IMG/VR virus record: IMGVR_UViG_3300030372_002234
Span: 8,876-72,875 of that record
Strand: one strand, 5' to 3'
From: a virus
Taxonomy: Duplodnaviria > Caudoviricetes
DNA: 64,000 bases
Shown: piece by piece, positions 1 through 64,000 of the stretch
Position numbering within the stretch: the first letter of the stretch is position 1
Layout: every line of letters begins with the position of its first letter
The notes under the pieces: generated by a model
Database searches by the model: none
Told to the model about the DNA's origin: nothing
The model's input: the letters and a program-made list of their open reading frames with translations, nothing else
Position numbers and translations under genes: made by a program

Positions 1-40
1 TATAGCTAAATCAGCTAAAAAAGCAAAGCACTTTAAAAGA

Positions 41-3000
41 ATGGTAAAACGTGCCCACGATGGTAAAACAGTAGGAAGATACAGAGCGGCATCAGCGGTA
101 GGAAAAACCTTACGTGGTATTGGAGAAGCTACTATGTTTAGTAGAAGACTCTTGCCAACACAGATTGTGTCTGAGCTTTTCTTCCCTAGTCTTAAATTTT
201 TGCGCCATTCAAGAGCTATGAAAAAAGGTGATGATGCTGCGGATGCCGCAACTTCATGGTGGAAATACTTAAAGAACGAAAATTACTTAGGCGATAGCGT
301 AGGTAGGAGAATGCTGCATAGATCTATTGGTGGAGCTATGGAAGGCGTTGTTTGGGGAAGCATTGAATACGGAGTTATGGAAGACTACCAAGATAGAACC
401 AACTCTCTTATTTTTGGTAACGATGCAGCAGCAGCCTTAGCTTTAGATCGTGACAGGTCAGGAGCTTACGGTCATATGCTTATGTTTGGTGTTGCATTTG
501 GTGGTTTAGGTGGCCCTCTTATTGGTGAAACCTTCACGCAAGTAGGTAAAATTCCTCAGGGAATGATGATCGGCGGAATGAAAATGAGCCAGTGGGCTGA
601 TCAGGTTCTTTCTCCGGGCGGTCAAGAAGCTATGGGATATGCTAAAGCACCGTTTGCTAAACGGTTTGGTGCTAGAATTGTACAGGGAACCGGAAATGCA
701 GTTACTTGGCTTGGCGGAGGAAACCAGTATAGCGTAGAACAGCAGTACTTAATGTATAAAGCATTAAGTAAAATTTCTCAAACAGAATTACTTAAGATGG
801 CAGAAGCTGATGATAACGGTGTTGCTATGACTAAAGTTCTTCAGGATATTGAAGACAGAATTTCTAAATATCAGTGGGCAGCTTCTGAGGCTGGCTTAGA
901 CATTAGAGAAGCTTTTAAAAGCGCAGAAGATGTTATGGATGGTAAACCAGAAAAGGAACGTACTTCCTCGGCGTTTATTAAACAAGTTGAAGATCACTTA
1001 GAAGGACAAGAAATTGCAGCTAGAGGTAAAGCTGGGTTTAGGTCTAGAGTTAGACAAGCCGTATTAGCCGAGTTCCAAGAAAGAATGAGATCAGGACAAG
1101 ATGTGGGTATTATGGAAAAGGCAATGGAAGAAGCTGACCCAAATAACCCGCCATCTGATCCAGAGGTTTCTAATTTAAATAAAACAGTTACAGATATTCA
1201 AGAAGAAAGTGCAAAAGTTAGCAAAGAACGAGAAGCTGTTGTTCAAGAACAAGCCAGAAGAAAAGAAGGATTAGAACCAGATGAACCAGCACGAACCCCA
1301 GAACAAATTGAAGGAGAGTTCGCTGAACAGGTAAAACTTCGAGACGAAGAAACTATTGCTGCTAAAACAGAAGAAAACAATAAAGCTAAGGCAGAGTTAA
1401 AAGAGCTTAATAAATCAAAACGTAAAGGCGTATCTAAAAAACAGTTTAAAAAAGACAATCCTCGTGTTGAAGAATTAGAAACTACCATTAGAGAAACTGA
1501 TAAATTTCTTGCAGATGCTGAAGAAGCTAAAAAAGTTTCTATTGAAGAAGCAGAAGCAAAGAAAAATGCAGAGCTTGAAGAAGCTAAAAAAGATCTTCAA
1601 AATCTTTCTGATGATGAGTTAACCGAAAGATTAAACGACTTAGATGTTATTTTAGGTGAAAGACTTTACGAACTTGAGTCAGAAGCATATGCTTACTGGC
1701 AGGCTAACCCTGAAAAGTTTGTTAAGTATATTGCTTACTTTAGAAAAAAGGTTTTAGAAGAACGTTTAAACGGAGATACTCCTAATGCTAACGGTATGCC
1801 TCCAATGTTTGCAGCTATTGATGGCTTAGAGGTAGACGGTGCTGTTAACATGATTCAACTTTTTGCTCCCGGTACTTATTTTACGAGAGATGAGTTAATT
1901 AGAGTTCGCAGGCAGTTAAAAACAGAAGACCAAAGATTTATTACTGCTGCTCTTGAAGGAAGTCAAGACGGGGAATTTGATCTTACAAAAGCTGAAGCAA
2001 GAGCTTTAACAACTAGAATTAAAGATATTTTAGTTGAAGAAGCAGTTAACAAAGATTATACTAGTGAAGAAATGCGTTTTATGAACGCTATTATTAATGA
2101 GCCTAGTGCCGAAACAATTGAAAAAGCGTTTGCTTCAACTCGGGTTGAAACCTATGTTAATAACATGATGATTGACGCGGCTAAAAACAATAAGGTTCTT
2201 ACGGCTGATGATCTTATGTTATACAACCAAGATCCTGAATTAGTTATTGAAACGTTTGTAAAGGCTAAACAAGATTTAGCCAAACTTATGGTTGAAGTAA
2301 GAGACGGTAATTATACTACTATTCTTAGAAGTCAAGGTAAGAATGTCTTAGATACTCTTGGTGAAGGAGTCGAGGGATATAAAAAATCAGGAAAAGGTAT
2401 TACTAACAAATGGAAAGCTGATTTCTTGGCTAAATACTTTAGCGAAAACGAAGAGTTTACTGCTACTAAGGCTGAGATGTTAGAAGTATTTGAGGTAAAC
2501 GATGAGTTTGTAGGACCAACTCTTCAGCAGCCCGCAAGAACCTCAGAACAAATGGATTTAGTCAAAGCCCGTATTAAAGATTTGCTTGAAGACGTTGTTA
2601 ACCAGCAAGCAGAAAAAATTAAAATGTCTGAAGTTAGGGCACGAAGAAAAAGAGCAGGTTACGCAAAACAAAGAGAAAAAACACAGAATGCTTACGCTAA
2701 ATGGTATGAGTCTAGTACTAAATTAAGTAATAAGACAAAAGCTGATCAAGATAAAGTTGTTTTCCAGAGAGCGCGTAATAAACTTAAAGAAATGCGTGAC
2801 TCTATTAACAAAGCGGTTGACGCTGAGTGGGAGAACGGTACTATCAAAGCTGATTGGATTGCCCGACAAAGCAAACGATTAGATGTACAGTATAGACCAA
2901 ACTTTGCTCACGCCCGTCCTCTTGTTAAAGTACTCTCTATGCTTCAGGCTCATTTGTTAGGCACTGCTCGATGGAAGCGTGATTCTCTTAGTGGGTTCTT

Positions 3001-6000
3001 TGTTGATACAACTATTACTAGAAAAGATTTAATTTCTATTTTAGAAACTGCTGAAGAGGGTTATGGGTTTATTGCAAACATCGATGAAATTGCTATTGGA
3101 GCAAGAGTAGGCGAAGGTTACGACGGTGAGAAAGTAATTCAGGCTCTTCTTACTAAACTCAAGTCCACTGATCAAACGTTAGGAAACGTACTTAGTGCTG
3201 GTTTTGAAAAGAACTTAGGTATTCATTTCGGTAAGAAGCTTCCCTACGCTACTGATGTATTTGGATCTAGAGGCGACTTACGAAACCTTATGACTTCTCT
3301 AAAGGGTCAGTTAGAAGGAAAGCAAGCTTATGCTAGAGGTAAAGCAGGAGCAGGAGAATACGCTGGTAATCGAGGAGATGGGAACATTGACGAGGCTACT
3401 TGGAATTCATCCTTTAACGAAGAGTTTATTACTCGTTTAGGTTACATTGCTACAGAAGGTAGTCAAAGAGCTAGAAATCTTCTTGCTGCTTTAGATGGAT
3501 TAAGTCCTGAAAAACAAATTGCTACAGCACTGAAATTTATTAACGAGTTTATTCCTGAAGGACAAAACAAACTAAAATCATTTAGTCAGTTAGGCGGAGG
3601 AACAGAAGCAATTGATTGGGTCGGACCAAAGAGAGCAGCACAAGCTGTCTTGTCGGCTCTGTCTACTGAACGACCGTATGCAAATAAGGTTGCTGAGTCT
3701 TACGTTGTCAAGGGAGAAAGAAACAGACCAGAACGCGCTAGAAGATTAAGTAATATCGATGAAGACGGTATCTATATTCAGCACGATTCTGATCCTATCA
3801 TCCAAAGAAACTACGAACGTGCTACGGCTGATCACGCAATGAACTGGCTTCTTAAGAAATTAGATAATCCTGATTTAGATGCAGAAGCTAGAAAAGATAT
3901 TTATAAAAAACTTCAGGCATGGCTCGAAAATTTCCCTGAACAAGCAGTACTTAATGATGCTGTAAGAGCGGCCCTTCCACAGCAAGGTCTTTCGTTTGTT
4001 CCTCGTTGGATGGTAACTGGTCCTGATGCTGATATCATCGGTAAAAACTTTGGTACAGGTATTGAAGGACAAATACAGTATAACTTAGCAATGTCAAAGG
4101 TTAATACTCCTGCTCTAATGGCTACTATTCACGACGCTATTTTTGTTGGTTTGCCGTCTATGATGACTAAATCAGGAGACGTTGCAGCTTCACCTAGTTG
4201 GAACTTTAAGGTAGGAGACGATCATGTCTTAAGAGGTATTGGATTTGGTTTCCAAACTTTAATTGCTCGTAAAGGTTCTTTTGAAGATGCCTTAAACCAT
4301 GTTCATCAGATTATGTATGGATACAAAGGTTTAGTGGAAGAAGCAAGAGCGTCTTATAACACAATGTCACAAAAAAGAGTAGAAGGTTTAACTGGAAAAA
4401 CTTTTGATACTAACGATGAGTTTGTGGGTTGGATGGCCCAAGAGTTTCCTAAATTAGATACCGCAAAAAAAGAAGCCATTATTAAAGAACTTTTCCCAGC
4501 ATTAGCAAGTTCTTATATGGACGCTGATTCTTCAGGATCAAACATTATGCTTGCTCTTGTGATGGGGCAAGATACTGATTTTGGTAACTTATGGAAAACT
4601 ATTAAAGAAGCTGATGAAGGTAATAAGGATGTCTATAACGAAGCGCACAGTGAAGCTGTTATTAACGCTTACAAGCATGTAGAAAGCTATGTACTGGAGC
4701 GAATCGAAAAAAGAGATTTTAACGGAAAAGCCGGTTTAGAAGAAGTTTATAACGATCTTGGTAAAGTTTTTACAGTACTTAAAGACGAAGGCTTATCTAA
4801 AGAAATCCTTAAAAGCCCAGTTATGACTGACTCTTACGGAATCGGTGTAGCAAAAATGAAAGAAAGCATTATTGAATCTTTCGGTAAACCTTCTGTTAAA
4901 GAAGAATTAATTAAAAGAGGTTTATTTACTGAAGAAGACTACGATGCTAAAATTTACCAGTTATCTGATACTTTAGCTACTTTGTTATCTAAAGGTGTTG
5001 ACTCTAAGTTAGGCGGTTGGATTAAACAAAGCTTATTCGCTAAAGGTGGTTTAGACAACAAAAAATTAGGGGAGATTTTAAATAACTGGAGAAGAACTGA
5101 AAGCGGACAAAGAGTTAGAACAGGAGACGAGCAAAGGTCTGTCGCAGATAGTAATAACTTTATGAGCGATATGACAAGCGGCAGTACTACGGCTAACTTT
5201 AAAGCTGGTAACTCTGAAGAAATTTCTATGTTTGATAACATGTTTGACGAGGTTACACGGCAAATTTCAGTGTTAGCTGAGATTACTGGTGATGTTGAAT
5301 CAGCTAAAGCTCACGTAAACAACTTAGTTAATTTAATTACTGATGACCTTAAAGGTGATAAAAACGTTGAAAAATTAATGGCTGAAGGTAAGTTTGCTGA
5401 AGCTCAGAGAGAAATTGACATTGCTTTTAATAAAATGTCAGAAGAAAGTGTTATGGTTAAAGCACTGAACAGCTACATGGCTCAGGGTTATGGGTTTGAT
5501 GAAACAGCCTTTAGAGGACAGCTTGAAGCTATCTTAGGTAAAGGCAAAGCAGATACAATAAATCAAATCTTAGGTCGTTTAAATCCTCTTGCTAGACAGG
5601 CTATGAAGGGCCAGATGTTTAGGCAGTTAGCTATTTCGGCTGAAACTCGAAACTTTGTTAAAAACAACTTTGATCAAATCGCTGATAAAATTCTTCGACT
5701 GCAAGCAGAAGAATCTCCTCTTGGTCTTGGTAAGCTTGTTATGGAACCGTTGAGCGAAGAAGACATTAGACAGCGTACTATTCTACAGGCCGTTAAAGAA
5801 CTATCAGAAATTTACGACTTAGAAAAATTAGAATTAGAAGTTGGTGGCGAAAGATTTAAAAATCTTACTTGGGAAGATTACTTTAAGCAGTGGGAAAAAG
5901 ATAGCGGAACTGGTTTAGAAATTAGAGCAGCAGCTATAGATGCGTTTAAAAATGTTCGTTGGAAAGCAATGTTAGATGAAATCGATCAGCGTCTTGCTGA

Positions 6001-9000
6001 AAACAAAGAATCTAACGACGCTGAAGTCATGTCTTTAGAGATGCAGAAAGAAGCTATCGAACAAACAATGAAGATGCTTGCTCGTATTATTGATGCTACT
6101 AACGAAGGAAGACCTACGGACGCTGCTAAGAGATTAGAATTAGTTACTGAAAGCCGTAACGTGGTTAATACGGGTAGTATGCCCGGACTCTTAGGCGCAC
6201 TTCCTCAGACTACTACTCGTAGATTTGAAGGCGCACCTATTCCAATTCTTAGAATGGCACAGCTTGAACAAACTGCTGAAGTTAAACAGTTAAGATCGTT
6301 AGAAAGAGGCGCACAGCAGGCTGATACAACCAAAGCAGTATTCAGTGATGCTGAGTTATCTCGTCCTCTTAGTCCTGAAGATCTTGCTGACGTTCAGACT
6401 TACAAGGGATCTATGTATGATGTCCCCTTAGCTTCTAAGCCTATTTACGGTTTGCAGGATAGTCCATCACCATTTATTGCAGCAGAGTTATTACAAGCTG
6501 AATTAACTAACTTTGCTAATCAGGTAGGGGGAGTAGCTAAAAAATATCTTAGTGAGGGTAATTTCTTTAAACTCTATAATACACATAGGCATTATGTTGC
6601 CGCCCAAGAAGCGATGAAAGCTGATACTGTTTATCGTGATATTGCTAAAAGCTTGTCAGAAAAACGTGAACAGCTTCTAAAGGATCGCCCGACATCTGAT
6701 GCTTTGGATACGGAGTCTTTTCTTAATCAGTCGGAAGACTATGTTAATCTTAAGTTAGAATTAGACAAAGCACAAGATAATGCTCTTATGGTTAGAAACG
6801 AAGTTTTAGCTATTGATGGATCATGGGCTAAAGACGTAGAAGAAAGAGCTTGGTCTATTATGTCTATGTCAGGAGAAACGTTAGAAACTGTATCTAACGG
6901 AAGAACTTGGGGAGAAGCCGTTAATAAAACGGCATTAGATAACCAACGATCTGGTAACATGATTGCATGGTTAGCCCCTCCTGCTAAAACTCCGGGTGAG
7001 GTAATTCTTGATGGTAGTAATACTGCAAAACTTCGTTATGAAGATAAATCAGAAACAGCTATGTTACCGCGTTCTGCACACTCTGTAGATGCATCGGCTG
7101 GTTTGTACATGAGTAACTATATTCAAGTTACTGGTTGGTTTGAAGGACTTAAAAGCATCCTTAAAAGAGAGCCTACTAGTAGAGAGATTACTGTTTTTGC
7201 TCGATGGGCAGACGCTAAAGCACGTTTTGATGTTGATGAACAGAATAAACTTTTATCTAATTTTGGAAAAGAAATTGCTCCCTATAAAGATTTAACTGAA
7301 AAACAATTAACAGATATTATGGGTAGGGGGCAGGATATTGCTGCTCAAAACTTTAGAGACGCTAACAACGCAATAGCCTATATGGCTAAACCCGTAATTA
7401 GAGAACAAGTTAAAGAATCCCTCAAAGCCCAACTTGGAGATGATTTTGAAGCTAAAGTTGCAGAAAGAACCGGCGGGTTAACTCTTGAAGAATTAATGAA
7501 TTTTAAACGAAAGTTAACTGACGAGAACACTACAATCTTTGTAAACCCCTTGGGAGTTGTTATTGCTCCTCACAAGGTAGTTGGAGATGGTATTGTTAAT
7601 CTGACTATGCAAGAAAGAGTTTTAGCTTTACAGGGAATTCAAAATCAAACTGTTGTTGATCGCATGAGACTAGCTACAATGTTTGATAGAAAACTTCCTA
7701 TGAACTCAGAGCTTTCATCTCGAATGGGTGGATACGATCCGTTTACTAAGTTTAATGGAATGACTATTGATAAAGCCAGAAGGAACGCTGCTGTATTAAC
7801 CGATGCCTTAGAAGTTTTACAGGGAAGAAGATCTACAGAAAAACTCAGTGTTGCTATTGATAGACGTAACGTTGTTAGAAGAGGTACTTTAACTGAAGCT
7901 CCCATGAAGTTTGTTAAATTTTCTAATGAAATAAACGAAGAAGGAGCTAAAGACGCTAGGATGTTGTTAGCAGAAAATACTTTAGAAATGCTTCCTTTAT
8001 CTGAAGACTCATTAAAGAAAATTAATGCTCTTAGAAATACTTTTGATCCTTACGACGAAGCTGACTGGGCTAACGGTATTCAAGTTGCTATGATGGTTAG
8101 TAAAGACTCCGCTTATAACGTGTTTAAACAAAGAGTATTAGCTGAAGAAAGACTTTCAGCTAGGTCTAGAGATTCTAACCCAGACGAGTTTAATAAACAG
8201 TTTGATGCACGGTGGGAAAAAGTTAAACCAATTGTTGACGAGTTAAGAAATGAATTAAATATTCTTAATAGAGATAGCGACGTTGTTTCTAATTTCTTAA
8301 ACAGAAACGATGTCTTCTTTGGTGAAACAGCTATTGATTCTACTACCCATGAAACTTTTAACAGTCTGTATTCTCAGAAAATTAAGATTGAGCAAGCTGT
8401 TCAAATGGAATTATTGAATAGAACTCTTGTTCCTGATAACACTTCGTTTGACCGAGAAGTTCAGTTTATTAAACCAATGGCTGATCTAAATGGTATTATC
8501 CCTAGATCTGACGGTACTCAACTTAAGCCTAACACTATTGATGCTCGTATTCAGGATTACCCAAAAACAGACGGTCACTTGATGTTAACGCATCGTTTAG
8601 ATACGTTTGTTAATACTGGTATTTTAAATAAAGATCAAGCGTCTGTTCTTAAATTAGCTTTTTGGAATTATGATACTGAAGCATTAGGTAAGATTTTTGA
8701 CCCAATGAAAACAGATAGTCCTTTACGATTTGATGTTCTTGATGGTGTCGATTATATGGGTAAATACGAACAACTTAATAAAGCATTTACAGATGGAGTT
8801 GTACACAGAATTGGGCTTCTAAGAAATATGTCAAGTAAATTTGATGATCCTAGTTCTTTAGGTCCGGCTGCTGTTGTTCTTGAAGAAATTGGACATGCTC
8901 TGGGTCATAAATTAGATTCTGATACTCAGATTAACTTTATTGAACGTGTTAAGAAAATTGAGATGGCTACAATTGAAGAAGCTGAAAAACTTCTTTATGG

Positions 9001-12000
9001 CGAAGGTGGTCCAAAGAATAAAAAACGTCTTGAACAATTAAGAGAAGATTTTAGACGTATTAAAGATATGGAAATTCCAGAAAACGCTGCCAAACGTACT
9101 GAGTTGTTTGGTGCTATGTTTGCTCTTAGTGGCTTACATAAAGCTAAAAATCAGTGGGATACTATTACTGACGGTGCTGCAACACAGACCGCTTTGTCTG
9201 ACGCTCACTCTATTATTAAAAGTCTTGGTAAATTAGCTGATATTTCTGGCGTTGATGCTGATACCTTAAACGGTAAAAGCTTATTTACTGGTGTTGAAGA
9301 AACAATAAGATCTTCTATTAACTTAGACGTTAGATTAAACAAAAGATCTCAGCCAACAGATGAAAACCGTTTAGACGAAAACCACGGGCCTCGACATGTT
9401 GATGTTGATGTTGCAAAACGAAACGAAGACATTAGAAGAGCTAAGGTTGAAAAAGAAACTGACGATCTTATTGAACAAATCAGAGATCCAAGAACAGGTC
9501 AAGTTGATATTTCTCTTCTCGGTAACGCTGACAAAATGAGTGTTACTGTAAGAGATACGATTATTCTTCGTGTTATGGAAGACCACGTTAAACGATCTAC
9601 TTCAGGATCAAGAGTTGATACGCCTTTTTCTTCTTACCTGTCTGCAATGGCCTTTGGTAAATTAACTCCTAATCAAGTAGCTAGATACGGTGAGCTATTG
9701 TCTAGCCCGTTTGGTATGAGGCAGTTTGCTTTTGCTACTGATGGTGAAATTCCGTTAACTGCCGCAGTTGAGCATTTGTTTAACGGTGCTGATTCTCAAA
9801 GTTACTTTACTACTGGTGCTTTCCAAGACGCTATGCCTACAATTCAAGGATTGGGTCTATACTTAAGAGGTGAGTTTGAGAAAGTTATCCCAGCACTTGC
9901 TCTTCTTAAAGGACAAAACATGACCAAAGGACCGCTTGGACCTACCGGAGGAGAAACTACTCCGTGGTCCTTGTACTCTACTTTGTGGCGTGAAATGGTT
10001 ATGGACTATCAAGGTAAAGATAGAGCTAAAGAAGTATTAGTAAACAAGCTTAAATCAATGAAAGATAACGATCCTGATTTTGTTAAATTCTTAGGAAACA
10101 AAAAGAAATCAGATGAGTTTTTAGATATTATGGCTGACACTGCTGATTCTTGGGCTAATCCAAAAGAAGGTTTGTGGGCAAGTATTGTAGATTCTATGGT
10201 TCAGGCTGGAATGGTTAAAGAATCTAAACGAAACGATTTAATTGCTAATGCTGCTTATCCCATTAAGTTTAAGGACAGTATCTTTAAAAATATGACGGAT
10301 ATTGACGGCGATACTCCTAGAAGAGAACTTAGAAGAGCTATGGTAGACATAGTTAGAGGAAGGATGGAACACTCCGAAGATGTCGATATTGATATTCTTC
10401 AAATCGCATTAGCTGACGTATTACCAAGCCCGTCTGAAAGAAGAGGCAAGAATCTTGAAACGTATATTAACAATCTTCCTAACGAAATTCAAGCTTTATT
10501 AAAAACTCCTGAAATTAAAGGTAACATTGATGTGTTACTCGGGAAAATTAGAAGGGGAGACATTACTCTTAAAGATTTAGGAGATGACGTAAGAACTAGG
10601 TATATGGATACTCTTAAAAGCGATGATTTAGTTGGTAACGAAGATCCTCGTAAAAAAGCAATGCTTCTTGAGTTGTCTGAAGAGTTTAGAAATAAATTAG
10701 CTAAATCTCAAAAGACCTCTACTTTAGACTTACAGCCTACAACGGCTGCTGAGTTTGTGGCTAATCGTTATATGAATAACATTGGTTCATCCAGTTATTC
10801 GTTTGCTGGTGATGCTTTCTTATCCCCTAAACAACTTTGGGAAGACCCACGTATTGCTAAGTTCTTAGAAGATGATCCTATTTCTCTTTTAGATTCTGTT
10901 AAACGAGGTACTGCTGCTCAAGCTTTCGATAGAGCTACTTACAGTAATTACTTTGGTATTAAAGGTTTTGGAATGAAAGATCTTATTGAGCTTTACAAAA
11001 AAGCGGCTAATGGCGAAAACACTCACCATGAGTTTAATATGATGTTTATGACTAAAGATATGACTTTAGATGAGCATAAACGAACAATGACTCACGATGA
11101 GCGTCAGAAGTTTAAAGCGGGTATTGATCACATTGACAGCATGTACAAATACTCAGTAGGTACTTTATCTACTCTTGATAACCCTCATGCTGCTCCTTTC
11201 TTAAGTATTATTAACGTTATTAGTGAGTTAGGTACAGCTTTATCTATCGCCCCTCGTCTTGCTATTGCAACGGCTATCGAAGAAACGCCTATGTCTATCG
11301 GCAGCGTTCTTAAAGATAACTTGTTGGGAGCTAAGAGAGAAATGCAAGATGTTCTCGCTATAGCTAAAAGCACTAAAGATATTCATGAAACCTTAGAGGG
11401 TTTAGGCCATATTACATCTTCTGTTATGCACCAAGCAGCAGCCCTTGCGGCTAAAATGGGTGATGACGGTTCAGGATCATACGGCGTTACAGATAAAAAG
11501 AAAATTAAACAAATCTACAAATTCTTGTCTACTGGTATGAACAAACAGGTTATGGCAGCACGAAGTTTAGGTGCCATGCAGTACGTTCATAGATTAGATA
11601 GTATTTTCTCTAATATTGCGGGAGATATCTCAATTAAAGCAGAAGATACAGCTAGAGGCAAGAGCATGTCGTTTATGCGTCAAGGCACTGGAGGTTTCCA
11701 CGTTAACGCAGATGAAATTTACTTAAGATTACAAGAACAATTTGACGGTGACTTTACTAATATCACTTTAGATGAATTTAAGAAAACAACTAAAGAATTA
11801 GGAATTGATGAAGAAATTTCAAGAGATATTTTAGAGGCTGTTAAAATGGGCTTGTTTGAAGAAGACAAATACCAGTTCTTTAGAAACATGTGGGTTGAAA
11901 ATCGTGAGCAAATTTTAAGAACGGGAGTTCCTTTTGATAAATTACGATTAAAAATTACGGCTGATTACGATCAACACGTAAGAGCAGGTAAAGATGGAGA

Positions 12001-12889
12001 TGCTGTGCGAACTAGAAAACTACAAGCTTTGAACGCTATTAGAGAGCTTGTGTTTACTGCTTCCACTAAGTTTGCTAAACAGCCCTCATTAAGTACTCAG
12101 CCTTTAGGGGCTAGAAACGCTGGTGTGTTGGCTACCTTCTTTACACGCCTTACAACCTATGCTTCGTCTTCTGCTAATACCTTAAGAAGAGCTATGTTTG
12201 TTGGTCCGTCTACGTTTGCTGCTGCCTTTACTGCTCACATGATTACGGGATGGTTATACTATAAGCTTATTCAGCTTCAGGGTTTCCGTACTATCGAAGA
12301 AATGAAGAGAGAATTACAAAAAGACCCAATGGGTGAATTAACTGATGCTGTAATGTCTGTTCCGTTCCTTGGAGCTAACCAAATGGTTATCAGTATGCTT
12401 CTTCAGATGATGCGCGGAGAACGACCTGTGAACTCCAAGCCTTACGATATTGCTGCTCTTAATGCGGCTAACACTCTCTTACAGTTACCCGTAAGAGTTA
12501 CAAAAGCTGTTCAAGATATTATTAACGGTGATTGGGAAAAAGGAACGGCTAACCTTGCCCAAAGAATGCCTGTTCCCCATGCGTGGGCCTTAGCTATTGC
12601 TTTAAGAAATGCCGGAGCATTTGAAAAGGACGTTCAAATTGGTAGGCTTAGTCCTAAGTATAGAGGACAACTTAAACCACAGCCTATCCAACCTCCTGCT
12701 AGATCTGAAGTTACTAAGAACCCAATTAATACATCTGTATTAGAACCTCAGGTTGAAGTAGGTAAACCTCAGGTAACTCCTGAGCATACCAACCCAGAGA
12801 CAGGTATGACAACTCCTTCATCTGTAGAAGAAGACAGAGTTGGAGAACTTTTAAAAGAATTAGAAAGTAAAGGGTTTGAACCAGTGTAA
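41..12889 (+). CDS. Giant internal virion (ejection) protein, T7 gp16-like C-terminus, carrying an embedded single-subunit RNA polymerase domain; 5'-truncated by the window
   Basis: 4282-aa ORF whose frame stays open back to nt 2, so the true start is upstream of the window. RNAP motifs: IHDAIF (aa 1363-1368), DADSSG (aa 1494), KDVY (aa 1529-1532), KEILKSPVMTDSYG (aa 1587-1600). Degenerate zincin-like LEEIGHALGH at aa ~2947. The helical C-terminus with GVLATFFTRLTTY resembles the end of podovirus ejection proteins. Confidence 0.8.
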   Translation: MVKRAHDGKTVGRYRAASAVGKTLRGIGEATMFSRRLLPTQIVSELFFPSLKFLRHSRAMKKGDDAADAATSWWKYLKNENYLGDSVGRRMLHRSIGGAMEGVVWGSIEYGVMEDYQDRTNSLIFGNDAAAALALDRDRSGAYGHMLMFGVAFGGLGGPLIGETFTQVGKIPQGMMIGGMKMSQWADQVLSPGGQEAMGYAKAPFAKRFGARIVQGTGNAVTWLGGGNQYSVEQQYLMYKALSKISQTELLKMAEADDNGVAMTKVLQDIEDRISKYQWAASEAGLDIREAFKSAEDVMDGKPEKERTSSAFIKQVEDHLEGQEIAARGKAGFRSRVRQAVLAEFQERMRSGQDVGIMEKAMEEADPNNPPSDPEVSNLNKTVTDIQEESAKVSKEREAVVQEQARRKEGLEPDEPARTPEQIEGEFAEQVKLRDEETIAAKTEENNKAKAELKELNKSKRKGVSKKQFKKDNPRVEELETTIRETDKFLADAEEAKKVSIEEAEAKKNAELEEAKKDLQNLSDDELTERLNDLDVILGERLYELESEAYAYWQANPEKFVKYIAYFRKKVLEERLNGDTPNANGMPPMFAAIDGLEVDGAVNMIQLFAPGTYFTRDELIRVRRQLKTEDQRFITAALEGSQDGEFDLTKAEARALTTRIKDILVEEAVNKDYTSEEMRFMNAIINEPSAETIEKAFASTRVETYVNNMMIDAAKNNKVLTADDLMLYNQDPELVIETFVKAKQDLAKLMVEVRDGNYTTILRSQGKNVLDTLGEGVEGYKKSGKGITNKWKADFLAKYFSENEEFTATKAEMLEVFEVNDEFVGPTLQQPARTSEQMDLVKARIKDLLEDVVNQQAEKIKMSEVRARRKRAGYAKQREKTQNAYAKWYESSTKLSNKTKADQDKVVFQRARNKLKEMRDSINKAVDAEWENGTIKADWIARQSKRLDVQYRPNFAHARPLVKVLSMLQAHLLGTARWKRDSLSGFFVDTTITRKDLISILETAEEGYGFIANIDEIAIGARVGEGYDGEKVIQALLTKLKSTDQTLGNVLSAGFEKNLGIHFGKKLPYATDVFGSRGDLRNLMTSLKGQLEGKQAYARGKAGAGEYAGNRGDGNIDEATWNSSFNEEFITRLGYIATEGSQRARNLLAALDGLSPEKQIATALKFINEFIPEGQNKLKSFSQLGGGTEAIDWVGPKRAAQAVLSALSTERPYANKVAESYVVKGERNRPERARRLSNIDEDGIYIQHDSDPIIQRNYERATADHAMNWLLKKLDNPDLDAEARKDIYKKLQAWLENFPEQAVLNDAVRAALPQQGLSFVPRWMVTGPDADIIGKNFGTGIEGQIQYNLAMSKVNTPALMATIHDAIFVGLPSMMTKSGDVAASPSWNFKVGDDHVLRGIGFGFQTLIARKGSFEDALNHVHQIMYGYKGLVEEARASYNTMSQKRVEGLTGKTFDTNDEFVGWMAQEFPKLDTAKKEAIIKELFPALASSYMDADSSGSNIMLALVMGQDTDFGNLWKTIKEADEGNKDVYNEAHSEAVINAYKHVESYVLERIEKRDFNGKAGLEEVYNDLGKVFTVLKDEGLSKEILKSPVMTDSYGIGVAKMKESIIESFGKPSVKEELIKRGLFTEEDYDAKIYQLSDTLATLLSKGVDSKLGGWIKQSLFAKGGLDNKKLGEILNNWRRTESGQRVRTGDEQRSVADSNNFMSDMTSGSTTANFKAGNSEEISMFDNMFDEVTRQISVLAEITGDVESAKAHVNNLVNLITDDLKGDKNVEKLMAEGKFAEAQREIDIAFNKMSEESVMVKALNSYMAQGYGFDETAFRGQLEAILGKGKADTINQILGRLNPLARQAMKGQMFRQLAISAETRNFVKNNFDQIADKILRLQAEESPLGLGKLVMEPLSEEDIRQRTILQAVKELSEIYDLEKLELEVGGERFKNLTWEDYFKQWEKDSGTGLEIRAAAIDAFKNVRWKAMLDEIDQRLAENKESNDAEVMSLEMQKEAIEQTMKMLARIIDATNEGRPTDAAKRLELVTESRNVVNTGSMPGLLGALPQTTTRRFEGAPIPILRMAQLEQTAEVKQLRSLERGAQQADTTKAVFSDAELSRPLSPEDLADVQTYKGSMYDVPLASKPIYGLQDSPSPFIAAELLQAELTNFANQVGGVAKKYLSEGNFFKLYNTHRHYVAAQEAMKADTVYRDIAKSLSEKREQLLKDRPTSDALDTESFLNQSEDYVNLKLELDKAQDNALMVRNEVLAIDGSWAKDVEERAWSIMSMSGETLETVSNGRTWGEAVNKTALDNQRSGNMIAWLAPPAKTPGEVILDGSNTAKLRYEDKSETAMLPRSAHSVDASAGLYMSNYIQVTGWFEGLKSILKREPTSREITVFARWADAKARFDVDEQNKLLSNFGKEIAPYKDLTEKQLTDIMGRGQDIAAQNFRDANNAIAYMAKPVIREQVKESLKAQLGDDFEAKVAERTGGLTLEELMNFKRKLTDENTTIFVNPLGVVIAPHKVVGDGIVNLTMQERVLALQGIQNQTVVDRMRLATMFDRKLPMNSELSSRMGGYDPFTKFNGMTIDKARRNAAVLTDALEVLQGRRSTEKLSVAIDRRNVVRRGTLTEAPMKFVKFSNEINEEGAKDARMLLAENTLEMLPLSEDSLKKINALRNTFDPYDEADWANGIQVAMMVSKDSAYNVFKQRVLAEERLSARSRDSNPDEFNKQFDARWEKVKPIVDELRNELNILNRDSDVVSNFLNRNDVFFGETAIDSTTHETFNSLYSQKIKIEQAVQMELLNRTLVPDNTSFDREVQFIKPMADLNGIIPRSDGTQLKPNTIDARIQDYPKTDGHLMLTHRLDTFVNTGILNKDQASVLKLAFWNYDTEALGKIFDPMKTDSPLRFDVLDGVDYMGKYEQLNKAFTDGVVHRIGLLRNMSSKFDDPSSLGPAAVVLEEIGHALGHKLDSDTQINFIERVKKIEMATIEEAEKLLYGEGGPKNKKRLEQLREDFRRIKDMEIPENAAKRTELFGAMFALSGLHKAKNQWDTITDGAATQTALSDAHSIIKSLGKLADISGVDADTLNGKSLFTGVEETIRSSINLDVRLNKRSQPTDENRLDENHGPRHVDVDVAKRNEDIRRAKVEKETDDLIEQIRDPRTGQVDISLLGNADKMSVTVRDTIILRVMEDHVKRSTSGSRVDTPFSSYLSAMAFGKLTPNQVARYGELLSSPFGMRQFAFATDGEIPLTAAVEHLFNGADSQSYFTTGAFQDAMPTIQGLGLYLRGEFEKVIPALALLKGQNMTKGPLGPTGGETTPWSLYSTLWREMVMDYQGKDRAKEVLVNKLKSMKDNDPDFVKFLGNKKKSDEFLDIMADTADSWANPKEGLWASIVDSMVQAGMVKESKRNDLIANAAYPIKFKDSIFKNMTDIDGDTPRRELRRAMVDIVRGRMEHSEDVDIDILQIALADVLPSPSERRGKNLETYINNLPNEIQALLKTPEIKGNIDVLLGKIRRGDITLKDLGDDVRTRYMDTLKSDDLVGNEDPRKKAMLLELSEEFRNKLAKSQKTSTLDLQPTTAAEFVANRYMNNIGSSSYSFAGDAFLSPKQLWEDPRIAKFLEDDPISLLDSVKRGTAAQAFDRATYSNYFGIKGFGMKDLIELYKKAANGENTHHEFNMMFMTKDMTLDEHKRTMTHDERQKFKAGIDHIDSMYKYSVGTLSTLDNPHAAPFLSIINVISELGTALSIAPRLAIATAIEETPMSIGSVLKDNLLGAKREMQDVLAIAKSTKDIHETLEGLGHITSSVMHQAAALAAKMGDDGSGSYGVTDKKKIKQIYKFLSTGMNKQVMAARSLGAMQYVHRLDSIFSNIAGDISIKAEDTARGKSMSFMRQGTGGFHVNADEIYLRLQEQFDGDFTNITLDEFKKTTKELGIDEEISRDILEAVKMGLFEEDKYQFFRNMWVENREQILRTGVPFDKLRLKITADYDQHVRAGKDGDAVRTRKLQALNAIRELVFTASTKFAKQPSLSTQPLGARNAGVLATFFTRLTTYASSSANTLRRAMFVGPSTFAAAFTAHMITGWLYYKLIQLQGFRTIEEMKRELQKDPMGELTDAVMSVPFLGANQMVISMLLQMMRGERPVNSKPYDIAALNAANTLLQLPVRVTKAVQDIINGDWEKGTANLAQRMPVPHAWALAIALRNAGAFEKDVQIGRLSPKYRGQLKPQPIQPPARSEVTKNPINTSVLEPQVEVGKPQVTPEHTNPETGMTTPSSVEEDRVGELLKELESKGFEPV

Positions 12890-12987
12890 ATTAAAAACCC
12901 AGTGTATTGTAACTAAAGGTTACTCACTACATATTTTATTTGTTATTTTATAATTAGGGATCACTATAGATAACCGGGGGGATAACT

Positions 12988-13194
12988 ATGGAAGAGATCA
13001 TTATTACTATTGCAATCAGTATTGCTGGACCCGCTCTACTGGGCATCTTTGGGCTGATCTGGCGGTTATCCGCTAAAGTGAGCCTTCATGAAAAAATGAT
13101 TGAAGCACACGACAGGCGTATCAGGGATAACCTGAGCCGCCTTCAGAAACTAGACGATAAACAATACTCTATTGTTAAAAATATTAAAATGTAA
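12988..13194 (+). CDS. Small membrane protein (N-terminal transmembrane helix plus coiled coil; XhlA/holin-accessory-like)
   Basis: Hydrophobic IIITIAISIAGPALLGIFGLIW followed by a charged coiled coil; G-rich SD-like run upstream; same architecture as ORF 59188-59367. Confidence 0.6.
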   Translation: MEEIIITIAISIAGPALLGIFGLIWRLSAKVSLHEKMIEAHDRRIRDNLSRLQKLDDKQYSIVKNIKM

Positions 13195-13231
13195 TTTTAC
13201 TGGCCCCTTGGGCCGCTGTCAGGAGTCTACC

Positions 13232-13768
13232 GTGATTAAGTACCTTGTTCTGGCTACGCTTCCGTTGTTACCTATGGATGATACCGATAACGATAATTCA
13301 ATAATGGACTATCAAATCTATCAGAATGGTCCTCGTACTGTGTACGAAGGGGCTGCTAAACTCAAGTGGGACGAAAACGTAAATGCTTGTGTTGAATACA
13401 CTTTCGATCTCGTACCGGGGCGGTTGGCGGGATCTGCTATCTCTTCCGATCCGGGTCAACCGATGCTTCCTTTCGATGAGGTCTTGATCTTTGATGATGA
13501 GATCTACGTTAGTTGGGAGCGGAACCGCACTGACTTATGGCCTACTCCTACGGAGTGCCATCGGAGATTCCACTTTTTTATTATTAAAACAGAATTTAAT
13601 GCTGATGACCTCAGTGAACTCTTAAGTGACTGGGGTCCACCTTATGTGGTTGACGCTCCGTGGCCTGAGGAGGATTACACCTACCTCTCGCCTTGGGATC
13701 TTAATCTGGATACTGTGGTGGACGGGAAAGACTTAGCGATTCTTCTAGCAGGGTGGAAAATCGATTAG
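13232..13768 (+). CDS. Secreted-type protein with dockerin/EF-hand-like Ca-binding repeats
   Basis: GTG start 6 nt after AGGAG; signal-like IKYLVLATLPLLPM; C-terminal FNADDLSELLSDWGP and WDLNLDTVVDGKDLAILLAGW. Confidence 0.7.
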   Translation: MIKYLVLATLPLLPMDDTDNDNSIMDYQIYQNGPRTVYEGAAKLKWDENVNACVEYTFDLVPGRLAGSAISSDPGQPMLPFDEVLIFDDEIYVSWERNRTDLWPTPTECHRRFHFFIIKTEFNADDLSELLSDWGPPYVVDAPWPEEDYTYLSPWDLNLDTVVDGKDLAILLAGWKID

Positions 13769-13853
13769 GGGGTCAGGAATTTACAGAGGGGTAAATATGA
13801 ACAACTGTGTTCAGTTTCCCCCCTTACCCCCCGATTCTGAAAGGAATCAAACA

Positions 13854-14441
13854 ATGTCGTATTCATTTGACTGCTTCTGTACTGCGTTCTCTATGCTTGT
13901 TCATGCTATTGCTGGTAATAAATCTACCCTTGACGCAAAAGCCGACAAAGAAAAGGCTGCAAAGCTTGCTCTTGAATTCTTTAAGCAAATGGGACTTGAT
14001 GTTATTACCCCGCTTAATCGAATTCGCGGTGCGGTCAAGCACGAGTTGCTTGGCGGCACGGCTGATTACCTTGTAATCCACTTCCCTACACAGTGGATTT
14101 GCATTAAGGGTTATGTCTATAGGGTGACTACCATCTGTGAGGTCCATCAGTATAGGATCGAGAAAGCTCAGGACGCAAGAGACTGGGCTTTCGAGGTTGA
14201 GAAGCCTTGGCGATTCCAGACTATTGTTTGGGATGGCGAGACCGGCGAACAAGTTGGCTATGAATTTGAAAGTGACTGCTACGAAGATGTCACTGATATG
14301 CAGATGATTACCCAAGCCACCAGTGATTTTGTCGAAGCCGAAGTGCAAGAAATTGTAAAGCAAGTCACTGATGAGGTCGTTGAAGAAGTATGTGATGACC
14401 TTCGTCGCGCCGGTATTCTTGACGATGACCGGATGAACTAA
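13854..14441 (+). CDS. Hypothetical early protein
   Basis: In-frame ATG at 13854 after AAAGGA SD; acidic C-terminus; no recognisable family. Confidence 0.7.
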   Translation: MSYSFDCFCTAFSMLVHAIAGNKSTLDAKADKEKAAKLALEFFKQMGLDVITPLNRIRGAVKHELLGGTADYLVIHFPTQWICIKGYVYRVTTICEVHQYRIEKAQDARDWAFEVEKPWRFQTIVWDGETGEQVGYEFESDCYEDVTDMQMITQATSDFVEAEVQEIVKQVTDEVVEEVCDDLRRAGILDDDRMN

Positions 14442-14519
14442 ACTCGACTGAGCGAGTATAAACAGCCATTAGGCTCAGTGCGTCGGGCTGTACCCATAAC
14501 TGGGTACGGCTCGGGTTGG
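14442..14519 (+). ncRNA. Pistol self-cleaving ribozyme (copy 1)
   Basis: P1 ACTCG/CGAGT; loop ACTGAG pseudoknots with CTCAGT; conserved ATAAACAG, TTAGG and GCG; P2 CCA/TGG; 14-bp P3; G-T cleavage dinucleotide at 14515-14516. Confidence 0.9.
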
Positions 14520-14525
14520 ATTTTG

Positions 14526-14537
14526 TTTCCACTATCA
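14526..14537 (+). promoter_or_regulatory. TTTCCACTATCA box (copy 1 of 4; candidate phage RNAP promoter or leader element)
   Basis: Same box at 14871-14882 and 15875-15886, and TTCCACTATCA at 16527-16537; 33-35 nt before an ATG in three cases. Confidence 0.55.
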
Positions 14538-14560
14538 CTCGATTCTGAAAGGAATCAACT

Positions 14561-14821
14561 ATGATTGGTCACTACGATGCCGTTCGCGTTATTATCCGTG
14601 CTCTGTTGCATAAGGAGGACAGGCCGTCTGATGTGCTCCTAGAGATCCTCAATATGGCTATGACACGCCTTGCTGAAGAGCGTGAAGTGGTCTGCGAGGA
14701 AGGCCCAATTTGGGCACCCGATGGCATGGACAGACGCTTGTCTGAAATCGAAGACAAGACATACGCGCTTCTTGACTGCATCGAAAAGCTTAAGCAGCCG
14801 TACGTTAACAGGGATTTCTGA
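14561..14821 (+). CDS. Hypothetical early protein
   Basis: 86-aa ORF with AAAGGA SD and the shared early leader module. Confidence 0.7.
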   Translation: MIGHYDAVRVIIRALLHKEDRPSDVLLEILNMAMTRLAEEREVVCEEGPIWAPDGMDRRLSEIEDKTYALLDCIEKLKQPYVNRDF

Positions 14822-14828
14822 TCACCCA

Positions 14829-14873
14829 CAAGCGTGTCCTCTACCGGGGATGACGGCTTGTTTTGTTTTGTTT
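14829..14873 (+). terminator. Hairpin followed by a T-rich tract (terminator- or processing-site-like)
   Basis: CAAGC..TCCTC-TACC-GGGGA..GCTTG followed by TTTTGTTTTGTTT. Confidence 0.45.
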
Positions 14874-14904
14874 CCACTATCACCCGTTCTCGAAAGGAGA
14901 ACAC

Positions 14905-15138
14905 ATGGCTTTGTACAGCAAAAAAGAATTGGACAAGTTCAGAGAAATCGCTCGATTCTTCAAGGGATTCGATACTAGCATTCGATCTGGCTCATCGTCA
15001 GAGGCTATCGATGTTGTTATCGGAATGGTCAACCGTGACCGTCCTGTTGTCGAGTCTCTCATTAACCCACGCAATTCATTTGAAATGCAGAGTGACAGTT
15101 GCCCTGAGACGGGCATTGTCTACGGCGATCTTTCCTAA
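14905..15138 (+). CDS. Hypothetical early protein
   Basis: ATG at 14905 after AAGGAG; MALYSKKELDKFREIARFF... Confidence 0.7.
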   Translation: MALYSKKELDKFREIARFFKGFDTSIRSGSSSEAIDVVIGMVNRDRPVVESLINPRNSFEMQSDSCPETGIVYGDLS

Positions 15139-15163
15139 CCTCGCTCTTGAAAGGAGCAACAAC

Positions 15164-15640
15164 ATGGGTGTTTCATTCATGCTCTACCGTACTGACACCG
15201 AAGGCAAGCACCAGCCTGTCGAAGGAGAACGCTTCGAGATCCACTGGTCCTACTCCAGTTGGGCCTACTTCAGGGATGGTGTCCTCAACGCCCTGAAGGA
15301 TGCATACGTTGTGGCCACCAAGGTCCGCAACGATGCTCGTCGGTCGTGGGAGAACGAAGAGAACAAGTCGGACAAGTTCTGGCTTGACAGCTTCGAGGAT
15401 GCTGCGGCTAACGTCCAGCGTCTTGCTGACCTCAAGACCTACTGGGTTGACGGCGACAACCCTGACGAGCAGGTCGATGCGGTCTGGTCCTTCGACAAGG
15501 CCAAGGTGATCGAGTGTCTCTTTGAGGCTCTGGTCATCGACTCTGAGAAGTCGGTGCATCCGTTCGTCGAACGGGACCGTCTCGCGTGGGTGCTGCGTTA
15601 CCTCACGGTGAACGATGGCGATCACCTTGTGGTTGCCTGA
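15164..15640 (+). CDS. Hypothetical early protein
   Basis: ATG at 15164 after AAGGAG; GC-rich codon use. Confidence 0.75.
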   Translation: MGVSFMLYRTDTEGKHQPVEGERFEIHWSYSSWAYFRDGVLNALKDAYVVATKVRNDARRSWENEENKSDKFWLDSFEDAAANVQRLADLKTYWVDGDNPDEQVDAVWSFDKAKVIECLFEALVIDSEKSVHPFVERDRLAWVLRYLTVNDGDHLVVA

Positions 15641-15646
15641 ACCCAC

Positions 15647-15725
15647 ACTCGTCTGAGCGAGTATAAATAGACGTTAGGCTCAGAGCGGCAGGCCGCACCC
15701 TTCACTGGGTGTTGGTCTGCGTCGT
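15647..15725 (+). ncRNA. Pistol self-cleaving ribozyme (copy 2)
   Basis: P1 ACTCG/CGAGT; TCTGAG/CTCAGA pseudoknot; ATAAATAG, TTAGG, GCG; P2 ACG/CGT; long P3; G-T at 15721-15722; compensatory changes relative to copy 1. Confidence 0.9.
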
Positions 15726-15907
15726 GAAAGGAGATCAAGGATGGTCTCAGCTAAGGAAGGCACTTTCCCTTATTGGATGTTTAACCCAGACGGCCCTTGC
15801 GGGGGCCAGCCCCTCACGGGGCAGTCTGGGGTACGTGACCCTTCGATCCTTGCGGGTAGTTTCCCCGCAGGGAGTTTCCACTATCATGCTCTCGAAAGGA
15901 GCAACCC

Positions 15908-16426
15908 ATGTCTTATTCTGCATCGTTCATGTTCGATCACTGTCGCCTCATCTACAACGTTCAGGGTGAGGACGGCTATCTGTTCAACATCAACACCGTG
16001 ACTGGCAAGCTGGCTGAGTTCTGCTGGCTGAAGCCCTCCACGGTGGAGTTCGAGGTGAACAACATCAGTGATGATACCGTCGAACTCCAGCGGACCAAGC
16101 CGAGAGCCGTGAAGCTCAAGGTCCAGCCTCTCCGCAAGCTGGAGTACTTCTTCAACTGGTGTACCAACGAGCCGCTGCCCTGCGCTGCCCGTGCCATCCA
16201 CACGCTGCGGAGCAAGAAGGACAGCATTCGCTTCGTTACTGCTGGCCCTGTCGGCGTTCCGGGTGGTCTTCAGGTCTGCTTCCGTCAGTCTCCCGGTCCT
16301 GTGACCGAGTGGCAGCCCTTCACGGCTGGCTACGGTGGCGAGTGGCTCCCAATGAAGCTGGAGCACATGTCTCGCACGTTCAACCTGTGGCAGGACCGCA
16401 TCCTGAAGGAAGCCTTGGCTGACTAA
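15908..16426 (+). CDS. Hypothetical early protein
   Basis: 172-aa ORF with AAGGAG SD and the early leader module. Confidence 0.75.
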   Translation: MSYSASFMFDHCRLIYNVQGEDGYLFNINTVTGKLAEFCWLKPSTVEFEVNNISDDTVELQRTKPRAVKLKVQPLRKLEYFFNWCTNEPLPCAARAIHTLRSKKDSIRFVTAGPVGVPGGLQVCFRQSPGPVTEWQPFTAGYGGEWLPMKLEHMSRTFNLWQDRILKEALAD

Positions 16427-16444
16427 TCGGTCTTTGCTGCGGTA

Positions 16445-16508
16445 CGAAGACCGAAGAGCCACGACCGAAGGCCCGAAGTCACTCAAACCGAAGACCGAAG
16501 GCCCGAAG
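16445..16508 (+). repeat. Short direct-repeat array (C)CGAAG x7
   Basis: CGAAG at 16445, 16452, 16466, 16474, 16489, 16496 and 16504; GACCGAAGGCCCGAAG twice (16463-16478, 16493-16508); lies in a ~320-bp non-coding gap. Confidence 0.8.
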
Positions 16509-16748
16509 ACCCGTCCTTGCGGGTAGTTCCACTATCACCGGACTCGCATAGAGGCATTCCCCGCGTGTAGTCCCCGCCAGAAGCCGTAGAATCCCGACTG
16601 CGGTCCTCGCGTGGACTCGATGAGTTCCTCCCCGTTTACTTTTACTGTCCGTTAGGCGGCCTCTCCGGCCCTCTCACGGCATTTCCGGGTTCACCTGTTC
16701 GTATGGTGGCCCCTGCTTATTTCTCTCCGTTTCTCGAAAGGAAACAAC

Positions 16749-17036
16749 ATGTCGAAGATTAGATTGGTCGTTCGTTCCACTGCGGAGCTTAACGAAGAAA
16801 TCGCAAAGAAGAAGGAAGCCCTTCTCAACGTCCGGGCAGACCTCGAAGCAGCACGGAAGCGTATGGACAGCCTCAGGCGTGATTTCCATGAGGCCCAGAT
16901 GGATGTCAGGACTTTCACGGATCTCAAGGACACCTTCGAGGAGCGTCTCGGTGAGCTTCAGTTCTTCCTTGGTCAGAACGACATCTACGAACAGATGGTC
17001 GATCAGGGCATCATTGCCGAGCCGGTTGAAGATTAA
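16749..17036 (+). CDS. Hypothetical coiled-coil protein
   Basis: 95 aa with a heptad-like charged helix; AAAGGA SD. Confidence 0.75.
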   Translation: MSKIRLVVRSTAELNEEIAKKKEALLNVRADLEAARKRMDSLRRDFHEAQMDVRTFTDLKDTFEERLGELQFFLGQNDIYEQMVDQGIIAEPVED

Positions 17037-17047
17037 ACTAACCCAAC

Positions 17048-17074
17048 ACTGCTGGGCATCAGTATAAACTGCCC
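17048..17074 (+). ncRNA. Small H-type pseudoknot motif
   Basis: Stem 1 ACTG/CAGT; loop GGGCA pairs with downstream TGCCC; linker ATAAAC shared with the pistol ribozymes; intergenic. Confidence 0.45.
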
Positions 17075-17098
17075 TTTCATTTTCAGAAAGGCATTCAA

Positions 17099-17359
17099 AT
17101 GCTTGAAGAGTTTCGTGTCTTTGTTTACGATGACTTCGTTAAGGCACGGGCTGGTCATCCAGCTATCCGTGTCTGGAATTTTGAAACCGAAGAAAAGGCT
17201 CTTAAGGTAGCCAAGGAGCTATGCGAAAAGTTTAACGAAGAGAAGGATTACATGAAGAATCTCTGTCGTTATTCTGTTAAGGTGCATCGCTTTCACGGAT
17301 TTAACCTGAAGTTTAGAACGGAGCATCCCTTGTTTAATTCATTAGAGGAGTACAAATGA
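17099..17359 (+). CDS. Hypothetical protein
   Basis: 86-aa ORF with AAAGG SD. Confidence 0.7.
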   Translation: MLEEFRVFVYDDFVKARAGHPAIRVWNFETEEKALKVAKELCEKFNEEKDYMKNLCRYSVKVHRFHGFNLKFRTEHPLFNSLEEYK

Positions 17360-17625
17360 TCGAAGAAGAGTACGACTACCGTGATCACCATGTGGTGGTT
17401 GAGATTGAATTGATGGAGGACAACCAGAAGATCTGGTACTTAGTGACCTGTCCTGACGGGGAAGAAAGGACTGTAGATGTCTCCCCTTACGGTAATCAGA
17501 ATGAAGTCGTAAAGAAATGGATTGATATGTTCTATCAACACGGTGAGTATTTTAGCCGTATTGGTATTGGTCCCTTGACTATGTATGATTTAGAGTTAAT
17601 TGATATTTCTCAGAAGATTTCCTAA
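17356..17625 (+). CDS. Hypothetical protein
   Basis: ATGA overlap with the upstream gene; GAGGAG SD. Confidence 0.75.
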   Translation: MIEEEYDYRDHHVVVEIELMEDNQKIWYLVTCPDGEERTVDVSPYGNQNEVVKKWIDMFYQHGEYFSRIGIGPLTMYDLELIDISQKIS

Positions 17626-17626
17626 A

Positions 17627-17660
17627 GGGGTCCGCCAAGGTGGCGGGCCTCTGTTTATTT
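17627..17660 (+). terminator. Intrinsic terminator-like hairpin
   Basis: GGGGTCCGCCA-AGG-TGGCGGGCCTC followed by TGTTTATTT. Confidence 0.6.
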
Positions 17661-17687
17661 CTATGCCATAAAGGCAGAAAGACTATT

Positions 17688-18020
17688 ATGTCTAACTACA
17701 ACACTAGCGTTTCTTCACCCGTCCGTGGCCGCATCACCCGCAAGGACGGCAAGCCGTTCACTGCAAAGGTGACCTTCTGGATTAACAAGAAGGAGCAGGG
17801 CGAAAAGAAAACTTGGGAAGTGGACTTGGAAGGTCTGACTATTCTCGAAATGATTGATCGAGTCAGGCAGATTGAAAAGAACTACAAGGCCAAGTACGGT
17901 ATCAAGTGTACTGTGTGGCGTGTGAACAGTGGCCCTAGCCTGTTCATGGACCGTATCAAGGACATGCAGCAGAGCCGACGCGAGTGGGCTATCGCTCAGG
18001 CCGCCGGAGAACAGCGTTGA
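17688..18020 (+). CDS. Hypothetical protein
   Basis: In-frame ATG at 17688 (MSNYNTSVSSPV...), downstream of the terminator hairpin. Confidence 0.7.
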   Translation: MSNYNTSVSSPVRGRITRKDGKPFTAKVTFWINKKEQGEKKTWEVDLEGLTILEMIDRVRQIEKNYKAKYGIKCTVWRVNSGPSLFMDRIKDMQQSRREWAIAQAAGEQR

Positions 18021-18037
18021 GCGGCTGCTCGACTCAA

Positions 18038-18092
18038 GAGGTATCCCGAGTCCCCTCTGAGGCATACGTCTCAGAGGGGGTCTCCGGGCCTC
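18038..18092 (+). other. Long imperfect hairpin at the early/middle boundary
   Basis: 12-bp core CCCCTCTGAGGC-ATAC-GTCTCAGAGGGG, extended by CCCG/CGGG and GAGG/CCTC. Confidence 0.6.
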
Positions 18093-18246
18093 ACACGGAA
18101 CCTGTTGACTTGGGGGCTGCCCTCCTTGTTTTTATATTAGTAGTTTTATTATGCTATAGATTACTCAAGAATACTAAGGATTGATCCGATGATTATGTAG
18201 CGTCCAAAAAACCCACGTTATTGGTATAGCTACATAAGGAAAAGCT

Positions 18247-18627
18247 ATGAGTAAACTGTATGACCGTGATGGATTCTGCGTGTTCGGTACACAACCTAAA
18301 GCTACTACGCTTGTTGTGAACGACCGTGTGTATCTCATCGTTGACCGTAGGCGTAACCAAGATAACCTGAATGAAGCACAGCAATTGCACATGCAAGGGC
18401 TGCTGAATGTCCATGATCCTTATGTGGACTGGAGGGCTGTCACTGACAAGAAAGGAAAGTCTACCGATAAGGGAATGCTGAATGTATTCCCATCCATTGC
18501 ACAGCAGTGGAAGAATCAGATGAAAGGTAAGTACATTAAACCCAAGACTTATATGACTGATAACCCTGATAAGATGGGTGAAGATAAGCATTGGGAAGTT
18601 CTTAAGTCTTACCTAGAAAGGAATTAG
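18247..18627 (+). CDS. Hypothetical protein
   Basis: 126-aa ORF with AAGGA SD. Confidence 0.7.
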   Translation: MSKLYDRDGFCVFGTQPKATTLVVNDRVYLIVDRRRNQDNLNEAQQLHMQGLLNVHDPYVDWRAVTDKKGKSTDKGMLNVFPSIAQQWKNQMKGKYIKPKTYMTDNPDKMGEDKHWEVLKSYLERN

Positions 18628-18628
18628 A

Positions 18629-19108
18629 ATGTTTAAACATATACCTGATGTGATTAGCGATGAAGAAGCTGTTTCTTTAATTAATGAAACAAGAAACGGA
18701 GAGGTCTTCAGGCTTTTGCGTCACGGCGGTAACGATATCGTCGAAAGATTAGTCAGTATTGTAAAAGAACACGCGCCTGCTAAAACAACAGGCAAAGCGT
18801 ACTGGCGTGTAGAATCTAAAGGTGACGGACACGATTGGCATTATGATGGGGCATATGAAAATGGTAAGCCCAATCATATGGCATGGTGTCAGTACTCAGC
18901 AGTTGTATTGCTATCAGACCCAAGTACATTCAATGGCGGTGAATTTGAATACCGTAATTCAGAAGATGAAATAGTTTCTTTGAAAGAAGAACTCCACAAG
19001 AATATGATTGTGTATTCTAGTGGGATTGATAATGATCCTGTTCTGCATAGAGCTAACCCTCACGGTGAGGGTAGACGCTTTGTGCTTCTCATGTTTTTTG
19101 AAGGTTGA
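18629..19108 (+). CDS. 2OG-Fe(II) oxygenase (prolyl 4-hydroxylase-like)
   Basis: DWHYD (HxD), YSAVVLLS, FNGGEF, distal VLHRANP His and GRRFVL Arg. Confidence 0.85.
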   Translation: MFKHIPDVISDEEAVSLINETRNGEVFRLLRHGGNDIVERLVSIVKEHAPAKTTGKAYWRVESKGDGHDWHYDGAYENGKPNHMAWCQYSAVVLLSDPSTFNGGEFEYRNSEDEIVSLKEELHKNMIVYSSGIDNDPVLHRANPHGEGRRFVLLMFFEG

Positions 19109-19111
19109 AAA

Positions 19112-19285
19112 ATGATTTATTCTATCGTTCGTGAGCTTGAAGATAACAAGCTTTGGTTCAACGTTGTTTCTGTAGCTGACGGTAAATTCAAAGATGGTTT
19201 CGATAACCGAGAGGATGCCGAGCGATTCGTAGCTCACCTCGAAGCCGATGATGCCACTGGTGTCCTCGAACAGGAGCGTAAGTAA
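19112..19285 (+). CDS. Small hypothetical protein
   Basis: 57-aa ORF read from the sequence (MIYSIVRELEDNKLW...); TAATG coupling to the next gene. Confidence 0.55.
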   Translation: MIYSIVRELEDNKLWFNVVSVADGKFKDGFDNREDAERFVAHLEADDATGVLEQERK

Positions 19286-19527
19286 TGTGTAAGAAACTAA
19301 AAACGGAAGACATCATCACTACTAAGGATCACCTCCAAGACATTGACTACCTTGCAGGTAGGGCACTCATGATATACAATGAGAAGTATGAAGGTGAGGC
19401 TGATTCATGGTTGGATGATATCAAGGACATTCAAAGAAAATGTTCTATTCTATTGACTAGAGATTTCACTAGGCGGGCTGATGCCCGTGCAGCAAGATAT
19501 GCAAAGCTTACAAGAAAGGAAGAGTAA
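19285..19527 (+). CDS. Hypothetical protein
   Basis: 80 aa; TAATG coupling at both ends. Confidence 0.65.
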   Translation: MCKKLKTEDIITTKDHLQDIDYLAGRALMIYNEKYEGEADSWLDDIKDIQRKCSILLTRDFTRRADARAARYAKLTRKEE

Positions 19528-19733
19528 TGTTTATTGCAGAGATTATGTATCGTGGTGACTTGCATGAGACCCTTTATCTCAATGACAGGGAGCCGTCCAA
19601 TCTGGAAGTTATCAAACAAGAAATTGATTTGAACTATCCCGGCGAGGAGGATCACGTTCGAGTCACTCTTATTAATCAGGATACAGATGAACAAGAGGAT
19701 ATTACCGGAGAAATAACATGTTCACAGAAATGA
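19527..19733 (+). CDS. Hypothetical acidic protein
   Basis: 68 aa; translationally coupled. Confidence 0.65.
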   Translation: MFIAEIMYRGDLHETLYLNDREPSNLEVIKQEIDLNYPGEEDHVRVTLINQDTDEQEDITGEITCSQK

Positions 19734-20386
19734 ACGTTGAGATGGTAGATAGTATGGGAGGAGACTTAGATGTAGTTAACGCTGCTCGTGTCTCTTTCTC
19801 TAAAGAAAGTAATGAGCTTGGTAATAACGATATTAAACTTATTAACTATCTCGCCAAGCATAATCATTGGACTCCCTTTGCTCATTGCTTTGTAAAGTTT
19901 AGGGTTAAGGTTCCTATCTTTGTAGCAAGGCAGTGGTTCAAGCATACTGTTGGCTTTGCTTACAACGAGGTAAGCAGACGCTATGTATCAGGAAACCCTG
20001 AGTTGTTTGATGTTAACGTATGGAGAGGTAAACCTGAAGATAACATTAAGCAAGGATCTAGTAGCAAAGTAATATATGTTACTAAAGAAACTACTGAGCT
20101 TATGGAAATAATGGTAGCTCACTACAATATTCTTATCAAGCAAGGTATTGCACCGGAGATGGCACGTATGGTGTTGCCTCAGGCTACAATGACTGAGTAC
20201 ATCGTAAGTGGTAGCCTTGCGGCATGGGCTAGGTTCTACAACCTCAGGGCAGACGATCACGCGCAGCATGAAATTCGCTGGTGTGCTGAACAGATCGGTG
20301 AGAAGATGGTAAAGTATTACCCCAATAGTTGGGCTGCTCTTTGTAACAACTGTAAGGAATGGAACTTTGGCGAAGAAGAACATTAA
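19718..20386 (+). CDS. thyX: FAD-dependent thymidylate synthase ThyX
   Basis: VVNAARVSF, HWTPFAH, ARQWFKH...NEVSRRYV ThyX motif, APEMARMVLPQ, HAQHEIR. Confidence 0.95.
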   Translation: MFTEMNVEMVDSMGGDLDVVNAARVSFSKESNELGNNDIKLINYLAKHNHWTPFAHCFVKFRVKVPIFVARQWFKHTVGFAYNEVSRRYVSGNPELFDVNVWRGKPEDNIKQGSSSKVIYVTKETTELMEIMVAHYNILIKQGIAPEMARMVLPQATMTEYIVSGSLAAWARFYNLRADDHAQHEIRWCAEQIGEKMVKYYPNSWAALCNNCKEWNFGEEEH

Positions 20387-20477
20387 GTTTAAAGAGTTTA
20401 GAGGTCGCACTGCTGGTAAGCCAAGGCGATCTAAAAAGAATAAGTACGGCCTACGAAAAAGTGGGAGAAAGAATTGA
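20367..20477 (+). CDS. Small basic peptide
   Basis: TTG start 8 nt after AAGGA; MAKKNIKFKEFRGRTAGKPRRSKKNKYGLRKSGRKN. Confidence 0.35.
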   Translation: MAKKNIKFKEFRGRTAGKPRRSKKNKYGLRKSGRKN

Positions 20478-20480
20478 CGT

Positions 20481-20684
20481 ATGAGTCCGAAGGATCATAA
20501 CGATTGGCGTAAGACTGATCGTGCTAAAGATAAGATTAAAGAACAAAAGAAAAAGAATAATAAGCATCAGAAGAAACATTGGTCCGAGTGGGCTGGTGAC
20601 AACCTTTCTCATCCAGATGACTCAGTAGATATGAGTCAACAAGAATGGGAAAATTTCCTTGAAGGAAACTCAGATGATAAATGA
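20481..20684 (+). CDS. Hypothetical protein
   Basis: 67-aa charged ORF. Confidence 0.55.
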   Translation: MSPKDHNDWRKTDRAKDKIKEQKKKNNKHQKKHWSEWAGDNLSHPDDSVDMSQQEWENFLEGNSDDK

Positions 20685-21012
20685 ACGAGATTGTATTCGT
20701 TATAGTATTCACCTTCCTGAAATTATTAGTAAAACAGATAGCATTAAAAGAGATGAACTAAAGAAATTAATTCTTGATGTTTCTCCCTTTACCGTCATAC
20801 GAGAAACAGATCTAACGTGTATGATTAAAGAAGGCGAAGTATCTTTTGTTAAGTGGACAGTTTCTGTTTCTTTGAGCGATGCTGAAAAACTATTTAACTT
20901 AATGACTTGGTGGGCTGATGAATATACTACTGACAGACTAAACACCGAAGGTAAAATGATGAATGACATTATGATAGAAAAGGAATTTATAAGAAGAATT
21001 TATATGGGATAA
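20674..21012 (+). CDS. Hypothetical protein
   Basis: In-frame ATG at 20674 after AAGGA. Confidence 0.6.
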   Translation: MINERDCIRYSIHLPEIISKTDSIKRDELKKLILDVSPFTVIRETDLTCMIKEGEVSFVKWTVSVSLSDAEKLFNLMTWWADEYTTDRLNTEGKMMNDIMIEKEFIRRIYMG

Positions 21013-21016
21013 TTAA

Positions 21017-21136
21017 ATGAATGGAGCAGATGGATTTTTATTGTATCAGTTAGGTTGTTTTGATTACTTTTTGTTTCTTGTTTTAATTGGTATTCTTATT
21101 GGCTTTATTGGTAAAGCCTTTGATTTATTTGACTAA
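21017..21136 (+). CDS. Small membrane protein
   Basis: 39 aa with a hydrophobic stretch FLFLVLIGILIGFIG. Confidence 0.45.
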   Translation: MNGADGFLLYQLGCFDYFLFLVLIGILIGFIGKAFDLFD

Positions 21137-21151
21137 GAAAGGTCAACTACT

Positions 21152-22132
21152 ATGTCTCACGAAATTACTGCTACCGACTCCGCCGTCTTTCAGGGAACCA
21201 AGGCTTGGCACGGGCTGGGCTACGTTGTTGAGGATGATATGAGTCCCCTTGCTGCTGTTGAAACGGCTGGTCTTGATTGGTACGTCCACAAGACTGATGG
21301 TGTGTTCGGTTATACAGATAAGGGTTCAACTGTCATGGATCATAAGCGATGTATGACATACCGTGAAGATACCAAAGAAGTTCTTGGTTACGTGTCTGGT
21401 GATTACAATGTCTTCCAGAATGTGGAACTTGCCAAGCTTGCAATGTCTGTTTCAGAGAAAGCTAATGTTGAATCTGCTTTCTCTATGATGGGCGGTAAGC
21501 GTATCGTGCTGCTACTCAAGGGCGGCAGCATTGAGGTTGGTAACATGAACGATGTGCTTGATGATTACTTCTGTCTTGTTAATGGTCACGATGGTAAGTT
21601 CTCTCTTCGTGCATTCGGTACGTCAGTGCGAGTGGTGTGTAACAACACGCTTCAGATGGCACTGTCACAGGCCAGAGGACAGACTTACTCAATTAGTCAC
21701 AACGGTGACTTTGAGACTAAGCTCGATGACATGCGTCGAGCGTTGGGTCAGTACACTAAGTCACGCGACTGGTTTGCTACTACTGTTAACGAACTTGCAA
21801 AGAAAGAAGTTAATACCAGTATGCTTGAAACGTTCTGGATGGAATCATTCGCAATGACTGTGGGTGATGATGTCCTTAAGGATCGCGACCGTTCAATCAA
21901 GGAATCCATCAAGTTCCTTGAGAACGTCAAGGTTACTTTTGAACAAGAACGTGACGCACTCAAGGTGCCTGCTTCCATGTGGCTTGCTGCTAACGCAGTG
22001 ACCAACTACGTGCAGCACAAGACTGGTGACCGTGGGCGCAAGCCTTCGTATGAAAGTCGGGCTGGCGACGTTCTTATGGGCAAGAGGGCTGACCTCTCCC
22101 GTAAGGTGATGAAGCACGCCATGACCGTGTAA
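21152..22132 (+). CDS. DUF932 family phage/plasmid protein
   Basis: AWHGLG N-terminus, VLGYVSGDYNVFQN, NGHDGKFS, VRVVCNNTL, W-x-A-x-NAVT. Confidence 0.88.
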   Translation: MSHEITATDSAVFQGTKAWHGLGYVVEDDMSPLAAVETAGLDWYVHKTDGVFGYTDKGSTVMDHKRCMTYREDTKEVLGYVSGDYNVFQNVELAKLAMSVSEKANVESAFSMMGGKRIVLLLKGGSIEVGNMNDVLDDYFCLVNGHDGKFSLRAFGTSVRVVCNNTLQMALSQARGQTYSISHNGDFETKLDDMRRALGQYTKSRDWFATTVNELAKKEVNTSMLETFWMESFAMTVGDDVLKDRDRSIKESIKFLENVKVTFEQERDALKVPASMWLAANAVTNYVQHKTGDRGRKPSYESRAGDVLMGKRADLSRKVMKHAMTV

Positions 22133-22139
22133 TCCCCCC

Positions 22140-22155
22140 GCCCCCTTCGGGGGGC
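22140..22155 (+). other. GC hairpin just upstream of tRNA-Lys
   Basis: GCCCCC-TTCG-GGGGGC; UUCG tetraloop. Confidence 0.5.
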
Positions 22156-22160
22156 AACCC

Positions 22161-22233
22161 GCCCTCATAGCTCAGTTGGTAGAGCATTCGGCTTTTAACC
22201 GATCGGTCGCAGGTTCGAGTCCTGCTGAGGGTA
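22161..22233 (+). tRNA. tRNA-Lys(UUU)
   Basis: Acceptor GCCCTCA/TGAGGGT; D-arm GCTC/GAGC; anticodon loop CTTTTAA; T-loop TTCGAGT; CCA not encoded. Confidence 0.95.
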
Positions 22234-22248
22234 TTAAGGAGATTTATT

Positions 22249-22344
22249 ATGATTGTTATTACTAACCCTGATTGTCCCGTTTGTAAGGGTACTGGAACAG
22301 ATACCCGTGGACCCATTGCCGAGGAGTGCCCTAAGTGTGAATAA
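22249..22344 (+). CDS. 31-aa Zn-ribbon-like peptide (CxxC...CxxC)
   Basis: AAGGAG SD; MIVITNPDCPVCKGTGTDTRGPIAEECPKCE. Confidence 0.5.
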   Translation: MIVITNPDCPVCKGTGTDTRGPIAEECPKCE

Positions 22345-22348
22345 ATTA

Positions 22349-22867
22349 ATGGATGAAATGTATACGTTTCATAATGAAATTGCTTTAAGAGAAAATGCTT
22401 CGGCTGCTTCGGTAGCCTCGCTGGCAGCAGTCGGGAAGGATTACTTTACGTCCATAGCGGGAGGACTTCTCACCCTCGGTGAAATCCACGCTCCACTATC
22501 ACAGACCCATAAGTTTATCAGCCGTTGCTCCGAGCTTAACTATGAAAACGAAATCAAAACTCACTTGCTTAATCACTACAAGATCCCCGGATGGGGTTCA
22601 TCTTTTGTCAAGGGTAATCCAGACTCGGTGTTCTTTGCAGTTGACTGTATGCTTGAAGGAAGTAAAACACAAGAAAGTCAAAAGAGGGTAACTGAATTTC
22701 TACACGAAAAAGGATTAATGTTATATCCAAACGCTTCCTACTATACTGTAGCATGTTGCATTGAATCGGGAATCCCTATCGAAAAAGCAGCGTTCCATCT
22801 TGTTAATGCTAGGCTCCCTGCTTGGACAGAATTGTGGATGTTGACTAAAGAAAAGAAACTTCGGTAG
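22349..22867 (+). CDS. Citrate synthase / citryl-CoA lyase-like protein with a degenerate active site
   Basis: ENASAASVASLAAVGKDYFTSIAGGLLTLGEIHAP, KIPGWGSSFVKGNPD and LYPNASYYT parallel the citrate synthase NAST..GPLHGGA, IPGFGHRVYK..DPR and PNVDFY blocks. Confidence 0.7.
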   Translation: MDEMYTFHNEIALRENASAASVASLAAVGKDYFTSIAGGLLTLGEIHAPLSQTHKFISRCSELNYENEIKTHLLNHYKIPGWGSSFVKGNPDSVFFAVDCMLEGSKTQESQKRVTEFLHEKGLMLYPNASYYTVACCIESGIPIEKAAFHLVNARLPAWTELWMLTKEKKLR

Positions 22868-22931
22868 CTCAGTTGGATAGAGCAGTTGACTTCTAATCAA
22901 CAGGTCGAAGGTTCGAGTCCTTCCCGAAGTG
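22858..22931 (+). tRNA. tRNA-Arg(UCU)
   Basis: Acceptor ACTTCGG/CCGAAGT; anticodon stem GTTGA/TCAAC with loop CTTCTAA; T-arm GAAGG-TTCGAGT-CCTTC. Confidence 0.95.
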
Positions 22932-22935
22932 TAAT

Positions 22936-23020
22936 GGCTCTGTGGCGGAATTGGCAGACGCAACGGACTTAAAATCCGTCGAGGGTAAACCTCATGGGGG
23001 TTCGAGTCCCCCCGGAGCTA
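22936..23020 (+). tRNA. tRNA-Leu(UAA)
   Basis: Acceptor GGCTCTG/CGGAGCT; anticodon stem ACGGA/TCCGT with loop CTTAAAA; long variable arm; T-arm GGGGG-TTCGAGT-CCCCC. Confidence 0.95.
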
Positions 23021-23036
23021 TTAGAAAGGAGTATTT

Positions 23037-23231
23037 ATGTACGGTAAAGGCGATAAATACAGAGACGTTGATAAGAAAAAGTACGATGAACAGTATGAAA
23101 AGATTTTTGGAAAGAAAAAATTTAACATCATGAGTGACAAGGAGTCCAATGACAGTATGGGAAACGTACACAAAAGAAGAAAAGACAAGGCTAACAAATC
23201 TTCAGTTAGCAAACGAAGACAAAGCCGCTAA
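23037..23231 (+). CDS. Small basic hypothetical protein
   Basis: AAGGAG SD; GKGDKYRDVDKKKYDEQYEKIFGK motif typical of small phage ORFs; overlaps the RNAP start. Confidence 0.55.
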   Translation: MYGKGDKYRDVDKKKYDEQYEKIFGKKKFNIMSDKESNDSMGNVHKRRKDKANKSSVSKRRQSR

Positions 23232-25713
23232 ACAGTCTATTGCAAAGTATCTTAACAATGTTAACATGTCCCCTAGTGCTTCTCCAAGAGAAAAGGAATT
23301 TGTATTTGACTATACAGAATACCTTAGTGATTACATTAAGTGGACAGAAGAGCAGTACGAAAAAGTAAAGAAGAAGCCTTATTGGCTTACTATTGCTCAT
23401 TTGTTAGGTGCTGAACGTTGTGCTGCTATTGTTGTTAAAGCTTTACTTGATAGTTGCTTATCGTCTCGTTTGATACAAGCATCAGACGGCATTAAATACG
23501 ATAACTATAACTTAGGAGACTTAAGATCCCAGACTAAACAAAATATACTTGGAGTTATATCAAGAGAACTGTGGCTTGCTATTGGCATACGCTTGGCTAA
23601 AGAAAACTACGGCGAAGAGTTTGCCCGACAGTCTCATTACTTCAAGAACTGGAACAAAAAGAGAATGAAAGCGTTTGCACGTAAGTGTCAAACGTTGCCT
23701 ACATGGGATAACCAAAAAAGAAATGTGGTTGCCTTATCGTTTTATACTTTAATGGTAGGAAACAAAGAAAGCGTTATGCCCTTTGTTGAGAATCCTATTA
23801 CTATTGTAAAGAACGGTCAGATTAAAAGACATACTATTATCTCCTTGCGAGAAGAGTTTACGAAAAACTTTGAGGCATTTCATAATTTCTACCAATACTA
23901 TAAGTGGTTGTATTACCCGATGGTGTGCCCACCTATTCCTCACAACTATCCTAACAGGACAGCAGAGGACTGGGGTGGTGCTTTACATCTAGAGTACAGG
24001 AAGTCATCTGTTCATAACACAAGAGCAGGTAATTACTACAAGAACAATAGTGAGCATAGCCAGCAGTCAATCAATGCGCTTAATGCATTGCAAGGTACTG
24101 AATGGAGCATCAACAAAAGAGTTCTTGAAGTAATGACAAACCTGTACAAGTCTAATCGACAGGTGTGTAACCTACCTCCTTATGAGCACGATGAGTTTGT
24201 GTTTAGCAAACCTTTCCCTGAAGGGGAAGAAAAAGAAGTAATAGCTAAATGGAAAAACGAACGGGCGGAAGCTTGGGGTCTATGGGAAAAGACTAAGCAA
24301 AAGAGAATGCAAATGGAAATGCGTTTGCTTATTGCTGATGATCTTAAAGACCTGACGTTTTGGCACGGCTATTCTTCTGACTTCAGAGGCAGATGCTATA
24401 CGCAGTCATCGTTTCTATCTCCTCAGAGTGGTGACTTTGACTGCGGCATAATCCAGTTTGCTGAAGGTGCTAAACTAGAAGCAAATGAAGTTAAAGAAAA
24501 ATGTGATTACTTTTGGTTAAAGGTTCACTTAGCTAATAGGTGGGACTTTGATAAAGCTTCTTTTGAAGAACGTGCTCAATGGGTAGATGATAATATTGAT
24601 ATGCTTCGTCAAGTGTACGAAGACCCTGAAGGTACTGTAGACCTCTGGAAAGATGACAAAGCTAAAAAGAATGTGTCATTCAGACGGCTGGCTGATACTA
24701 TTGATTTCTTTGTTGCTTTAGAAACAGGTTACTCGTATGTTCCTAAGAATCTCGATGGAACATGCAACGGTATTCAACATTGGGTTGGTACGACAAAAGC
24801 TGAAAACTTAGCTGAACTTGTCAATGTTATTAAAACTCTTAAACCGGGTGACATGTATAAGTTTATTGCTCATAACGCTACTGCAAAAATGGAAGCAGAG
24901 CGTGATGCCAATCAATACTTTGATATGTTTTTAACCCATTGGGAGCATACAGAAAAAGACAAGAAGATGCCAAGGGGGCTACCTAAAAGAACTGTAATGT
25001 GCGACCCCTACGGGGTTACGTTCTACAGCGCAAGGCAGTACATTCGATCTGAAGGACATCTTGACTGGTGCAGACCATTGCTCGAAGAGCGTGGCCTAAG
25101 CTGGCAGGGAGCCATCATGGAATGTACGTCAGTAATTTGGGAAGCACTGCAAGAAGCATTGATCTTACCTAATGAAGCTAAAGAATACATTAAAGATTGT
25201 GTTGAAGTTTGTTACAACAGTGATGACCGGAAGAAAAAGCCACTCCAATGGACAACTCCTTCTGGATTTAAAGTCAGGCAATATTATACAGAACATATAG
25301 AATATATTACTGATATTGCTTTACTGCTAAAGAATGATGTACGCATCAGATCTACGGCAGAAATGTGGCAGTTTACTGACAACATGGACGTTAGGAAAAT
25401 GGCTACTGCTATTCCTCCTAATTGGGTTCATTCAATTGATGCTGCTCATATGGTATTTGTGGTACTCGCTTTGCTAGTTATGGGTTGCAGAAACTTCTGT
25501 ATGATCCATGACAGCTTCGGCGTACCCGTCACTTACCTAAAGTATTTACCACGTATATCAAGGGAAACATTTTATGAAATTCACAAAGAAAGCCAACTCG
25601 AACTATTTAAACAAGACCTCGAAAACTTTTCCGGTCACGAACTCCCAGACATTCCTGAACAAGGTGGCCTCATTCCAGAAGAAATTCTCGAATCTGAATA
25701 TCTCTTCTGCTGA
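23149..25713 (+). CDS. T7-like single-subunit DNA-directed RNA polymerase
   Basis: DFRGRCY, motif A DGTCNGIQH, motif B RGLPKRTVMCDPYG, PPNWVHSIDAA and motif C MIHDSF in canonical order; ATG at 23149 after AAGGAG. Confidence 0.97.
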   Translation: MTVWETYTKEEKTRLTNLQLANEDKAAKQSIAKYLNNVNMSPSASPREKEFVFDYTEYLSDYIKWTEEQYEKVKKKPYWLTIAHLLGAERCAAIVVKALLDSCLSSRLIQASDGIKYDNYNLGDLRSQTKQNILGVISRELWLAIGIRLAKENYGEEFARQSHYFKNWNKKRMKAFARKCQTLPTWDNQKRNVVALSFYTLMVGNKESVMPFVENPITIVKNGQIKRHTIISLREEFTKNFEAFHNFYQYYKWLYYPMVCPPIPHNYPNRTAEDWGGALHLEYRKSSVHNTRAGNYYKNNSEHSQQSINALNALQGTEWSINKRVLEVMTNLYKSNRQVCNLPPYEHDEFVFSKPFPEGEEKEVIAKWKNERAEAWGLWEKTKQKRMQMEMRLLIADDLKDLTFWHGYSSDFRGRCYTQSSFLSPQSGDFDCGIIQFAEGAKLEANEVKEKCDYFWLKVHLANRWDFDKASFEERAQWVDDNIDMLRQVYEDPEGTVDLWKDDKAKKNVSFRRLADTIDFFVALETGYSYVPKNLDGTCNGIQHWVGTTKAENLAELVNVIKTLKPGDMYKFIAHNATAKMEAERDANQYFDMFLTHWEHTEKDKKMPRGLPKRTVMCDPYGVTFYSARQYIRSEGHLDWCRPLLEERGLSWQGAIMECTSVIWEALQEALILPNEAKEYIKDCVEVCYNSDDRKKKPLQWTTPSGFKVRQYYTEHIEYITDIALLLKNDVRIRSTAEMWQFTDNMDVRKMATAIPPNWVHSIDAAHMVFVVLALLVMGCRNFCMIHDSFGVPVTYLKYLPRISRETFYEIHKESQLELFKQDLENFSGHELPDIPEQGGLIPEEILESEYLFC

Positions 25714-25747
25714 GTGGTTGAAATCTATCCTTAAAGAAGGTAGAATC

Positions 25748-26050
25748 ATGAGAGTAAGGTGGAAGGACGCTCAATCAACGGGCGGACCCGGATGGGAGGA
25801 TGCTGAAGATATGCAAGAAGCGGCCTCTGCTGAGATTTGTATTGTAAACACTATTGGTTATGTTATTAATTTTACTGAAGACAGAATTGTTCTGACGGAT
25901 ACCATCCAACATGACGGGCAAGCGGGAGGCGCAGTGCATCTCATTCCTATCGAAATGGTACAAGAAATTCACTACCTCAAGGAGGATAGTTTTGATGTTC
26001 AAACACACAACGACGATCAACTCGGAACACACAATGGAGGAACTACTTGA
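25748..26050 (+). CDS. Conserved phage hypothetical protein
   Basis: VRWKDA..W, VNTIGYV, IPxxMV pattern; ATG at 25748. Confidence 0.7.
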   Translation: MRVRWKDAQSTGGPGWEDAEDMQEAASAEICIVNTIGYVINFTEDRIVLTDTIQHDGQAGGAVHLIPIEMVQEIHYLKEDSFDVQTHNDDQLGTHNGGTT

Positions 26051-26270
26051 TACTATTGAGTTTAACATTTTAGAAGGAGAAAACGCAACGTATCAAATTA
26101 TTCTCCCATCTATTAAATGGGTAAACATTATTCTTGACAACGTGCAGACTATTGGCGATAAACATTTGTCAGAAGAAAAGGATGTTTCAACCGACCTTGT
26201 TAACATTGAGTTTGTAGTAGATAGTAACGACGATAACTTTCCAGAAGAGGATTACTTTAATGCAGAATAA
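26034..26270 (+). CDS. Hypothetical acidic protein
   Basis: In-frame ATG at 26034 (MEELLDTIEF...). Confidence 0.6.
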   Translation: MEELLDTIEFNILEGENATYQIILPSIKWVNIILDNVQTIGDKHLSEEKDVSTDLVNIEFVVDSNDDNFPEEDYFNAE

Positions 26271-26835
26271 GTTTAGAAATTACGAAACAGATCCTATTGA
26301 CATAAACAATCATGAAGATCTTATCGAGTTGATTAACAACATTGTTGGCATGAAGATTAACCAAGGTTATTTCAAACGTTGGACTAGAGATGCTTTGTTG
26401 AGCGAAGGATGGATTCAAATCCAGTCGCTTATTGATACTTTTGACGCAAGCAAGGGCGTTGCGTTTAATAAATATTGCTTCTTGTATCTTCCTGCCAGAA
26501 TTTCTGACGGAATGCAAGGCTTTGAAGAAGGAATGGCTAAAAACAAACCCGGATCTGAGTTTCGTTTTACTCACAGAGCTTGGCAATTTGATGAGTACGA
26601 AGATTCTCACACTAACCCAGCAAACGGTGCTTCATGTGAAGACACTTTTGCACAGCACAAAGAAACAATAGTAGACAGGATTTTGAAGCACCCAAGTCTT
26701 ACTGAGGCTGAACGTACTGTTGTTGATATGATCGGCAGAGGAACAACAATGAAAGCCATTGGCGCGGCTATGGGCGTAACTGAGTCCCGTATTTCGCAGC
26801 GATGCAAACTGATTAGGAGCAAGATTAATGAGTAG
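26260..26835 (+). CDS. Sigma-70 family (FliA/WhiG-like) RNA polymerase sigma factor
   Basis: Region 2-like DTFDASKGVAFNKY...ARISD; region 4 helix-turn-helix LTEAERTVV...TMKAIGAAMGVTESRISQ. Confidence 0.8.
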   Translation: MQNKFRNYETDPIDINNHEDLIELINNIVGMKINQGYFKRWTRDALLSEGWIQIQSLIDTFDASKGVAFNKYCFLYLPARISDGMQGFEEGMAKNKPGSEFRFTHRAWQFDEYEDSHTNPANGASCEDTFAQHKETIVDRILKHPSLTEAERTVVDMIGRGTTMKAIGAAMGVTESRISQRCKLIRSKINE

Positions 26836-27487
26836 AGTATTAGTAATTGGGGATCTACATGCCCCCGCTGTTAGAGAAGACTACTTTGATTTCGTTAGAA
26901 GTATACGAAGAAAGTACAGAACCGATCAAACAGTATTTATTGGTGACGTTATAGATCACCATGTTATTTCGTACCACAAAGCAAACCCTGAATCGCCCGA
27001 CGCGATCAGGGAATACAACCTTGCTTTTGAAACTGTTAAGCGTTGGTACAAGGCGTACCCAAACGCTACTGTAACTATTGGTAACCACGATAGTCGAGTG
27101 CATAGACTTGCAGCAGATGCTGGCATTCCTTCTATGTACCTTAAAGAATACAATGAACTTTATAAGACAAAGAATTGGGAGTGGAAGCATAATGTTGAGT
27201 TGGATGGGGTTTATTATTATCATGGTACCGGTGCTGCTTCTGCTTACCCGGCATTTAATGCAGCTAGAACACGCAATCAGTCAGTGGTCATGGGTCACCA
27301 TCATACAAAGGCAGCTATTAATTGGATGTGTGGGGCTAACAATCATCGTATTTTTGGTATGTCTGTGGGGTGTGGAGTAGATAACGACCACCTTGCTATG
27401 CTGTACGCAGAACATTATCTTATTAAACCAATTCATGCATGCGGGGTAGTGGTCAATGGGCACCCCTATCTCGAACTCATGCCATAA
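26828..27487 (+). CDS. Calcineurin-like metallophosphoesterase
   Basis: IGDLH, IGDVID, GNHD and GHHH motifs. Confidence 0.9.
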   Translation: MSRVLVIGDLHAPAVREDYFDFVRSIRRKYRTDQTVFIGDVIDHHVISYHKANPESPDAIREYNLAFETVKRWYKAYPNATVTIGNHDSRVHRLAADAGIPSMYLKEYNELYKTKNWEWKHNVELDGVYYYHGTGAASAYPAFNAARTRNQSVVMGHHHTKAAINWMCGANNHRIFGMSVGCGVDNDHLAMLYAEHYLIKPIHACGVVVNGHPYLELMP

Positions 27488-27534
27488 AACCCATGCTATT
27501 ACAATAGGCACCTACTGTGCCAGAAAGGATAACT

Positions 27535-27738
27535 ATGAGTGAAGAAACTGTAGTTGAAGAAACCATTAAAGAAGAGGTGTCTGGACAGCCGATTGGTGTA
27601 CAGGCACAAGTAGTTCTTTCCTACTTGGAAGAACTCTATGGGGCAATTACTATGCTTAGTAGTAACCTCAGTAACCAAATTAAGTCCCTCTCAGATGTCA
27701 TTGATAACGCCAACAAGGAGAACGAAACTAATGACTGA
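27535..27738 (+). CDS. Hypothetical protein
   Basis: ATG at 27535 after AAAGGA. Confidence 0.6.
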   Translation: MSEETVVEETIKEEVSGQPIGVQAQVVLSYLEELYGAITMLSSNLSNQIKSLSDVIDNANKENETND

Positions 27739-28258
27739 TCGACCCACTGCTACCATTAAGACCGGCGACCTGACTGTGAAGTACTCTCATGTCTCCGTAC
27801 CTGACACCAAGTTCAATGCTGAAGGTGAGTATAAGATCACCGTGATGCACGACGAGGAACTCGAAGCCAAGCTCCAGAAGCTTGCTGACGAGTGGAAGGT
27901 TGACCAGCCTTTTGTCAAGACCGTCAAGGATGGTTCTAAGGTTATTACCTTCAAGTCAAAGTATGCACCTAAGATGTATACTGCTGATGACGTTGAAGCA
28001 CGACCCAAGGGATTCTGCTGGTCCGGTGATACCGTTAACATTAACTCTGTTTGCTACCCTGTTGAGGTCATGGGTAAGACCTACCTCTCAATGAAGTTTA
28101 ACGCTGTACTCCTGAAGAGTGTGAATGAATCAGAGCAGCGTGAAGCTAGTAACCCGTTCGGAACTGGTAGCGCAGTGTCGGCCAGTGATGTGAGTGAGAC
28201 TGATGGTGAACAGCCTGATGCTCCTACTGTCATCACTGATGAAATCCCGTTTGATTAA
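27731..28258 (+). CDS. Single-stranded DNA-binding protein (T7 gp2.5-like)
   Basis: KYSHVSVPDTKFNAEGEYKIT, ITFKSKYAPK; acidic tail ending DEIPFD; position before the nuclease and primase. Confidence 0.85.
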   Translation: MTDRPTATIKTGDLTVKYSHVSVPDTKFNAEGEYKITVMHDEELEAKLQKLADEWKVDQPFVKTVKDGSKVITFKSKYAPKMYTADDVEARPKGFCWSGDTVNINSVCYPVEVMGKTYLSMKFNAVLLKSVNESEQREASNPFGTGSAVSASDVSETDGEQPDAPTVITDEIPFD

Positions 28259-28267
28259 GGAGACCGT

Positions 28268-28657
28268 ATGAATGCTGGTGAATGGACTTTTAATATAAAT
28301 CCAGTTGCAGCCAGCCGTCCTCGGGTATCCAAACATGGACATGCGTACTTTACTGGTGCGTATAAACAATTTCGTAAAGATATGATCGATGTGGCCGAAG
28401 CGGTCCTTGGAGACTTTGAACCTCTCCAAGGGCCGTTATCGGTTGATCTGGAGCTATATGTCTGCAAACCTAAGACTACTAAGTTGTCTTCACCTAGAGG
28501 TGACATTGATAACTTTACTAAGGCGGTTTTTGATTCCCTCAATGGTATACTATGGGAAGATGATAGGCAAATAGAAAAGCTTTATGTTGTAAAGTGTTGG
28601 ACCAAGAGTCCTGAACAAGACGGTTGGTTTAGAATTGGAGTAAACCAAATTGATTGA
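28268..28657 (+). CDS. rusA: RusA-family Holliday junction resolvase
   Basis: PVAASRPR, GDIDNFTKAVFDSLNGILWEDDRQI. Confidence 0.9.
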   Translation: MNAGEWTFNINPVAASRPRVSKHGHAYFTGAYKQFRKDMIDVAEAVLGDFEPLQGPLSVDLELYVCKPKTTKLSSPRGDIDNFTKAVFDSLNGILWEDDRQIEKLYVVKCWTKSPEQDGWFRIGVNQID

Positions 28658-28802
28658 CGTATTTAAAAAGATTCTTACTGAATTAGTAGACGATGCCGTA
28701 ATGGTTGAGTCCGATGGCGATGTCGCTGGTTACTATTGGGAAATCAATATGACTGACGAGAAAATGGAAAACATTGTTAGAAAGCTTAACTCAGATGATT
28801 GA
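28650..28802 (+). CDS. Small acidic hypothetical protein
   Basis: TTG start; 50 aa filling the gap between rusA and the primase, overlapping both. Confidence 0.4.
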   Translation: MIDVFKKILTELVDDAVMVESDGDVAGYYWEINMTDEKMENIVRKLNSDD

Positions 28803-30558
28803 AGAAGATAGCTACGTCGTTGACAGAGAACAATGTCCTAAGTGTGCCGAACAAGGGTTCGACCGCTCAGGAGATAATCTAGTTGTCTACTCAGATGACC
28901 ACAAGTATTGTTTTCGTTGTGAATATTACGTTCCCTCAAACAACAGCAACAAGGAGAAGATTGCTATGGAACCCATTACACTTGACTTTAAGAAGTACAA
29001 CGGATCTTGTGTTGATATTTCTGATCGAAAGATTGACCACAAAACTTGCCGTAAGTACGGTTATCAAGTGGCGAATGTTGGTGGTAAGGAGATGCACATC
29101 GCACCTTACTATCGTAATGGAGAACTTGTGGCGCAACATCTGCGCGGACCTGACAAGCAATTCAAGTGGTCTGGTTCACCAAGTAACTGCGAACTGTTCG
29201 GCCAAAATCTCTTTAAGAGTAATGGCGGTAAAAGACTGGTGATTACTGAAGGTGAACTGGACTGCTTGACTGTCAGTCAGTTGCTGGGTACGTGGCCTGT
29301 TGTGTCCGTACCCAACGGTGCTTCATCCGCAATGAAGTACATCAAGGGTAACCTTGAATTTGTTAATAGCTATGAAGAAATTGTTCTTATGTTTGACATG
29401 GATGATGCTGGTCAAGAGGCTGCCCGTAAGGTGGCTGAGATCCTTCCTCCCGGTCGAGCCAAGATCGCCAAGCTTCCGTACAAGGACGCAAGCGACTGCT
29501 ACATGAAGGGCAACTCGAAGGCTGTGGTAAATGCTGTGTGGGAAGCTCAGGCGTACAGCCCTGACGAGATTCTCCATGTCAGTGACGTTGAAGATTCTTC
29601 AAACGATCTGGTTGATGCCAAGGTATGGCCTTGCCCGTGGGACAAGATGTCTGAGTTCTGCCTTGGTCAGCGATCAGGTGAGATTACTCTGTACTGCTCA
29701 GGCACTGGCTCAGGTAAGTCCACGATCCTTCGTGAGATCATGCACCATCACCTGAGCGAAGGTCGTTCTGTTGGTGCGATCATGCTCGAAGAATCTCCCA
29801 AAGAAACTATTGATGACATGATTAGTCTTCAATTGAACAAGCCTGTACGTGCTATCCGCGCATCACGAATGATGAACGAATTGCGTACAAAGATGGGAAA
29901 AGATCCGATTGATATTGAGATTGTTGATGATTTGACCGATGATGAGTATGCTGCGGCTCGTAAGCAGCTTGCTCAAACTTCTTTCTACGTTTACGATCAC
30001 CTTGGTAATAATGCAATGGCTAATCTGCTGGCACGAATGGAATTCATGGCAATCTCTCTCGGGGTCGAGGTTATTGTTCTGGATCACATCACTGCCGCAG
30101 CGGCTGGCCTGATGGGCATGAACAGCAAGGACGTTGACGGTGGTAGCTCAGAGAGAATTATTATCGATAGTATTATGAAGGAACTCCGTGCCCTGTGTGT
30201 TCGCACTGGTGTTCACATCGATATTGTTTCTCAGCTTAAGAAGACGGACAAGGCTTATGAGGAAGGTAACCGTATTACCTTGCAGGATCTCCGTGGCTCT
30301 GGTGCTCTGGCATCTGTGCCCAACACGGTTATTGCTCTCGAACGTAACCGTCAAGACCCCGATCCTGTTATCAGTAACACTACTATTGTTCGTGTGCTTA
30401 AGAACAGACTTACTGGTCGCTGTGGCATTGCATCCGCATTGTTCTACGACCGCACTACTTCAAGACTTACAGAAAAGGACTTTGCGTTTGGAGATGATGG
30501 TGAAGTACTGTTTGAGGCCAACCCCTTTGGGGAAGGCAAGTCCATTAATGAGGATTAA
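28795..30558 (+). CDS. DNA primase-helicase (T7 gp4-like)
   Basis: Zn domain CPKC...YCFRC; TOPRIM ITEGELD and MFDMD; Walker A SGTGSGKS; LDHIT; LRGSG. Confidence 0.96.
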   Translation: MIEEDSYVVDREQCPKCAEQGFDRSGDNLVVYSDDHKYCFRCEYYVPSNNSNKEKIAMEPITLDFKKYNGSCVDISDRKIDHKTCRKYGYQVANVGGKEMHIAPYYRNGELVAQHLRGPDKQFKWSGSPSNCELFGQNLFKSNGGKRLVITEGELDCLTVSQLLGTWPVVSVPNGASSAMKYIKGNLEFVNSYEEIVLMFDMDDAGQEAARKVAEILPPGRAKIAKLPYKDASDCYMKGNSKAVVNAVWEAQAYSPDEILHVSDVEDSSNDLVDAKVWPCPWDKMSEFCLGQRSGEITLYCSGTGSGKSTILREIMHHHLSEGRSVGAIMLEESPKETIDDMISLQLNKPVRAIRASRMMNELRTKMGKDPIDIEIVDDLTDDEYAAARKQLAQTSFYVYDHLGNNAMANLLARMEFMAISLGVEVIVLDHITAAAAGLMGMNSKDVDGGSSERIIIDSIMKELRALCVRTGVHIDIVSQLKKTDKAYEEGNRITLQDLRGSGALASVPNTVIALERNRQDPDPVISNTTIVRVLKNRLTGRCGIASALFYDRTTSRLTEKDFAFGDDGEVLFEANPFGEGKSINED

Positions 30559-30563
30559 ATGAC

Positions 30564-32276
30564 ATGGAAATCATATGGGACATCGAAGCCAACGGCCTCG
30601 CATATCCGTCCGTCGATAAAAAGGGGAACACAATACCCCGTGCGGACACCGTACACTGCATCGTCGCAAGAGAGGCAGGAACAGATCGAGTCTTCACGTA
30701 CCGTCCACACGAAATCGAGCGGGGTATTGAGTTTCTTAGCCGCGCTACTCTTTGGATTGGTCATAATCTTATCGGGTACGACATCCCCGTTCTTTCTCGA
30801 CTTGGCCTTGTTCGTAGCTGCCCTGTACTTGATACTCTCATTGTTTCTAGATTGATGTATCCTGATAAGCAGGATGTCAAGTTCCCTTTGCACGACAAGA
30901 AAGGGCGGCATAGCCACTCATTGGAAGCATGGGGTCGGAAGCTTGAGGATAACAAGCAAGACTACGACGGCGGATGGGAGCACTACTCTGAGGAAATGCT
31001 GGAGTACTGTATCCAAGACGTTGCGGTAAATGAAAAGATCTATAACTATCAAAAGGAATGGATCGAGGAGAACCGTAAGGTAGTGCAGTTCGAGCATCTT
31101 GTCGGGCATGTGTGTGCCGACATGACAAAGAACGGTTTTCGGTTTGATTGTGAATCAGCTAGTGAATTGCAACGAGAATTGCTTGGCACTAAGGCTGACA
31201 TCGAAGATAGCCTTCAACAAACATTTCCTACTATTGTAGAGGAACGCTGGTCAGAAAAGACTGGTAAACGATTGAAGGATAAAGTTACGGTGTTTAACCC
31301 TGCTTCAACCAAACAGATTGCTGAACGGTTTAAAGTAAAGTATAGTTGGAAAGCCCCTGTCAGTGAGAAGGGGAATCCAAACTGTGACACTAAAGTATTA
31401 AAGTCATTGAAATTCCCAGAAGCCCGCTCTATCCTTGAGTACCGTGATGCCCAGAAGTTGCTGGGTATGGTGGACGATTGGATGTTGCGGGCCTGTGTGT
31501 CTGGTGCTGGTACGATTCATGGTCAGTTCAACCACCAAGGTGCTGCGACTGGCCGTGCTACGCACTCGCAACCAAACATTGCACAAGTTGATAAGAACCC
31601 CAAGTCACGCAGGCTTTGGAAGCCTCACGATGGTCATGTCCAAGTTGGCTCTGACCTGAGTGGCCTTGAGCTACGTATGTTGGCTCATCAGATGGCCGAG
31701 TTTGACGGTGGTGCTTACGCTAAGGAAATTCTTGAAGGCGATATTCATACTACTAACATGAATGCCGCAGGCTTGAGCGATAGGGACCAAGCAAAAACAT
31801 TTATTTACGGCTTCCTATATGGTGCCGGATCAGAAAAGATTGGTCAGATTGTTGGTGGCAATGCGCGTGACGGTCAACAACTTAAAGATAAATTCCTAAG
31901 GCGATTGCCTGCACTTAAGAAAGTTATTCAGAATGTCCAATTCCAATCGGCTAAGTATGGCAGTGTTGTTCTCTTGGATGGTCGCCGTGTTCCTGTACGG
32001 AGTGATCACGCAGCTCTTAACACTTTATTACAGGGAAATGGTGCAGTTGTTTCTAAACTCTGGATCGTACTGGCCCACCGGTCCCTTTCCCCCAAGGGGG
32101 TAAAGATGATGGGGTGGATTCATGACGAGATCCAAACGTCCTGTCCTCCAGACATTGCTGAAGAGACTGGTAAAGAACTGGTTCGCTGCGCCCAAGAAGC
32201 AGGAAGAAAACTTGGCATTAGAATGCCGGTGGACGCAGAGTATGTGATTGGAGAATCATGGGCAGATACCCATTAG
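30564..32276 (+). CDS. Family A DNA polymerase (T7 gp5-like, compact)
   Basis: Exo motifs WDIEANG, HNLIGYD, YCIQDV; polymerase motifs DLSGLELR, AKTFIYGFLYG, WIHDE. Confidence 0.96.
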   Translation: MEIIWDIEANGLAYPSVDKKGNTIPRADTVHCIVAREAGTDRVFTYRPHEIERGIEFLSRATLWIGHNLIGYDIPVLSRLGLVRSCPVLDTLIVSRLMYPDKQDVKFPLHDKKGRHSHSLEAWGRKLEDNKQDYDGGWEHYSEEMLEYCIQDVAVNEKIYNYQKEWIEENRKVVQFEHLVGHVCADMTKNGFRFDCESASELQRELLGTKADIEDSLQQTFPTIVEERWSEKTGKRLKDKVTVFNPASTKQIAERFKVKYSWKAPVSEKGNPNCDTKVLKSLKFPEARSILEYRDAQKLLGMVDDWMLRACVSGAGTIHGQFNHQGAATGRATHSQPNIAQVDKNPKSRRLWKPHDGHVQVGSDLSGLELRMLAHQMAEFDGGAYAKEILEGDIHTTNMNAAGLSDRDQAKTFIYGFLYGAGSEKIGQIVGGNARDGQQLKDKFLRRLPALKKVIQNVQFQSAKYGSVVLLDGRRVPVRSDHAALNTLLQGNGAVVSKLWIVLAHRSLSPKGVKMMGWIHDEIQTSCPPDIAEETGKELVRCAQEAGRKLGIRMPVDAEYVIGESWADTH

Positions 32277-32791
32277 TTGTATATTTGTATAGTAATTTAG
32301 ATCACCCAAACAAGTGGCAAAATATTATACACCGGCTTTTAATTAGCCCTGCAAAATGGACTCATATAGGTATTTCTGTGGGCCAAGCGCATTTCTTTTT
32401 TACGCATACTCAGGGATCGGTAGTTACTACTAATAAAGCAGTATTCAAATTAATGAAGCCTCATACGTTATTGTTTCTTCCTAGCGTTGAAATAACACTA
32501 GAAAAATTAAAAGAAATTATGCCTAAATATCCTTCTTATTCTAGATGGGATATGTTTTATTACGGATTGGCTAGATTTATTCCGATTAAATATGTAGGAT
32601 GGACACGACCTAAAGCATGTGGAGACGGTGCGTGTGAAGTGTTAAATAGATTAGGTATCCCAGTTCCGGCATTTGATGGCTATAACATAGAAAACATTAG
32701 GAGATGGTTACATGAAAATAATTTCGTTCTCTGGGAGAGCAGGTATCGGCAAAACAACAATAGTAAGGGAACTGATGGGTCATCTGTATGA
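32258..32791 (+). CDS. Hypothetical protein, possibly a permuted papain-like (NlpC/P60) amidase
   Basis: WTHIGISVG near the N-terminus and ACGDGACEVL near the C-terminus (His before Cys). Confidence 0.45.
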   Translation: MGRYPLVVYLYSNLDHPNKWQNIIHRLLISPAKWTHIGISVGQAHFFFTHTQGSVVTTNKAVFKLMKPHTLLFLPSVEITLEKLKEIMPKYPSYSRWDMFYYGLARFIPIKYVGWTRPKACGDGACEVLNRLGIPVPAFDGYNIENIRRWLHENNFVLWESRYRQNNNSKGTDGSSV

Positions 32792-33449
32792 AGATGGTTT
32801 CTTTCCGGTCTACCTTCCCTTTGCTGCCGCTCTTAAAGAAGAAGCAGATAAAGCTGGTTACGGCAAAGAAGAAGATCCAGTAGGATACAGAAAGTATTGC
32901 CAAAACTGGGGCGCAAAGATGCGCGAACAAAATCAAGACTATTGGATTGATAAGTGGGTGGAGCAATATGAAAAACATTTGTTTAAGGAAACGTCTGGAG
33001 AACGAGAGTCAGAAACAGTTATTCTCGTTGACGATTGTAGATATGTTAATGAAACAGAAGCAATTAAACTTAGAGGAGGCAAAACGGTTTTTGTTGCAGG
33101 AGGAAAACGAACTCTTGCAAATGAAAATGTCCCTTGGAGAAAACATGAATCCGAAGCTCTTGCAAACCTTATTGAAAAAACTCTTAAGCACCGTCCAGAA
33201 GCTTTAACTCCTTTTTGTCATTTGTTTTGGAATAATAAAAGCCTAGAAGAACTAGAAGAAAATTTATTTGTTGCTTATGAAGACTGGCTTGAAGACGAAC
33301 CATGTGATTGCGAGTTGTGTCTTGCTCGTAGAGAAGGAAGAGAACCTGATATGGGTACAGTTTTTGAAGAGATAAAAGAAATCTTGTTGTCAGAAAATAT
33401 TGATCCTTCGGAGATTTTTGATGCAGATGCCAACAACAGCGATCCTTGA
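32712..33449 (+). CDS. Deoxynucleoside monophosphate kinase
   Basis: P-loop SGRAGIGKT, FAAALKEE, YRKYCQNWG..MR, LVDDCRYVNE. Confidence 0.85.
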   Translation: MKIISFSGRAGIGKTTIVRELMGHLYEDGFFPVYLPFAAALKEEADKAGYGKEEDPVGYRKYCQNWGAKMREQNQDYWIDKWVEQYEKHLFKETSGERESETVILVDDCRYVNETEAIKLRGGKTVFVAGGKRTLANENVPWRKHESEALANLIEKTLKHRPEALTPFCHLFWNNKSLEELEENLFVAYEDWLEDEPCDCELCLARREGREPDMGTVFEEIKEILLSENIDPSEIFDADANNSDP

Positions 33450-34119
33450 TGGAGATATCATTGCGTATAAATTAGCGTGTAAAGTAGATGTGTACGGCGA
33501 TGAGTATCTTCTCCAGAATATTAGAGAGTATGTAGCCAGTTGGACTCCTTATGAATGTGAGGACGTTGTACTAGCGTTTAGCTGTAGCCGAGAAGATAAC
33601 TACCGTAGGAAGTATTGGCCTGATTATAAAGCCCACCGAAGTAGTGTCTCTAAGCCCGACTCAATGATTGATGTCATTAACTCAATAAAGGCGTTGTATA
33701 AAATTGCTTATACTCCTCACCTAGAGGCAGACGATCTAATGGGCATGGAAGCATCTGGCGAACGAGCTATTGCTGTAACCATTGACAAAGACCTAAGGTG
33801 TACTCCGGGCTGGCACTGGAACCCTGACAAGGAATGGGAGCCTCGCTACCTTACAGTAGAGCAGGCTGATCGTTTCTTTTACAAGCAATGGCTTATGGGG
33901 GACAGTACAGATAAGATACCGGGCATTCCTAAGGTAGGCCCAGTTAAAGCAGATAGAATACTAGAACAAAATAGCCCCGCTAATTGGGAAGCTATTGTTA
34001 TGGTAGAGTATGAAAAAAGGGGCTTGACAGAGGAATATGCTCTAAGTCAGGCAACTTCAGTTAGAATTTTAAGAGATAAAGAAGAACCATGTTTATGGCA
34101 AACAAGCTGGATGGGTTAA
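33421..34119 (+). CDS. 5'-3' exonuclease (T7 gp6-like)
   Basis: ILDGDIIAY, LEADDLMG, IDKDL, GDSTDKIPG. Confidence 0.92.
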   Translation: MQMPTTAILDGDIIAYKLACKVDVYGDEYLLQNIREYVASWTPYECEDVVLAFSCSREDNYRRKYWPDYKAHRSSVSKPDSMIDVINSIKALYKIAYTPHLEADDLMGMEASGERAIAVTIDKDLRCTPGWHWNPDKEWEPRYLTVEQADRFFYKQWLMGDSTDKIPGIPKVGPVKADRILEQNSPANWEAIVMVEYEKRGLTEEYALSQATSVRILRDKEEPCLWQTSWMG

Positions 34120-34154
34120 AAAACCCAGATATTAGCTACGAAGGGATACGAACA

Positions 34155-36044
34155 ATGAATTTTTTTGGTGATTTCATCCATCAGTCTCGCTACGCAAAGT
34201 GGCGTAATGACCTCTCAAGACGAGAAACTTGGACCGAAACAGTTGATCGATACTGGAATTGGATGTGTGGTAAATTCCCCATCCTTAAAACTAGAGAGGA
34301 CATTAGAGAGGCAATTCTAAAAAAGAATATTATGCCTAGTATGAGAGCAATGATGACCGCTGGTCCCGCTGCTGATAGGGATAATACCTGTACTTATAAC
34401 TGTTCTTATATTGCACTAGATAGCCCTAAGGCAATGCAAGAACTTTGTTATATTCTGATGAATGGCACCGGAGTAGGATTTTCTGTTGAAGAAAGTGTAA
34501 TCGATCAGTGGCCTATGGTCCCTGAGTCTATTGAAAGAATTGATGAAGTTATCGAAGTAGAGGACTCCAAAGAAGGATGGTCTATTGCTGTATATGAACT
34601 TATGATGCACCTGTACGAGGGGTGCCACCCTACGTGGGATGTCTCTAAGGTGCGGCCATCTGGGGCTAGGCTCAAGACATTTGGAGGACGAGCTTCTGGA
34701 CCCGGACCTCTTGAAGATGTGTTTAGATTTATTACTAACATGTTCTATAACAAAAGAGGCAAGAAGCTTAAGCCTGTAGATGTTCACGACATTGCTTGCT
34801 CTATTGGTAATGCTATTGTTGTTGGAGGAGTGCGTAGGTCTGCTATGATCTCACTGTCGGATTTGACCGATTACGACATGGCTAAGTGTAAGTCAGGTAA
34901 CTGGTGGGAGCAGGAGAGCCAGCGTTCTCTTGCTAACAACTCTGCTATTTATAATTCTAAGCCTTCAATGTCTGAGTTTCTTCAGGAGTGGGCACACCTG
35001 TACGAGTCACGTTCGGGTGAGCGTGGTATCTTTAATCGATACGGAACTCAAAAGTGTATGGAAAACACTCAAAGAGATAACAATTACAAGTTTGGTACTA
35101 ACCCGTGCGGGGAGATTACTCTCCGAAGCAAGCAGTTCTGTAACCTTACAGAAGTAGTTATTAGATCAGAAGATTGTAGCATTGATATTGAAGAAAAGAT
35201 TGAACAGGCTACTATCCTTGGCACACTCCAGTCATCCCTTACGCATTTCCCTTTCTTGTCCGAAGAATGGAAAAAGAATAGCGAAGAAGAAAGATTGCTT
35301 GGAGTTTCACTAACTGGTATTTGGGACAACCCAATTACTTATGGAAAGATTTCTATGGGACAGCTTAGGGGGCGACTTAAAAGATGGAGAGAGTTGACCC
35401 ACGAGATTAACGCTGACTGGGCGCACCGGATCGGTATTAATCCAAGTGCTGCAATTACAACGGTCAAACCCTCAGGAACCGTGTCCTGCCTTGTGGACTC
35501 TGCTTCAGGGATTCATCCGCGTTACGCGCAGCAGTACATTAGAAGAGTTAGAATGGATATCAAAGACCCCCTAAGCACCCTCATGCTTGACCAAGGTGTC
35601 CCGCACGAACGCTGCATGAACAACCCGGACTCCACTATCATCTTCGAGTTCCCGCTTGCTGCTCCGGCCAATGCCATGACTCGCAACGAAGTCTCAGCTA
35701 TGAGACACCTTGAGTTGTGGATGACGTACAAAAAGTATTGGACTGATCACAACCCATCAGTCACAATCGAATATACAGATGATGAATACATGGAGATTGG
35801 TGATTGGGTTTATCGTAACTTCGATGACATCCAAGGAATTTCTTTCCTACCAAAAACAGAACATGTTTACAAGCAAGCTCCTTTTGAGCCAATTGATAAT
35901 GTTGCCTATCTAGTAAGATGCGATAAAATGCCCATGATTAAATGGTCAAAGCTTTCTGAATACGAGCTTGAAGATACTACCAAAGCAAGTCAAACACTTG
36001 CCTGTACAGGCGGTGCTTGCGAACTTGTAGACTTAACCGATTAG
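34155..36044 (+). CDS. nrdJ: Class II (adenosylcobalamin-dependent) ribonucleotide reductase
   Basis: PSMRAMM, YNCSY, GTGVGF, VVGGVRRSA, TNPCGEI, TTVKPSGT, C-terminal ACTGGAC; no small subunit in the window. Confidence 0.92.
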   Translation: MNFFGDFIHQSRYAKWRNDLSRRETWTETVDRYWNWMCGKFPILKTREDIREAILKKNIMPSMRAMMTAGPAADRDNTCTYNCSYIALDSPKAMQELCYILMNGTGVGFSVEESVIDQWPMVPESIERIDEVIEVEDSKEGWSIAVYELMMHLYEGCHPTWDVSKVRPSGARLKTFGGRASGPGPLEDVFRFITNMFYNKRGKKLKPVDVHDIACSIGNAIVVGGVRRSAMISLSDLTDYDMAKCKSGNWWEQESQRSLANNSAIYNSKPSMSEFLQEWAHLYESRSGERGIFNRYGTQKCMENTQRDNNYKFGTNPCGEITLRSKQFCNLTEVVIRSEDCSIDIEEKIEQATILGTLQSSLTHFPFLSEEWKKNSEEERLLGVSLTGIWDNPITYGKISMGQLRGRLKRWRELTHEINADWAHRIGINPSAAITTVKPSGTVSCLVDSASGIHPRYAQQYIRRVRMDIKDPLSTLMLDQGVPHERCMNNPDSTIIFEFPLAAPANAMTRNEVSAMRHLELWMTYKKYWTDHNPSVTIEYTDDEYMEIGDWVYRNFDDIQGISFLPKTEHVYKQAPFEPIDNVAYLVRCDKMPMIKWSKLSEYELEDTTKASQTLACTGGACELVDLTD

Positions 36045-36052
36045 GAGAACGA

Positions 36053-36304
36053 ATGCATAATATTGAACAAGTAATTAGAAGACTCAGATTAAGCGGGAGT
36101 GGCATCTCAGCTACACCCGGCGAAATTAGAATGCTTTTTATTTATTTACTTAAAAAAGTAGAGGACTTAGAAAATGAAATTTCCTTATATAGATCCGAAA
36201 CTTGTGGAACAACTGGAGAAGTTGTTTCCCCCACTGGACCTAAACTTAGAGGACGCGGAAGACCCAAAACTGAATCTAAAGGTAGCTCATCGAGCGGGAG
36301 CTAG
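36053..36304 (+). CDS. Hypothetical protein ending in an AT-hook-like RGRGRPK
   Basis: AGGAG SD and ATG at 36053; overlaps the next ORF by ~130 nt. Confidence 0.45.
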   Translation: MHNIEQVIRRLRLSGSGISATPGEIRMLFIYLLKKVEDLENEISLYRSETCGTTGEVVSPTGPKLRGRGRPKTESKGSSSSGS

Positions 36305-36359
36305 GGAATTAATTTTAAAACTTAAAGGAATTTCTGAACAGCAGAACAGGAGGCAGTAA
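36174..36359 (+). CDS. Small conserved podovirus protein
   Basis: LVEQLEKLFP...AGARELI pattern seen just upstream of portal modules. Confidence 0.7.
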   Translation: MKFPYIDPKLVEQLEKLFPPLDLNLEDAEDPKLNLKVAHRAGARELILKLKGISEQQNRRQ

Positions 36360-37613
36360 ATGTTGACATTTACAGGAGGTTATTTAGACGATTTGGGCGA
36401 TCCTGAGCAAGTAGAAAGTATGCAAGCTCAAGGAGTTGCAGACTACCAATTTGAAAACGTCTTAGAACGATACGCAAGTCAAGCATGGGCTGGCGGTGAA
36501 GGCGAAGGACTACCAGATTGGCTAGGAAGTTCTAATAATAACGCAACTAATGCCTTTGCTGCTGTCAATGCTGCTTTTGGTAATTGGACAGGTAGAATGA
36601 CCGGGGCTACGGAAAACATTAACACACAGTTTTACAATCAATTAGGCGGTCTTAAAATTGATGACGGTGGTTATTTAGAAGCTTCTTCGGCAGCTTTAGA
36701 AAAAATGACTCAAAATGTTGATGAAGCTACTCGCTTGCTTGGACAAAAACAAAATACAATTAGAACTATTGGTGATTTGCATAAAGTCTATAAAAAAGAT
36801 AAGCAAAAAAGAGAACGAGCTATTAAAGCCCTTGAAATGGAAACGCCTGAAACAGGGCAAACAATCTCTTATCGAGATCCTCTTACAGGAAAACGAGTAA
36901 CTCATAATGTTGGAGGAGAATTCTCGGCTGAAAATAGAATGGGTGTTCGGAATACAGATGCTTATGGTCAAGCTAGAGAATGGATTGCAAATAGAATTAA
37001 CCAACAGCAAGAAGCATACCACGATATGGTTTTAACAGAAGACTGGATTCGTGATAATCAAATGAGTGATTGGCAAAGTCGAGAATGGGGTGGACAAACC
37101 CAATATCTTTTAAATACAAACCCCACTACTGATCAAGAAACATGGGGCACTTACGAGGAGATGTTAAACCTACAGACAAGCCGAAATTCAAATACCGACC
37201 AATGGTCCCATATTGCTCTTAACGAATTTTTTGGTGGTAATGACATTACCTTAAAATTCTTTAGAAACCAAAACGACGAAATGGATGTTTCAAGCCAAGC
37301 GTGGTCAACTACTCAAAATTTATATGATGCTTTTGCTTCAATTGCTAGCTCTACTTACGGTAATTTATATGACGCTGGGTTTAATACAGTCGGGCAATCT
37401 ATGTTAGCTTCAGAGTTAACAGGTAAAAGTGTTCAAGACGCAGAAGAAACTATGACAGCCCAATCTTTTAAAGCGCAAGATCAACAAAAAGCTTTGCGTA
37501 AATCGCTTAAACAAGCTAATGAATTATTCCAAAAAACAAAAGGTAAACTCCGTAAAAACGACAAACAACCTAAAGCTAGGTTCGGAGGATTTAGAAAGGA
37601 TACCCCAGCATGA
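36360..37613 (+). CDS. Hypothetical late (probably virion) protein
   Basis: 417-aa ORF with GGAGG SD; Asn/Gln-rich; start of the morphogenesis module. Confidence 0.7.
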   Translation: MLTFTGGYLDDLGDPEQVESMQAQGVADYQFENVLERYASQAWAGGEGEGLPDWLGSSNNNATNAFAAVNAAFGNWTGRMTGATENINTQFYNQLGGLKIDDGGYLEASSAALEKMTQNVDEATRLLGQKQNTIRTIGDLHKVYKKDKQKRERAIKALEMETPETGQTISYRDPLTGKRVTHNVGGEFSAENRMGVRNTDAYGQAREWIANRINQQQEAYHDMVLTEDWIRDNQMSDWQSREWGGQTQYLLNTNPTTDQETWGTYEEMLNLQTSRNSNTDQWSHIALNEFFGGNDITLKFFRNQNDEMDVSSQAWSTTQNLYDAFASIASSTYGNLYDAGFNTVGQSMLASELTGKSVQDAEETMTAQSFKAQDQQKALRKSLKQANELFQKTKGKLRKNDKQPKARFGGFRKDTPA

Positions 37614-38089
37614 TGATTCCACCCGGAAAACTCAACGGGTCTTTACCCGGACCTTATTATTTCGGCGGCGGTAGTTATACAGCCCCACAAATTGATATGG
37701 ATGCCCAGCTTCGTAACGCTCAGGCTTCAGCAGGATTTGCTAGAGAACAGTCAGAACTTGCTCACGCCCAAGCTTTAGAAATGGAAGCTACTCGTAACGC
37801 TTACGCTAGTGCTATTTCTGAACGAGAGCAGCAAAACGAAGCCCAGTTGGCAGCACAGCAGCAGTCTATGGAAGATATGCTTAGTGATGTTCAGGCTGGA
37901 GTAGAAGAAGAGGAAGAAGAAGGCATTACTAGTGTTAACTTCTTTACATCATTAATGAATGCCATGCAGGGCGGTACAGGCACCGCTATGCCCGGTATGG
38001 GTGGGCCTATGGCTGGTGACGATGGTTCCGGTCCAACTATGACCGCTGACACAGGTGCCCAGCCTTATAGCGGCGCGAGGCCCGTTTAA
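37610..38089 (+). CDS. Hypothetical late protein (low-complexity)
   Basis: ATGA overlap; Gln/Ala/Glu coiled coil and Gly/Met tail; immediately before the portal. Confidence 0.65.
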   Translation: MMIPPGKLNGSLPGPYYFGGGSYTAPQIDMDAQLRNAQASAGFAREQSELAHAQALEMEATRNAYASAISEREQQNEAQLAAQQQSMEDMLSDVQAGVEEEEEEGITSVNFFTSLMNAMQGGTGTAMPGMGGPMAGDDGSGPTMTADTGAQPYSGARPV

Positions 38090-39651
38090 TGAGTATTCCT
38101 CCCGAAGGAAGTATTTACGAGCGTTTTAGATTATTAGATACAAATAGAACAAGTAAATTAGACAGAGCGCGTGATTGCTCTATGCTTACTATTCCGTCTG
38201 TATTACCTCCAGAAGAATGGACAGAGCAAGATGCTTTAGTCCAACCCAGTTCTTCAATGCCTGCAAGAGGGGTGACTAATCTTGCCTCCCGTATGCTTTC
38301 AGCTTTAATTCCTTTAAATGATTTACCGTTCTTCCAGTTTGAAGTTAAAACTGGCGAAGAGCTTGACCCTAAAGTTGGTGCTTTTTTAGATGTTATTGCT
38401 AATCAAGTTTACACTAAAATTATTGGCGGCAACTTTAGAGAAACTGTTTTTACAGCTTTGCAGCATCTCATTATTACAGGTGATGTTATGGTTGTAATGG
38501 AAGATGATTTTGATTTTAGAATTATTCGACAAGATCACTACGTAATCCGTCGAGATATTGTTGGAAATCCTGTTGAAATTATTCATTTAGAATTTGTTGC
38601 CGATGATTCTAACGAACCGGCTTTAGATCAATACGATAGTTCTAATGTCTATGGACGCAAAGGCTATAAAACCCAGTTTGTTAGATTAACCTATAACGAA
38701 ACAGATAATAATTGGAACGTCAGAAGAGAAGACACTAACGGTACTGTACTTGATGATGGTACTTATACCGTATTACCTTATTCATGTTTAAGATGGACTG
38801 CTATCCCCGGAGAAAATTACGGTCGATCTCATTGTGAAGAGATTTACGGTGACATTCAAACTTTAGAATCTTATACTCAGGCTATGCTTGAGGGTATGGC
38901 AGCTTCTAGTGCATTCTGGATTGGAGTTAATCCAGCAGGTGTAACTAATATTGAAGATGTCGCAGGTCGAGATAACGGTTCGTATATTTCAGCTAGACGA
39001 GAAGATATTTTTACTATTTCACCTTCTGATACCCTTAATCCTCAAATTCAATCTGTATCAGCGGCTGTTGAAACTATGCGTAGAGAAGTGTCTACGTCAT
39101 TTTTAATGTCAGCAGGAGCTATTCCTTCTGGTGATCGTGTTACCGCTACGGCTGTTCGTATGATTGGCTCTGAATTAGAGACAGTTCTCGGAGGAGCTTT
39201 CTCTTCTATTGCTAGAGACATGATGCAGCCTATTGTTGAAAGAGCAGTATTTTTAATGATTGATCAACGATTAATTGATCCTAGATTAGCACAGCAATTC
39301 TCAGATGAAGGCGTGCTTTCTGTTGAAATTATTACAGGTCTTCAGGCTCTTTCTAGAGATTCTGATTTAACTAAACTTATTCAAATGGGTGAAATGGTGC
39401 GTAACCTTCCGCCCGAATCGTTGGCAACCTTTAAATGGGATGCTTATACAACAGCACTTATTACTGCTCTTGGTCTTGATCCAGCTAACTGGGTGAAGTC
39501 TGAACAGGAAGTGCAGCAAGAACAGCAGGCTGCTATGGCACAGCAAATGGCTATGCAGTCAGAACAGCAAGCTGCCCAGATGGGTATGCAAGCTGCTACA
39601 GGTCTTGCAGAACAGGCTATTGGTGGCATGATGTCGCCGGGAACCGCATAA
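38089..39651 (+). CDS. Portal / head-tail connector (T7 gp8-like)
   Basis: ARGVTNLASRMLSALIP..PFF, LIITG, PGENYGRSHCEE, RVTATAVR..ELETVLGG, EIITGLQALSR. Confidence 0.95.
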   Translation: MSIPPEGSIYERFRLLDTNRTSKLDRARDCSMLTIPSVLPPEEWTEQDALVQPSSSMPARGVTNLASRMLSALIPLNDLPFFQFEVKTGEELDPKVGAFLDVIANQVYTKIIGGNFRETVFTALQHLIITGDVMVVMEDDFDFRIIRQDHYVIRRDIVGNPVEIIHLEFVADDSNEPALDQYDSSNVYGRKGYKTQFVRLTYNETDNNWNVRREDTNGTVLDDGTYTVLPYSCLRWTAIPGENYGRSHCEEIYGDIQTLESYTQAMLEGMAASSAFWIGVNPAGVTNIEDVAGRDNGSYISARREDIFTISPSDTLNPQIQSVSAAVETMRREVSTSFLMSAGAIPSGDRVTATAVRMIGSELETVLGGAFSSIARDMMQPIVERAVFLMIDQRLIDPRLAQQFSDEGVLSVEIITGLQALSRDSDLTKLIQMGEMVRNLPPESLATFKWDAYTTALITALGLDPANWVKSEQEVQQEQQAAMAQQMAMQSEQQAAQMGMQAATGLAEQAIGGMMSPGTA

Positions 39652-39669
39652 CATGGAGAACGAATTAAT

Positions 39670-40554
39670 ATGTCCGAAGAAATTACCACTCAACCCGTAG
39701 ATAACTCTACGCCTACTACTGAAACCCCCGCTCCGGCGGAGGTAACGTTACAGCCCGGTACTCCCGAATACGATGCAGCTATGGCTGCTCGGGGTACGGC
39801 GGAGCAAGCTGTTCAAACGACGGCTGTTCCCGAAAAGTTCCAACGAGAAGATGGAACGGTAGATATGGAAGCTCTTGCTAAAAGCTATGCAGAACTTGAA
39901 AAACAGTTCCATGCTCCCAAAGAAGAAGCTCCTCCTATTCCTACCGAAGAAGCTCCTAAGGAGTTTCGTATTCCATCTCCTCAGGACGAAGTAGAAAGCG
40001 AAGAGCCTGCGGTTAAAAGTGAGCTAACTCAAGAAGATTACAATAATTGGGGTAATGAGTTAGCATCTAAAGGTGAGTTTTCAGAAGCTACTATTGCTGA
40101 GATTAAGAGTAAAACCAATTTTACAGATCAAATGATTAACGATTGGACTCTCGGTCAGAAAGCAAAACAGAAAGAAGCTTTTGTTCAAGCCTCCCAATTA
40201 GTAGGGGGAGAAGAAAGACTAGGTGCCATGTTTAATTGGGCAGCAAATAACCTTCCAAGAGATCAACAGGAAATTGTTAATCAAAGGCTTGCTGGTCCCG
40301 ATTACGAGGTCACTTTATACGGTCTTGCTTCTATGTACGATAAAGCGATGGCTGCTGCACCTAAGGCGCAGGAGCCGGTTCCTCCGCAGAATCGTGCCCC
40401 CAACCCGGCTGGGCGTTCCACCGTGGAAGGTTTTACTTCCTACGGTGAGTTCACTCAGGCAAGATCAGATCCCCGATACATGCAAGATGCTAATTATCGG
40501 AATGCTGTAGAGGAACGTATGGTGAAGACTGATTGGCAGAGTCTTCCACGTTGA
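39670..40554 (+). CDS. Capsid scaffolding protein (T7 gp9-like)
   Basis: VPEKF..EALAKSYAELEK, MFNWAANNL, C-terminal SDPRYMQDANYRNAVEERM. Confidence 0.92.
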   Translation: MSEEITTQPVDNSTPTTETPAPAEVTLQPGTPEYDAAMAARGTAEQAVQTTAVPEKFQREDGTVDMEALAKSYAELEKQFHAPKEEAPPIPTEEAPKEFRIPSPQDEVESEEPAVKSELTQEDYNNWGNELASKGEFSEATIAEIKSKTNFTDQMINDWTLGQKAKQKEAFVQASQLVGGEERLGAMFNWAANNLPRDQQEIVNQRLAGPDYEVTLYGLASMYDKAMAAAPKAQEPVPPQNRAPNPAGRSTVEGFTSYGEFTQARSDPRYMQDANYRNAVEERMVKTDWQSLPR

Positions 40555-40611
40555 GAAAGCGGTTTAACTAAACAGAGATGTTTATAATAACCGTGGGATT
40601 AACAAGCTAAT

Positions 40612-40636
40612 GTTGAACCCGAAAGGATAATTCAAC
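40612..40636 (+). promoter_or_regulatory. Structured element in the capsid-gene leader
   Basis: GTTGAA-CCC-GAAA-GG-ATAA-TTCAAC: GNRA hairpin with an asymmetric internal loop. Confidence 0.45.
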
Positions 40637-40704
40637 CATTGACTATTGCTGTAATTAAATTTTTTTATTATTAAACAATTACTCAATTCTCAAGGAGAAT
40701 TATT

Positions 40705-42072
40705 ATGTCTTATATTGCAAATACTCCCGCTTTTGGCGGTACTGGATCACCTAATGTGACTCCGGCTAATAACACCCTTACTTCGCAGCCCTTCCGTACC
40801 CAGATGGCTGCTGCTACTTCCGGCGGTGCAGCCGGTGCTAACAAACTTTGGCTTCCTATTTGGTCTGGCGAAGTGATGTATGCTTACGATCAGTACCGCA
40901 TGTTTGAACCCCTTGTCGAATCTCGTACTATTAGTTCGGGTCGGTCGATGGAGTTCCCAATCATGGGTGCTGCTGCTCTTAAACCTGCATGGTTTGCTGG
41001 TGAAGAGTTAATTGGTAACAGCAACGATCACGCAAGCACGACCTTTGCGATTAGCCTTGACGCTCGTCCCATTGCATCGTACTTTGAAGTTGATAACATC
41101 GACCTCATGATTACGCAGTGGCAGTATCGTCAGGAACTGGCCCGTCAGGTTGGTCAGACTCTGGCTAACGCCCGTGACCTTCAGATCGCAGCTTACCTTG
41201 TTCGTGCAGGTGCTGAGTCTCTGATTGGTACTGACCCCCGTCTTGAAGACGGTAATGACTGGACCAAGAGTCTTAAAGGGTCGCCCCGTTACTACGGTAA
41301 ATTTAGTACTAAGTTTGAGTACCTTGATTCTGATACCGCTAGCGAAGCTAATCGTGCCGATGGTGCGCTTGCTCTGCTTGCTGCTATCGAAGACTTTATG
41401 GTCCACCTTCAGGAAATCAACGCTGACACCAGCATGGTTTTCTGCGCTGTGACCCCGCAGACCTTCCACGACATCCGTGCCCTCGGCGTTGCCCGAGACA
41501 CTGGTGACCTTGGTGGTGGTGCTGGCCGTCCGTTCTTCGGTGGTGTTGCTGACGCTGGTGGTCTTGGTACTGGTCTTAGTAACGCTATGGCTGGACTCTC
41601 GGACTCTCTTGAGTACATGAGTTGCCGTATCGTTAAGACTAACCATCTTCCTAACTGGGATGCTAGGGACACTACGCCTTCTGACGGAGGGTCGCCCGCT
41701 GCTCCTACTTATCCTTACCAGAAGCAGGTTATCGGTGAAGGTCGTTATAACCTTGACTTTGCTATGGGTCAGGGTGTGGTTGCTCGCAATGATTCCACCG
41801 ATGGCGTGATTGGTATTAAGGCTATTATCTGGCAGAACAAGTCCGTGGCTGCTCTGTCGCTTCAGGGTATGAAGGTTGATTCGGTGGAAGATGTCCGTCG
41901 TAACACCAACTTTACTGTTGCTTCGATGATGGCTGGCACCGGCGTTCTGCGTCCTGAGTGTGCTTCCATTGTCTTCGGCGGTGGTAAGACCGATGGTACG
42001 GCAACGCTTAGTGACACTGAAATTCGTACCGCTCTGGGTATGACTGCGGAGTACGTTGTTACTCCGGGCTAA
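40705..42072 (+). CDS. Major capsid protein (T7 gp10-like)
   Basis: LWLPIWSGEV, RTISSGRSMEFP, RQELARQVGQTLANARD, GTGVLRPECA; strongly biased codons. Confidence 0.95.
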   Translation: MSYIANTPAFGGTGSPNVTPANNTLTSQPFRTQMAAATSGGAAGANKLWLPIWSGEVMYAYDQYRMFEPLVESRTISSGRSMEFPIMGAAALKPAWFAGEELIGNSNDHASTTFAISLDARPIASYFEVDNIDLMITQWQYRQELARQVGQTLANARDLQIAAYLVRAGAESLIGTDPRLEDGNDWTKSLKGSPRYYGKFSTKFEYLDSDTASEANRADGALALLAAIEDFMVHLQEINADTSMVFCAVTPQTFHDIRALGVARDTGDLGGGAGRPFFGGVADAGGLGTGLSNAMAGLSDSLEYMSCRIVKTNHLPNWDARDTTPSDGGSPAAPTYPYQKQVIGEGRYNLDFAMGQGVVARNDSTDGVIGIKAIIWQNKSVAALSLQGMKVDSVEDVRRNTNFTVASMMAGTGVLRPECASIVFGGGKTDGTATLSDTEIRTALGMTAEYVVTPG

Positions 42073-42173
42073 TTAAAATAGGATCTTTTGGAGGATATTT
42101 TTATGTCTTACAAACTCTTTTGAAAGAGGTGATCCTATCTCGGCAGCAGGAGTTGTCGTTACCTGCAAAACTA

Positions 42174-42212
42174 TCGCCGTGGCCCCCGAAGGGGGGCTGC
42201 GGTGTTTTTTCT
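42174..42212 (+). terminator. Terminator after the capsid gene (T-phi-like position)
   Basis: GC-rich stem around GGCCCCC-GAA-GGGGGGCT followed by GTTTTTT. Confidence 0.8.
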
Positions 42213-42228
42213 TTGAGAGGAGATTATT

Positions 42229-42876
42229 ATGGGTTATATGACCAGACTTGATGCTGTAAATCAAATGTTGATTTCAGCCGGAGAAGGAATTGTTAGTGAC
42301 TTAGAAAACAAAAGTGGTGTTGATACCTCTGTTTGTGAATTTATGTTAGAACAAAAAATTGTTGATTATCAGATGCGTGGGTTAGCTAATAACCAACAGC
42401 AGCAGACTTATGAAACATCAGATAAAGATAAAACAATTGAACTTCCTAATAATGTTTTAAGTGGCTGGCTTATTTCAACCCATACAAACTCAAAAGGCGA
42501 TCAGATTCGCGGTACTGTAAGAGGAGCTAACCCGCCATATCTTTATAACTTGACTGATAATACAAAAGAATGGGAAAATAACGTAGAGTACAAAGTTTAT
42601 TTAGTACTTAAATTTGACTGGGAAGACATGGATACAAATGTTCAAAAAGCTATTGTTATGCAAGCAGCTAGAGAATATCAAATGTTATCTCAGGGTGACG
42701 GAGATGTAGATAGTTATTTAGCTCAATTATCGATGTATTACGACAGTCAGGCAAAAGGTTCTGACAACTCTCAAAAACGATATAATATTTTTTCGGGTCC
42801 AGAATCGTCTGTTACAGGAGCCGTTAACAGAAATAGAACTTGGAACTATAACCGATATAGATACCCCACTACTTAA
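42229..42876 (+). CDS. Tail tubular protein A (T7 gp11-like adaptor)
   Basis: TRLDAVNQMLISAGEG, YNLTDNT, VQKAIVMQAAREYQ. Confidence 0.92.
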   Translation: MGYMTRLDAVNQMLISAGEGIVSDLENKSGVDTSVCEFMLEQKIVDYQMRGLANNQQQQTYETSDKDKTIELPNNVLSGWLISTHTNSKGDQIRGTVRGANPPYLYNLTDNTKEWENNVEYKVYLVLKFDWEDMDTNVQKAIVMQAAREYQMLSQGDGDVDSYLAQLSMYYDSQAKGSDNSQKRYNIFSGPESSVTGAVNRNRTWNYNRYRYPTT

Positions 42877-42887
42877 GGAGTTATTAA

Positions 42888-45800
42888 ATGCCGCCATATG
42901 ATAGACGAGCAAGACAACGCGGGTTTAACACTAGACTTCCTATTTATACTTTTAGCGGAGGAGTAGGAAGACAAGCCCCGTCTAAAAGAATGCCTAGTGA
43001 AGCACAAGTATTAGACAACGCTACTCCTACGTTAGAACGATCAATTGAAAAAAGATCTGGGTCCGAACAATTATCTTGTTATACAGATATTGCATCTGAT
43101 ACGTTTACTAGATGGGGCGGTTTAACTTTACCTAACGGAAGTGGGGGAATTGGTACAATAGAACCTTTAACTGCTTCTGGGGCAGCAGGAAGTAGTGTAC
43201 TTAATTTTAGTTCTTCGGGTGAAATTGAAAGTACTTTAAGATTAACCTCTACCGATGGAACTAGCGTTGATTATTTAATGGATAAATTTTCTAACTCAGG
43301 TTATTTAACCGAGAGTGTAGCATCTATGGAATTTGTAGCTACTCCTAAACCGGGTAGTACTATTACTCTGACTTCGTATGACGGTACGGCTAAAACTTAT
43401 ATTGCTAAAGCTAACGGTACTGTTACTAACGGAACCTTAGACGGCGACGGAAATGTCCAGTTTAATAACGGGTTAGAAAAAAGCCCATCTAAGTCTTTAC
43501 ATAACGCTGCAAAAAACTTACAAGAAGCTATTTATTCAGCGCAAGGACATAACAATAACGCAAGCGGTTCTTTAACTTTTACATCTACGGCTCAAGTAGA
43601 TGAAACAATTACGTTAACGTCTACTGACGGTACTGAAATTACTTACATTGGCAAAAGCTCTGGTACTGACGGCGATTTGTCAGGATCAAACGTTATTTTT
43701 AATGTTGGATCAGATGGAATGAATTCTGCTGCTCATTTATCTGCTGCTATTAATTCTGGAAACGGTCATAACGCTGTTAACGCTGTAGCTACTGCTACGT
43801 GGACTTTTAGTGCTGGCCCCGCTGTTGGAAATACTATTCAATTATTAGGTACGACTAATTTAGGAACAACTGTTTCTAAAACGTTTAAAGCAGCCAACTC
43901 TGGCTCTAACGGAGATCTTGATGGATCAGACGTTACATTTTTATCTGTAACTAACGCAACTATTACTGCTGAGAACCTTGCACAAGCCATTAATAATAAA
44001 AATGGGTTTGGTTCTTCAGGTTGGATGGTTGCTACAGCTAATGCTTCAGCCGCAATAGCAACGGCTGTGTTTCGTTTTAGTGCGACTGCTACTGAAAATG
44101 CTTCGGTTAGTATTACAGATTTTAAAGGCGTTACAAAAAATTATAAAGCAGTAAGCACTGCTTCTGGGACCGCTACAGATTTTGTGCGTGGTAGTGATCG
44201 AGTTGCTTCAGCCCAAGCTTTTGCAGATTGCATTAATGCAAATCAAAGTGCAACTTTAGTAGCATACGCTAACTGGCAAGGAGCTGTAGTAGTAAAAGCA
44301 CTTGCTGGAGGTACTGCTGGTAATACTACCATTACTCCTAGTTTATCTCCCAGTTGGACAGCCGCGTGTGTAACTCCTGCTGCATTTACTGGAGGTGTTA
44401 ACGGTGGTGATGTCACAGTTACTCAAGGTTTTGGAGGAACATATGGTAATACTACTATTACTGATTCCGCAGGTTTTGCTAGTGCTTGTTCTGTTGCGCC
44501 ACCAGCGACGTTTACTGGAGGCACTAACACAGGCGTTAACGGAACTAAATTTACTACTAGTTTAGCGGGATCAAAAATTACTATTGCTCAGGTCGAAGAA
44601 GGATTTGGAGCAACTTCTAGAATAGTATTGTCATCTAAGTTTACTGATTCAGTTGTAGGAGCAGCTAATAGACCACCCGCTAGATTGGGTAAACTGCATG
44701 TTCCTATTACAGGTAAAACTTCTCGAATAAGATTTGAACAATGCGAAGGCGGGGACACGGGTAATAAAACAATTACGTCAAGCAGGTATTTTCCTCTTTC
44801 TGTAAAAGTAATGCCCACTGTATTTTCTAGGTCTTCTTTTACTTACTGTAATACAGGAACAAATGGAACAGATGCGGCAGAACATTTAAAAACTGCTGTA
44901 ACTAGTGACTACGGCCATAACGGAAAAATTACTGGAGCAGTGTCAACAAGTCAGATTACTTTAACGCAAAACGTTGCAGGTAGTTCTGGTAATACTGCTG
45001 TTAAATACAATAAGAATTTTTCTAGTGTCTTATCAGCAAAACCCACATCTTTTTCTGGCGGAGAAGAATACAATTCTATTTTAAATAGCGAACAAATTAT
45101 TCTAACTGATGCGTCAGGTAAAAGTACTGTACTTAGTTTTGATTCTGGTATTAATAAACGAGATTCTGAATCCAATATAATTGGCACTAAAGACGTAACA
45201 ACTACAGCTTTGGCTGCTGAATCTATTGCTAACGCAATTAATCTTACTGATATAGGTATTACAGCTACTTATGAAGACTCTATTGTTACATTAACTATGG
45301 ATAAATCTGGCGGTAACGGGACAAGAATCATTGCTGATGAAACCTTATTTAAAACTAAAGATTTTAGAGGGTCAATGCCAACTAGTGATCTTTTTTATTA
45401 CTGGTTTTCAATTAGCGATTCTTTAAGATATTTGTTAGTAGTTAATTATAGTGCTACTGCCAGCGAAACTTTGTTTTATGTTTATAAAATTAATACAGAT
45501 ACTGGAAAAATTGAGGATCAGACTCCAAGAGGATCTGCTGATACAACTACGGATGAAGTATATAATTACATTACTTACATGAACGAAACAAAAACTGCTA
45601 GAGAAGCTTTAGAAGCTATTACAGTTGGAACTAATATTTATATCATTAATAAATTTGTTAAAGCTGGATATAGTTCTAATGAAGAAGGTTATTTGTTTGG
45701 CTTAGATGGTGTTGCTACTAATGAAATTGATTACAAAGGCAAAGAAATTATCTATTATACGTCCTCTCTTGTAGATCCCGAGGGTGTTGCTTCATTGTAT

Positions 45801-48302
45801 ATTCCTAATAAAGCTTATTCGGCTGGTACAGAAGTGTACACGGCTACTGGTGTTTGGAAAGCTATTACTGATATTAGAGCAGAAACCTCTAATATTTTTT
45901 CAGCTACGGATAGTTCAGAAACGGTCACTCCCGCAGATCCGGGTCCGCCGGATTATTTATTCGGTAATAAAGACAGCCAAGCTGGGAGCGGTGATGCTCC
46001 TTATATTTGGTATCCTTACGCTATGGACGCAGCCGGAACTTCAGGAGTTAAGGGTACTCCCGATACAACAGGACCGGGGCGATGGTATTTCGGAGGTACA
46101 GGCGCACCCGGCACACTAGACCCGGCTACGATGACACCTTCGGTTCCAACCTCTTCTGACGAAAATCTTTTTACATGGAAAGAAACAGTTAAAACCGCGT
46201 CTGGTATTGAAGAAGTTGAGGGTGATATTGTTTACGATCCGAATCATTCACGACGAACGTGTAAACCCCTTGCCGAAGCCTGCGGCGACACAGATGAACC
46301 AACTTGCCCAGAGTGTGGGAGTGTAGCGGATTCTAATCCGGGGGTTAGTTTTTACACCGCCTTATGGCAGTACATGCGTCCAGTCGAACAGATCCCTGTT
46401 CAGGACAACCGTTACGTTAACAGAGTCAAGCAGTATCTTGGGCAGTCATTAAGTGACTTCTCAAATGTTAAGTTACCTCCTCACCCATCAGATCCTACTG
46501 ATATTATTGATAAAATCTCAGAAATTGATAGGTACGCAGCACCTGATGGCAATAGAACAGGTGACGCTGCTAGAACCATTGGTATTCTTTATGAAGATAA
46601 ATCTCCTAGTGATTATGAGCCGGGCACTGACGGTACAAGAGGAAACAATACTACGCATGAGTTTGGGTTAGGTAAAATTCTGTTTATTGAAAACAGTTAT
46701 GCTGGATTAAACCCCGGCTATTACCGTATTCGTTCAGCTACTGATAAACCTTATATTACTAAGGTCAGAACACCGTTTAAATACAGTCGTTTTGATGAAC
46801 GTAGAATGCCACATAAAATAACATTTGTTCCTCCTACTGAAACAGAAAACGCTAAATGGCAAATTGTTCCAGAAGAATGGCTTATGCGTGTAAGCGGAGA
46901 CGCTGAAACAAACCCCGGTCCTAAAATCTTTGAAGACGGAAAACAAGCCGAAATTAAAGCTATGGGATTCTTTAGAAATAGACTTTGGATGGCAGGAGAA
47001 GACAAAGTATTTTCATCTAAATTAAACGAAATTAATAATTTGTGGATTGATGATCCTACGTCGTTAACAGATGAAGATCCTATTGATATTACTTGTTCAT
47101 TTAATAAGTATACAGAAGTTGTTTCGTTAACTCCGTTTGAAGAATATTTATTTGTAAACACTGGTTCAGATGTTCAGTTTACCTTAAAAGGATCTGACAA
47201 TCAGATTACTCCTTTTACGGCTGAAATTTCTCCTACGTCTTTTTATTCAACGGCACCATTAGTAAACCCTGTTTTATTAGGATCTCAAATTTATTTCTTT
47301 GATACTAGTAGATTATATGTTTACTTTAATGACAAAACTGTTTCTATTAATAACGCCATTGAAGTTAGTTATCATTGTCCTGATTATCTTCCTAAAGATG
47401 TAACTAGTACTACTGTTGTATCTCCTTATGATACTCTTCTTTTTATCGATAACGAAGATAAAAGAAACATGTATTGCTATACCAATAGGTATTCAGGAGA
47501 ACAAGTAATTCAAAATGCTTTCTTTAGATACGTATTTGATAAAGAAATTGAGTCAGTTAAAAACTGGGATAACGATATCTATTCTGTTTTTACACGTAAT
47601 GATAAAAACGGAAATCTTTTATATCATATTAGCAAACAACCATTTAGAGAACAAGATCTTTCTATGCCTTTAATGGATCATAAAAAATATCTTGAAATCG
47701 ATAAAGAAAATACGTCTTTTGACCCGGATAAAGATGAAACTACGTTTACGTTTTATGGTTATTATAATGATTCTATTGACACCGTTGTTATTCTAGATTC
47801 AAGTAATGTTCCTTTTGCTGTTGCAGGAGAAACAATTGAAATTCAAAGAACTACATCAGATGCTGCTAAAAGCACTGTCGTAGTCAACGGAAACTATTTA
47901 AAATACCCTAAAGCAAAAGTATACGTAGGAACAAAATATAAAACTACAATTGAGCTATCGCCTCAGTACTATAGAGACGAAGCTAACAATGTTGTAGACG
48001 GTATTTTATCACTACGGACTATGCACATTAGACATCATAACACAGGAAACTATCGTGTTGAGGTAGAGAATAGAGGAAGAACTACTACTCCTATTGAATT
48101 CTCTTGTAAAGAAATCTCATCGCGTACTGATTTATTACCTCTAGATTCTTATATTACTAACGGAGAAACGGTATCTAAGATTCTAGGCTTTGGAGACGAA
48201 GTAAAAATATCTTTAATATCGGATTACATTTCTCCAATGAATATTACAAACATTGAATTAAAAGGACGATTTAACGCTACCTATAGCTCTTGGGTACGCT
48301 AA
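42888..48302 (+). CDS. Tail tubular protein B / nozzle (T7 gp12-like) with large insertions
   Basis: gp12-like N-terminus FSGGVGRQAPSKR..SIEKRSG; beta-propeller region GFFRNRLWM, DEDPIDI, PVLLGSQIYFF, AFFRYVF; 1804 aa versus ~800 typical. Confidence 0.9.
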   Translation: MPPYDRRARQRGFNTRLPIYTFSGGVGRQAPSKRMPSEAQVLDNATPTLERSIEKRSGSEQLSCYTDIASDTFTRWGGLTLPNGSGGIGTIEPLTASGAAGSSVLNFSSSGEIESTLRLTSTDGTSVDYLMDKFSNSGYLTESVASMEFVATPKPGSTITLTSYDGTAKTYIAKANGTVTNGTLDGDGNVQFNNGLEKSPSKSLHNAAKNLQEAIYSAQGHNNNASGSLTFTSTAQVDETITLTSTDGTEITYIGKSSGTDGDLSGSNVIFNVGSDGMNSAAHLSAAINSGNGHNAVNAVATATWTFSAGPAVGNTIQLLGTTNLGTTVSKTFKAANSGSNGDLDGSDVTFLSVTNATITAENLAQAINNKNGFGSSGWMVATANASAAIATAVFRFSATATENASVSITDFKGVTKNYKAVSTASGTATDFVRGSDRVASAQAFADCINANQSATLVAYANWQGAVVVKALAGGTAGNTTITPSLSPSWTAACVTPAAFTGGVNGGDVTVTQGFGGTYGNTTITDSAGFASACSVAPPATFTGGTNTGVNGTKFTTSLAGSKITIAQVEEGFGATSRIVLSSKFTDSVVGAANRPPARLGKLHVPITGKTSRIRFEQCEGGDTGNKTITSSRYFPLSVKVMPTVFSRSSFTYCNTGTNGTDAAEHLKTAVTSDYGHNGKITGAVSTSQITLTQNVAGSSGNTAVKYNKNFSSVLSAKPTSFSGGEEYNSILNSEQIILTDASGKSTVLSFDSGINKRDSESNIIGTKDVTTTALAAESIANAINLTDIGITATYEDSIVTLTMDKSGGNGTRIIADETLFKTKDFRGSMPTSDLFYYWFSISDSLRYLLVVNYSATASETLFYVYKINTDTGKIEDQTPRGSADTTTDEVYNYITYMNETKTAREALEAITVGTNIYIINKFVKAGYSSNEEGYLFGLDGVATNEIDYKGKEIIYYTSSLVDPEGVASLYIPNKAYSAGTEVYTATGVWKAITDIRAETSNIFSATDSSETVTPADPGPPDYLFGNKDSQAGSGDAPYIWYPYAMDAAGTSGVKGTPDTTGPGRWYFGGTGAPGTLDPATMTPSVPTSSDENLFTWKETVKTASGIEEVEGDIVYDPNHSRRTCKPLAEACGDTDEPTCPECGSVADSNPGVSFYTALWQYMRPVEQIPVQDNRYVNRVKQYLGQSLSDFSNVKLPPHPSDPTDIIDKISEIDRYAAPDGNRTGDAARTIGILYEDKSPSDYEPGTDGTRGNNTTHEFGLGKILFIENSYAGLNPGYYRIRSATDKPYITKVRTPFKYSRFDERRMPHKITFVPPTETENAKWQIVPEEWLMRVSGDAETNPGPKIFEDGKQAEIKAMGFFRNRLWMAGEDKVFSSKLNEINNLWIDDPTSLTDEDPIDITCSFNKYTEVVSLTPFEEYLFVNTGSDVQFTLKGSDNQITPFTAEISPTSFYSTAPLVNPVLLGSQIYFFDTSRLYVYFNDKTVSINNAIEVSYHCPDYLPKDVTSTTVVSPYDTLLFIDNEDKRNMYCYTNRYSGEQVIQNAFFRYVFDKEIESVKNWDNDIYSVFTRNDKNGNLLYHISKQPFREQDLSMPLMDHKKYLEIDKENTSFDPDKDETTFTFYGYYNDSIDTVVILDSSNVPFAVAGETIEIQRTTSDAAKSTVVVNGNYLKYPKAKVYVGTKYKTTIELSPQYYRDEANNVVDGILSLRTMHIRHHNTGNYRVEVENRGRTTTPIEFSCKEISSRTDLLPLDSYITNGETVSKILGFGDEVKISLISDYISPMNITNIELKGRFNATYSSWVR

Positions 48303-48312
48303 TCGTTCTCCG

Positions 48313-48344
48313 GGCTGGTGTAGCCGTAAAAAGCTACATCAGTC
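48313..48344 (+). other. 12-bp intergenic hairpin
   Basis: GGCTGGTGTAGC-CGTAAAAA-GCTACATCAGTC; no clear U tract. Confidence 0.5.
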
Positions 48345-48366
48345 TTATACCATTAGGGAGACATAC

Positions 48367-50664
48367 ATGGCTTTTGATAACTTACAATTTAGATCGTGTT
48401 CTTTTAACTACAATCACAACGGTATCATCGATACCCCTGTTAACCATGTAACAACTGAAACCAAAGATATTGGTAACGGAAGTAACGCATGTTTAAAATT
48501 TGATCTTACTCCTCTTCAAACTATTTGGAATGAGGATGTTACTGTTTCTGCTCAGGTAGAATTTTATTTTCAAGCACTTGTAGTAGGAGACGCGAGTGGT
48601 AATACTACCGCTGATTCACCTTCGTGGTTAAGTAAAGTGCCTGTAGAACAACGCCAAGGTTTATTTCGTCTCCCTCGTTACTACGACTCTGGTTCAGGTA
48701 TTACTAACACGGTCTATAAAGTTGAAAAATCTGAGAATGATAGATATTATTTATTCTTAGATACTACAATTGTCAAGGGCTTACATAAAACAACCCGAAC
48801 AGACGGCTCCGCTATCTTAGGTTATCCTCCTACGGGTTCAACAGAAGGCGTTGCTGTAACAGATTTATATTATCCTGAGCCTACAGTTAATGATGAATTT
48901 ACAATTAAAAGATTAACACACTCTATTACAGATTTTGTTACTTATCAAGCAGGAGGTCAGTTAACATCTAACCTATTGAACTTCCAAAAAGATCAAGAAA
49001 TGTTTCTTATTCAAGAGCTTCTCTGGACTATTGAGATGGATATGCTTACGTTTTCTGATCTTTCTGGGTTTGGTTCTATTGTTACCGCTGGTAATGACGG
49101 TACTATTGATCCAACTCAGATTCGTTTATCGTTATACGAGCTTACAGATACTCAAGATCTTGAAGGCACTGCAAGTAATGTTGTTCTTTATAAAACCACT
49201 TCTCCCAATGGTACTTGGAACGAAATTGCAAAAACAGATCTTCTTCAAATTGGGGATCTTTCTAATGTTACAGTTGATTCTAATACTTTAGCAGGAGGGC
49301 ACGTTGTATTTTATGATGCTGTGTCTGGTGGATGGAAAAACGGAACAGTTAGCGATGCAACAAATTCTTGTTCTGAAAAATCTGCTAGTGTTCTTAAAAT
49401 GTGTGCTGACAGTGTTGCGGCTAACCAAGACATAGGTCTTACCGGTATTGTTACAAACAACAATACAAACTGGACTAATGTTTTAGCGGTTGACGAAGAA
49501 AAACTTCTTATGACTGCTCAAGGTATTTCTTTGGTGCCTATTGAAGGTCTAAACAATGTTACTATTACAGGTCCATCAACTAACCAAGTTCTGTATTATG
49601 CTGCTGACGGTATTTGGAAAAACATTAATTTAGCTAGTCTTACTACGGGCATCCTTGGTCCTGCTGGTGGAGACACGTTTAAGTTTAATTTAGATTATAA
49701 CGATGCTACTGATCCTGTTAGCGGAGAATTGATTTTGTTACAATCTAACGGAACTTCAGCAGCTACTACGTGGGCTTCTACGTCGTTTATTAGAGTTAGT
49801 ACCACAGATGCAAACAGTGCTGCTATCAGTGACTGGTTAGATACATTAGGTACTGGCGACAGTGCAGTTAAAAGTCATGTTAAGTTGTTTAAAGAAGGTA
49901 CTCCTGCTCAGTACGCTATTTTTAATGTTACTGCTGTTACAAATAGCGGAGCATTTAGAACTCTTACTGTTACGCCTGTATCGTCTAACGTAAACCCAAG
50001 CGAAGATGCGGTTTTTTATCTTACTGCTTCTTACGTTGGAGATAAAGGAGAAAGAGGAGAAAACGGAACTAACGGAAGTAACGGTAGTCAAGGAATTCAA
50101 GGCGTTCAAGGTATTTCTATTGATGCTATTAGTTGCACTCTTGCTGACAGCGACACAGATTTAAAGTTTACTTTTGAAAGAGATAACCCAGCAAACGTAT
50201 CTCCTGCGCCAGCGGATATTGTAGTTACTTGCGCTGATTTTAATGGAGCATCTAATGTTCAAATTTTATATATTCATCAGTATCAGATTAATTCTACTGG
50301 TTACGGTATGTATAATTACGTCTTAACTCCAAATGCAGATGGGACTGGAACTCCTGTTAATGCTATTAATTATTCAGAAATGCTTAATACGGAAACAGGG
50401 TCGGGAGCTAACAGAATTTTTGGTGGTGTGACTTACACTCAAGTGGTAGGAGATACTACAAGAGTTGACGGTATTCACCCAGTTACAACGGATACAATTC
50501 AATTGCTTCCTATCGGTAACGGTCTGGTTACTGGAACAGGTTTAATAACAGCTACATATAAAGTTCCTGTTTTCTGTAAATCAGTAACTGGAACTCATAA
50601 TGGGTTTAGTTATACTAAAGTATTTAGTGTTCCAAATATTCACTATACGAAACAATGCGGTTAA
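48367..50664 (+). CDS. Tail fibre protein (T7 gp17-like N-terminal anchor)
   Basis: FTIKRLT..ITDFVTYQAGGQLTSNLLN...FLIQE resembles the gp17 attachment domain; collagen-like GXY run GDKGERGENGTNGSNGSQGIQGVQG. Confidence 0.75.
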   Translation: MAFDNLQFRSCSFNYNHNGIIDTPVNHVTTETKDIGNGSNACLKFDLTPLQTIWNEDVTVSAQVEFYFQALVVGDASGNTTADSPSWLSKVPVEQRQGLFRLPRYYDSGSGITNTVYKVEKSENDRYYLFLDTTIVKGLHKTTRTDGSAILGYPPTGSTEGVAVTDLYYPEPTVNDEFTIKRLTHSITDFVTYQAGGQLTSNLLNFQKDQEMFLIQELLWTIEMDMLTFSDLSGFGSIVTAGNDGTIDPTQIRLSLYELTDTQDLEGTASNVVLYKTTSPNGTWNEIAKTDLLQIGDLSNVTVDSNTLAGGHVVFYDAVSGGWKNGTVSDATNSCSEKSASVLKMCADSVAANQDIGLTGIVTNNNTNWTNVLAVDEEKLLMTAQGISLVPIEGLNNVTITGPSTNQVLYYAADGIWKNINLASLTTGILGPAGGDTFKFNLDYNDATDPVSGELILLQSNGTSAATTWASTSFIRVSTTDANSAAISDWLDTLGTGDSAVKSHVKLFKEGTPAQYAIFNVTAVTNSGAFRTLTVTPVSSNVNPSEDAVFYLTASYVGDKGERGENGTNGSNGSQGIQGVQGISIDAISCTLADSDTDLKFTFERDNPANVSPAPADIVVTCADFNGASNVQILYIHQYQINSTGYGMYNYVLTPNADGTGTPVNAINYSEMLNTETGSGANRIFGGVTYTQVVGDTTRVDGIHPVTTDTIQLLPIGNGLVTGTGLITATYKVPVFCKSVTGTHNGFSYTKVFSVPNIHYTKQCG

Positions 50665-50678
50665 AGGAGAACTAACCT

Positions 50679-53600
50679 ATGTCGATTTCTAATTGTAACT
50701 GCGGTGATTGTCGTGGTAGAGGTGCTTGTTGCATTAAATATATTGAAGGCGGTTTTAACGATGAAGCTTATTTTAAAATAACGCAAACTTTAGATTCCAA
50801 CACTAGTTGGTTTTTAGATACAGCTACTAATAATGCTGACGAAGTAGCACTAGAAGGAAAATCCGGTCTTCCCCCTGTTTTGTTTGATAACATGAGTCAA
50901 GGAATAACTGACGTACAAATAGATGTAGAAAAAAACGTAAACTCGGATCTTAGAACTATAAGAATTCGTTTTGCTAGTAACGACGATAGAGCGCAGTTTC
51001 AAACTAATTTAAACTCAAATTACCCTGACGAAATGTTTGCTTTAAATGTTAAAGTAAATGAATTATTTACTGATTCTGTTGAACCAACGCACGCATTTTA
51101 TAGGTTAACAGATGGAGACAATAACAAAATTGTTACAAACACTAACGTAGGCGACGTATTAACTTTTATGTGGCGAGTATCAGACATAGCGACAACCACT
51201 TTTAATACCCGAAATATAAGTTTAAATGTAAATACAAACAGCGATGCCGTTCCTTTAATTGCCTCTTCTGCTCCGTTTACACACAGAGGTTGCGTTAATG
51301 CTAGTAATACAGAGTGTCGTAATTTACAGACTTGTACTTTTGGTAAAGACCCTGATATTGCTTTTTATTTAGCAGGAGTTCCAACAGGAACAGCTAGTGA
51401 TGATTTTATTACTAGAGAAACACAAGGAGGTTGTGTTCCTGATCCTCAAGGTAACTGTACTTCATTCCCGTGTTCGCTTCAGCGGTGTTGTGGGCCATCA
51501 TCTGTAGCATGGTGTGTTGATAATGCTGAATTTTTAGAACCAGATGGTAATTGCTGCTGTTGTAAGTATCTTGCCAATTTAGCGGATACTAGTAATTGTG
51601 CAGATACTTGTAATTATGGATGTGCATGCAATTGTTGTGAAGGTATTGGTGGTCAGGCGGATGACTGTAGCGGCGATCAGGTTTGTGATGATATAGTAGT
51701 CGGGTGTCTTAACGGACCCGGCCTTGATGTAACCTGTGATGATAATTTTCCTACTACTTGTAATTGCACTTGTCAAGGGCAAGCATGCCGTCCGGGTAGA
51801 CCTTTTTGTGTCGATGGTTTTTATGACATTCCGGGTTGCGCTTTTTGTCAAGACAGAGCAGATGAAACCGATAATTATATCTGTGTTCAAGCATCCGCTG
51901 AATGGTGTTTAGCTCAAAACAATTTACTTAATGTAGAATGGAGTTGTTTTAACGGAGCAAAAGAGTGTGTTAATCCTGATGCTCCTGACGGCGGTAATTC
52001 GGTTTGTCCTTGTTTAGATGATATCGCATCTCCTGTTACTACTGGCATATGCGGGTGTGCTGTAGATGCGGATGGCACTTTTGTTCCAAGCTGTAGCGGC
52101 GTAGCAGGAGCTTGTCTTGCAAACTGGGCAGACGGAACACAATCAGATTGTACTTCTAATCAAAACTTCTCAGTTCAGTTTACTAATTCTGATAATGAAA
52201 TTTCGGATCAATTAATTTTAGAAACTAAAGTTCCTTATTATAATCAAATTAAGCCTACTGCATGTGGATGCGAAGGGTCTTGCTCAGAAGCAGCTACGAC
52301 ACCTAGAATTGGTCATTTAGATCCTTGTTTTTCTTACGGTCCTGATGATTCTGATTTAAGTTGTTGCCCTAATTGGTGTGATGGTATTTGTCCCGTATAC
52401 AATAATATTACTTTTAAACGAATTAATCATTGTAATATAACTAGTAATGTATTTTCTTGTTCTAATTGCTCAGGAGATACCCCTCCTACTCACATGGAAG
52501 GATCTCTTTTAAAATTAACGTTAGATTTTAACGCGACTTCTGGCATTGAATTACAAAGAACTAAAAACTGGAATTCTTATGTTGCTAATACTCCTGATAA
52601 TTCAACTGTAATTGTAACAGAAAACAATGATTACACTGTTCCAAGCGATGCAATCAGCTTAGAATGGAATAATGTTTTAGGAATAAACGGATCTTTATTT
52701 GATTCTAACCAAGCTTTAATTCCTAGTCTTGTGTTTAAAACTACCACTGATAGAAATTTAGTCATGAACGATTTTTCTAACTTAAGTTCTGACTGGAAAA
52801 TGCAATCTTATTGTTATTGGGATCTTAGAGAATCGTCGTATCCTGATTGGCCTTGGGGAGGAGATCAAGAAAACCCTGCTTTAGCTGATGCTAGAGATGT
52901 GTACTCTTTAATTGAAGGTTTAACGTGGGCACATAACGGTAATCATTCTATTCAAAGCGGTAAACAACTTTGGATGCGTGTTTATACTCCTAATTTAAGG
53001 GGTTTATATAAAACTCCTGTTGCGTTTAATAATTGTGATGGTTCTGCTAGTCAATATAAATACCAAATAGATCACGTATATTCAGGTAACTCTCAGTATG
53101 AACGAGGCTATACTAATACAGACTGTATTACAAAAGACGGATTAGATTGTACTAGTGATAATACCTGCAAATATGGTAATCCTTGGGAAACTATTAATGA
53201 TGTGCTTAACCAAGTAGCTGGTGGCCTCAATAACACTAGTTACATTGATGCAGGAGGATCTCACATTGATCCGTCGCCCGGTGATTTCCAATTCCCCATT
53301 AAACCACATACGCATATGTTTGAATTGTGGTTTGTAGGAGAAGCAGTTTCTGGCTGCGAACAAAATGCTAATAACGATTATACGCCTGAATTTAAATTAG
53401 CAGCAATTGTTAGAGAAGTAGCAGACTGCTCTTCTATTAATATTGACAGATTAAACGATAACGAAAATCAATATAGACTTTATAATGATACTTGTGGTTC
53501 TTACTATTGGCAGTGTAAAGAACGATCTACTAAGTTAAGTGTTTATACTTTAACTGATGACGGTTCTAACGAACCTTGGAATCAAGCTTTAAATACTTCT

Positions 53601-56600
53601 TATGTAAACGATGAAGAGGAAACTATTTATACAGACCCTGCTATTAACGGAAGATCAGCCCCAAGAAAAATTACGTTAACTCCTAAATCAAGCGGTATTT
53701 TTAGAACAGGAACTGGCGATGATGTCCAAGATAGCGTAACTACTTTAACTCCTACTTCTTCTGTAGCATGGAACGAAGATTTATGGTATCATTCAGATCC
53801 TAAACACTCTTTTGATTCAGTAGGTAAATCTATTCCTCAGGTTGCTGCGCGTTGGACAGAACTTCCTTTTAGAAACTACGCTAAAGATTTCTTAGATGAA
53901 AGTAAAACATTAAAAGGTTTTTATTTAACTGTATCGGCGTTTCATTCAGACGGTATTGCCTCTGTTGCTTATTATTTAGATGGTGCTAAATCTGGTCTTG
54001 GTACTGCTAATGTAGTAAGCCCTTCTGAGCATCCTTTAGAAGATACTAAAGCACAGATCGCAAAAAACGATTCTGGTGATTTGTTAACGGGATTAGAGGA
54101 ATACACTGTAGCTGTAAACACTACGTCACTGTCTACAGGAGTTCACGAAGTCCGAGCTAAAATTAATCCTAACGTGCATCGATACGGTGGAACTAGAGGA
54201 ACGGCTAGGTATTTATATGGAGAACCTCCTACCGGAGACGCTTCTGTTAATACATCCGATTTAACTAATGTATTAAAAGGTAGTACTAGTTATCAAGTTA
54301 TTAGCGGACAAGATTTCCCGTTTAGTAAAGCTCAGTGGCCTAATGATATTCCTGATGGTCCTCCTATTAATAATCAAGAAACATTAAGTAATTTTTCTAA
54401 TCGTATGTTAGGAGTAGATACTTCAGAAAATAACCTCAATCCTATGTGGGGAGCGTCTAATTTCTGGAATCTTCATAATGAAGGTTTTAATTATTATGCT
54501 GACGGCAGCGATGCTAGTAGTAAAACTCAGACTAAATACAACAGTAATAACTTTATCTTTAGCGGAACTCCGCAGCAAGAGTTGCTGTTAAATGGATACG
54601 AAAGTTTTTGGTTTAACTTTAACCCCACGCCCCTTACAGTGTACGTAGGACAGGCCGGAGATTCTGTACCGGAAGATAGCTCCTATTTTGCTACAAGCCT
54701 TTACGAGGCGTTCCAGTGGCTTGAGAGCAACTATACGGCAGACAATGCATCTCTTCACGACGCTGAGATTGTTCTTATTCCGGGTACGTCTGCGTCTCCT
54801 AGAAAATACAGTTGGCCTAATGCATTCTCTAACGAGTCTTTGCCTGCTAGTGTTTCTTGGTGCCAGAACGCACTACAAAAGAAAAGTTTTGTTATTAGAT
54901 CAAAAAACCCAGATGATAAGGATGCCACTATCCTGTGGTTCCCTCCGTCGTTAGATAGAGTAGAAATGCCTTGGAATAACTTTGCATTACATGTTAGAGA
55001 TCTTACGGTATTTACTTCTACGCAGAGAGGAGAAACAGGTAAAACTTGCTTGCACTCCTCAGGAACAAATTGCCGTCTTCTTGTAGAAAACGTCATTTTC
55101 TCGTCTGCTTGCTCTACAGGAATCAAAGCCTCAGCTTTAGTAGACGGAAGCGGTAACGTTATCTGCGGTGATACACTTCAGAGAGCAGCAAATGGTTCTG
55201 TTACAGGTCAGTTAGATTATAGTAAATGTCGTAATATTAATACTACTACCTCTAATTTAGAATGTGCTAAGACTACGGCTGACTGCGCTAGTATTACTTG
55301 TTGTGGAGCTAAATCTACAGCAGGATGTCAAGAGTGTACGGGAGCTAACTGTACTACTTGTCGTAATAACTGCACTTGTAGATCTACTGAGATTGACTGG
55401 TGGCCTTACTTCTGTAGTGACAATTTTGATATTTCAACTAACGGAACTAACTTAACGCCTGTGATTTTGTGCGGTAATAACGACTGTACGTCAGACGATA
55501 GTTGGGCTTGTAAAGGTATCTTTGGAAATGATATTGTAACCTCTAGTTCCTTTATGTGTCTTGGTACACAGCCCCAGCATTGCGTTGTTCTTGGTGCGTT
55601 TAACCACGAACTTATGGATATGGCTGATGCTGACCAGTGGAAGCTTGGTATGTATGGTAAAGACATTGAAGTTAATAATGTTCCCGGTACAAGTCTTAAA
55701 AACCCTGTGCTTATGAAGCATATTTTAGTCGATAATTATAATAAGACTTTGATTTCTGATAAGGGTCATGGTTGTATTATTGATTTATGGATTAAAAACG
55801 CTGACCCACTTACTACGTCTATGGTTCCTAATATGGATATTGTCGAGTGGGAAAACATTGGCTATGACACCTACAGTTTAGAAGCAGCTAAAGATTATGA
55901 CCTTAAGTTTGGCTCACCTAACCCACGTAGCGTTAGAAACTTTAACTGTTTTATCGAAAACAGAATGATGATTAATATTAAGGTTGATAACAGTCACGCT
56001 AGGTTACTTAACATTAAGGGGCCGGGGCTTAAGTACAGGGATTTCCTTGCTAATCCCAATGCTTCTATTTCTACACACTCAGGTCATCACAATAACTTTG
56101 GTATGGCAAGCACAAGAAACTTTGTGTTTAAGGATTTCCATATTGAAGAAAAGAAAGAATCTGATCAAGTGTTTGGTACTTTCCCTATTAACCATCTTTA
56201 TATAGATAATTTTGTTATTTCTAATTGCTTAGATAGAGATTGCGATTCTACGGCTGAGGCTACAGATACTTGTAGTTATGCTGGTAGCGGTTCGTTGTTC
56301 CCTTTAATTAGTATGAATTTAGAAACAGGTTATCATACGTGTTTACATTACGGTAAAAAGCCTATTCAAAACTTGGTTTTAACTAACAGTTTATTCCAAA
56401 ACTTAGGTACTGGTAAATACGCTCGAAACAAAGAGGGCCTTAAATTTTATAATGTTCTTAATGAACAAGCAGTATTTCAAACTGCTATTGATTGGGGTCC
56501 GTTTAAACGAAAAGCTGGTAATAGATACAACATTGTAAAACCAGATGGTACAACCCAAAGATTTTTCTGGTATGGAGCTTTTGAACCAGTTATTACTAAC

Positions 56601-57350
56601 GTTAGGCAGCAACGTACTGATAGAGAAGATTCTACTCTTCTTGCTGAAGGTGCTACTACTGGCCCTGTTGTACACAAACGTGTGTCTCCTCCTTTGGGTC
56701 GTACTGCGTGTAACTCGGGGTGTGATGTAAACCTTACTAATCACAATCAATATAGTATTGATTCTACTTCTATTGATTGGTTAGTAAACAGCAGCCAAGC
56801 AACAAGTAAACAGTTAGCTATGTTCGGTATGGACGCTACGTCTAAAAGAATTACATCTAAGAAACCCGCTTATGCTTCTACTTTAATTACAGGTTTAAGC
56901 GGTAAAACGGCAGACGGTACAGTCTTGTCTGCTCTTGCAGGAGGGACGGATCAATTACAGTATCCGTCTGAAGCCCATAGTAACTTTATTGCATACGCTG
57001 AGAGTTTATCTTCTGGTAATCTTTTTGACAGGGGTATTCCAAACGTCGGTGGTATTACTTTACAGTGGGGTAACCCTAAAAATTATTACCATGACGTTTG
57101 TACTTTTAATAGCATTGCAGAAACTTGTAAAAGAAATCCTATTTTAGACGGAAGGAATACTACCCAGCCTCTTACTGTTGTAACAGAAAGTAGCGGTACG
57201 TATTCTTGGTCTACAAACACTCTTGCCGAGTGTGTAGGTAAATGTAAAATTGTTAGGGATCATTACTTTGTTGATAAAACAGATGCTGATAATAGAATTG
57301 ATTTAGATTGGATTCCTATTATTGATGAGTGTCGTTGTAGTGACGTTTAA
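50679..57350 (+). CDS. 2223-aa cysteine-rich putative receptor-binding / tailspike protein
   Basis: Dense Cys clusters (~51290-52500 and ~55040-55590); Ig-like block VSAFHSDGIASVAYYLDG..GVHEVRAK; beta-helix-like start TVYVG..SLYEAF..IVLIPG; follows the tail fibre gene. Confidence 0.65.
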   Translation: MSISNCNCGDCRGRGACCIKYIEGGFNDEAYFKITQTLDSNTSWFLDTATNNADEVALEGKSGLPPVLFDNMSQGITDVQIDVEKNVNSDLRTIRIRFASNDDRAQFQTNLNSNYPDEMFALNVKVNELFTDSVEPTHAFYRLTDGDNNKIVTNTNVGDVLTFMWRVSDIATTTFNTRNISLNVNTNSDAVPLIASSAPFTHRGCVNASNTECRNLQTCTFGKDPDIAFYLAGVPTGTASDDFITRETQGGCVPDPQGNCTSFPCSLQRCCGPSSVAWCVDNAEFLEPDGNCCCCKYLANLADTSNCADTCNYGCACNCCEGIGGQADDCSGDQVCDDIVVGCLNGPGLDVTCDDNFPTTCNCTCQGQACRPGRPFCVDGFYDIPGCAFCQDRADETDNYICVQASAEWCLAQNNLLNVEWSCFNGAKECVNPDAPDGGNSVCPCLDDIASPVTTGICGCAVDADGTFVPSCSGVAGACLANWADGTQSDCTSNQNFSVQFTNSDNEISDQLILETKVPYYNQIKPTACGCEGSCSEAATTPRIGHLDPCFSYGPDDSDLSCCPNWCDGICPVYNNITFKRINHCNITSNVFSCSNCSGDTPPTHMEGSLLKLTLDFNATSGIELQRTKNWNSYVANTPDNSTVIVTENNDYTVPSDAISLEWNNVLGINGSLFDSNQALIPSLVFKTTTDRNLVMNDFSNLSSDWKMQSYCYWDLRESSYPDWPWGGDQENPALADARDVYSLIEGLTWAHNGNHSIQSGKQLWMRVYTPNLRGLYKTPVAFNNCDGSASQYKYQIDHVYSGNSQYERGYTNTDCITKDGLDCTSDNTCKYGNPWETINDVLNQVAGGLNNTSYIDAGGSHIDPSPGDFQFPIKPHTHMFELWFVGEAVSGCEQNANNDYTPEFKLAAIVREVADCSSINIDRLNDNENQYRLYNDTCGSYYWQCKERSTKLSVYTLTDDGSNEPWNQALNTSYVNDEEETIYTDPAINGRSAPRKITLTPKSSGIFRTGTGDDVQDSVTTLTPTSSVAWNEDLWYHSDPKHSFDSVGKSIPQVAARWTELPFRNYAKDFLDESKTLKGFYLTVSAFHSDGIASVAYYLDGAKSGLGTANVVSPSEHPLEDTKAQIAKNDSGDLLTGLEEYTVAVNTTSLSTGVHEVRAKINPNVHRYGGTRGTARYLYGEPPTGDASVNTSDLTNVLKGSTSYQVISGQDFPFSKAQWPNDIPDGPPINNQETLSNFSNRMLGVDTSENNLNPMWGASNFWNLHNEGFNYYADGSDASSKTQTKYNSNNFIFSGTPQQELLLNGYESFWFNFNPTPLTVYVGQAGDSVPEDSSYFATSLYEAFQWLESNYTADNASLHDAEIVLIPGTSASPRKYSWPNAFSNESLPASVSWCQNALQKKSFVIRSKNPDDKDATILWFPPSLDRVEMPWNNFALHVRDLTVFTSTQRGETGKTCLHSSGTNCRLLVENVIFSSACSTGIKASALVDGSGNVICGDTLQRAANGSVTGQLDYSKCRNINTTTSNLECAKTTADCASITCCGAKSTAGCQECTGANCTTCRNNCTCRSTEIDWWPYFCSDNFDISTNGTNLTPVILCGNNDCTSDDSWACKGIFGNDIVTSSSFMCLGTQPQHCVVLGAFNHELMDMADADQWKLGMYGKDIEVNNVPGTSLKNPVLMKHILVDNYNKTLISDKGHGCIIDLWIKNADPLTTSMVPNMDIVEWENIGYDTYSLEAAKDYDLKFGSPNPRSVRNFNCFIENRMMINIKVDNSHARLLNIKGPGLKYRDFLANPNASISTHSGHHNNFGMASTRNFVFKDFHIEEKKESDQVFGTFPINHLYIDNFVISNCLDRDCDSTAEATDTCSYAGSGSLFPLISMNLETGYHTCLHYGKKPIQNLVLTNSLFQNLGTGKYARNKEGLKFYNVLNEQAVFQTAIDWGPFKRKAGNRYNIVKPDGTTQRFFWYGAFEPVITNVRQQRTDREDSTLLAEGATTGPVVHKRVSPPLGRTACNSGCDVNLTNHNQYSIDSTSIDWLVNSSQATSKQLAMFGMDATSKRITSKKPAYASTLITGLSGKTADGTVLSALAGGTDQLQYPSEAHSNFIAYAESLSSGNLFDRGIPNVGGITLQWGNPKNYYHDVCTFNSIAETCKRNPILDGRNTTQPLTVVTESSGTYSWSTNTLAECVGKCKIVRDHYFVDKTDADNRIDLDWIPIIDECRCSDV

Positions 57351-57359
57351 GGAGAACTT

Positions 57360-57608
57360 ATGTCTTGTGTTAATTTAGGTGTTTTGGATGAAAAACGAGT
57401 TTGTTTAATCGGAGAATTTAGCGGTAATCCTACTGAAGATAATTGTCTTAGTTGTGGTAAATACGATGGCCCTTCTAGAGGAATTGGGGATACAGTTAAA
57501 AATGTTATTAGCAAAGCTACAAGGGGTAAAGTTAAACCTTGTGGTGCTTGCCAGAAACGAAGAGAAGCCCTTAATAAGGTGATGGGGTATAAAAAGAAAG
57601 AGGAATAA
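57360..57608 (+). CDS. Small Cys-containing conserved phage protein
   Basis: CLSC..SRGIGDTVKNVI..KPCGACQKRREALN pattern. Confidence 0.7.
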   Translation: MSCVNLGVLDEKRVCLIGEFSGNPTEDNCLSCGKYDGPSRGIGDTVKNVISKATRGKVKPCGACQKRREALNKVMGYKKKEE

Positions 57609-57609
57609 T

Positions 57610-58434
57610 ATGACTTTAAATACTACGTCTACTACGGGCCTTCTAGGTGGACACACATGGAGATACGGATCTACTAACGATGACAAGAAAGCTGAAGCTG
57701 TTTTTAGTGTTACTGACGGAAATGGAGGTAATGCGTGGATTAATTCAAATACAGGCGATTACATTGAAATTACAAGTGCATCTGGAGTTACTCAGAATTT
57801 TATTTTTACTAGAAGAAGCGGCAGCAGCCCTGTTGCTACTGGAGAAGTAGTGGCCGCAGGAGATAATATTGGTAATAGCCGAAAAAGTAATGTTGCTGGT
57901 ATTACAGTAGGGTTAGCAAACAGTGATCAAGAAGCAGACACTTTAACTGGGTTAAAAGCGGCACTTGAAGATTCTGACTCTACTCTTAAAGATTTAATTA
58001 CTGCTGTTCAAGTAGGAGGTGATACTACCAATGGTCAGGTTACTCTGACTTTTACTCAAAAAGTAGGAGCCGCAGGTAATACTACCATAAAAGCTTATAC
58101 TTGGTCAGCCGGTACAGCTACCGATGGTACAAACACTGATGGTTCTGCTAATCCGGGTACTCCTATTTCGGGTACTTGGACTGACTTAGAACAAACGTTT
58201 CCTTTTAATTTTAGCGGAGGAAGCGATGGAAAACTTACTCCTTTTGAAGACGAGTTAGTTATTGAAGGTAAGTTTGTAAATACTGTAGCTGGATCTAATG
58301 AGAAAGCTGGGTTAACTAGAGTTAACAATAGTACAGCACTTACTGATCCTACTACAACCGCAGATGCTACCCAGTTAGGGAGAGCAAGAGATATTGCAAG
58401 GGCTTTCCTTGCTTACAAAAAGAAAAAGAAATGA
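57610..58434 (+). CDS. Putative virion decoration protein with an inserted repeat domain
   Basis: Thr/Gly-rich; contains the repeat unit found in the nozzle insertion; ends AFLAYKKKKK. Confidence 0.6.
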   Translation: MTLNTTSTTGLLGGHTWRYGSTNDDKKAEAVFSVTDGNGGNAWINSNTGDYIEITSASGVTQNFIFTRRSGSSPVATGEVVAAGDNIGNSRKSNVAGITVGLANSDQEADTLTGLKAALEDSDSTLKDLITAVQVGGDTTNGQVTLTFTQKVGAAGNTTIKAYTWSAGTATDGTNTDGSANPGTPISGTWTDLEQTFPFNFSGGSDGKLTPFEDELVIEGKFVNTVAGSNEKAGLTRVNNSTALTDPTTTADATQLGRARDIARAFLAYKKKKK

Positions 58435-58443
58435 GGTAATGTA

Positions 58444-58674
58444 ATGGCTTTAAATACTAACCCTACTGACGGAATTATTGCTACTACAGCGTGGAATAAC
58501 ACTACTAGTGATTTATTAGCTTTAGGTATTAGCGTAGCAGCTAAGGCTGGAGCAGCTTTAAGTGGATTAACTACAGTTGCAACTGGTACTACTTTAGATT
58601 GGACTCCAGATGATACAACTGAACAAAAACAATGTGCGGTTACTTTCTTCGCATATAAAAAGAAAAAGAAATGA
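58444..58674 (+). CDS. Small paralog of the upstream protein
   Basis: Similar N-terminus (MALNTNPTDG vs MTLNTTSTTG) and C-terminus FFAYKKKKK. Confidence 0.65.
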   Translation: MALNTNPTDGIIATTAWNNTTSDLLALGISVAAKAGAALSGLTTVATGTTLDWTPDDTTEQKQCAVTFFAYKKKKK

Positions 58675-58681
58675 GGCCACT

Positions 58682-58753
58682 ATGAAGGCTATTTATAAAA
58701 CGTTTATGAATTTCTTTAAAGGATTTTGGGAAGCTCTCAAAGTCTTTGGTAAA
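58682..58753 (+). CDS. 23-aa amphipathic cationic peptide
   Basis: GAGG SD 5 nt before ATG; MKAIYKTFMNFFKGFWEALKSLW. Confidence 0.4.
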
Positions 58754-58774
58754 ACAGTCTGGGAGGGGTAACCA

Positions 58775-59185
58775 ATGCCTATTGAATTGCTGTCCCTTAT
58801 CGGCGGAGGACTCTCCGGTTTTATCTTTAAATTAATTGGTTCTATGGTAGAACGACAGTCGGCTCTTGCTGAGTTGGCTATTAAGACCCAAGCTGCTGCT
58901 GATGACTCTGCTGACCGTGCGGAGGCACGGGGAGGTGCTGGCGGTACGTGGGTACGGCGATTCATTGTTATTACTGTTTTATTTGCAATGGTTGGTGCTC
59001 CCTTTATTCTCTCCTTCTTTGGTATCCCTACGTGGGTCGAAGGTGAGTTTGGTGGTATCTTTGGATTATTTACAGAACAGTTTCATGAAGTCAAAGGATT
59101 TCTTCTTGTTACTGAGTTGCGTACAGCCCTGATTGCTATTATTGGTTTTTATTTTGGGCAGTCCGCTGTCAGTTCAAGGAGATAA
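58775..59185 (+). CDS. Holin-like membrane protein
   Basis: Hydrophobic segments LLSLIGGGLSGFIFKLIG, FIVITVLFAMVGAPFILSFFGI and TALIAIIGFYFG. Confidence 0.55.
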   Translation: MPIELLSLIGGGLSGFIFKLIGSMVERQSALAELAIKTQAAADDSADRAEARGGAGGTWVRRFIVITVLFAMVGAPFILSFFGIPTWVEGEFGGIFGLFTEQFHEVKGFLLVTELRTALIAIIGFYFGQSAVSSRR

Positions 59186-59187
59186 TT

Positions 59188-59367
59188 ATGCCTGTCATGG
59201 ATGTTATTCCTATTGTAGAACTATTAATTGGTTCCGGTATTATAGGAATGTTATGGAAAATGAATGTTCAACTTGCTAGTTTGACGGAACAGTTAAAGAC
59301 TATATTTCGTCGAACAGAAGATCACGAATCACGAATTAGAGAAATCGAAAGAGGAAAAGATGCTTAA
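59188..59367 (+). CDS. Small membrane protein (transmembrane helix plus coiled coil)
   Basis: 59 aa, AAGGAG SD; VIPIVELLIGSGIIGMLW then LASLTEQLK..DHESRIREIE. Confidence 0.6.
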   Translation: MPVMDVIPIVELLIGSGIIGMLWKMNVQLASLTEQLKTIFRRTEDHESRIREIERGKDA

Positions 59368-59551
59368 TAAAATTAAGAATTTTTTAAAAGATGAACGCGG
59401 TATGCAGACCGCTGAGTATATGATTTTAGGCACCATTATGGGTGCTGGCTCAATTGGAGCAGTTAAGGCTGTCCGTGATGGGCAGACCGCTAAATTCGAG
59501 GAAATGACTGAAGCACTTAACACTAGTGCTGATGGAACTATTGGAGGTTAA
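59360..59551 (+). CDS. flp: Flp family type IVb pilin
   Basis: Basic leader MLNKIKNFLKDERG; mature MQTAEY (Glu+5, Tyr+6); hydrophobic helix MILGTIMGAGSIGAV; 63 aa. Confidence 0.85.
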   Translation: MLNKIKNFLKDERGMQTAEYMILGTIMGAGSIGAVKAVRDGQTAKFEEMTEALNTSADGTIGG

Positions 59552-59553
59552 CT

Positions 59554-59649
59554 ATGCCTAATTTTAAAGGAAAAAAGACTAGTAAAGCTAAAGTTAAAAA
59601 AGTTAAGACGGTTCCTAAACCTAAGGCAAAAAAAGTAAAGAGGTATTAA
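59554..59649 (+). CDS. Lysine-rich peptide
   Basis: GGAGG SD; MPNFKGKKTSKAKVKKVKTVPKPKAKKVKRY. Confidence 0.5.
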   Translation: MPNFKGKKTSKAKVKKVKTVPKPKAKKVKRY

Positions 59650-61194
59650 ATGAGTAAAGCAACAAGACAAAGCCACGGTATAGATGGTTTAATGACTATG
59701 ACTATTAGCGGTACTATTAATAGTCCTACCCCGGCTGCTCCACAAAAAGGACCGTGGTTTTCTCTTAAACAAAATCATAACGACTTATTAGCTCGGGGTA
59801 CTGAAGCTTATATTTTGTCTTACAGAGAAAACACTCTTGCTGCTTTACCCACTACTGGAAAAACGGGAGCAGCTAAATGGGTAATTCCTCAGATGTGGGA
59901 ACGAGAATGGAATCCGCGTTTAGGAGTATCGATTACTCCTTTAGATTTTAATAGTGAAAGCGATGGGACTAAACTTGTCCCTGAGTTGTGGTTAAAACCA
60001 GAAAATATTTTATTAACTACTGATGGAACTAAAGTAACTTCTTGGGAAGATTCTTCAGCTACTCCACAAAACTGGGACGCAGCTACTAACGATGAACCGC
60101 CTATTTCAACTGTTGAAAATGCTAATAGGTTTGCCGGTCCTTCTGGAAACGGAGTAAATAATAGCGGAACTTATTTAAACGCCTTAACCGACATGTTTGA
60201 TCTTCCCCCAGCAAGCGGCGGTACTCCCCAAAGCGGGTTTTTAATGTATTTTGTAGTTAAATTTGATTCACCTAATAACGTAACTGCTAATCAAACTTTA
60301 TTTGCTTGTGGTTCAAACGTAGCTACTACAGAGTGGAGAATATTTGCTAACAACTTCGATGGATTTGGAAGGGGTGATGTCGTTATTGAAGCTAAAGGAA
60401 CTGTAGAATACACTGCTTCTAATGCTATTGCTGCTAACGGAAATGACCCTACTATTATAGGTGTTGCTAGAACAACAGATGGTACTTTTGTATGCCGTGT
60501 TAACGGGGCTAACAAAACTTTTACTCATACTTCAGGAAGTGCTTTTCCTGACGTTGGTAACTTTGGTACTTCTAGTAGTTTAATATCCACTTTAAACACT
60601 ATATCCCCTACTGAATCAAATGTATTAAAAGGTACTCTTCTTGAAGCTTTTTACGTAAGAGAAAAAAATACCGCAGCCCTACAAGCAACTAATATTTCAG
60701 AGTTTTCTGGAGAAGCAACAGCAGGAGGAACAATAACAATAATTTCTAGTGACGGTACTGAAATTACTTATGCTGCCTATGCCTCTGGAGGAGGTGCCGC
60801 TAACGGTCAGCTTGATCCAAAAGGACGAGTAAAATTCCTTACTGACGCTAATACGACTACACAAGCAGCTAACCTTGTTGCTGCAATAAATGATACTACT
60901 AACGGCCACGGTGCTAAAATTACTGCATCAAATGGCGGTTCTAATCTTGTTATTTTGCAGCAAGCTTCTTTGGGAGCAGCAGGTAATACACCTATTACTA
61001 TTACCGGCTTGCCTACATTAAATTTTAATGCATCCTATAAATCCAGATTTCAAAACGGAGCAGCCGGAATTAATGTTCTTGATATGGAAAAAATTGAAAG
61101 TTATTTAGGGCACAAATTTGGTATTGCTTTACCAGATGCTCACCCTTATTCTAAAAAGTACAAAAGAAAATCTGCTATTGAAGCAGTAGTTTAA
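59650..61194 (+). CDS. Virion protein with a ConA/LamG-like domain plus the nozzle-type repeat
   Basis: PELWLKPE..KVTSWEDSS, VCRVNG, MEKIESYLGHKFG bracket a jelly-roll-like domain; ITIISSDGTEITY..ANLVAAIN..GNTPIT repeat. Confidence 0.65.
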   Translation: MSKATRQSHGIDGLMTMTISGTINSPTPAAPQKGPWFSLKQNHNDLLARGTEAYILSYRENTLAALPTTGKTGAAKWVIPQMWEREWNPRLGVSITPLDFNSESDGTKLVPELWLKPENILLTTDGTKVTSWEDSSATPQNWDAATNDEPPISTVENANRFAGPSGNGVNNSGTYLNALTDMFDLPPASGGTPQSGFLMYFVVKFDSPNNVTANQTLFACGSNVATTEWRIFANNFDGFGRGDVVIEAKGTVEYTASNAIAANGNDPTIIGVARTTDGTFVCRVNGANKTFTHTSGSAFPDVGNFGTSSSLISTLNTISPTESNVLKGTLLEAFYVREKNTAALQATNISEFSGEATAGGTITIISSDGTEITYAAYASGGGAANGQLDPKGRVKFLTDANTTTQAANLVAAINDTTNGHGAKITASNGGSNLVILQQASLGAAGNTPITITGLPTLNFNASYKSRFQNGAAGINVLDMEKIESYLGHKFGIALPDAHPYSKKYKRKSAIEAVV

Positions 61195-61208
61195 CGAAAG
61201 GTATTAAA

Positions 61209-61358
61209 GTGGCTAAAGAAGAAAAAAAGAAAAAAGCAGGTAAATCTGCTGCACGACCTAATAAATTAAAGGCTATTAGAAAATTAGCTGGCCGAAGAGC
61301 AGCTTCAAATAAAAACAGAGCAGCCCAGCGAAGCCGCACTAAGGGCGGAAGCCGGTAA
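61209..61358 (+). CDS. Small basic protein
   Basis: GTG start; 49 aa, very Lys/Arg-rich. Confidence 0.45.
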   Translation: MAKEEKKKKAGKSAARPNKLKAIRKLAGRRAASNKNRAAQRSRTKGGSR

Positions 61359-61371
61359 ATAAGGAGAAATC

Positions 61372-61824
61372 ATGTCATCTACAATCACACCAGCTACACT
61401 TACTGTGACTCACAGCGAGTCCGTGACCCTTAACGGGGTTGACCGTGGGGTTACTAATACATTAACGATTGCTTCAATTAACGAAATTGATCACCGAATC
61501 GTGTCTGTCGATACGTCGGCAGCTAGGACGCTTCTTACTCTCGGTGCTACCGTGGGTGCTGGGGCATTTATTAAAGCTAATATCAAGTATATTAGAATTA
61601 CTAACAAAGACAATACTAACTACGTTACCTTGGGTATGTTAGACACTAGCGGTGACACCGCTTATGTTAAGCTTGAAGCAGGTCAGACTTTTTGTATGTA
61701 CAACGACGATCTTGAAGCTAAGACCGATGGAGCAGCTTGGGCAGCATGGTCTGAGATTGATACGTTTAATGCTCAGGCCAACACTGCTGACGTTGACTTA
61801 GAGGTATTTGTCGCATCTACTTAA
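61372..61824 (+). CDS. Hypothetical structural protein
   Basis: AAGGAG SD; beta-rich 150 aa (LTVTHSESVTLNG..KYIRITNKD..VDLEVFVAS). Confidence 0.7.
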   Translation: MSSTITPATLTVTHSESVTLNGVDRGVTNTLTIASINEIDHRIVSVDTSAARTLLTLGATVGAGAFIKANIKYIRITNKDNTNYVTLGMLDTSGDTAYVKLEAGQTFCMYNDDLEAKTDGAAWAAWSEIDTFNAQANTADVDLEVFVAST

Positions 61825-61833
61825 TGGAGAGCT

Positions 61834-62034
61834 ATGAGTAATATCTCAGCACTAAAAAATAAATTAATTAATAGATTGTCAGAAGATCTTGATGACGAAT
61901 CTAAATGCACACCCGGTCTTTATCAGGTTGTGTGCCGTGTGATTGTTGATTTTAAAGATGAAATTGATCTTGAGGGCATTGAACAAACTGTTAATAAGAT
62001 GTCTTTAGATCCTCCGTTTAAATTTGGGACTTAA
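61834..62034 (+). CDS. terS: Terminase small subunit (T7 gp18-like)
   Basis: LINRLSEDLDDESKCTPGLYQVV resembles the gp18 L..DL.DEE..TP.LY pattern; upstream of the large terminase. Confidence 0.65.
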   Translation: MSNISALKNKLINRLSEDLDDESKCTPGLYQVVCRVIVDFKDEIDLEGIEQTVNKMSLDPPFKFGT

Positions 62035-62047
62035 TTGTTCGCTACCT

Positions 62048-62110
62048 TGGTTCTGTTGAACTTACCAACAGGGCCAGTCAGACCCACCTTGGGGTAAAAT
62101 CCAAGGTGGG
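62048..62110 (+). other. Tandem intergenic hairpins
   Basis: TGGTTCTGTTG/CAACAGGGCCA and a perfect CCCACCTTGG/CCAAGGTGGG stem. Confidence 0.55.
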
Positions 62111-62126
62111 CATTCAAGGAGATACT

Positions 62127-62381
62127 ATGCCAGCAGGAAAAAAGAATTCTAAATATTACTACGATAGAAATCCTAAATCAAAAGAAAAGAAAAAATCTTA
62201 TGACACTTCTTATCATAGTACACCAGCACGTAAAAAGTATCGAGCAAAGTTAAACGCTGCTAACCGTAAGGCAGGTACTTATGGTAACGGCGATGGTAAA
62301 GATATGTCCCACACTAAATCGGGGCGTATCGTTAAAGAAAAGGCTTCCCGCAATCGGGCTAGAAACAGAGGTCGTAAATGA
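62127..62381 (+). CDS. Basic protein with a degenerate HNH-like tail
   Basis: AAGGAG SD; GNGDGKDMSH...SRNRAR pattern. Confidence 0.55.
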   Translation: MPAGKKNSKYYYDRNPKSKEKKKSYDTSYHSTPARKKYRAKLNAANRKAGTYGNGDGKDMSHTKSGRIVKEKASRNRARNRGRK

Positions 62382-62527
62382 GTTTATATCGTAATATCCA
62401 TAAAAAAAGAAAAAGCGGAAAACCCATGAGAAAAAAGGGAGCTAAAGGTGCCCCCAGTGATCAGGACTTTAAGAATGCGGCTAAGACCGCCAAGAAAAGA
62501 AAGCCTAAGAAAAATGGGAAAAAGTAA
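62378..62527 (+). CDS. Small basic conserved phage protein
   Basis: MSLYRNIHKKRKSGKPMRKKGAKGAPSDQDFKNAAKTAKK...; ATGA overlap. Confidence 0.65.
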   Translation: MSLYRNIHKKRKSGKPMRKKGAKGAPSDQDFKNAAKTAKKRKPKKNGKK

Positions 62528-62630
62528 ATTTAAATGTGCGTGTGGCACCACTACTCGAAACACCGGCAAAGATGTTAAGAAACTATTAGCACCACGTAAG
62601 GAGAAGTCCTATGGCAAAAAGAAAAAGTAA
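62514..62630 (+). CDS. Small basic peptide
   Basis: MGKSKFKCACGTTTRNTGKDVKKLLAPRKEKSYGKKKK; overlaps both neighbours. Confidence 0.4.
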   Translation: MGKSKFKCACGTTTRNTGKDVKKLLAPRKEKSYGKKKK

Positions 62631-62874
62631 AGGAGCCATGAAAGGTTGTAATATCGGTAATGGCTGTAAAAGCAAAAAGGGTGGTCTTACTGCAAAAGGC
62701 CGTCGAATGATTAACCGTAAAACTGGCTCTAAGCTTAAAGCCCCTCAGCCCGGTGGTGGTTCTCGTAAGAAAAGTTACTGCGCTCGGTCTGCCGGTCAAA
62801 TGAAAAAGTTCCCTAAAGCTGCTAAAGATCCTAACAGCCGTTTACGAAAAGCAAGGCGAAGGTGGAAATGTTAA
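62611..62874 (+). CDS. DUF6321-like basic protein
   Basis: KGGLTAKGRR..TGSKLKAP..RKKSYCARS.GQ..AAKDPNSRLRKARRRWKC. Confidence 0.7.
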   Translation: MAKRKSKGAMKGCNIGNGCKSKKGGLTAKGRRMINRKTGSKLKAPQPGGGSRKKSYCARSAGQMKKFPKAAKDPNSRLRKARRRWKC

Positions 62875-64000
62875 ATGAATATACCCCAAGAAATGACTGA
62901 AGATTTTAGGAACCACTTGTGGGCCTGCTTTAAGTATCTAGGTTTGGGGGAGCCTACGCCATTACAATACGCTATGGCCGAGAAATTACAAAACGGCCCT
63001 GATGGCTTTCAGCTTCAGGCTGGCCGTGGTGCTGGTAAATCTGTGTTAACGGCTTGCTTTGCATCATGGTTGCTTCTTAAAGATCCTAATACAACTGTAA
63101 TGGTTATGTCAGCTACGGCCAATAAGTCTACTGAGTTTATTTCTATGACTCGTCGTATTTTGTCCCTTGTCCCGTATTGTCAACATATGGAACCCGGTCC
63201 TAATACCAAAGATAATGCCTTTGGGTTTAACGTAGAGAACAGAACTACACACGGTCAGGATATGAGTTGCTTTGCTCGTGGTGTCACGGGGCAGATAACG
63301 GGGTCACACGCTGATTGGGTAATTCTAGATGATGTAGAGATTGAAAAGAACTCAGAGACAGCAGAGAGCCGTGAGCGGCTTCTCACAAAGGTCTGGGAGA
63401 TTGAACAGATTCGTAATCCCGGAGAAGGTGGTGTACGCATTCTGGGTACGCCTCAGACCTCTGAGTCTATCTACCGTAAGATGGCTGACGGCTATCCAAT
63501 CCACAAGTTCCCTGCACTGATGCCTGATCCTATGGCTGAAGGTCAGATTGAGAACTGTGCTGATTATATCCTTGAATTAGATCTACAGCCCGGAGAGTCT
63601 ACCCAACCTGAGAGATTCCCGTTAGATCTTTTAATCGAACGTAAAGCAAAAGTTGGGCCTAAGTTGTTTTCTTTGCATTACCATCTTGATACAACTCTAG
63701 CGGATGCTGAAAGGTATCCCCTTAAGTTAGCTGATTTAGTGGTATTAGATCTTGACTACGAAGTAGCCCCTGAAAAAGTCGTGTGGGCTTCAAAACAAAT
63801 TAATAAGTCTATGCCCTCCTTTGGGTTAAGTGGAGATGTGATTTATGAGCCTATGTGGATTTCCCAAAATTATGAGCCTTATGTCCAAAAAGTCATGCAC
63901 ATTGACCCTAGTGGAAGAGGTGCTGACGAAACAGCCATATGCTGTAGTGGCTATCTTAATGGTTATGTTTTTATTATGGAGTTGCTTGGCTACGATGGCG
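62875..64000 (+). CDS. terL: Terminase large subunit (T7 gp19-like), 3'-truncated by the window
   Basis: Not in the ORF track; read directly from the sequence: PTPLQY, Walker A QAGRGAGKS, GQITGSHADWVILDDVE, LGTPQ, nuclease motif IDPSGRGADET. Confidence 0.95.
   Translation, partial: MNIPQEMTEDFRNHLWACFKYLGLGEPTPLQYAMAEKLQNGPDGFQLQAGRGAGKSVLTACFASWLLLKDPNTTVMVMSATANKSTEFISMTRRILSLVPYCQHMEPGPNTKDNAFGFNVENRTTHGQDMSCFARGVTGQITGSHADWVILDDVEIEKNSETAESRERLLTKVWEIEQIRNPGEGGVRILGTPQTSESIYRKMADGYPIHKFPALMPDPMAEGQIENCADYILELDLQPGESTQPERFPLDLLIERKAKVGPKLFSLHYHLDTTLADAERYPLKLADLVVLDLDYEVAPEKVVWASKQINKSMPSFGLSGDVIYEPMWISQNYEPYVQKVMHIDPSGRGADETAICCSGYLNGYVFIMELLGYDG

What the first reader, a model, noticed from the sequence alone, without database searches (positions are those of the whole stretch)
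4040..4845. Apparently circularly permuted T7/N4-type RNA polymerase core inside the giant virion protein
Seen in sequence: the >4282-aa internal virion protein has motif A DADSSG (D1494), a DVY element 36 aa later, and motif B K-x3-K-x2-VMT-x2-YG (K1591, Y1599, G1600). The D-to-K spacing is 97 aa. A motif C block, KNFGTGIEGQI...MATIHDAIFVG (E1342, D1365; 23 aa apart), lies 129 aa BEFORE motif A. Established: in T7 RNAP the order is A (D537), DIY (569-571), B (K631/Y639/G640), PNFVHSQDG (D787), C (D812), with 94 aa from D537 to K631 and 25 aa from D787 to D812. The ordinary RNAP of this genome has 24 aa there (PNWVHSIDAA...MIHDSF). Inference: this is an injected virion RNA polymerase, conceptually like N4 vRNAP, but with a C-A-B permuted palm, fused to a gp16-like ejection protein, in a T7-like phage that also has a normal RNAP. 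I do not know a described example of this arrangement.
Basis: partly seen in the sequence, partly recalled or inferred. Interest (0 to 1): 0.95.

Follow-up and report, generated by a model that had tools for sequence, protein, structure and literature searches.

The report
Polymerase core inside giant phage protein
A 4,719-residue, cysteine-free protein in the ejection-protein slot of an uncultured marine T7-like phage carries a very diverged T7-type RNA polymerase core whose third catalytic motif seems to lie before the other two, so this phage probably has a second, possibly injected, polymerase besides its normal one.

Summary
Motif A (D1494), motif B (K/R1587, K1591, M1595, Y1599) and T-I-H-D (H1364, D1365) are invariant in about 20 homologues that share only 21-65% identity. 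The A-B/fingers part is related to T7-type RNA polymerases on four grounds:
- Pfam RNA_pol, E 2.8e-5 in a whole-genome search.
- Profile-profile comparison, E 1e-7 to 5e-6.
- Protein language-model neighbours.
- T7 and mitochondrial RNAP as the two best structural matches (Z 9.0 and 8.9; next 5.1).

Two details fail. The 'DVY' and 'KNFGTGIEGQ' elements are not conserved; the conserved tyrosine is Y1544. The ORF is also longer than stated: 4,719 aa, starting upstream of the window.

The C-A-B permutation is neither shown nor refuted. Both AlphaFold models are unreliable in the palm. The motif C profile match is marginal (score 28 against nulls of 24-25). No conventional motif C exists downstream.

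An ejected role is inferred from three things: conserved small-medium-giant gene order after the terminase, zero cysteines as in N4 vRNAP, and a sister phage whose syntenic giant shares both ends but lacks the polymerase core. I class it as a new variant of the virion RNA polymerase theme.

The parts
1..12889 (+). Giant ORF, window part (aa 438-4719 of a 4,719-aa protein, P0002). The true start is upstream of the window at G000:C1:7605. P0001 numbering counts from the ATG at window nt 41.
   Evidence: Zero Cys in 4,719 aa. Homologues of 3,971-4,714 aa.
3998..5080 (+). RNA-polymerase-like core as delimited here (aa 1320-1680): C-like motif, Gly-rich strand, motif A, fingers with motif B.
   Evidence: Invariant columns; hhalign; ESM neighbours; a variable, gap-rich linker follows at about aa 1680-1730.
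3998..4027 (+). VPRWMVTGPD (aa 1320-1329, P1321 invariant): candidate counterpart of T7 PNFVHSQD.
   Evidence: hhalign places aa 1320-1366 on RNAP 760-794, score 26.7-28.3, E 0.012-0.13; marginal.
4109..4153 (+). Motif C-like PALMATIHDAIFVGL (aa 1357-1371): P1357, H1364 and D1365 invariant, with a hydrophobic-HD-hydrophobic pattern as in T7 FALIHDSFG.
   Evidence: It is the best RNAP hit for three overlapping 60-aa windows (E 0.04-0.07). Its structure is not resolved.
4232..4279 (+). [RK]GxGFGF...T..AR.GS (aa 1398-1413; G1399, G1403 invariant): possible T/DxxGR-type palm strand.
   Evidence: A low-confidence collinear hhalign pairing with DFRGR. ESM neighbours of aa 1305-1485 include N4 vRNAP_dom_2, the T/DxxGR region. 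Inconclusive.
4517..4552 (+). Motif A, MDADSSGSNIML (aa 1493-1504): D1494, A1495, D1496 and G1499 invariant. The D-to-G spacing of 5 matches T7 D537-G542 and N4 D559-G564.
   Evidence: The mitochondrial RNAP structural alignment starts at aa 1498 against POLRMT residue 925.
4664..5038 (+). Fingers subdomain (aa 1542-1666), including Y1544 (T7 Y571 position) and GGWIKQSLF.
   Evidence: VIA-align: T7 RNAP 3e2e_A Z 9.0, rmsd 3.1 over 101 aa, onto T7 569-689; mtRNAP 9mn4_E Z 8.9. An independent model gave mtRNAP Z 8.1. pLDDT is 78-88 here.
4799..4846 (+). Motif B, KEILKSPVMTDSYGIG (aa 1587-1602): [KR]-x3-K-x3-M-T-x2-Y-G, with the same spacing as T7 R627/K631/M635/T636/Y639/G640.
   Evidence: Pfam RNA_pol profile positions 117-187, E 2.8e-5 genome-wide. 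hhalign E 2.5e-9 for the 60-aa window.
7064..7096 (+). LPRSAHSVDAS (aa 2342-2352): a semi-conserved look-alike of T7 PNFVHSQDG, about 750 aa after motif B, with no HD hairpin after it.
Evidence: hhalign score 22-23, within the null range.
23134..25713 (+). Canonical T7-type RNA polymerase of the same phage (859 aa), motifs in the normal A-B-C order.
   Evidence: PF00940 E 6.5e-64; T7 RNAP 1aro E 7e-45.

Best explanation
The gene encodes the largest member of a three-gene ejection (internal virion) module: 255 aa, 1,524 aa and 4,719 aa, all cysteine-free, placed after the terminase. The phage is an uncultured marine T7-like phage of about 72 kb. The conserved N- and C-terminal modules are shared with a sister lineage. 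Between them, this lineage carries a strongly diverged single-subunit RNA polymerase core of the T7/mitochondrial/N4 type. Shown: motif A, motif B, the R/K-x3-K NTP-binding pair, the rNTP-selecting Tyr position and the fingers fold are present and under strong purifying selection. Inferred: the enzyme is active, and its second catalytic aspartate is D1365 of the invariant T-I-H-D element, 129 aa upstream of motif A. This gives a C-A-B motif order, analogous to the relocated motif C hairpin of birnavirus and permutotetravirus RdRps. Inferred by analogy with N4/DEV vRNAP, which occupies the gp16 slot: the protein is packaged, ejected with the DNA, and transcribes and/or helps pull in the early region that starts right after its own gene. 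The canonical RNAP, encoded 10 kb further on, would then take over.
For: RNAP relationship:
- Pfam RNA_pol hits 3 of 13 family members, best E 4.1e-5. In a six-frame scan of the genome the only hits are the canonical RNAP and the giant ORF, aa 1536-1627, E 2.8e-5, with none in 14 control genomes.
- hhalign of the family profile against 112 T7-like RNAPs gives E 5e-6 for the whole region, 1.4e-7 for the A-B piece and 2.5e-9 for the motif B window.
- The family profile finds a sister phage's canonical RNAP at motif B, E 1.9e-4.
- The ten nearest ESM feature neighbours are all RNA_pol or N4 vRNAP clusters, score 0.92.
- The two best of 48,161 PDB chains are T7 RNAP (Z 9.0) and human mtRNAP (Z 8.9), against 5.1 for the next. 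This was reproduced on a second model, Z 8.1.

Selection on catalytic positions: H1364, D1365, D1494, D1496, G1499, Y1544, K1591, M1595 and Y1599 are among 32 invariant columns of about 1,700, at 21-65% identity.

C-like motif upstream:
- It is the second-best local profile alignment to RNAP, and it falls exactly on PNWVHSID...IHDS.
- It beats all 24 decoy windows, 26.7 against at most 23.2.
- Downstream, the only other invariant Asp is D2265, in a polar W-x-x-D context.

Ejection role:
- The order terminase, 163 aa, about 255 aa, about 1,000-1,500 aa, giant, then early genes is conserved in relatives.
- There are 0 Cys in 255 + 1,524 + 4,719 aa, against 2% (189 of 9,464) in other proteins of this phage. 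N4 vRNAP also has 0 of 3,500.
- The sister phage's syntenic 3,582-aa giant matches the N end (E 2.4e-8) and the C end (E 3.6e-6) but lacks every polymerase motif.
- In DEV/N4 the vRNAP is the gp16-equivalent ejection protein (PMC10925440).
Against: - The palm could not be modelled. pLDDT is below 50 at motifs A and C in both AlphaFold2 runs, which draw them as helices. So D1365-D1494 proximity is untested.
- The motif C profile match is marginal: score 28.3 against reversed-profile nulls of 24.9 and 23.6.
- Pfam RNA_pol reports no motif C stretch in the giant ORF.
- Motif A alone is not picked up by profile comparison.
- The Pfam score, 15.9-17.9 bits, is under the 22-bit cut-off.
- There is no detectable match to the N4 vRNAP Pfam domains or to RPOL_N.
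- A profile search of PDB sequences finds nothing.
- TIHD could instead be the first strand of the T/DxxGR hairpin. ESM neighbours of that piece point to the N4 T/DxxGR domain rather than the motif C domain.
- No proteomic, expression or activity data exist; every relative is a metagenomic contig.
Confidence: 0.5

Rival explanations
1. The domain derives from an RNAP and keeps the canonical order, but has lost motif C. It would be a catalytically dead or repurposed fingers/palm remnant, for example an NTP- or nucleic-acid-binding module of the ejectosome. T-I-H-D would be the strand preceding the T/DxxGR-type Gly-rich strand, kept for structural reasons.
For: - Canonical Pol A enzymes and RNAPs have an h-H-x-h or P-[HY]-N-x-D strand just before T/DxxGR (own knowledge of these families).
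- ESM neighbours of aa 1305-1485 carry N4 vRNAP_dom_2, which covers N4 mini-vRNAP 327-443, the T/DxxGR region, and not the motif C domain.
- The motif C profile signal is marginal.
Against: - Invariance of D1494, K/R1587, K1591 and Y1599 over 21-65% identity is what an active NTP-polymerising site predicts.
- HD is invariant, and in canonical enzymes that upstream strand carries no invariant HD.
- 33-45 variable residues separate HD from the Gly-rich strand, against 4-8 in canonical hairpins (the canonical spacing is own knowledge).
Confidence: 0.2
2. The order is canonical, but an insertion of about 650-750 aa follows the fingers. The true C-terminal palm module would lie far downstream, around LPRSAHSVDAS (2342-2352) or W2262-x-x-D2265, as N4 vRNAP already stretches B to C to 273 aa.
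For: - aa 2334-2358 aligns to RNAP 753-776, the PNWVHSIDA region, at 37% identity over 19 aa, as the third-best local alignment.
- D2265 is invariant.
- In N4 mini-vRNAP, motif B Y678 and motif C D951 are 273 aa apart.
Against: - The score of 22-23 is within the null range.
- No conserved hydrophobic-D-hydrophobic hairpin follows HSVDA. The Asp about 40 aa later is absent in 6 of 14 members.
- D2265 sits in a polar, helix-like context.
- His2348 is Q or F in many members.
Confidence: 0.1
3. The polymerase core is real, but the protein is not packaged or injected. It would be a late-expressed intracellular enzyme or scaffold, and its gene order only mimics an ejection operon.
For: No virion proteomics exist. 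No Pfam or PHROG family for internal virion proteins matches the 255-aa, 1,524-aa or giant proteins.
Against: - The genome has no other candidates for the gp14/15/16 functions that T7-like podoviruses need.
- Strict absence of Cys from all three proteins, against a 2% background, matches N4 vRNAP.
- Small-medium-giant order is conserved, as in T7 and DEV (PMC10925440).
Confidence: 0.12
4. The motif resemblance is chance in a very long protein, and there is no polymerase-related domain.
For: A 4,719-aa protein offers many chances for short motif matches.
Against: Four independent lines agree: HMM, profile-profile, language-model features and structural top hits in two models. The invariant columns also coincide with catalytic positions.
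Confidence: 0.02

Closest known systems
Bacteriophage N4 virion RNA polymerase gp50 and its Schitoviridae homologues (e.g. DEV gp71)
   Same: Both are giant (3,400-3,500 aa) cysteine-free proteins with a central, highly diverged T7-type RNAP core between N- and C-terminal modules. Both are the last and largest gene of a gp14/gp15/gp16-like ejection operon (PMC10925440). Both phages also encode a further T7-like RNAP.
   Different: No detectable sequence membership: the N4 Pfam domains PF21769, PF21894, PF21624 and PF21867 are absent, and hhalign reaches only E 0.04 at motif B. N4 has the canonical order T/DxxGR-A-B-C (R424, D559, K670/Y678, D951), whereas here the only HD candidate precedes motif A. 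The host phage is T7-like (portal, capsid, tube, nozzle, terminase and a single-chain 859-aa RNAP), not N4-like.
T7 RNA polymerase / mitochondrial RNA polymerase family (Pfam PF00940)
   Same: Motif A D-x4-G; motif B R/K-x3-K-x3-M-T-x2-Y-G with identical spacing; Tyr at the T7 Y571 position; fingers fold (Z 9.0 and 8.9); 97 against 94 aa between the motif A Asp and the motif B Lys.
   Different: The score is below the Pfam gathering cut-off, 17.9 against 22 bits. No RPOL_N domain is detected. No motif C follows motif B. The T/DxxGR arginine is not clearly present. The core is embedded in a 4,719-aa protein.
T7 gp16 (with gp14 and gp15), the ejectosome proteins
   Same: Small-medium-large gene order in the late region; inferred role in crossing the envelope and DNA internalisation; no other candidates in the genome.
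   Different: No sequence or Pfam similarity and no transglycosylase domain detected. The module lies after the terminase rather than before the tail fibre. It is 3.6 times larger.
Birnavirus and permutotetravirus RNA-dependent RNA polymerases (C-A-B permuted palm)
   Same: A right-hand polymerase in which the motif C element lies upstream of motifs A and B in the sequence (precedent: PMC4666646, seen).
   Different: These belong to a different polymerase superfamily (RdRp, not Pol A/T7 type). Their permutation is proven by crystal structures; here it rests on motif order and conservation only.
crAss-like phage virion RNA polymerase (phi14:2 gp66)
   Same: A giant virion-packaged, ejected RNA polymerase of a podovirus (own knowledge).
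   Different: It is a two-barrel (multisubunit-type) catalytic core, unrelated to the T7-type motifs found here.

Membership tests
Single-subunit T7/mitochondrial-type RNAP (PF00940) | HMM score at or above the Pfam gathering cut-off (22 bits) | tested here: not met
   15.9-17.9 bits for this protein; E 2.8e-5 genome-wide; best family member E 4.1e-5. This is a significant relationship but not formal membership.
Single-subunit T7/mitochondrial-type RNAP (PF00940) | Motif A catalytic Asp followed by Gly at +5 | tested here: met
   D1494 and G1499 are invariant in all homologues. T7 D537/G542 and N4 D559/G564 have the same spacing (T7 numbering from own knowledge).
Single-subunit T7/mitochondrial-type RNAP (PF00940) | Motif B on the O-helix: R/K-x3-K-x7-Y-G | tested here: met
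   K/R1587, K1591, M1595 and Y1599 are conserved or invariant; hhalign E 2.5e-9; helix with pLDDT 78-88.
Single-subunit T7/mitochondrial-type RNAP (PF00940) | Fingers subdomain fold | tested here: met
   T7 RNAP Z 9.0 (rmsd 3.1, 101 aa) and mtRNAP Z 8.9 rank 1-2 of 48,161 chains, with the next at 5.1. Repeated on model 1, Z 8.1.
Single-subunit T7/mitochondrial-type RNAP (PF00940) | Motif C (h-h-H-D-h-h hairpin) located after motif B | tested here: not met
   No conserved HD or acidic hairpin exists downstream. The only such element is upstream, at aa 1357-1371.
Single-subunit T7/mitochondrial-type RNAP (PF00940) | T/DxxGR motif before motif A | tested here: inconclusive
   The candidates [RK]G-x-GFGF (1398-1404) and T-x-x-A-R (1406-1410) are conserved, but only low-confidence alignments support them.
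Single-subunit T7/mitochondrial-type RNAP (PF00940) | Palm with the two catalytic Asp side by side | tested here: inconclusive
   Both AlphaFold2 models have pLDDT below 50 at motifs A and C.
N4-type virion RNA polymerase (Schitoviridae gp50) | Sequence membership (Pfam vRNAP_dom, vRNAP_dom_2, N4_RNAP_helical, vRNAP_plug) | tested here: not met
   None of these families matches P0001 or any of 13 family members. N4 itself matches all four.
N4-type virion RNA polymerase (Schitoviridae gp50) | Giant cysteine-free protein with a central RNAP core between terminal modules, in the gp16 slot of an ejection operon | tested here: met
   0 Cys in 4,719 aa, and 0 in N4's 3,500. Order 255-1,524-4,719 aa. 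The terminal modules are shared with a sister giant that lacks the core.
N4-type virion RNA polymerase (Schitoviridae gp50) | Present in virions, injected, transcribes early genes | not testable with these tools
   All relatives are metagenomic contigs.
Permuted-palm polymerases (C-A-B order) | Motif C element upstream of A and B in the sequence, conserved across the family | tested here: met
   The order T[IV]HD, then DAD..G, then K...M..Y holds in all of about 20 homologues.
Permuted-palm polymerases (C-A-B order) | The upstream element occupies the motif C position in three dimensions | tested here: inconclusive
   The models are unreliable there. The profile match to RNAP motif C is marginal.
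T7 gp16-type internal virion protein | Sequence or domain similarity (e.g. an N-terminal transglycosylase) | tested here: not met
   No Pfam or PHROG hit over the whole protein, including the N-terminal 465 aa.

The most novel reading that the evidence does not exclude
This would be the first member of the Pol A/T7 RNA polymerase superfamily with a relocated motif C (C-A-B order). The enzyme would be active and built into the gp16-slot ejection protein of T7-like phages, so that these phages inject one single-subunit RNAP and then synthesise a second, canonical one. That would be an N4-like strategy arisen independently inside a T7-like lineage.
Probability: 0.4. Interest if true: 0.9.

Novelty: new variant of a known kind. 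Interest (0 to 1): 0.74.

Why it matters
Virion-packaged T7-type RNA polymerases are known only from N4-like phages. T7-like phages are the textbook case of depending on host RNAP until their own enzyme is made. A conserved, apparently active polymerase core in the ejection protein of a T7-like lineage would have three consequences.
- It would show that the 'inject your own polymerase' strategy arose, or was transferred, outside Schitoviridae.
- It would link transcription to the ejectosome in a second phage group.
- If the C-A-B order is real, it would give the first topological rearrangement of the palm in the Pol A/T7 superfamily, parallel to the one in birnavirus RdRps. That bears on polymerase evolution and on engineering single-subunit RNAPs.

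The sister lineage, whose syntenic giant lacks the core, offers a natural comparison with and without the polymerase.

Tried and rejected
- AlphaFold2 of aa 1101-2200 (13-row alignment): mean pLDDT 61, core below 50. Foldseek of that model against the PDB gave nothing under E 0.19.
- AlphaFold2 of aa 1231-1700 (18 rows): mean pLDDT 55, palm below 50. So the D1365-D1494 distance test could not be done.
- Complex prediction with the C piece (aa 1312-1445) as partner of the A-B piece (aa 1446-1680), plus Mg and ATP: 'no answer', score 0.00. This counts neither for nor against.
- phmmer and profile hmmsearch of the region against PDB sequences: no polymerase hit.
- tblastn of aa 1001-2400 against 50,697 phage records: no match.
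- PHROGs on the giant and its neighbours: nothing.
- Pfam on the isolated C pieces of 10 members: no RNA_pol hit.
- hhalign against a single N4 mini-vRNAP sequence: E 0.04 at motif B only. The N4 homologue search returned only relatives above 70% identity, too uniform for a useful profile, so none was built.
- An N4-style hairpin promoter upstream of the repeated 10-mer: strong hairpins at only 2 of 6 copies, and one of those is the pistol ribozyme stem.
- Four literature searches found no description of a permuted T7-type RNAP, or of a vRNAP domain in a T7-like phage. Much of the subscription literature is not covered.
Full report
**Setting.** The window is bases 8876-72875 of a 72,875-bp viral contig. 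The contig's first bases recur at position 71,714, so the genome is a circularly assembled molecule of about 71.7 kb. It is a T7-like podovirus. It has a canonical 859-aa T7-type RNAP (PF00940 E 6.5e-64; T7 RNAP E 7e-45), a primase-helicase, Pol A, RNR, portal, scaffold, capsid, tail tube A, an 1,804-aa nozzle and a T7-type terminase. The portal is only about 35% identical to cultured Autographiviridae. All relatives are marine or metagenomic contigs.

**The ORF.** The giant ORF does not start at window nt 41. It is open 437 codons further upstream and encodes 4,719 aa. It follows the terminase, a 163-aa ORF, a 255-aa ORF and a 1,524-aa ORF, and is followed directly by the early region.

**Observation.**
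- I collected about 20 distinct homologues of 3,971-4,714 aa, at 21-65% identity over aa 1101-2200.
- In a 14-sequence alignment of aa 901-2600, only 32 of about 1,700 columns are invariant. They include H1364-D1365, D1494-A-D1496, G1499, Y1544, K1591, M1595 and Y1599 (repeated with 13, 18 and 20 sequences).
- Motif B reproduces the T7 spacing R627-x3-K631-x3-M635-T636-x2-Y639-G640 exactly, as [KR]1587-x3-K1591-x3-M1595-T-x2-Y1599-G.
- Motif A keeps the Asp-to-Gly(+5) spacing of T7 and N4.
'DVY' 1530-1532 varies freely; the conserved Tyr is Y1544, which profile and structural alignments place on T7 Y571. 'KNFGTGIEGQ' is also not conserved.

**Is it an RNA polymerase relative?** For the motif A-B/fingers part, yes, by four independent routes.
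1. Pfam RNA_pol matches aa 1536-1627. A six-frame scan of the whole genome finds only the canonical RNAP and this site (E 2.8e-5), with no hit in 14 control genomes. Three of 13 family members hit, the best at E 4.1e-5.
2. hhalign of the family profile against 112 T7-like RNAPs gives E 5e-6, or 1.4e-7 for the A-B piece alone and 2.5e-9 for the motif B window. Conversely, the family profile finds a sister phage's canonical RNAP at motif B, E 1.9e-4.
3. The ten nearest ESM Atlas clusters for aa 1300-1800 are all RNA_pol or N4 vRNAP clusters, score 0.92.
4. The AlphaFold2 models are poor overall, but the fingers (aa ~1540-1666) are confident (pLDDT 78-88). An exhaustive structural scan puts T7 RNAP (Z 9.0, rmsd 3.1, 101 aa, onto T7 569-689) and human mitochondrial RNAP (Z 8.9) first and second of 48,161 chains, with the next at 5.1. 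The other model again puts mtRNAP first, Z 8.1.

Formal Pfam membership is not met (17.9 against 22 bits), and no N4 vRNAP Pfam domain matches.

**The permutation question.**

In favour:
- T-[IV]-H-D is invariant and sits in a hydrophobic-HD-hydrophobic context like T7 FALIHDSFG.
- aa 1320-1366 is the second-best local alignment to the RNAP profile, and it lands exactly on PNWVHSID...IHDS (RNAP 760-794).
- As an isolated piece it scores 26.7 (E 0.012), above all 24 decoy windows from the same protein, whose maximum is 23.2.
- Downstream of motif B there is no conserved acidic hairpin. The only other invariant Asp is D2265, in a polar W-x-x-D context.

Against, or unresolved:
- Reversed-profile nulls reach 23.6-24.9, so 28.3 is only marginal.
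- Pfam sees no motif C stretch.
- Both AlphaFold2 runs fail at motifs A and C (pLDDT below 50, drawn as helices).
- ESM neighbours of the C piece alone point to RNAP-like fragments, but through N4 vRNAP_dom_2, which is the T/DxxGR palm segment and not the motif C domain.
- A semi-conserved LPRSAHSVDAS at aa 2342-2352 resembles PNFVHSQDG, but it scores within the null range and is not followed by an HD hairpin.

My reading is that a relocated motif C hairpin (C-A-B, as in birnavirus and permutotetravirus RdRps; PMC4666646) is the best single explanation, at about 50%. The main rivals are a canonical-order remnant without motif C (about 20%) and a far-downstream C module (about 10%).

**Is it an ejected virion protein?** This is inferred, not shown.
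- The order small (255 aa), medium (1,524 aa), giant is conserved in relatives. It mirrors gp14-gp15-gp16 of T7 and gp73-gp72-gp71 (vRNAP) of the N4-like phage DEV (PMC10925440).
- All three proteins contain no cysteine in 6,498 residues, whereas twelve other proteins of this phage average 2.0% (189 of 9,464). N4 vRNAP also has none in 3,500 residues.
- No other gp14/15/16 candidates exist in the genome.
- A complete 66-kb sister phage (RNAP about 35% identical) has the same layout, with a 1,324-aa cysteine-free protein and a 3,582-aa giant. That giant is homologous to this family at its N-terminal (E 2.4e-8) and C-terminal (E 3.6e-6) modules but has none of the polymerase motifs.

So the polymerase core is a clade-specific insert in, or a loss from, a conserved terminal scaffold. 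This is the same tripartite logic as N4 vRNAP.

**Mechanism proposed.** Steps marked (i) are inferred. The protein is packaged with its two partners (i) and ejected through the tail (i). Its central core polymerises RNA using D1494 and D1365 with two metals, K/R1587 and K1591 on the NTP phosphates, and Y1599 for ribose selection (i, from invariant positions). It transcribes the early region that begins immediately after its own gene, which may also help DNA entry (i). The canonical RNAP, encoded 10 kb downstream, is then made. One candidate signal is an exact 10-mer, TCCACTATCA, whose core recalls the CACTAT of T7-group promoters. It occurs six times, always on the + strand: four copies in the early region, one before the tRNA/RNAP block and one before the late genes. 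It recurs in the early regions of relatives. Which polymerase reads it, if either does, is unknown. A consistent N4-style hairpin is not present.

**Novelty and score.** I found no description of a T7-type RNAP core in the ejection protein of a T7-like phage, nor of a permuted T7/Pol A-type palm (subscription literature is poorly covered). I class it as a new variant of a known kind (virion RNAP). The permuted-palm reading is a possible step beyond that, at probability about 0.4.

Noticed in passing
window 14528, 14873, 15877, 16528, 22492, 35631 (all + strand); also L001 25491/26534/27154, L007 22983/24118/24419/24774, L003 17656, L005 17357: The exact 10-mer TCCACTATCA occurs six times, about 0.1 expected. 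Most copies lie 20-30 nt before an SD+ATG in the early region, and the element is conserved in the early regions of distant relatives. Its CACTAT core recalls T7-group promoters. It could be a phage RNAP promoter or an RNA processing signal.
   Followed up: partly
window 14442-14520 and 15647-15697 (+): Two pistol ribozymes pass the Rfam gathering score of 34.5 (65.4 and 49.2 bits), in intergenic gaps of the early operon. The first ends 8 nt before a TCCACTATCA copy.
   Followed up: partly
window 26260-26835 (+): A 191-aa protein with Sigma-70 region 4 (PF04545, E 6.8e-6) lies about 550 nt after the canonical RNAP gene. A metallophosphoesterase follows at 26828-27487.
   Followed up: no
window 50679-57350 (+): A 2,223-aa late protein with 102 cysteines (4.6%) and no Pfam or PHROG match, in sharp contrast to the cysteine-free trio. 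It is probably an extracellular tail or fibre component.
   Followed up: no
window 22161-22233, 22858-22931, 22935-23021 (+): Three tRNA genes (Lys-TTT, Arg-TCT, Leu-TAA) lie just upstream of the canonical RNAP gene.
   Followed up: yes
G001 (IMG/VR contig, 66,041 bp), 28303-32274 and 32316-43061: A sister T7-like phage has the same post-terminase module, with a 1,324-aa cysteine-free protein and a 3,582-aa giant. The giant shares the N- and C-terminal modules but has no polymerase motifs.
   Followed up: yes
G000:C1 1-1161 versus 71714-72875: The contig ends overlap by about 1.16 kb, so the terminase gene appears twice. The record is a circularly permuted assembly of about 71.7 kb, and the window's last ORF (62875-63999) is the terminase, cut by the contig end.
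   Followed up: yes
window 42888-48302 (+): The nozzle protein is 1,804 aa, but only its last ~500 aa match the Pfam nozzle family. The N-terminal 1,300 aa carry internal DNA repeats (D1, 44306-45005) and are unexplained.
   Followed up: no

Follow-up and report, generated by a model that had tools for sequence, protein, structure and literature searches.

Processing of mRNA by host RNase III is the textbook solution in T7-like phages, and the phage described here is of that type. Does such a phage also make RNA that cuts itself between its genes, and if so, what would the cut do for the messages on either side? The question was raised by a sequence-only reading of a 64,000-nt stretch of viral DNA (64 kb; the window), which had placed a pistol ribozyme directly after a stop codon between early genes and had proposed that the phage processes its early polycistronic RNA by itself. 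Pistols are a class of self-cleaving ribozyme, reportedly described in Weinberg 2015.

The window is taken from a 72,875-base IMG/VR virus record, rated complete by CheckV, of which it covers bases 8876-72875; near-identical DNA is present in marine metagenome runs. All called genes and large ORFs lie on the + strand, among them the gene for an 859-aa single-subunit RNA polymerase at 23134-25713 (PF00940, 6.5e-64); the record also encodes a T7-type primase-helicase, a family A DNA polymerase (PolA), and ribonucleotide reductase. Identity between the phage RNA polymerase and its counterparts in cultured phages is no higher than about 25%, indicating a distant T7-like lineage. Roughly 10 kb of small ORFs and three tRNA genes extend from the end of a 4719-aa ORF (12889) to the polymerase gene, and none of these small ORFs gave a Pfam or PHROGs match. 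By its position upstream of the polymerase gene, and by comparison with T7, this small-gene region is the putative early region. The G+C content is 48-58% at 14-17 kb, compared with about 40% elsewhere.

The tRNA genes (Lys-UUU, Arg-UCU, and Leu-UAA; 22161-23021) immediately precede the polymerase gene and are conserved in relatives; all three tRNAs read A/U-ending codons, consistent with an AT-rich genome. The 4719-aa protein returned nothing in Pfam, PHROGs, or a PDB sequence search, and its ORF has a sub-cut-off match to PF00940 at window positions 4646-4921 (17.9 bits, E 2.8e-5 for the genome), so that a domain of the N4-type virion RNA polymerase is possible. A 67-nt exact direct repeat is present at genome positions 1-67 and 71715-71781 (window 62840-62906), not at the very end of the record; it includes the starts of two ORFs (genome 36-1730 and window 62875 onward) and is either a pair of paralogous gene starts or an assembly feature.

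The sequence-only reading had called for an Infernal search with the Rfam Pistol model, RF02679, whose gathering score is 34.5 bits. When both strands of the 64-kb window were searched with 4227 Rfam families, this model matched the proposed ribozyme (copy 1) at 65.4 bits with an E value of 1.2e-9 and aligned over its full length. Each of the elements that had been listed directly 3' of the stop codon is found at its place and in the order given. P1 (ACUCG/CGAGU, 14442-14446 with 14453-14457) forms five of five pairs and the 6-bp pseudoknot (ACUGAG 14447-14452 with CUCAGU 14474-14479) six of six. The linker AUAAACA occupies 14458-14464, P2 pairs CCA at 14466-14468 with UGG at 14517-14519, and the core consists of UUAGG (14469-14473) and GCG (14480-14482). 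P3 is a 14-bp hairpin at 14483-14514 that was also found by free-energy folding (z -4.1). In the model alignment the junction between P3 and P2 is 2 nt, with the predicted cut at G14515|U14516, the same bond that the sequence-only reading had picked. The stop codon TAA lies at 14439-14441 and the ribozyme begins at the next base, A14442, with a gap of 0 nt. The extent proposed earlier, 14442-14519, is right at its start and one base short at its end, a trivial difference, since the model runs to 14520. The distance from the predicted cut to the next AUG, at 14561, is 45 nt, just as had been estimated.

A second pistol (copy 2) matched RF02679 at 49.2 bits (E 6.2e-6 for the 64-kb window), again above the gathering score. 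Its Infernal alignment stops at 15697 and the long P3 is skipped; the full layout of copy 2, including the cut site, is taken from sequence reading, a pair table, and folding, which go beyond that alignment. P1 at 15647-15662 forms five of five pairs and the pseudoknot (15652-15657 with 15679-15684) six of six, while P2 is formed by ACG/CGU (15671-15673 with 15723-15725). P3, at 15688-15720, has 13 bp and one bulged U and was also recovered by folding. The predicted cut is at G15721|U15722, within a 2-nt junction. Copy 2 begins 6 nt after a stop codon, and its predicted cut lies 19 nt before the AUG at 15741. A search of the whole 72.9-kb record gave identical scores for both pistols (65.4 and 49.2 bits), and neither this search nor a permissive Rfam scan found a third pistol or a ribozyme of any other class.

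Features around the two pistol ribozymes of the window (positions are those of the window)
Feature	Position	Strand	Basis or remark
Gene upstream of pistol copy 1	13797-14441	+	Longest ORF 214 aa; gene callers give 186-195 aa
Pistol ribozyme copy 1	14442-14520	+	RF02679 match, pair table, folding
18-nt repeat TTTTGTTTCCACTATCAC holding the intergenic motif	14521-14538, identical copy 14866-14883	+	Sequence
Small hairpin GAUUCU-GAAA-GGAAUC with the Shine-Dalgarno of the next gene	14541-14556	+	Folding
Gene downstream of pistol copy 1, 86 aa, no known family	14561-14821	+	Part of the 345-bp cassette
77-aa gene	14905-15138	+	Matches a 77-aa gene call on L032
158-aa gene directly upstream of pistol copy 2	15164-15640	+	162-aa homologue called on L032
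Pistol ribozyme copy 2	15647-15725	+	RF02679 match, sequence reading, pair table, folding
Shine-Dalgarno AAAGGAG (15727-15733) and AUG (15741) of the next ORF	15727-15743	+	Sequence

The catalytic nucleotides are intact in both copies. In the env25 pistol, catalytic roles are documented for G33, which binds Mg2+ at N7, for G40, the general base, and for G42 (PMC7027511). Using a numbering match (env25 minus 1) that was inferred from the Rfam consensus, the equivalents are G14473, G14480, and G14482 in copy 1 and G15678, G15685, and G15687 in copy 2. The 2-nt GU junction is likewise that of the class, in which exactly 2 nt, usually GU, separate P3 from P2 and contain the scissile bond (PMC4604425). 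P2 is just 3 bp in both copies, shorter than the P2 of the biochemically studied constructs, and the fourth pair of the model is a purine-purine mismatch, G.A or G.G.

Related genomes reveal how these structures change. The relative G004 (loci L012 and L025, with a fuller version in L032) has both pistols at the same places, scoring 63.3 and 45.4 bits. When the four copies, two from the window and two from G004, were set in register, the catalytic core was invariant among them. Two of the three P2 pairs, seven of the 14 P3 pairs, and the pseudoknot pair 6-38 (A-U in copy 1 and U-A in copy 2) had changed on both sides with pairing kept. A fifth copy, on a short ENA contig (L034; 65.5 bits), adds one further compensatory P3 pair, and the protein encoded upstream of it is 77% identical. 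Compensatory changes in P2, P3, and the pseudoknot around a constant core in five related copies indicate that the fold is under selection, and together with the covariance-model score and the intact catalytic nucleotides they bear out the identification of the element as a pistol. A contig from a seawater metagenome was used solely to show that the ribozyme is better conserved than its flank: its 80-nt ribozyme is at least 85% identical and the 551 nt upstream are not, although these 551 letters upstream of pistol 1 may belong to a diverged orthologue instead of a different gene.

Three + strand genes (14561-14821, 14905-15138, and 15164-15640) lie between the two pistols, which are 1.2 kb apart. 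Annotation of the second and third genes is complicated by a 268-aa ORF with a GTG start at 14834-15640, which is very likely a mis-call that joins the 15164-15640 gene to a spurious extension. Because each of the two smaller frames has its own Shine-Dalgarno in a small hairpin and both are called as genes on L032, 14834-15640 is better read as two genes, the first of which is preceded by a hairpin and U-run, a second copy of the intergenic motif described below, and a Shine-Dalgarno hairpin. The product of 14561-14821 matched nothing in Pfam or PHROGs. Likewise, the product of 13797-14441 had no Pfam or PHROGs match and only 4 homologues among 5.8 billion proteins; wherever the contig of such a homologue was examined (G004/L012, L032, and L034), its gene is directly followed by a pistol.

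Several smaller features of this region were observed. In G004 (L012 4641-4660) the upstream ORF enters the pistol by 20 nt and ends at the UAA of the AUAAA linker, and a ribosome terminating there would sit on P1. Small hairpins with GAAA-type loops and the Shine-Dalgarno in the 3' arm recur at 14541-14556, 14886-14901, about 15145-15160, and about 15887-15902; the stem sequences of successive genes differ and the pairing is kept. The short ORF that follows pistol 2 is separated from the next motif copy by a strongly structured GC-rich stretch at 15785-15875 (fold z -3.6, with no shuffled sequence equally stable, and no Rfam match). The gap after the gene at 15908-16426 holds an array of about nine CGAAGAC(C)-like units (16445-16513), directly before another hairpin and motif copy. 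Among assembled contigs, the only one from an RNA library that matched the region spans 14905-15148, away from both cut sites.

From these features we conclude, with moderate confidence, that both pistols are probably active and cleave the + strand transcripts between neighbouring genes of the region ahead of the RNA polymerase gene. What the sequences show directly is the fold, catalytic nucleotides that are intact, selection on pairing, and placement between co-oriented genes; from them we infer transcription across the two sites, cleavage in vivo, and the consequences for expression. Each ribozyme would fold during RNA synthesis, forming P1, the pseudoknot, P3, and the short P2, and would then break its own strand between G and U (14515/14516 in copy 1, 15721/15722 in copy 2). 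This would leave the upstream message with a 3' terminus that consists of the compact ribozyme fold and bears a 2',3'-cyclic phosphate; the 3-bp P2 would come apart, freeing the downstream message with a 5'-hydroxyl and a short leader, of 45 nt or 19 nt, that carries the ribosome-binding site. Neighbouring cistrons would be uncoupled, with stability and translation independent of each other and of read-through. No host nuclease would be required, and the outcome would be the same whichever polymerase had made the RNA. Pistol cleavage proceeds at >10 per minute at physiological Mg2+ and pH (PMC4604425). Self-processing of the early polycistronic RNA in the manner of T7 and RNase III, as the sequence-only reading had suggested, is plausible and agrees with the long-standing proposal for clusters of phage ribozymes (PMC3088659, PMC6765202).

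The two copies differ in what follows the cut, and the difference involves a short intergenic motif. The motif TTCCACTATCA occurs exactly at 14527, 14872, 15876, and 16527, and with C as the first letter at 22491 and 35630, the two forms together being T/CTCCACTATCA. TCCACTATCA has 6 copies on the + strand of the record, four of them within 14.5-16.6 kb, and 0 on the - strand; this far exceeds chance, by which any one 10-mer should turn up about 0.07 times in 73 kb. Between three and six copies of the motif are present in the early regions of all relatives examined. The usual order is a hairpin with a U-run, the motif, a Shine-Dalgarno hairpin, and the AUG; at 14527 the place of the hairpin is taken by P3 of copy 1. 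The motif has CACTAT in common with promoter cores of the T7/SP6/K11 type, and the phage encodes a polymerase of this kind. By this likeness, it is a reasonable guess that TTCCACTATCA is a promoter for a phage-type polymerase. A sigma-70 reading was rejected, as no -35 element is found at a workable spacing and the sites of a promoter scan were not above those in shuffled sequence. A single close look-alike of a K11/SP6-type promoter, AATTAGGGATCACTATAGATAAC, is seen at 12951-12973, in the AT-rich gap between the stop of the giant ORF (12889) and the first small gene.

Downstream of copy 2 there is no motif between the predicted cut and the next AUG, just 19 nt with the Shine-Dalgarno, and the downstream gene must therefore be translated from RNA that passes through the ribozyme. 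This arrangement fits well with the self-processing model of the sequence-only reading. Between the cut of copy 1 and its next gene lies a motif copy (14527-14537), so that this gene may have a transcript of its own and the ribozyme may serve mainly to create the 3' terminus of the preceding message. For copy 1, a role as a substitute for a terminator, or as an insulator, is about as likely as intercistronic processing.

Extended to both copies, such a role is possible but on the doubtful side. Each cassette would have its own TTCCACTATCA promoter, and the ribozyme would provide a defined, structured 3' end and stop read-through, doing the job of a hairpin with a U-run for any polymerase; the downstream gene would not be expressed from processed RNA. 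The restriction of the motif to the + strand and its recurrence in the early regions of relatives favor this reading, as does a hairpin with a U-run (14828-14861 and 14862-14871) that precedes the motif exactly as P3 of copy 1 does (14483-14526). The missing motif downstream of copy 2 argues against it, as does the standing of the motif as a putative promoter, some copies of which, such as that at 35630, fall within coding regions. A terminator-like score was obtained for P3 of copy 1 together with its tail, and we considered whether this P3 is a true intrinsic terminator. The U-run lies 6 nt past the stem and is part of the repeated motif, copy 2 has no U-run, and we rejected this candidate as weak.

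A further point for the insulator role comes from relatives that have no pistol. G001 is complete and its polymerase is 96% identical to that of the window; G002 is 99% complete and its polymerase is 70% identical. No pistol was found anywhere in either genome with RF02679 up to E 0.1. The gene downstream of pistol 2 also exists in G002, where its leader and start are conserved and homology picks up at 15726, the first base beyond P2. In place of copy 2, G002 has a plain GC-rich hairpin before that gene, some 12 nt past the preceding stop codon, indicating that a ribozyme and a simple hairpin fill the same slot within one lineage. The absence of pistols from both genomes means that the role of the ribozyme is dispensable or replaceable and that ribozyme processing is not fixed in the early expression of this phage group.

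These observations can be combined into a more specific scheme, which we offer tentatively. The pistols would be interchangeable modules at the ends of cassettes, like a terminator made of a hairpin and U-run, and would give polymerase-independent 3' ends and insulation. Transcription of each small early gene would start at a CACTAT-type promoter, for which the polymerase may be a virion-borne RNA polymerase domain of the 4719-aa protein. If this scheme is true, comparison of the window's own genome (G000) and G004 with G001 and G002 is a ready-made test of what ribozymes are for in phages. If cleavage is true, the exchange of a pistol for a hairpin could show what a ribozyme offers over a terminator or a host nuclease.

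The small genes do behave as cassettes in one documented case. Direct repeats of TTTTGTTTCCACTATCAC flank a 345-bp cassette with a single gene (ORF 14561-14821). This cassette is missing in G004, in L032, and in a seawater metagenome contig, where the join shares the 18 letters of both sides, and it looks like a segment gained or lost by recombination between motif copies.

The pistols themselves may be passengers, spread with cassettes or serving as sites of exchange with little benefit for expression. We regard this as unlikely. Their presence among close relatives is patchy, the homology blocks of relatives start or stop at the ribozyme edges, and the 33-nt core with a CUGAGC/GCUCAG pseudoknot occurs in very different contexts, in 17 other IMG/VR contigs and 113 metagenome stretches (marine, soil, and gut). 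Against it, the compensatory changes in P2 and P3 and the invariant core point to selection on an active fold and not just on a stretch of DNA, and the documented gain or loss of a cassette used the 18-nt motif repeat, not a ribozyme. Contigs that diverge from the window at 15646/15647 and at 15687 were considered as mosaic breakpoints; they are explained more simply by a widespread pistol subfamily that shares a 41-nt core.

This subfamily is found well beyond the present lineage, to which 2 of the 70 unique metagenome copies of the core belong. Several viral loci have two or three pistols 0.4-0.75 kb apart (L023 and L031 have three each), and for 16 of the 22 pistols of viral contigs the end of a co-oriented ORF falls within a span that runs from 8 nt ahead of the ribozyme start to 20 nt inside the ribozyme. 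The conserved core itself contains stop codons, UGA in the P1 loop and UAA in AUAAA, so any frame that enters the core is soon closed. Most of the GenBank phages with the core infect Bacillus and are large (about 160 kb), and Gordonia phage GMA2 and Cellulosimicrobium phages have it too; the core matched no T7-like phage in GenBank, and a 6-kb region of the window had no match among GenBank phages. A link between pistols and T7-type polymerases was also tried and rejected: PF00940 was found in none of the 15 other core-bearing viral contigs, many of which are fragments, with the genome of the window as the positive control.

It is very unlikely that the cut serves to lower expression, exposing the downstream RNA to decay and limiting the next gene, possibly under regulation. 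The glmS ribozyme, whose 5'-OH product is degraded, is the one well-understood bacterial precedent (PMC6765202), and upstream translation, which reaches the first base of P1 here and extends into P1 in G004, could modulate folding. No ligand-binding or switch element is seen next to the pistols, and pistols are fast and constitutive in vitro (PMC4604425). That the two elements are inactive look-alikes or chance matches, as the short P2 and the failure of Infernal to align P3 of copy 2 might suggest, is hardly credible given E values of 1.2e-9 and 6.2e-6, the presence of all defining features, covariation, and syntenic copies in diverged relatives.

Cleavage between cistrons by both pistols is thus the reading that we carry into a comparison with known systems. 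Processing of the T7 early transcript by RNase III was reportedly described by Dunn and Studier. T7 and, by prediction, the phage of the window have cuts between cistrons ahead of the RNA polymerase gene and in its vicinity, which leave the upstream message with a structured 3' end. In T7, however, a host protein enzyme cuts long double-stranded hairpins and leaves 5'-phosphate ends, whereas here the RNA would cut itself and leave a 5'-OH and a cyclic phosphate. Close relatives of the window phage manage without the ribozyme. A related principle is used in synthetic insulators of the RiboJ type, in which a self-cleaving ribozyme before the ribosome-binding site yields a fixed short leader independent of upstream sequence; these are engineered, not natural, and belong to a different ribozyme class.

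Compared with natural ribozymes, both copies have the P1, 6-bp pseudoknot, A-rich linker, P2, P3, 2-nt G|U junction, and core nucleotides of the pistol class (RF02679; PMC4604425, PMC7027511), and they differ from it in a P2 of only 3 bp and a long P3 (32-33 nt). The arrangement resembles that of the hammerhead clusters found in prophages in 2011, which border one gene or a short block of genes, are active both in vitro and in E. coli, and were proposed to cut long phage transcripts into mRNAs of single-gene or operon length (PMC3088659). In both cases, small phage genes of diverse identity are separated by ribozymes in the same orientation as the genes (PMC3088659), and the window has the arrangement set out in Perreault 2011, at least two ribozymes of a self-cleaving class on the gene strand that flank a short block of genes. 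The ribozyme class is different, only two copies are present here, and cleavage is predicted from sequence here. The HHphage hammerhead of haloviruses HF1 and HF2 likewise lies a few nt before an early start codon, 13 nt compared with 19 and 45 here (PMC3088659). Those are archaeal viruses with a hammerhead whose cut site coincides with a mapped transcript 5' end (PMC3088659), whereas the cut sites of the window are predicted from sequence.

Pistols near phage genes (2015) and phage genes flanked by ribozymes (2011) are already known, and this locus brings no new RNA class or arrangement. The roles of nearly all bacterial and phage self-cleaving ribozymes were described as largely elusive in a 2019 review (PMC6765202). 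Unlike the cultured phages in GenBank that match the core, this carrier is T7-like, comes from marine samples, and encodes a fast single-subunit RNA polymerase of its own. The value of the locus lies in this carrier and in a natural comparison between a pistol and a plain hairpin before the same downstream gene and leader.

Follow-up and report, generated by a model that had tools for sequence, protein, structure and literature searches.

Pistol ribozymes came to light because they are associated with phage genes and with other ribozymes (PMC4604425). Their cut site is the two-nucleotide junction between P3 and P2, and cleavage leaves a 2′,3′-cyclic phosphate and a 5′-OH (PMC4604425). What pistols do biologically is not yet known, as is true of most self-cleaving ribozymes of bacteria and phages, and processing of polycistronic transcripts has been proposed in a review (PMC6765202). 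In prophages, multiple hammerhead ribozymes are found on either side of single genes or short gene blocks, and their cleavage has been shown both in vitro and in vivo; the authors who described them suggest that they process transcripts and raise circular products as a possible outcome (PMC3088659).

The locus described here, in which two pistols on the + strand lie around three small ORFs of a phage, belongs with the clustered, gene-flanking phage ribozymes of the type reported by Perreault et al. in 2011. Its two elements are like the pistol class (RF02679; Weinberg et al. 2015; Harris et al. 2015, PMC4604425) in P1, the six-pair pseudoknot, the AUAAA linker, P2, the variable P3, the two-nucleotide G-U junction, and the association with phage genes. 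They differ in having a long P3 (13 bp, interrupted by a bulged U in copy 2) and a P2 of only 3 bp, and they reside in a marine phage with a T7-type RNA polymerase rather than in Firmicutes or their phages. The prophage hammerheads (Perreault et al. 2011, PMC3088659) are likewise co-oriented, spaced 0.4 to 2 kb apart, and accompanied by small phage genes of varying identity, and they have likewise been linked to long-transcript processing and, more speculatively, to circular products. In contrast to them, the present ribozymes are of the pistol class, lie in the early region of a lytic-type phage rather than in a prophage, and would be cut at the 3′ end of the ribozyme, keeping the catalytic fold on the upstream message.

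Dunn and Studier reportedly found that RNase III cuts the T7 early mRNA between cistrons and that a stable 3′ structure remains on each upstream message. The present locus resembles those sites in its predicted intercistronic cuts within a polycistronic early transcript, in the 3′ structure, and in its T7-like layout. The analogy is functional only: the cuts here would be autocatalytic, made without a host enzyme, and would leave a 5′-OH and a 2′,3′-cyclic phosphate, whereas the T7 ends are a 5′-phosphate and a 3′-OH. In synthetic insulators such as RiboJ, a self-cleaving ribozyme 5′ of a ribosome-binding site trims off variable RNA to leave a constant leader. The arrangement at this locus, with a ribozyme directly 5′ of a ribosome-binding site, is similar but natural and of another ribozyme class, and insulation is suggested by mosaic breakpoints only.

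The phage record and its two pistol copies

The window, that is, the whole stretch of 64,000 nucleotides that was analyzed, comprises bases 8876 to 72875 of a complete IMG/VR virus genome of 72,875 bp. The DNA was found in marine metagenomes, and the record is that of an uncultured marine phage. All large ORFs are carried by the + strand, and the genome layout is T7-like, with the following gene order in the record.

Giant ORF, then about 20 small ORFs, then three tRNAs, then an 859-aa single-subunit RNA polymerase
After the RNA polymerase: primase-helicase, DNA polymerase, ribonucleotide reductase, portal, and major capsid protein

The 859-aa RNA polymerase is of the T7 type, with only ∼25% identity to the polymerases of cultured Autographiviridae or of any isolate, which indicates that an annotated relative of the phage is absent. 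A blastn search of positions 13000 to 17000 against cultured phages returned no match. The three tRNA genes are located at window positions 22161 to 23020, just 5′ of the RNA polymerase gene. The giant ORF (window positions 41 to 12889) accounts for 4282 aa in the window and for an open frame of 4728 aa in the full record. It shows a weak, sub-threshold match to PF00940, the T7-type RNA polymerase family, at 4646 to 4921 (17.9 bits, E = 2.8e-5). Judging from its sequence, the giant ORF may encode an N4-like virion RNA polymerase, beside the separate 859-aa polymerase.

Searching the whole 72,875-bp record with RF02679 gave two matches, both above the gathering score of 34.5 bits. Copy 1 was matched at 14442 to 14520 (65.4 bits, E = 1.2e-9) and copy 2, which lies 1205 nt farther 3′ on the same strand, at 15647 to 15697 (49.2 bits, E = 6.2e-6). 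No other ribozyme class was found in the window by Rfam search at E values up to 1. The elements and their parts are as follows; R1 is a covariance model introduced below.

14442 to 14519, + strand: pistol ribozyme copy 1, predicted cut G14515/U14516 (Rfam and R1)
15647 to 15725, + strand: pistol ribozyme copy 2, full length 79 nt (Rfam, model R1, sequence reading, and orthologues)
15647 to 15662, + strand: P1 hairpin of copy 2, 5 bp, ACUCG/CGAGU
15652 to 15657, + strand: P1 loop of copy 2, UCUGAG, 6 nt, forming the 5′ pseudoknot strand
15671 to 15673 with 15723 to 15725, + strand: P2 of copy 2, ACG with CGU, 3 bp
15679 to 15684, + strand: 3′ pseudoknot strand of copy 2, CUCAGA, six pairs with 15652 to 15657, 100% paired in the orthologues
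15688 to 15720, + strand: P3 hairpin of copy 2, 15688 to 15700 with 15707 to 15720, 13 bp, U15712 bulged, loop 15701 to 15706
15721 to 15722, + strand: predicted cleavage site of copy 2, G15721/U15722, at the family-model position and at the same site by script

The Infernal alignment of copy 2 ends at 15697 because of a local exit through the long, bulged P3, the minimum free energy fold of which has a z score of −3.8. The full element, 15647 to 15725, was read directly from the sequence, including the part from P3 through the 3′ strand of P2 that the Infernal alignment misses. Copy 2 possesses the P1 and six-pair pseudoknot of the pistol class, the conserved core (AUAAA linker, UUA-G-GC, and GCG 3′ of the pseudoknot strand), and a P3 that is separated from the 3′ strand of P2 by exactly two nucleotides, which in the class are usually GU. 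Its linker sequence is AUAAAUAG, and at model positions 1 to 42 of the Rfam alignment it carries every upper-case consensus letter. In crystal structures of the class, the conserved G next to the pseudoknot strand on its 3′ side (G15685 in copy 2, G14480 in copy 1) reportedly serves as the general base. By identity, as read from the sequence, it is near certain that both copies are pistol ribozymes, and their cleavage is predicted.

The two copies are direct repeats with 82 to 84% identity. An earlier note on this DNA had described copy 2 as sharing its core with copy 1 while differing in three compensated places, and the sequence agrees on each. Both copies match RF02679, copy 2 with every core consensus position kept; copy 1 has A-U as its outer pseudoknot pair and CCA/UGG as its P2, where copy 2 has U-A and ACG/CGU; and most positions in the lower half of P3 differ, with pairing kept throughout. 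The cut positions it had named, G15721/U15722 and 14516, coincide with the sites predicted here. Separately, a consensus scan of 12800 to 23200 ranked the P3 of copy 1 and the GUUGGAUUUU that follows it (window positions 14483 to 14524) as the best terminator-like site, a candidate that was rejected because the U run begins 6 nt past the stem.

Covariation and selection on structure

Relatives were found as homologues of ORF2, a gene between the two copies, and comprise four further marine lineages (L111; L119/L120; L123; L127/L128); a metagenome scan with the ORF2 alignment yielded only L118, a duplicate of the L111 phage. All four carry orthologues of copy 2, which lie at 7488 to 7566 in L111, at 1822 to 1900 in L120, and at 2110 to 2188 in L123, those in L119, L127, and L128 being clipped by contig ends. 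A MAFFT alignment of all four copies misplaced a gap; copy-1 and copy-2 orthologues were analyzed separately and then by covariance model.

Over the four full-length copy-2 orthologues, the hand-drawn structure including the pseudoknot was 99.1% paired, compared to 33 to 49% for slid-partner controls, and none of 500 shuffles matched the observed pairing. Six pairs show double compensatory change, two in P2 and four in P3: in L111 relative to the window, two of the three P2 pairs are altered on both sides (P2 of L111 is CCA/UGG), as are four pairs of P3. Among the copy-1 orthologues (L111, L119/L120), a U-A pair in P3 has changed to C-G in L119. The compensatory changes in P2 and P3 show that selection acts on the pairing of the RNA rather than on identity of the DNA.

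Covariance model R1 was built only from the copy-2 orthologues with the full structure. It scored 109.5 bits over positions 1 to 79 of copy 2, a member of the training set, and 78.1 bits end to end on copy 1, which is outside the training set. R1 also matched over 100 further viral pistols, the alignment spanning the entire model in nearly every case, and these end-to-end matches indicate that the full-length reading of copy 2 reflects the architecture of the family. In the R1-derived alignment of 95 distinct sequences, the structure including the pseudoknot was 97.6% paired, with strong covariation in every helix; this alignment was fitted to R1, which favors the structure, and the fairer comparison is with slid controls, which were 30 to 44% paired. 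The pseudoknot columns were 97.9% paired and five of their six pairs covary, the swap of the outer pair that distinguishes the two copies being the commonest variant in the family (UA in 47, AU in 35). These comparisons support copy 2 as a real second pistol ribozyme under structural selection. The earlier note had argued for such selection from the two copies, and the double changes, the shuffles, and the family-wide covariation bear it out.

Genes, stop codons, and promoter-like motifs around the ribozymes

The genes and signals in the neighborhood of the two copies are the following.

13797 to 14441, + strand: upstream early ORF, 214 aa; its stop ends one base before copy 1; the L111 homologue is 71% identical
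14525 to 14537, + strand: promoter-like motif GTTTCCACTATCA, 9 nt past the predicted copy-1 cut; exact repeats at 14870 and 15874
14561 to 14821, + strand: ORF1, 86 aa, acidic; carried by none of the relatives found; no Pfam or PHROG match
14905 to 15138, + strand: ORF2, 77 aa; conserved in five of five lineages
15164 to 15640, + strand: ORF3, 158 aa, acidic; terminates 6 nt 5′ of copy 2
15726 to 15748, + strand: Shine-Dalgarno (SD) sequence GAAAGGAG, AUG at 15741, and hairpin; begins 4 nt past the predicted copy-2 cut

Pfam and PHROGs searches of the six small ORFs around the ribozymes gave nothing significant, the only matches being to two PHROGs of unknown function (E = 0.004 to 0.01). From its sequence, the upstream early ORF probably has its true start at an internal ATG, 13854. 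ORF3 is found with 86 to 94% nucleotide identity in L119/L120 and L123, and L111 carries an unrelated 162-aa ORF instead. Related sequence was found in three metatranscriptome runs, in the form of short contigs that were assembled from relatives and cover only ORF2 and ORF3; a contig of one relative has an 18-nt in-frame insertion (ACAAGTCGG twice) after window position 15362, in ORF3.

The stop codon of the upstream gene is offset from the first ribozyme base by 0 at copy 1 and by −6 at copy 2. In relatives, the ribozyme position is constant while the upstream stop shifts: it lies at +1 in L127, at +10 as a UGA within the P1 loop of copy 1 of L119/L120, and at +20 as a UAA within the AUAAA linker of both L111 copies. 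For comparison with the family, IMG/VR was scanned for the pistol core pattern, and the resulting 110 records were searched with the Rfam model. Two to five pistols, always co-oriented and 0.37 to 6.5 kb apart, were present in 13/110 pistol-bearing viral records (about one in eight), a count that, like the others of this census, is descriptive, as the contigs are not phylogenetically independent. The pistols of these records lie around one or a few small ORFs, and in several of them a single ORF of ∼100 aa fills the gap and ends 9 to 10 nt inside the next ribozyme. By analogy, the layout with multiple pistols is the pistol version of the multi-hammerhead arrangement known from 2011 (PMC3088659). 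The stop of an upstream ORF of at least 60 codons falls at 0 to +20 in 36 of the 88 distinct viral pistol contexts (∼41%), and the offsets in L003 to L110 form sharp peaks at +1 (a UAA ending on the first A), +10 (UGA, P1 loop), and +20 (UAA, AUAAA linker). On the downstream side, an SD-preceded ORF starts 50 nt or less from the cut in 18/84 contexts.

Downstream of copy 2, a hairpin of 15731 to 15737 with 15742 to 15748 pairs the SD sequence with codons 2 and 3 (−8.0 kcal/mol, z = −2.8). The GAAAGGAG/AUG and the hairpin are conserved in L111, L120, and L123, and in L111 and L123 the hairpin is kept via one-sided changes, as judged by eye. A conserved UCUCAG past the downstream AUG was considered as an alternative pseudoknot partner and is better explained as the 3′ strand of this hairpin. 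Other early genes have their GAAAGGAG sites in small hairpins with GAAA-type loops (14541 to 14556, 14886 to 14902, 15143 to 15157, and 15887 to 15903), unlike the site after copy 2 (15731 to 15748) with its pairing to codons 2 and 3. The first 19 codons of the upstream early ORF as listed (window positions 13797 to 13856) also hold a typical SD hairpin, GAUUCUGAAAGGAAUC, and in L119, L123, and L127 this 5′ stretch lies ahead of unrelated genes. The SD-sequestering hairpins across the early genes may constitute a shared translational control. Farther 3′, positions 15750 to 15880, between copy 2 and the next promoter-like motif, are GC-rich and dense in hairpins (fold z = −2.6), and they are 94% identical in L123 and different in L111. 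An 86-aa ORF at 15741 to 16001 overlaps the next gene and looks weakly coding past its first 10 or so codons; the region from 15741 may consist of a short leader peptide with structured RNA behind it.

The 10-nt core of the promoter-like motif, TCCACTATCA, occurs six times in the record and on the + strand only (14528, 14873, 15877, 16528, 22492, and 35631), compared to a chance expectation of ∼0.14 (4^10, 146 kb of two-strand sequence). The copies are mostly located just 5′ of early-gene ribosome-binding sites, and one lies between the first and second tRNA genes. The motif is conserved in L111, L119, and L123. It resembles the CACTATA core of the T7/SP6-group promoters, which makes it a candidate phage promoter. 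If TTTCCACTATCA is a promoter, many transcripts would begin just after copy 1, and copy 1 would act on read-through RNA only.

Copy 2 is present in five of the five lineages and copy 1 in three. The earlier note had proposed searching relatives for conserved placement, and copy 2 is indeed placed alike in them. The stretch between the copies holds ORF1, ORF2, and ORF3 in the window; ORF2 and the unrelated 162-aa ORF in L111, with a spacing of 847 nt; and ORF2, a novel 118-aa ORF, and ORF3 in L119/L120, where the spacing is again 1205 nt with genes other than those of the window. L123 is without copy 1 and has a hairpin, a U-rich tract, and the motif 5′ of ORF2, with copy 2 kept. In L127/L128, ORF2 has an AT-rich, sigma-70-like region on its 5′ side and a copy-2-type ribozyme directly 3′ of it. 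A plain hairpin with a U-rich tract was observed at the equivalent junction in relatives without copy 1. Homology with the relatives begins exactly at the first ribozyme base (14441/14442 and 15647), and the gene 5′ of the ribozyme is swapped, which indicates that the ribozymes behave as independent, conserved junction elements between exchangeable cassettes and not as the two ends of one unit.

Possible roles in early transcripts

Taken as a whole, the locus is best read as a pair of independent intercistronic mRNA processing sites, a reading to which we assign a probability of about 60% and under which cleavage would take place in vivo. Both elements would be functional pistols on a rightward, polycistronic early RNA, each cutting on its own. 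Each would fold once transcribed, at or just after the upstream stop, and cut at 14515/14516 or 15721/15722. Because the cut site is at the 3′ edge of the fold, the ribozyme would stay on the upstream message, of which ∼75 nt of ribozyme with the 13-bp P3 would form the 3′ end, bearing a 2′,3′-cyclic phosphate, as a compact protective structure. The downstream message would be released with a 5′-OH, since P2 is only 3 bp. From the cut to the AUG, copy 1 would leave a leader of 45 nt and copy 2 one of 19 nt. As the 5′ end made by copy 2 would lie 4 nt before the SD sequence, the next gene would receive a fixed, short leader with any upstream cassette, and removal of the swapped cassettes would presumably let the downstream SD hairpin fold alike in any context. 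The effects on message stability and translation are extrapolated from the rules of RNA decay in E. coli and B. subtilis. Where the host has RNase J, a 5′-OH can be destabilizing, so the cut might either stabilize or destabilize the message.

Cleavage might instead be conditional, with a ribosome at a stop at or inside P1, or the SD hairpin, modulating it and thereby tuning the decay or translation of the neighboring genes. The recurrence of stops close to P1, at −6, 0, +1, +10, and +20 here and in ∼41% of viral pistol contexts, is consistent with such control, because a terminating ribosome would cover P1 and the pseudoknot loop, and every early gene of this phage has an SD-sequestering hairpin. 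However, pistols cleave at ∼10 per minute or faster without cofactors (PMC4604425), so the cut would usually precede any ribosome, the more so if the RNA is made by a fast T7-type polymerase. No conserved ligand-binding or alternative-fold element was found, and a stop beside the ribozyme is equally expected from simple compaction of the phage genome. We therefore consider a switch unlikely, while giving it some weight.

The sharp homology breakpoints at 14441/14442 and 15647, where the upstream gene is replaced, would also be expected if the 65- to 80-bp ribozyme sequences and the repeated motif served at the DNA level as boundaries for cassette exchange, with RNA cleavage secondary. The ORF1 indel, bounded by two copies of the TTTTGTTTCCACTATCAC motif, and the repeat-like similarity of the two copies fit this idea as well. 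A role in recombination would nevertheless favor identical sequence, whereas the compensatory changes in P2 and P3 point to selection on RNA pairing, and conserved linkers become breakpoints automatically, with no need for a dedicated function. DNA-level linkage as the main role is accordingly rather improbable.

The earlier note had gone further and proposed that the two ribozymes jointly release 14516 to 15721, with its three ORFs, as a discrete 1.2-kb RNA whose circularization is conceivable. A host RtcB-type ligase might close such a circle, since these ligases accept 5′-OH and 2′,3′-cyclic phosphate ends. Co-oriented ribozymes do flank a gene block here, the 1205-nt spacing recurs in L120, and circular or spliced products have been raised for tandem hammerheads (PMC3088659). 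The predicted ends, as the note had said, would follow the established chemistry of the class (PMC4604425) and would suit RtcB. The comparative data, however, do not treat the pair as a unit. Copy 1 is absent in L123, the L127 lineage has a single ribozyme by ORF2, and the spacing drops to 847 nt in L111; as gene content between the copies differs per lineage, the equal spacing in L120 appears coincidental. In ribozyme-delimited circular RNAs (viroid-like agents, retrozymes) the segment between the ribozymes is cut out and ligated to a circle, and the pair is conserved as a unit; such conservation was not found here. Two copies of the promoter-like motif also lie inside the segment, as does a hairpin with a U-rich tract, so many transcripts would not span from cut site to cut site. 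The RtcB, Rnl2-type, and T4 Rnl1-type ligase families were not found in the complete phage record, and by eye no complementarity joins the ends of the segment. Paired excision is thus very unlikely, and nothing points to a circle. We give a slightly smaller chance still to a specific form of this proposal, in which two cuts in read-through transcripts would free the three-gene RNA and host RtcB would close it into a circular, exonuclease-proof early mRNA. If true, the closed segment would be the first circular protein-coding mRNA from a DNA phage with pistol ribozymes.

That copy 2 is an inactive relic, a decayed duplicate that has lost cleavage, might be suggested by its lower, clipped Rfam match (49 versus 65 bits) and by a P2 limited to 3 bp with a G-G mismatch at the fourth position (by eye), but is hardly credible, given that every conserved core position is consensus, that the lower score was traced to the long, bulged P3, that the short P2 also occurs in copy 1 and many family members, and that copy 2 is better conserved across lineages than copy 1 and carries the six double compensatory changes.

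The locus leaves current knowledge unchanged, but it makes a clean test case for the role of pistols. A widespread marine phage lineage has two diverged copies within a single early operon, the ribozymes start at stop codons, one of them is predicted to cut 4 nt before a ribosome-binding site, and natural variants without one copy or with other cassettes are available. The census, with its multi-pistol arrays and fixed stop offsets (+1, +10, and +20), may also be useful to those working on pistol ribozymes.
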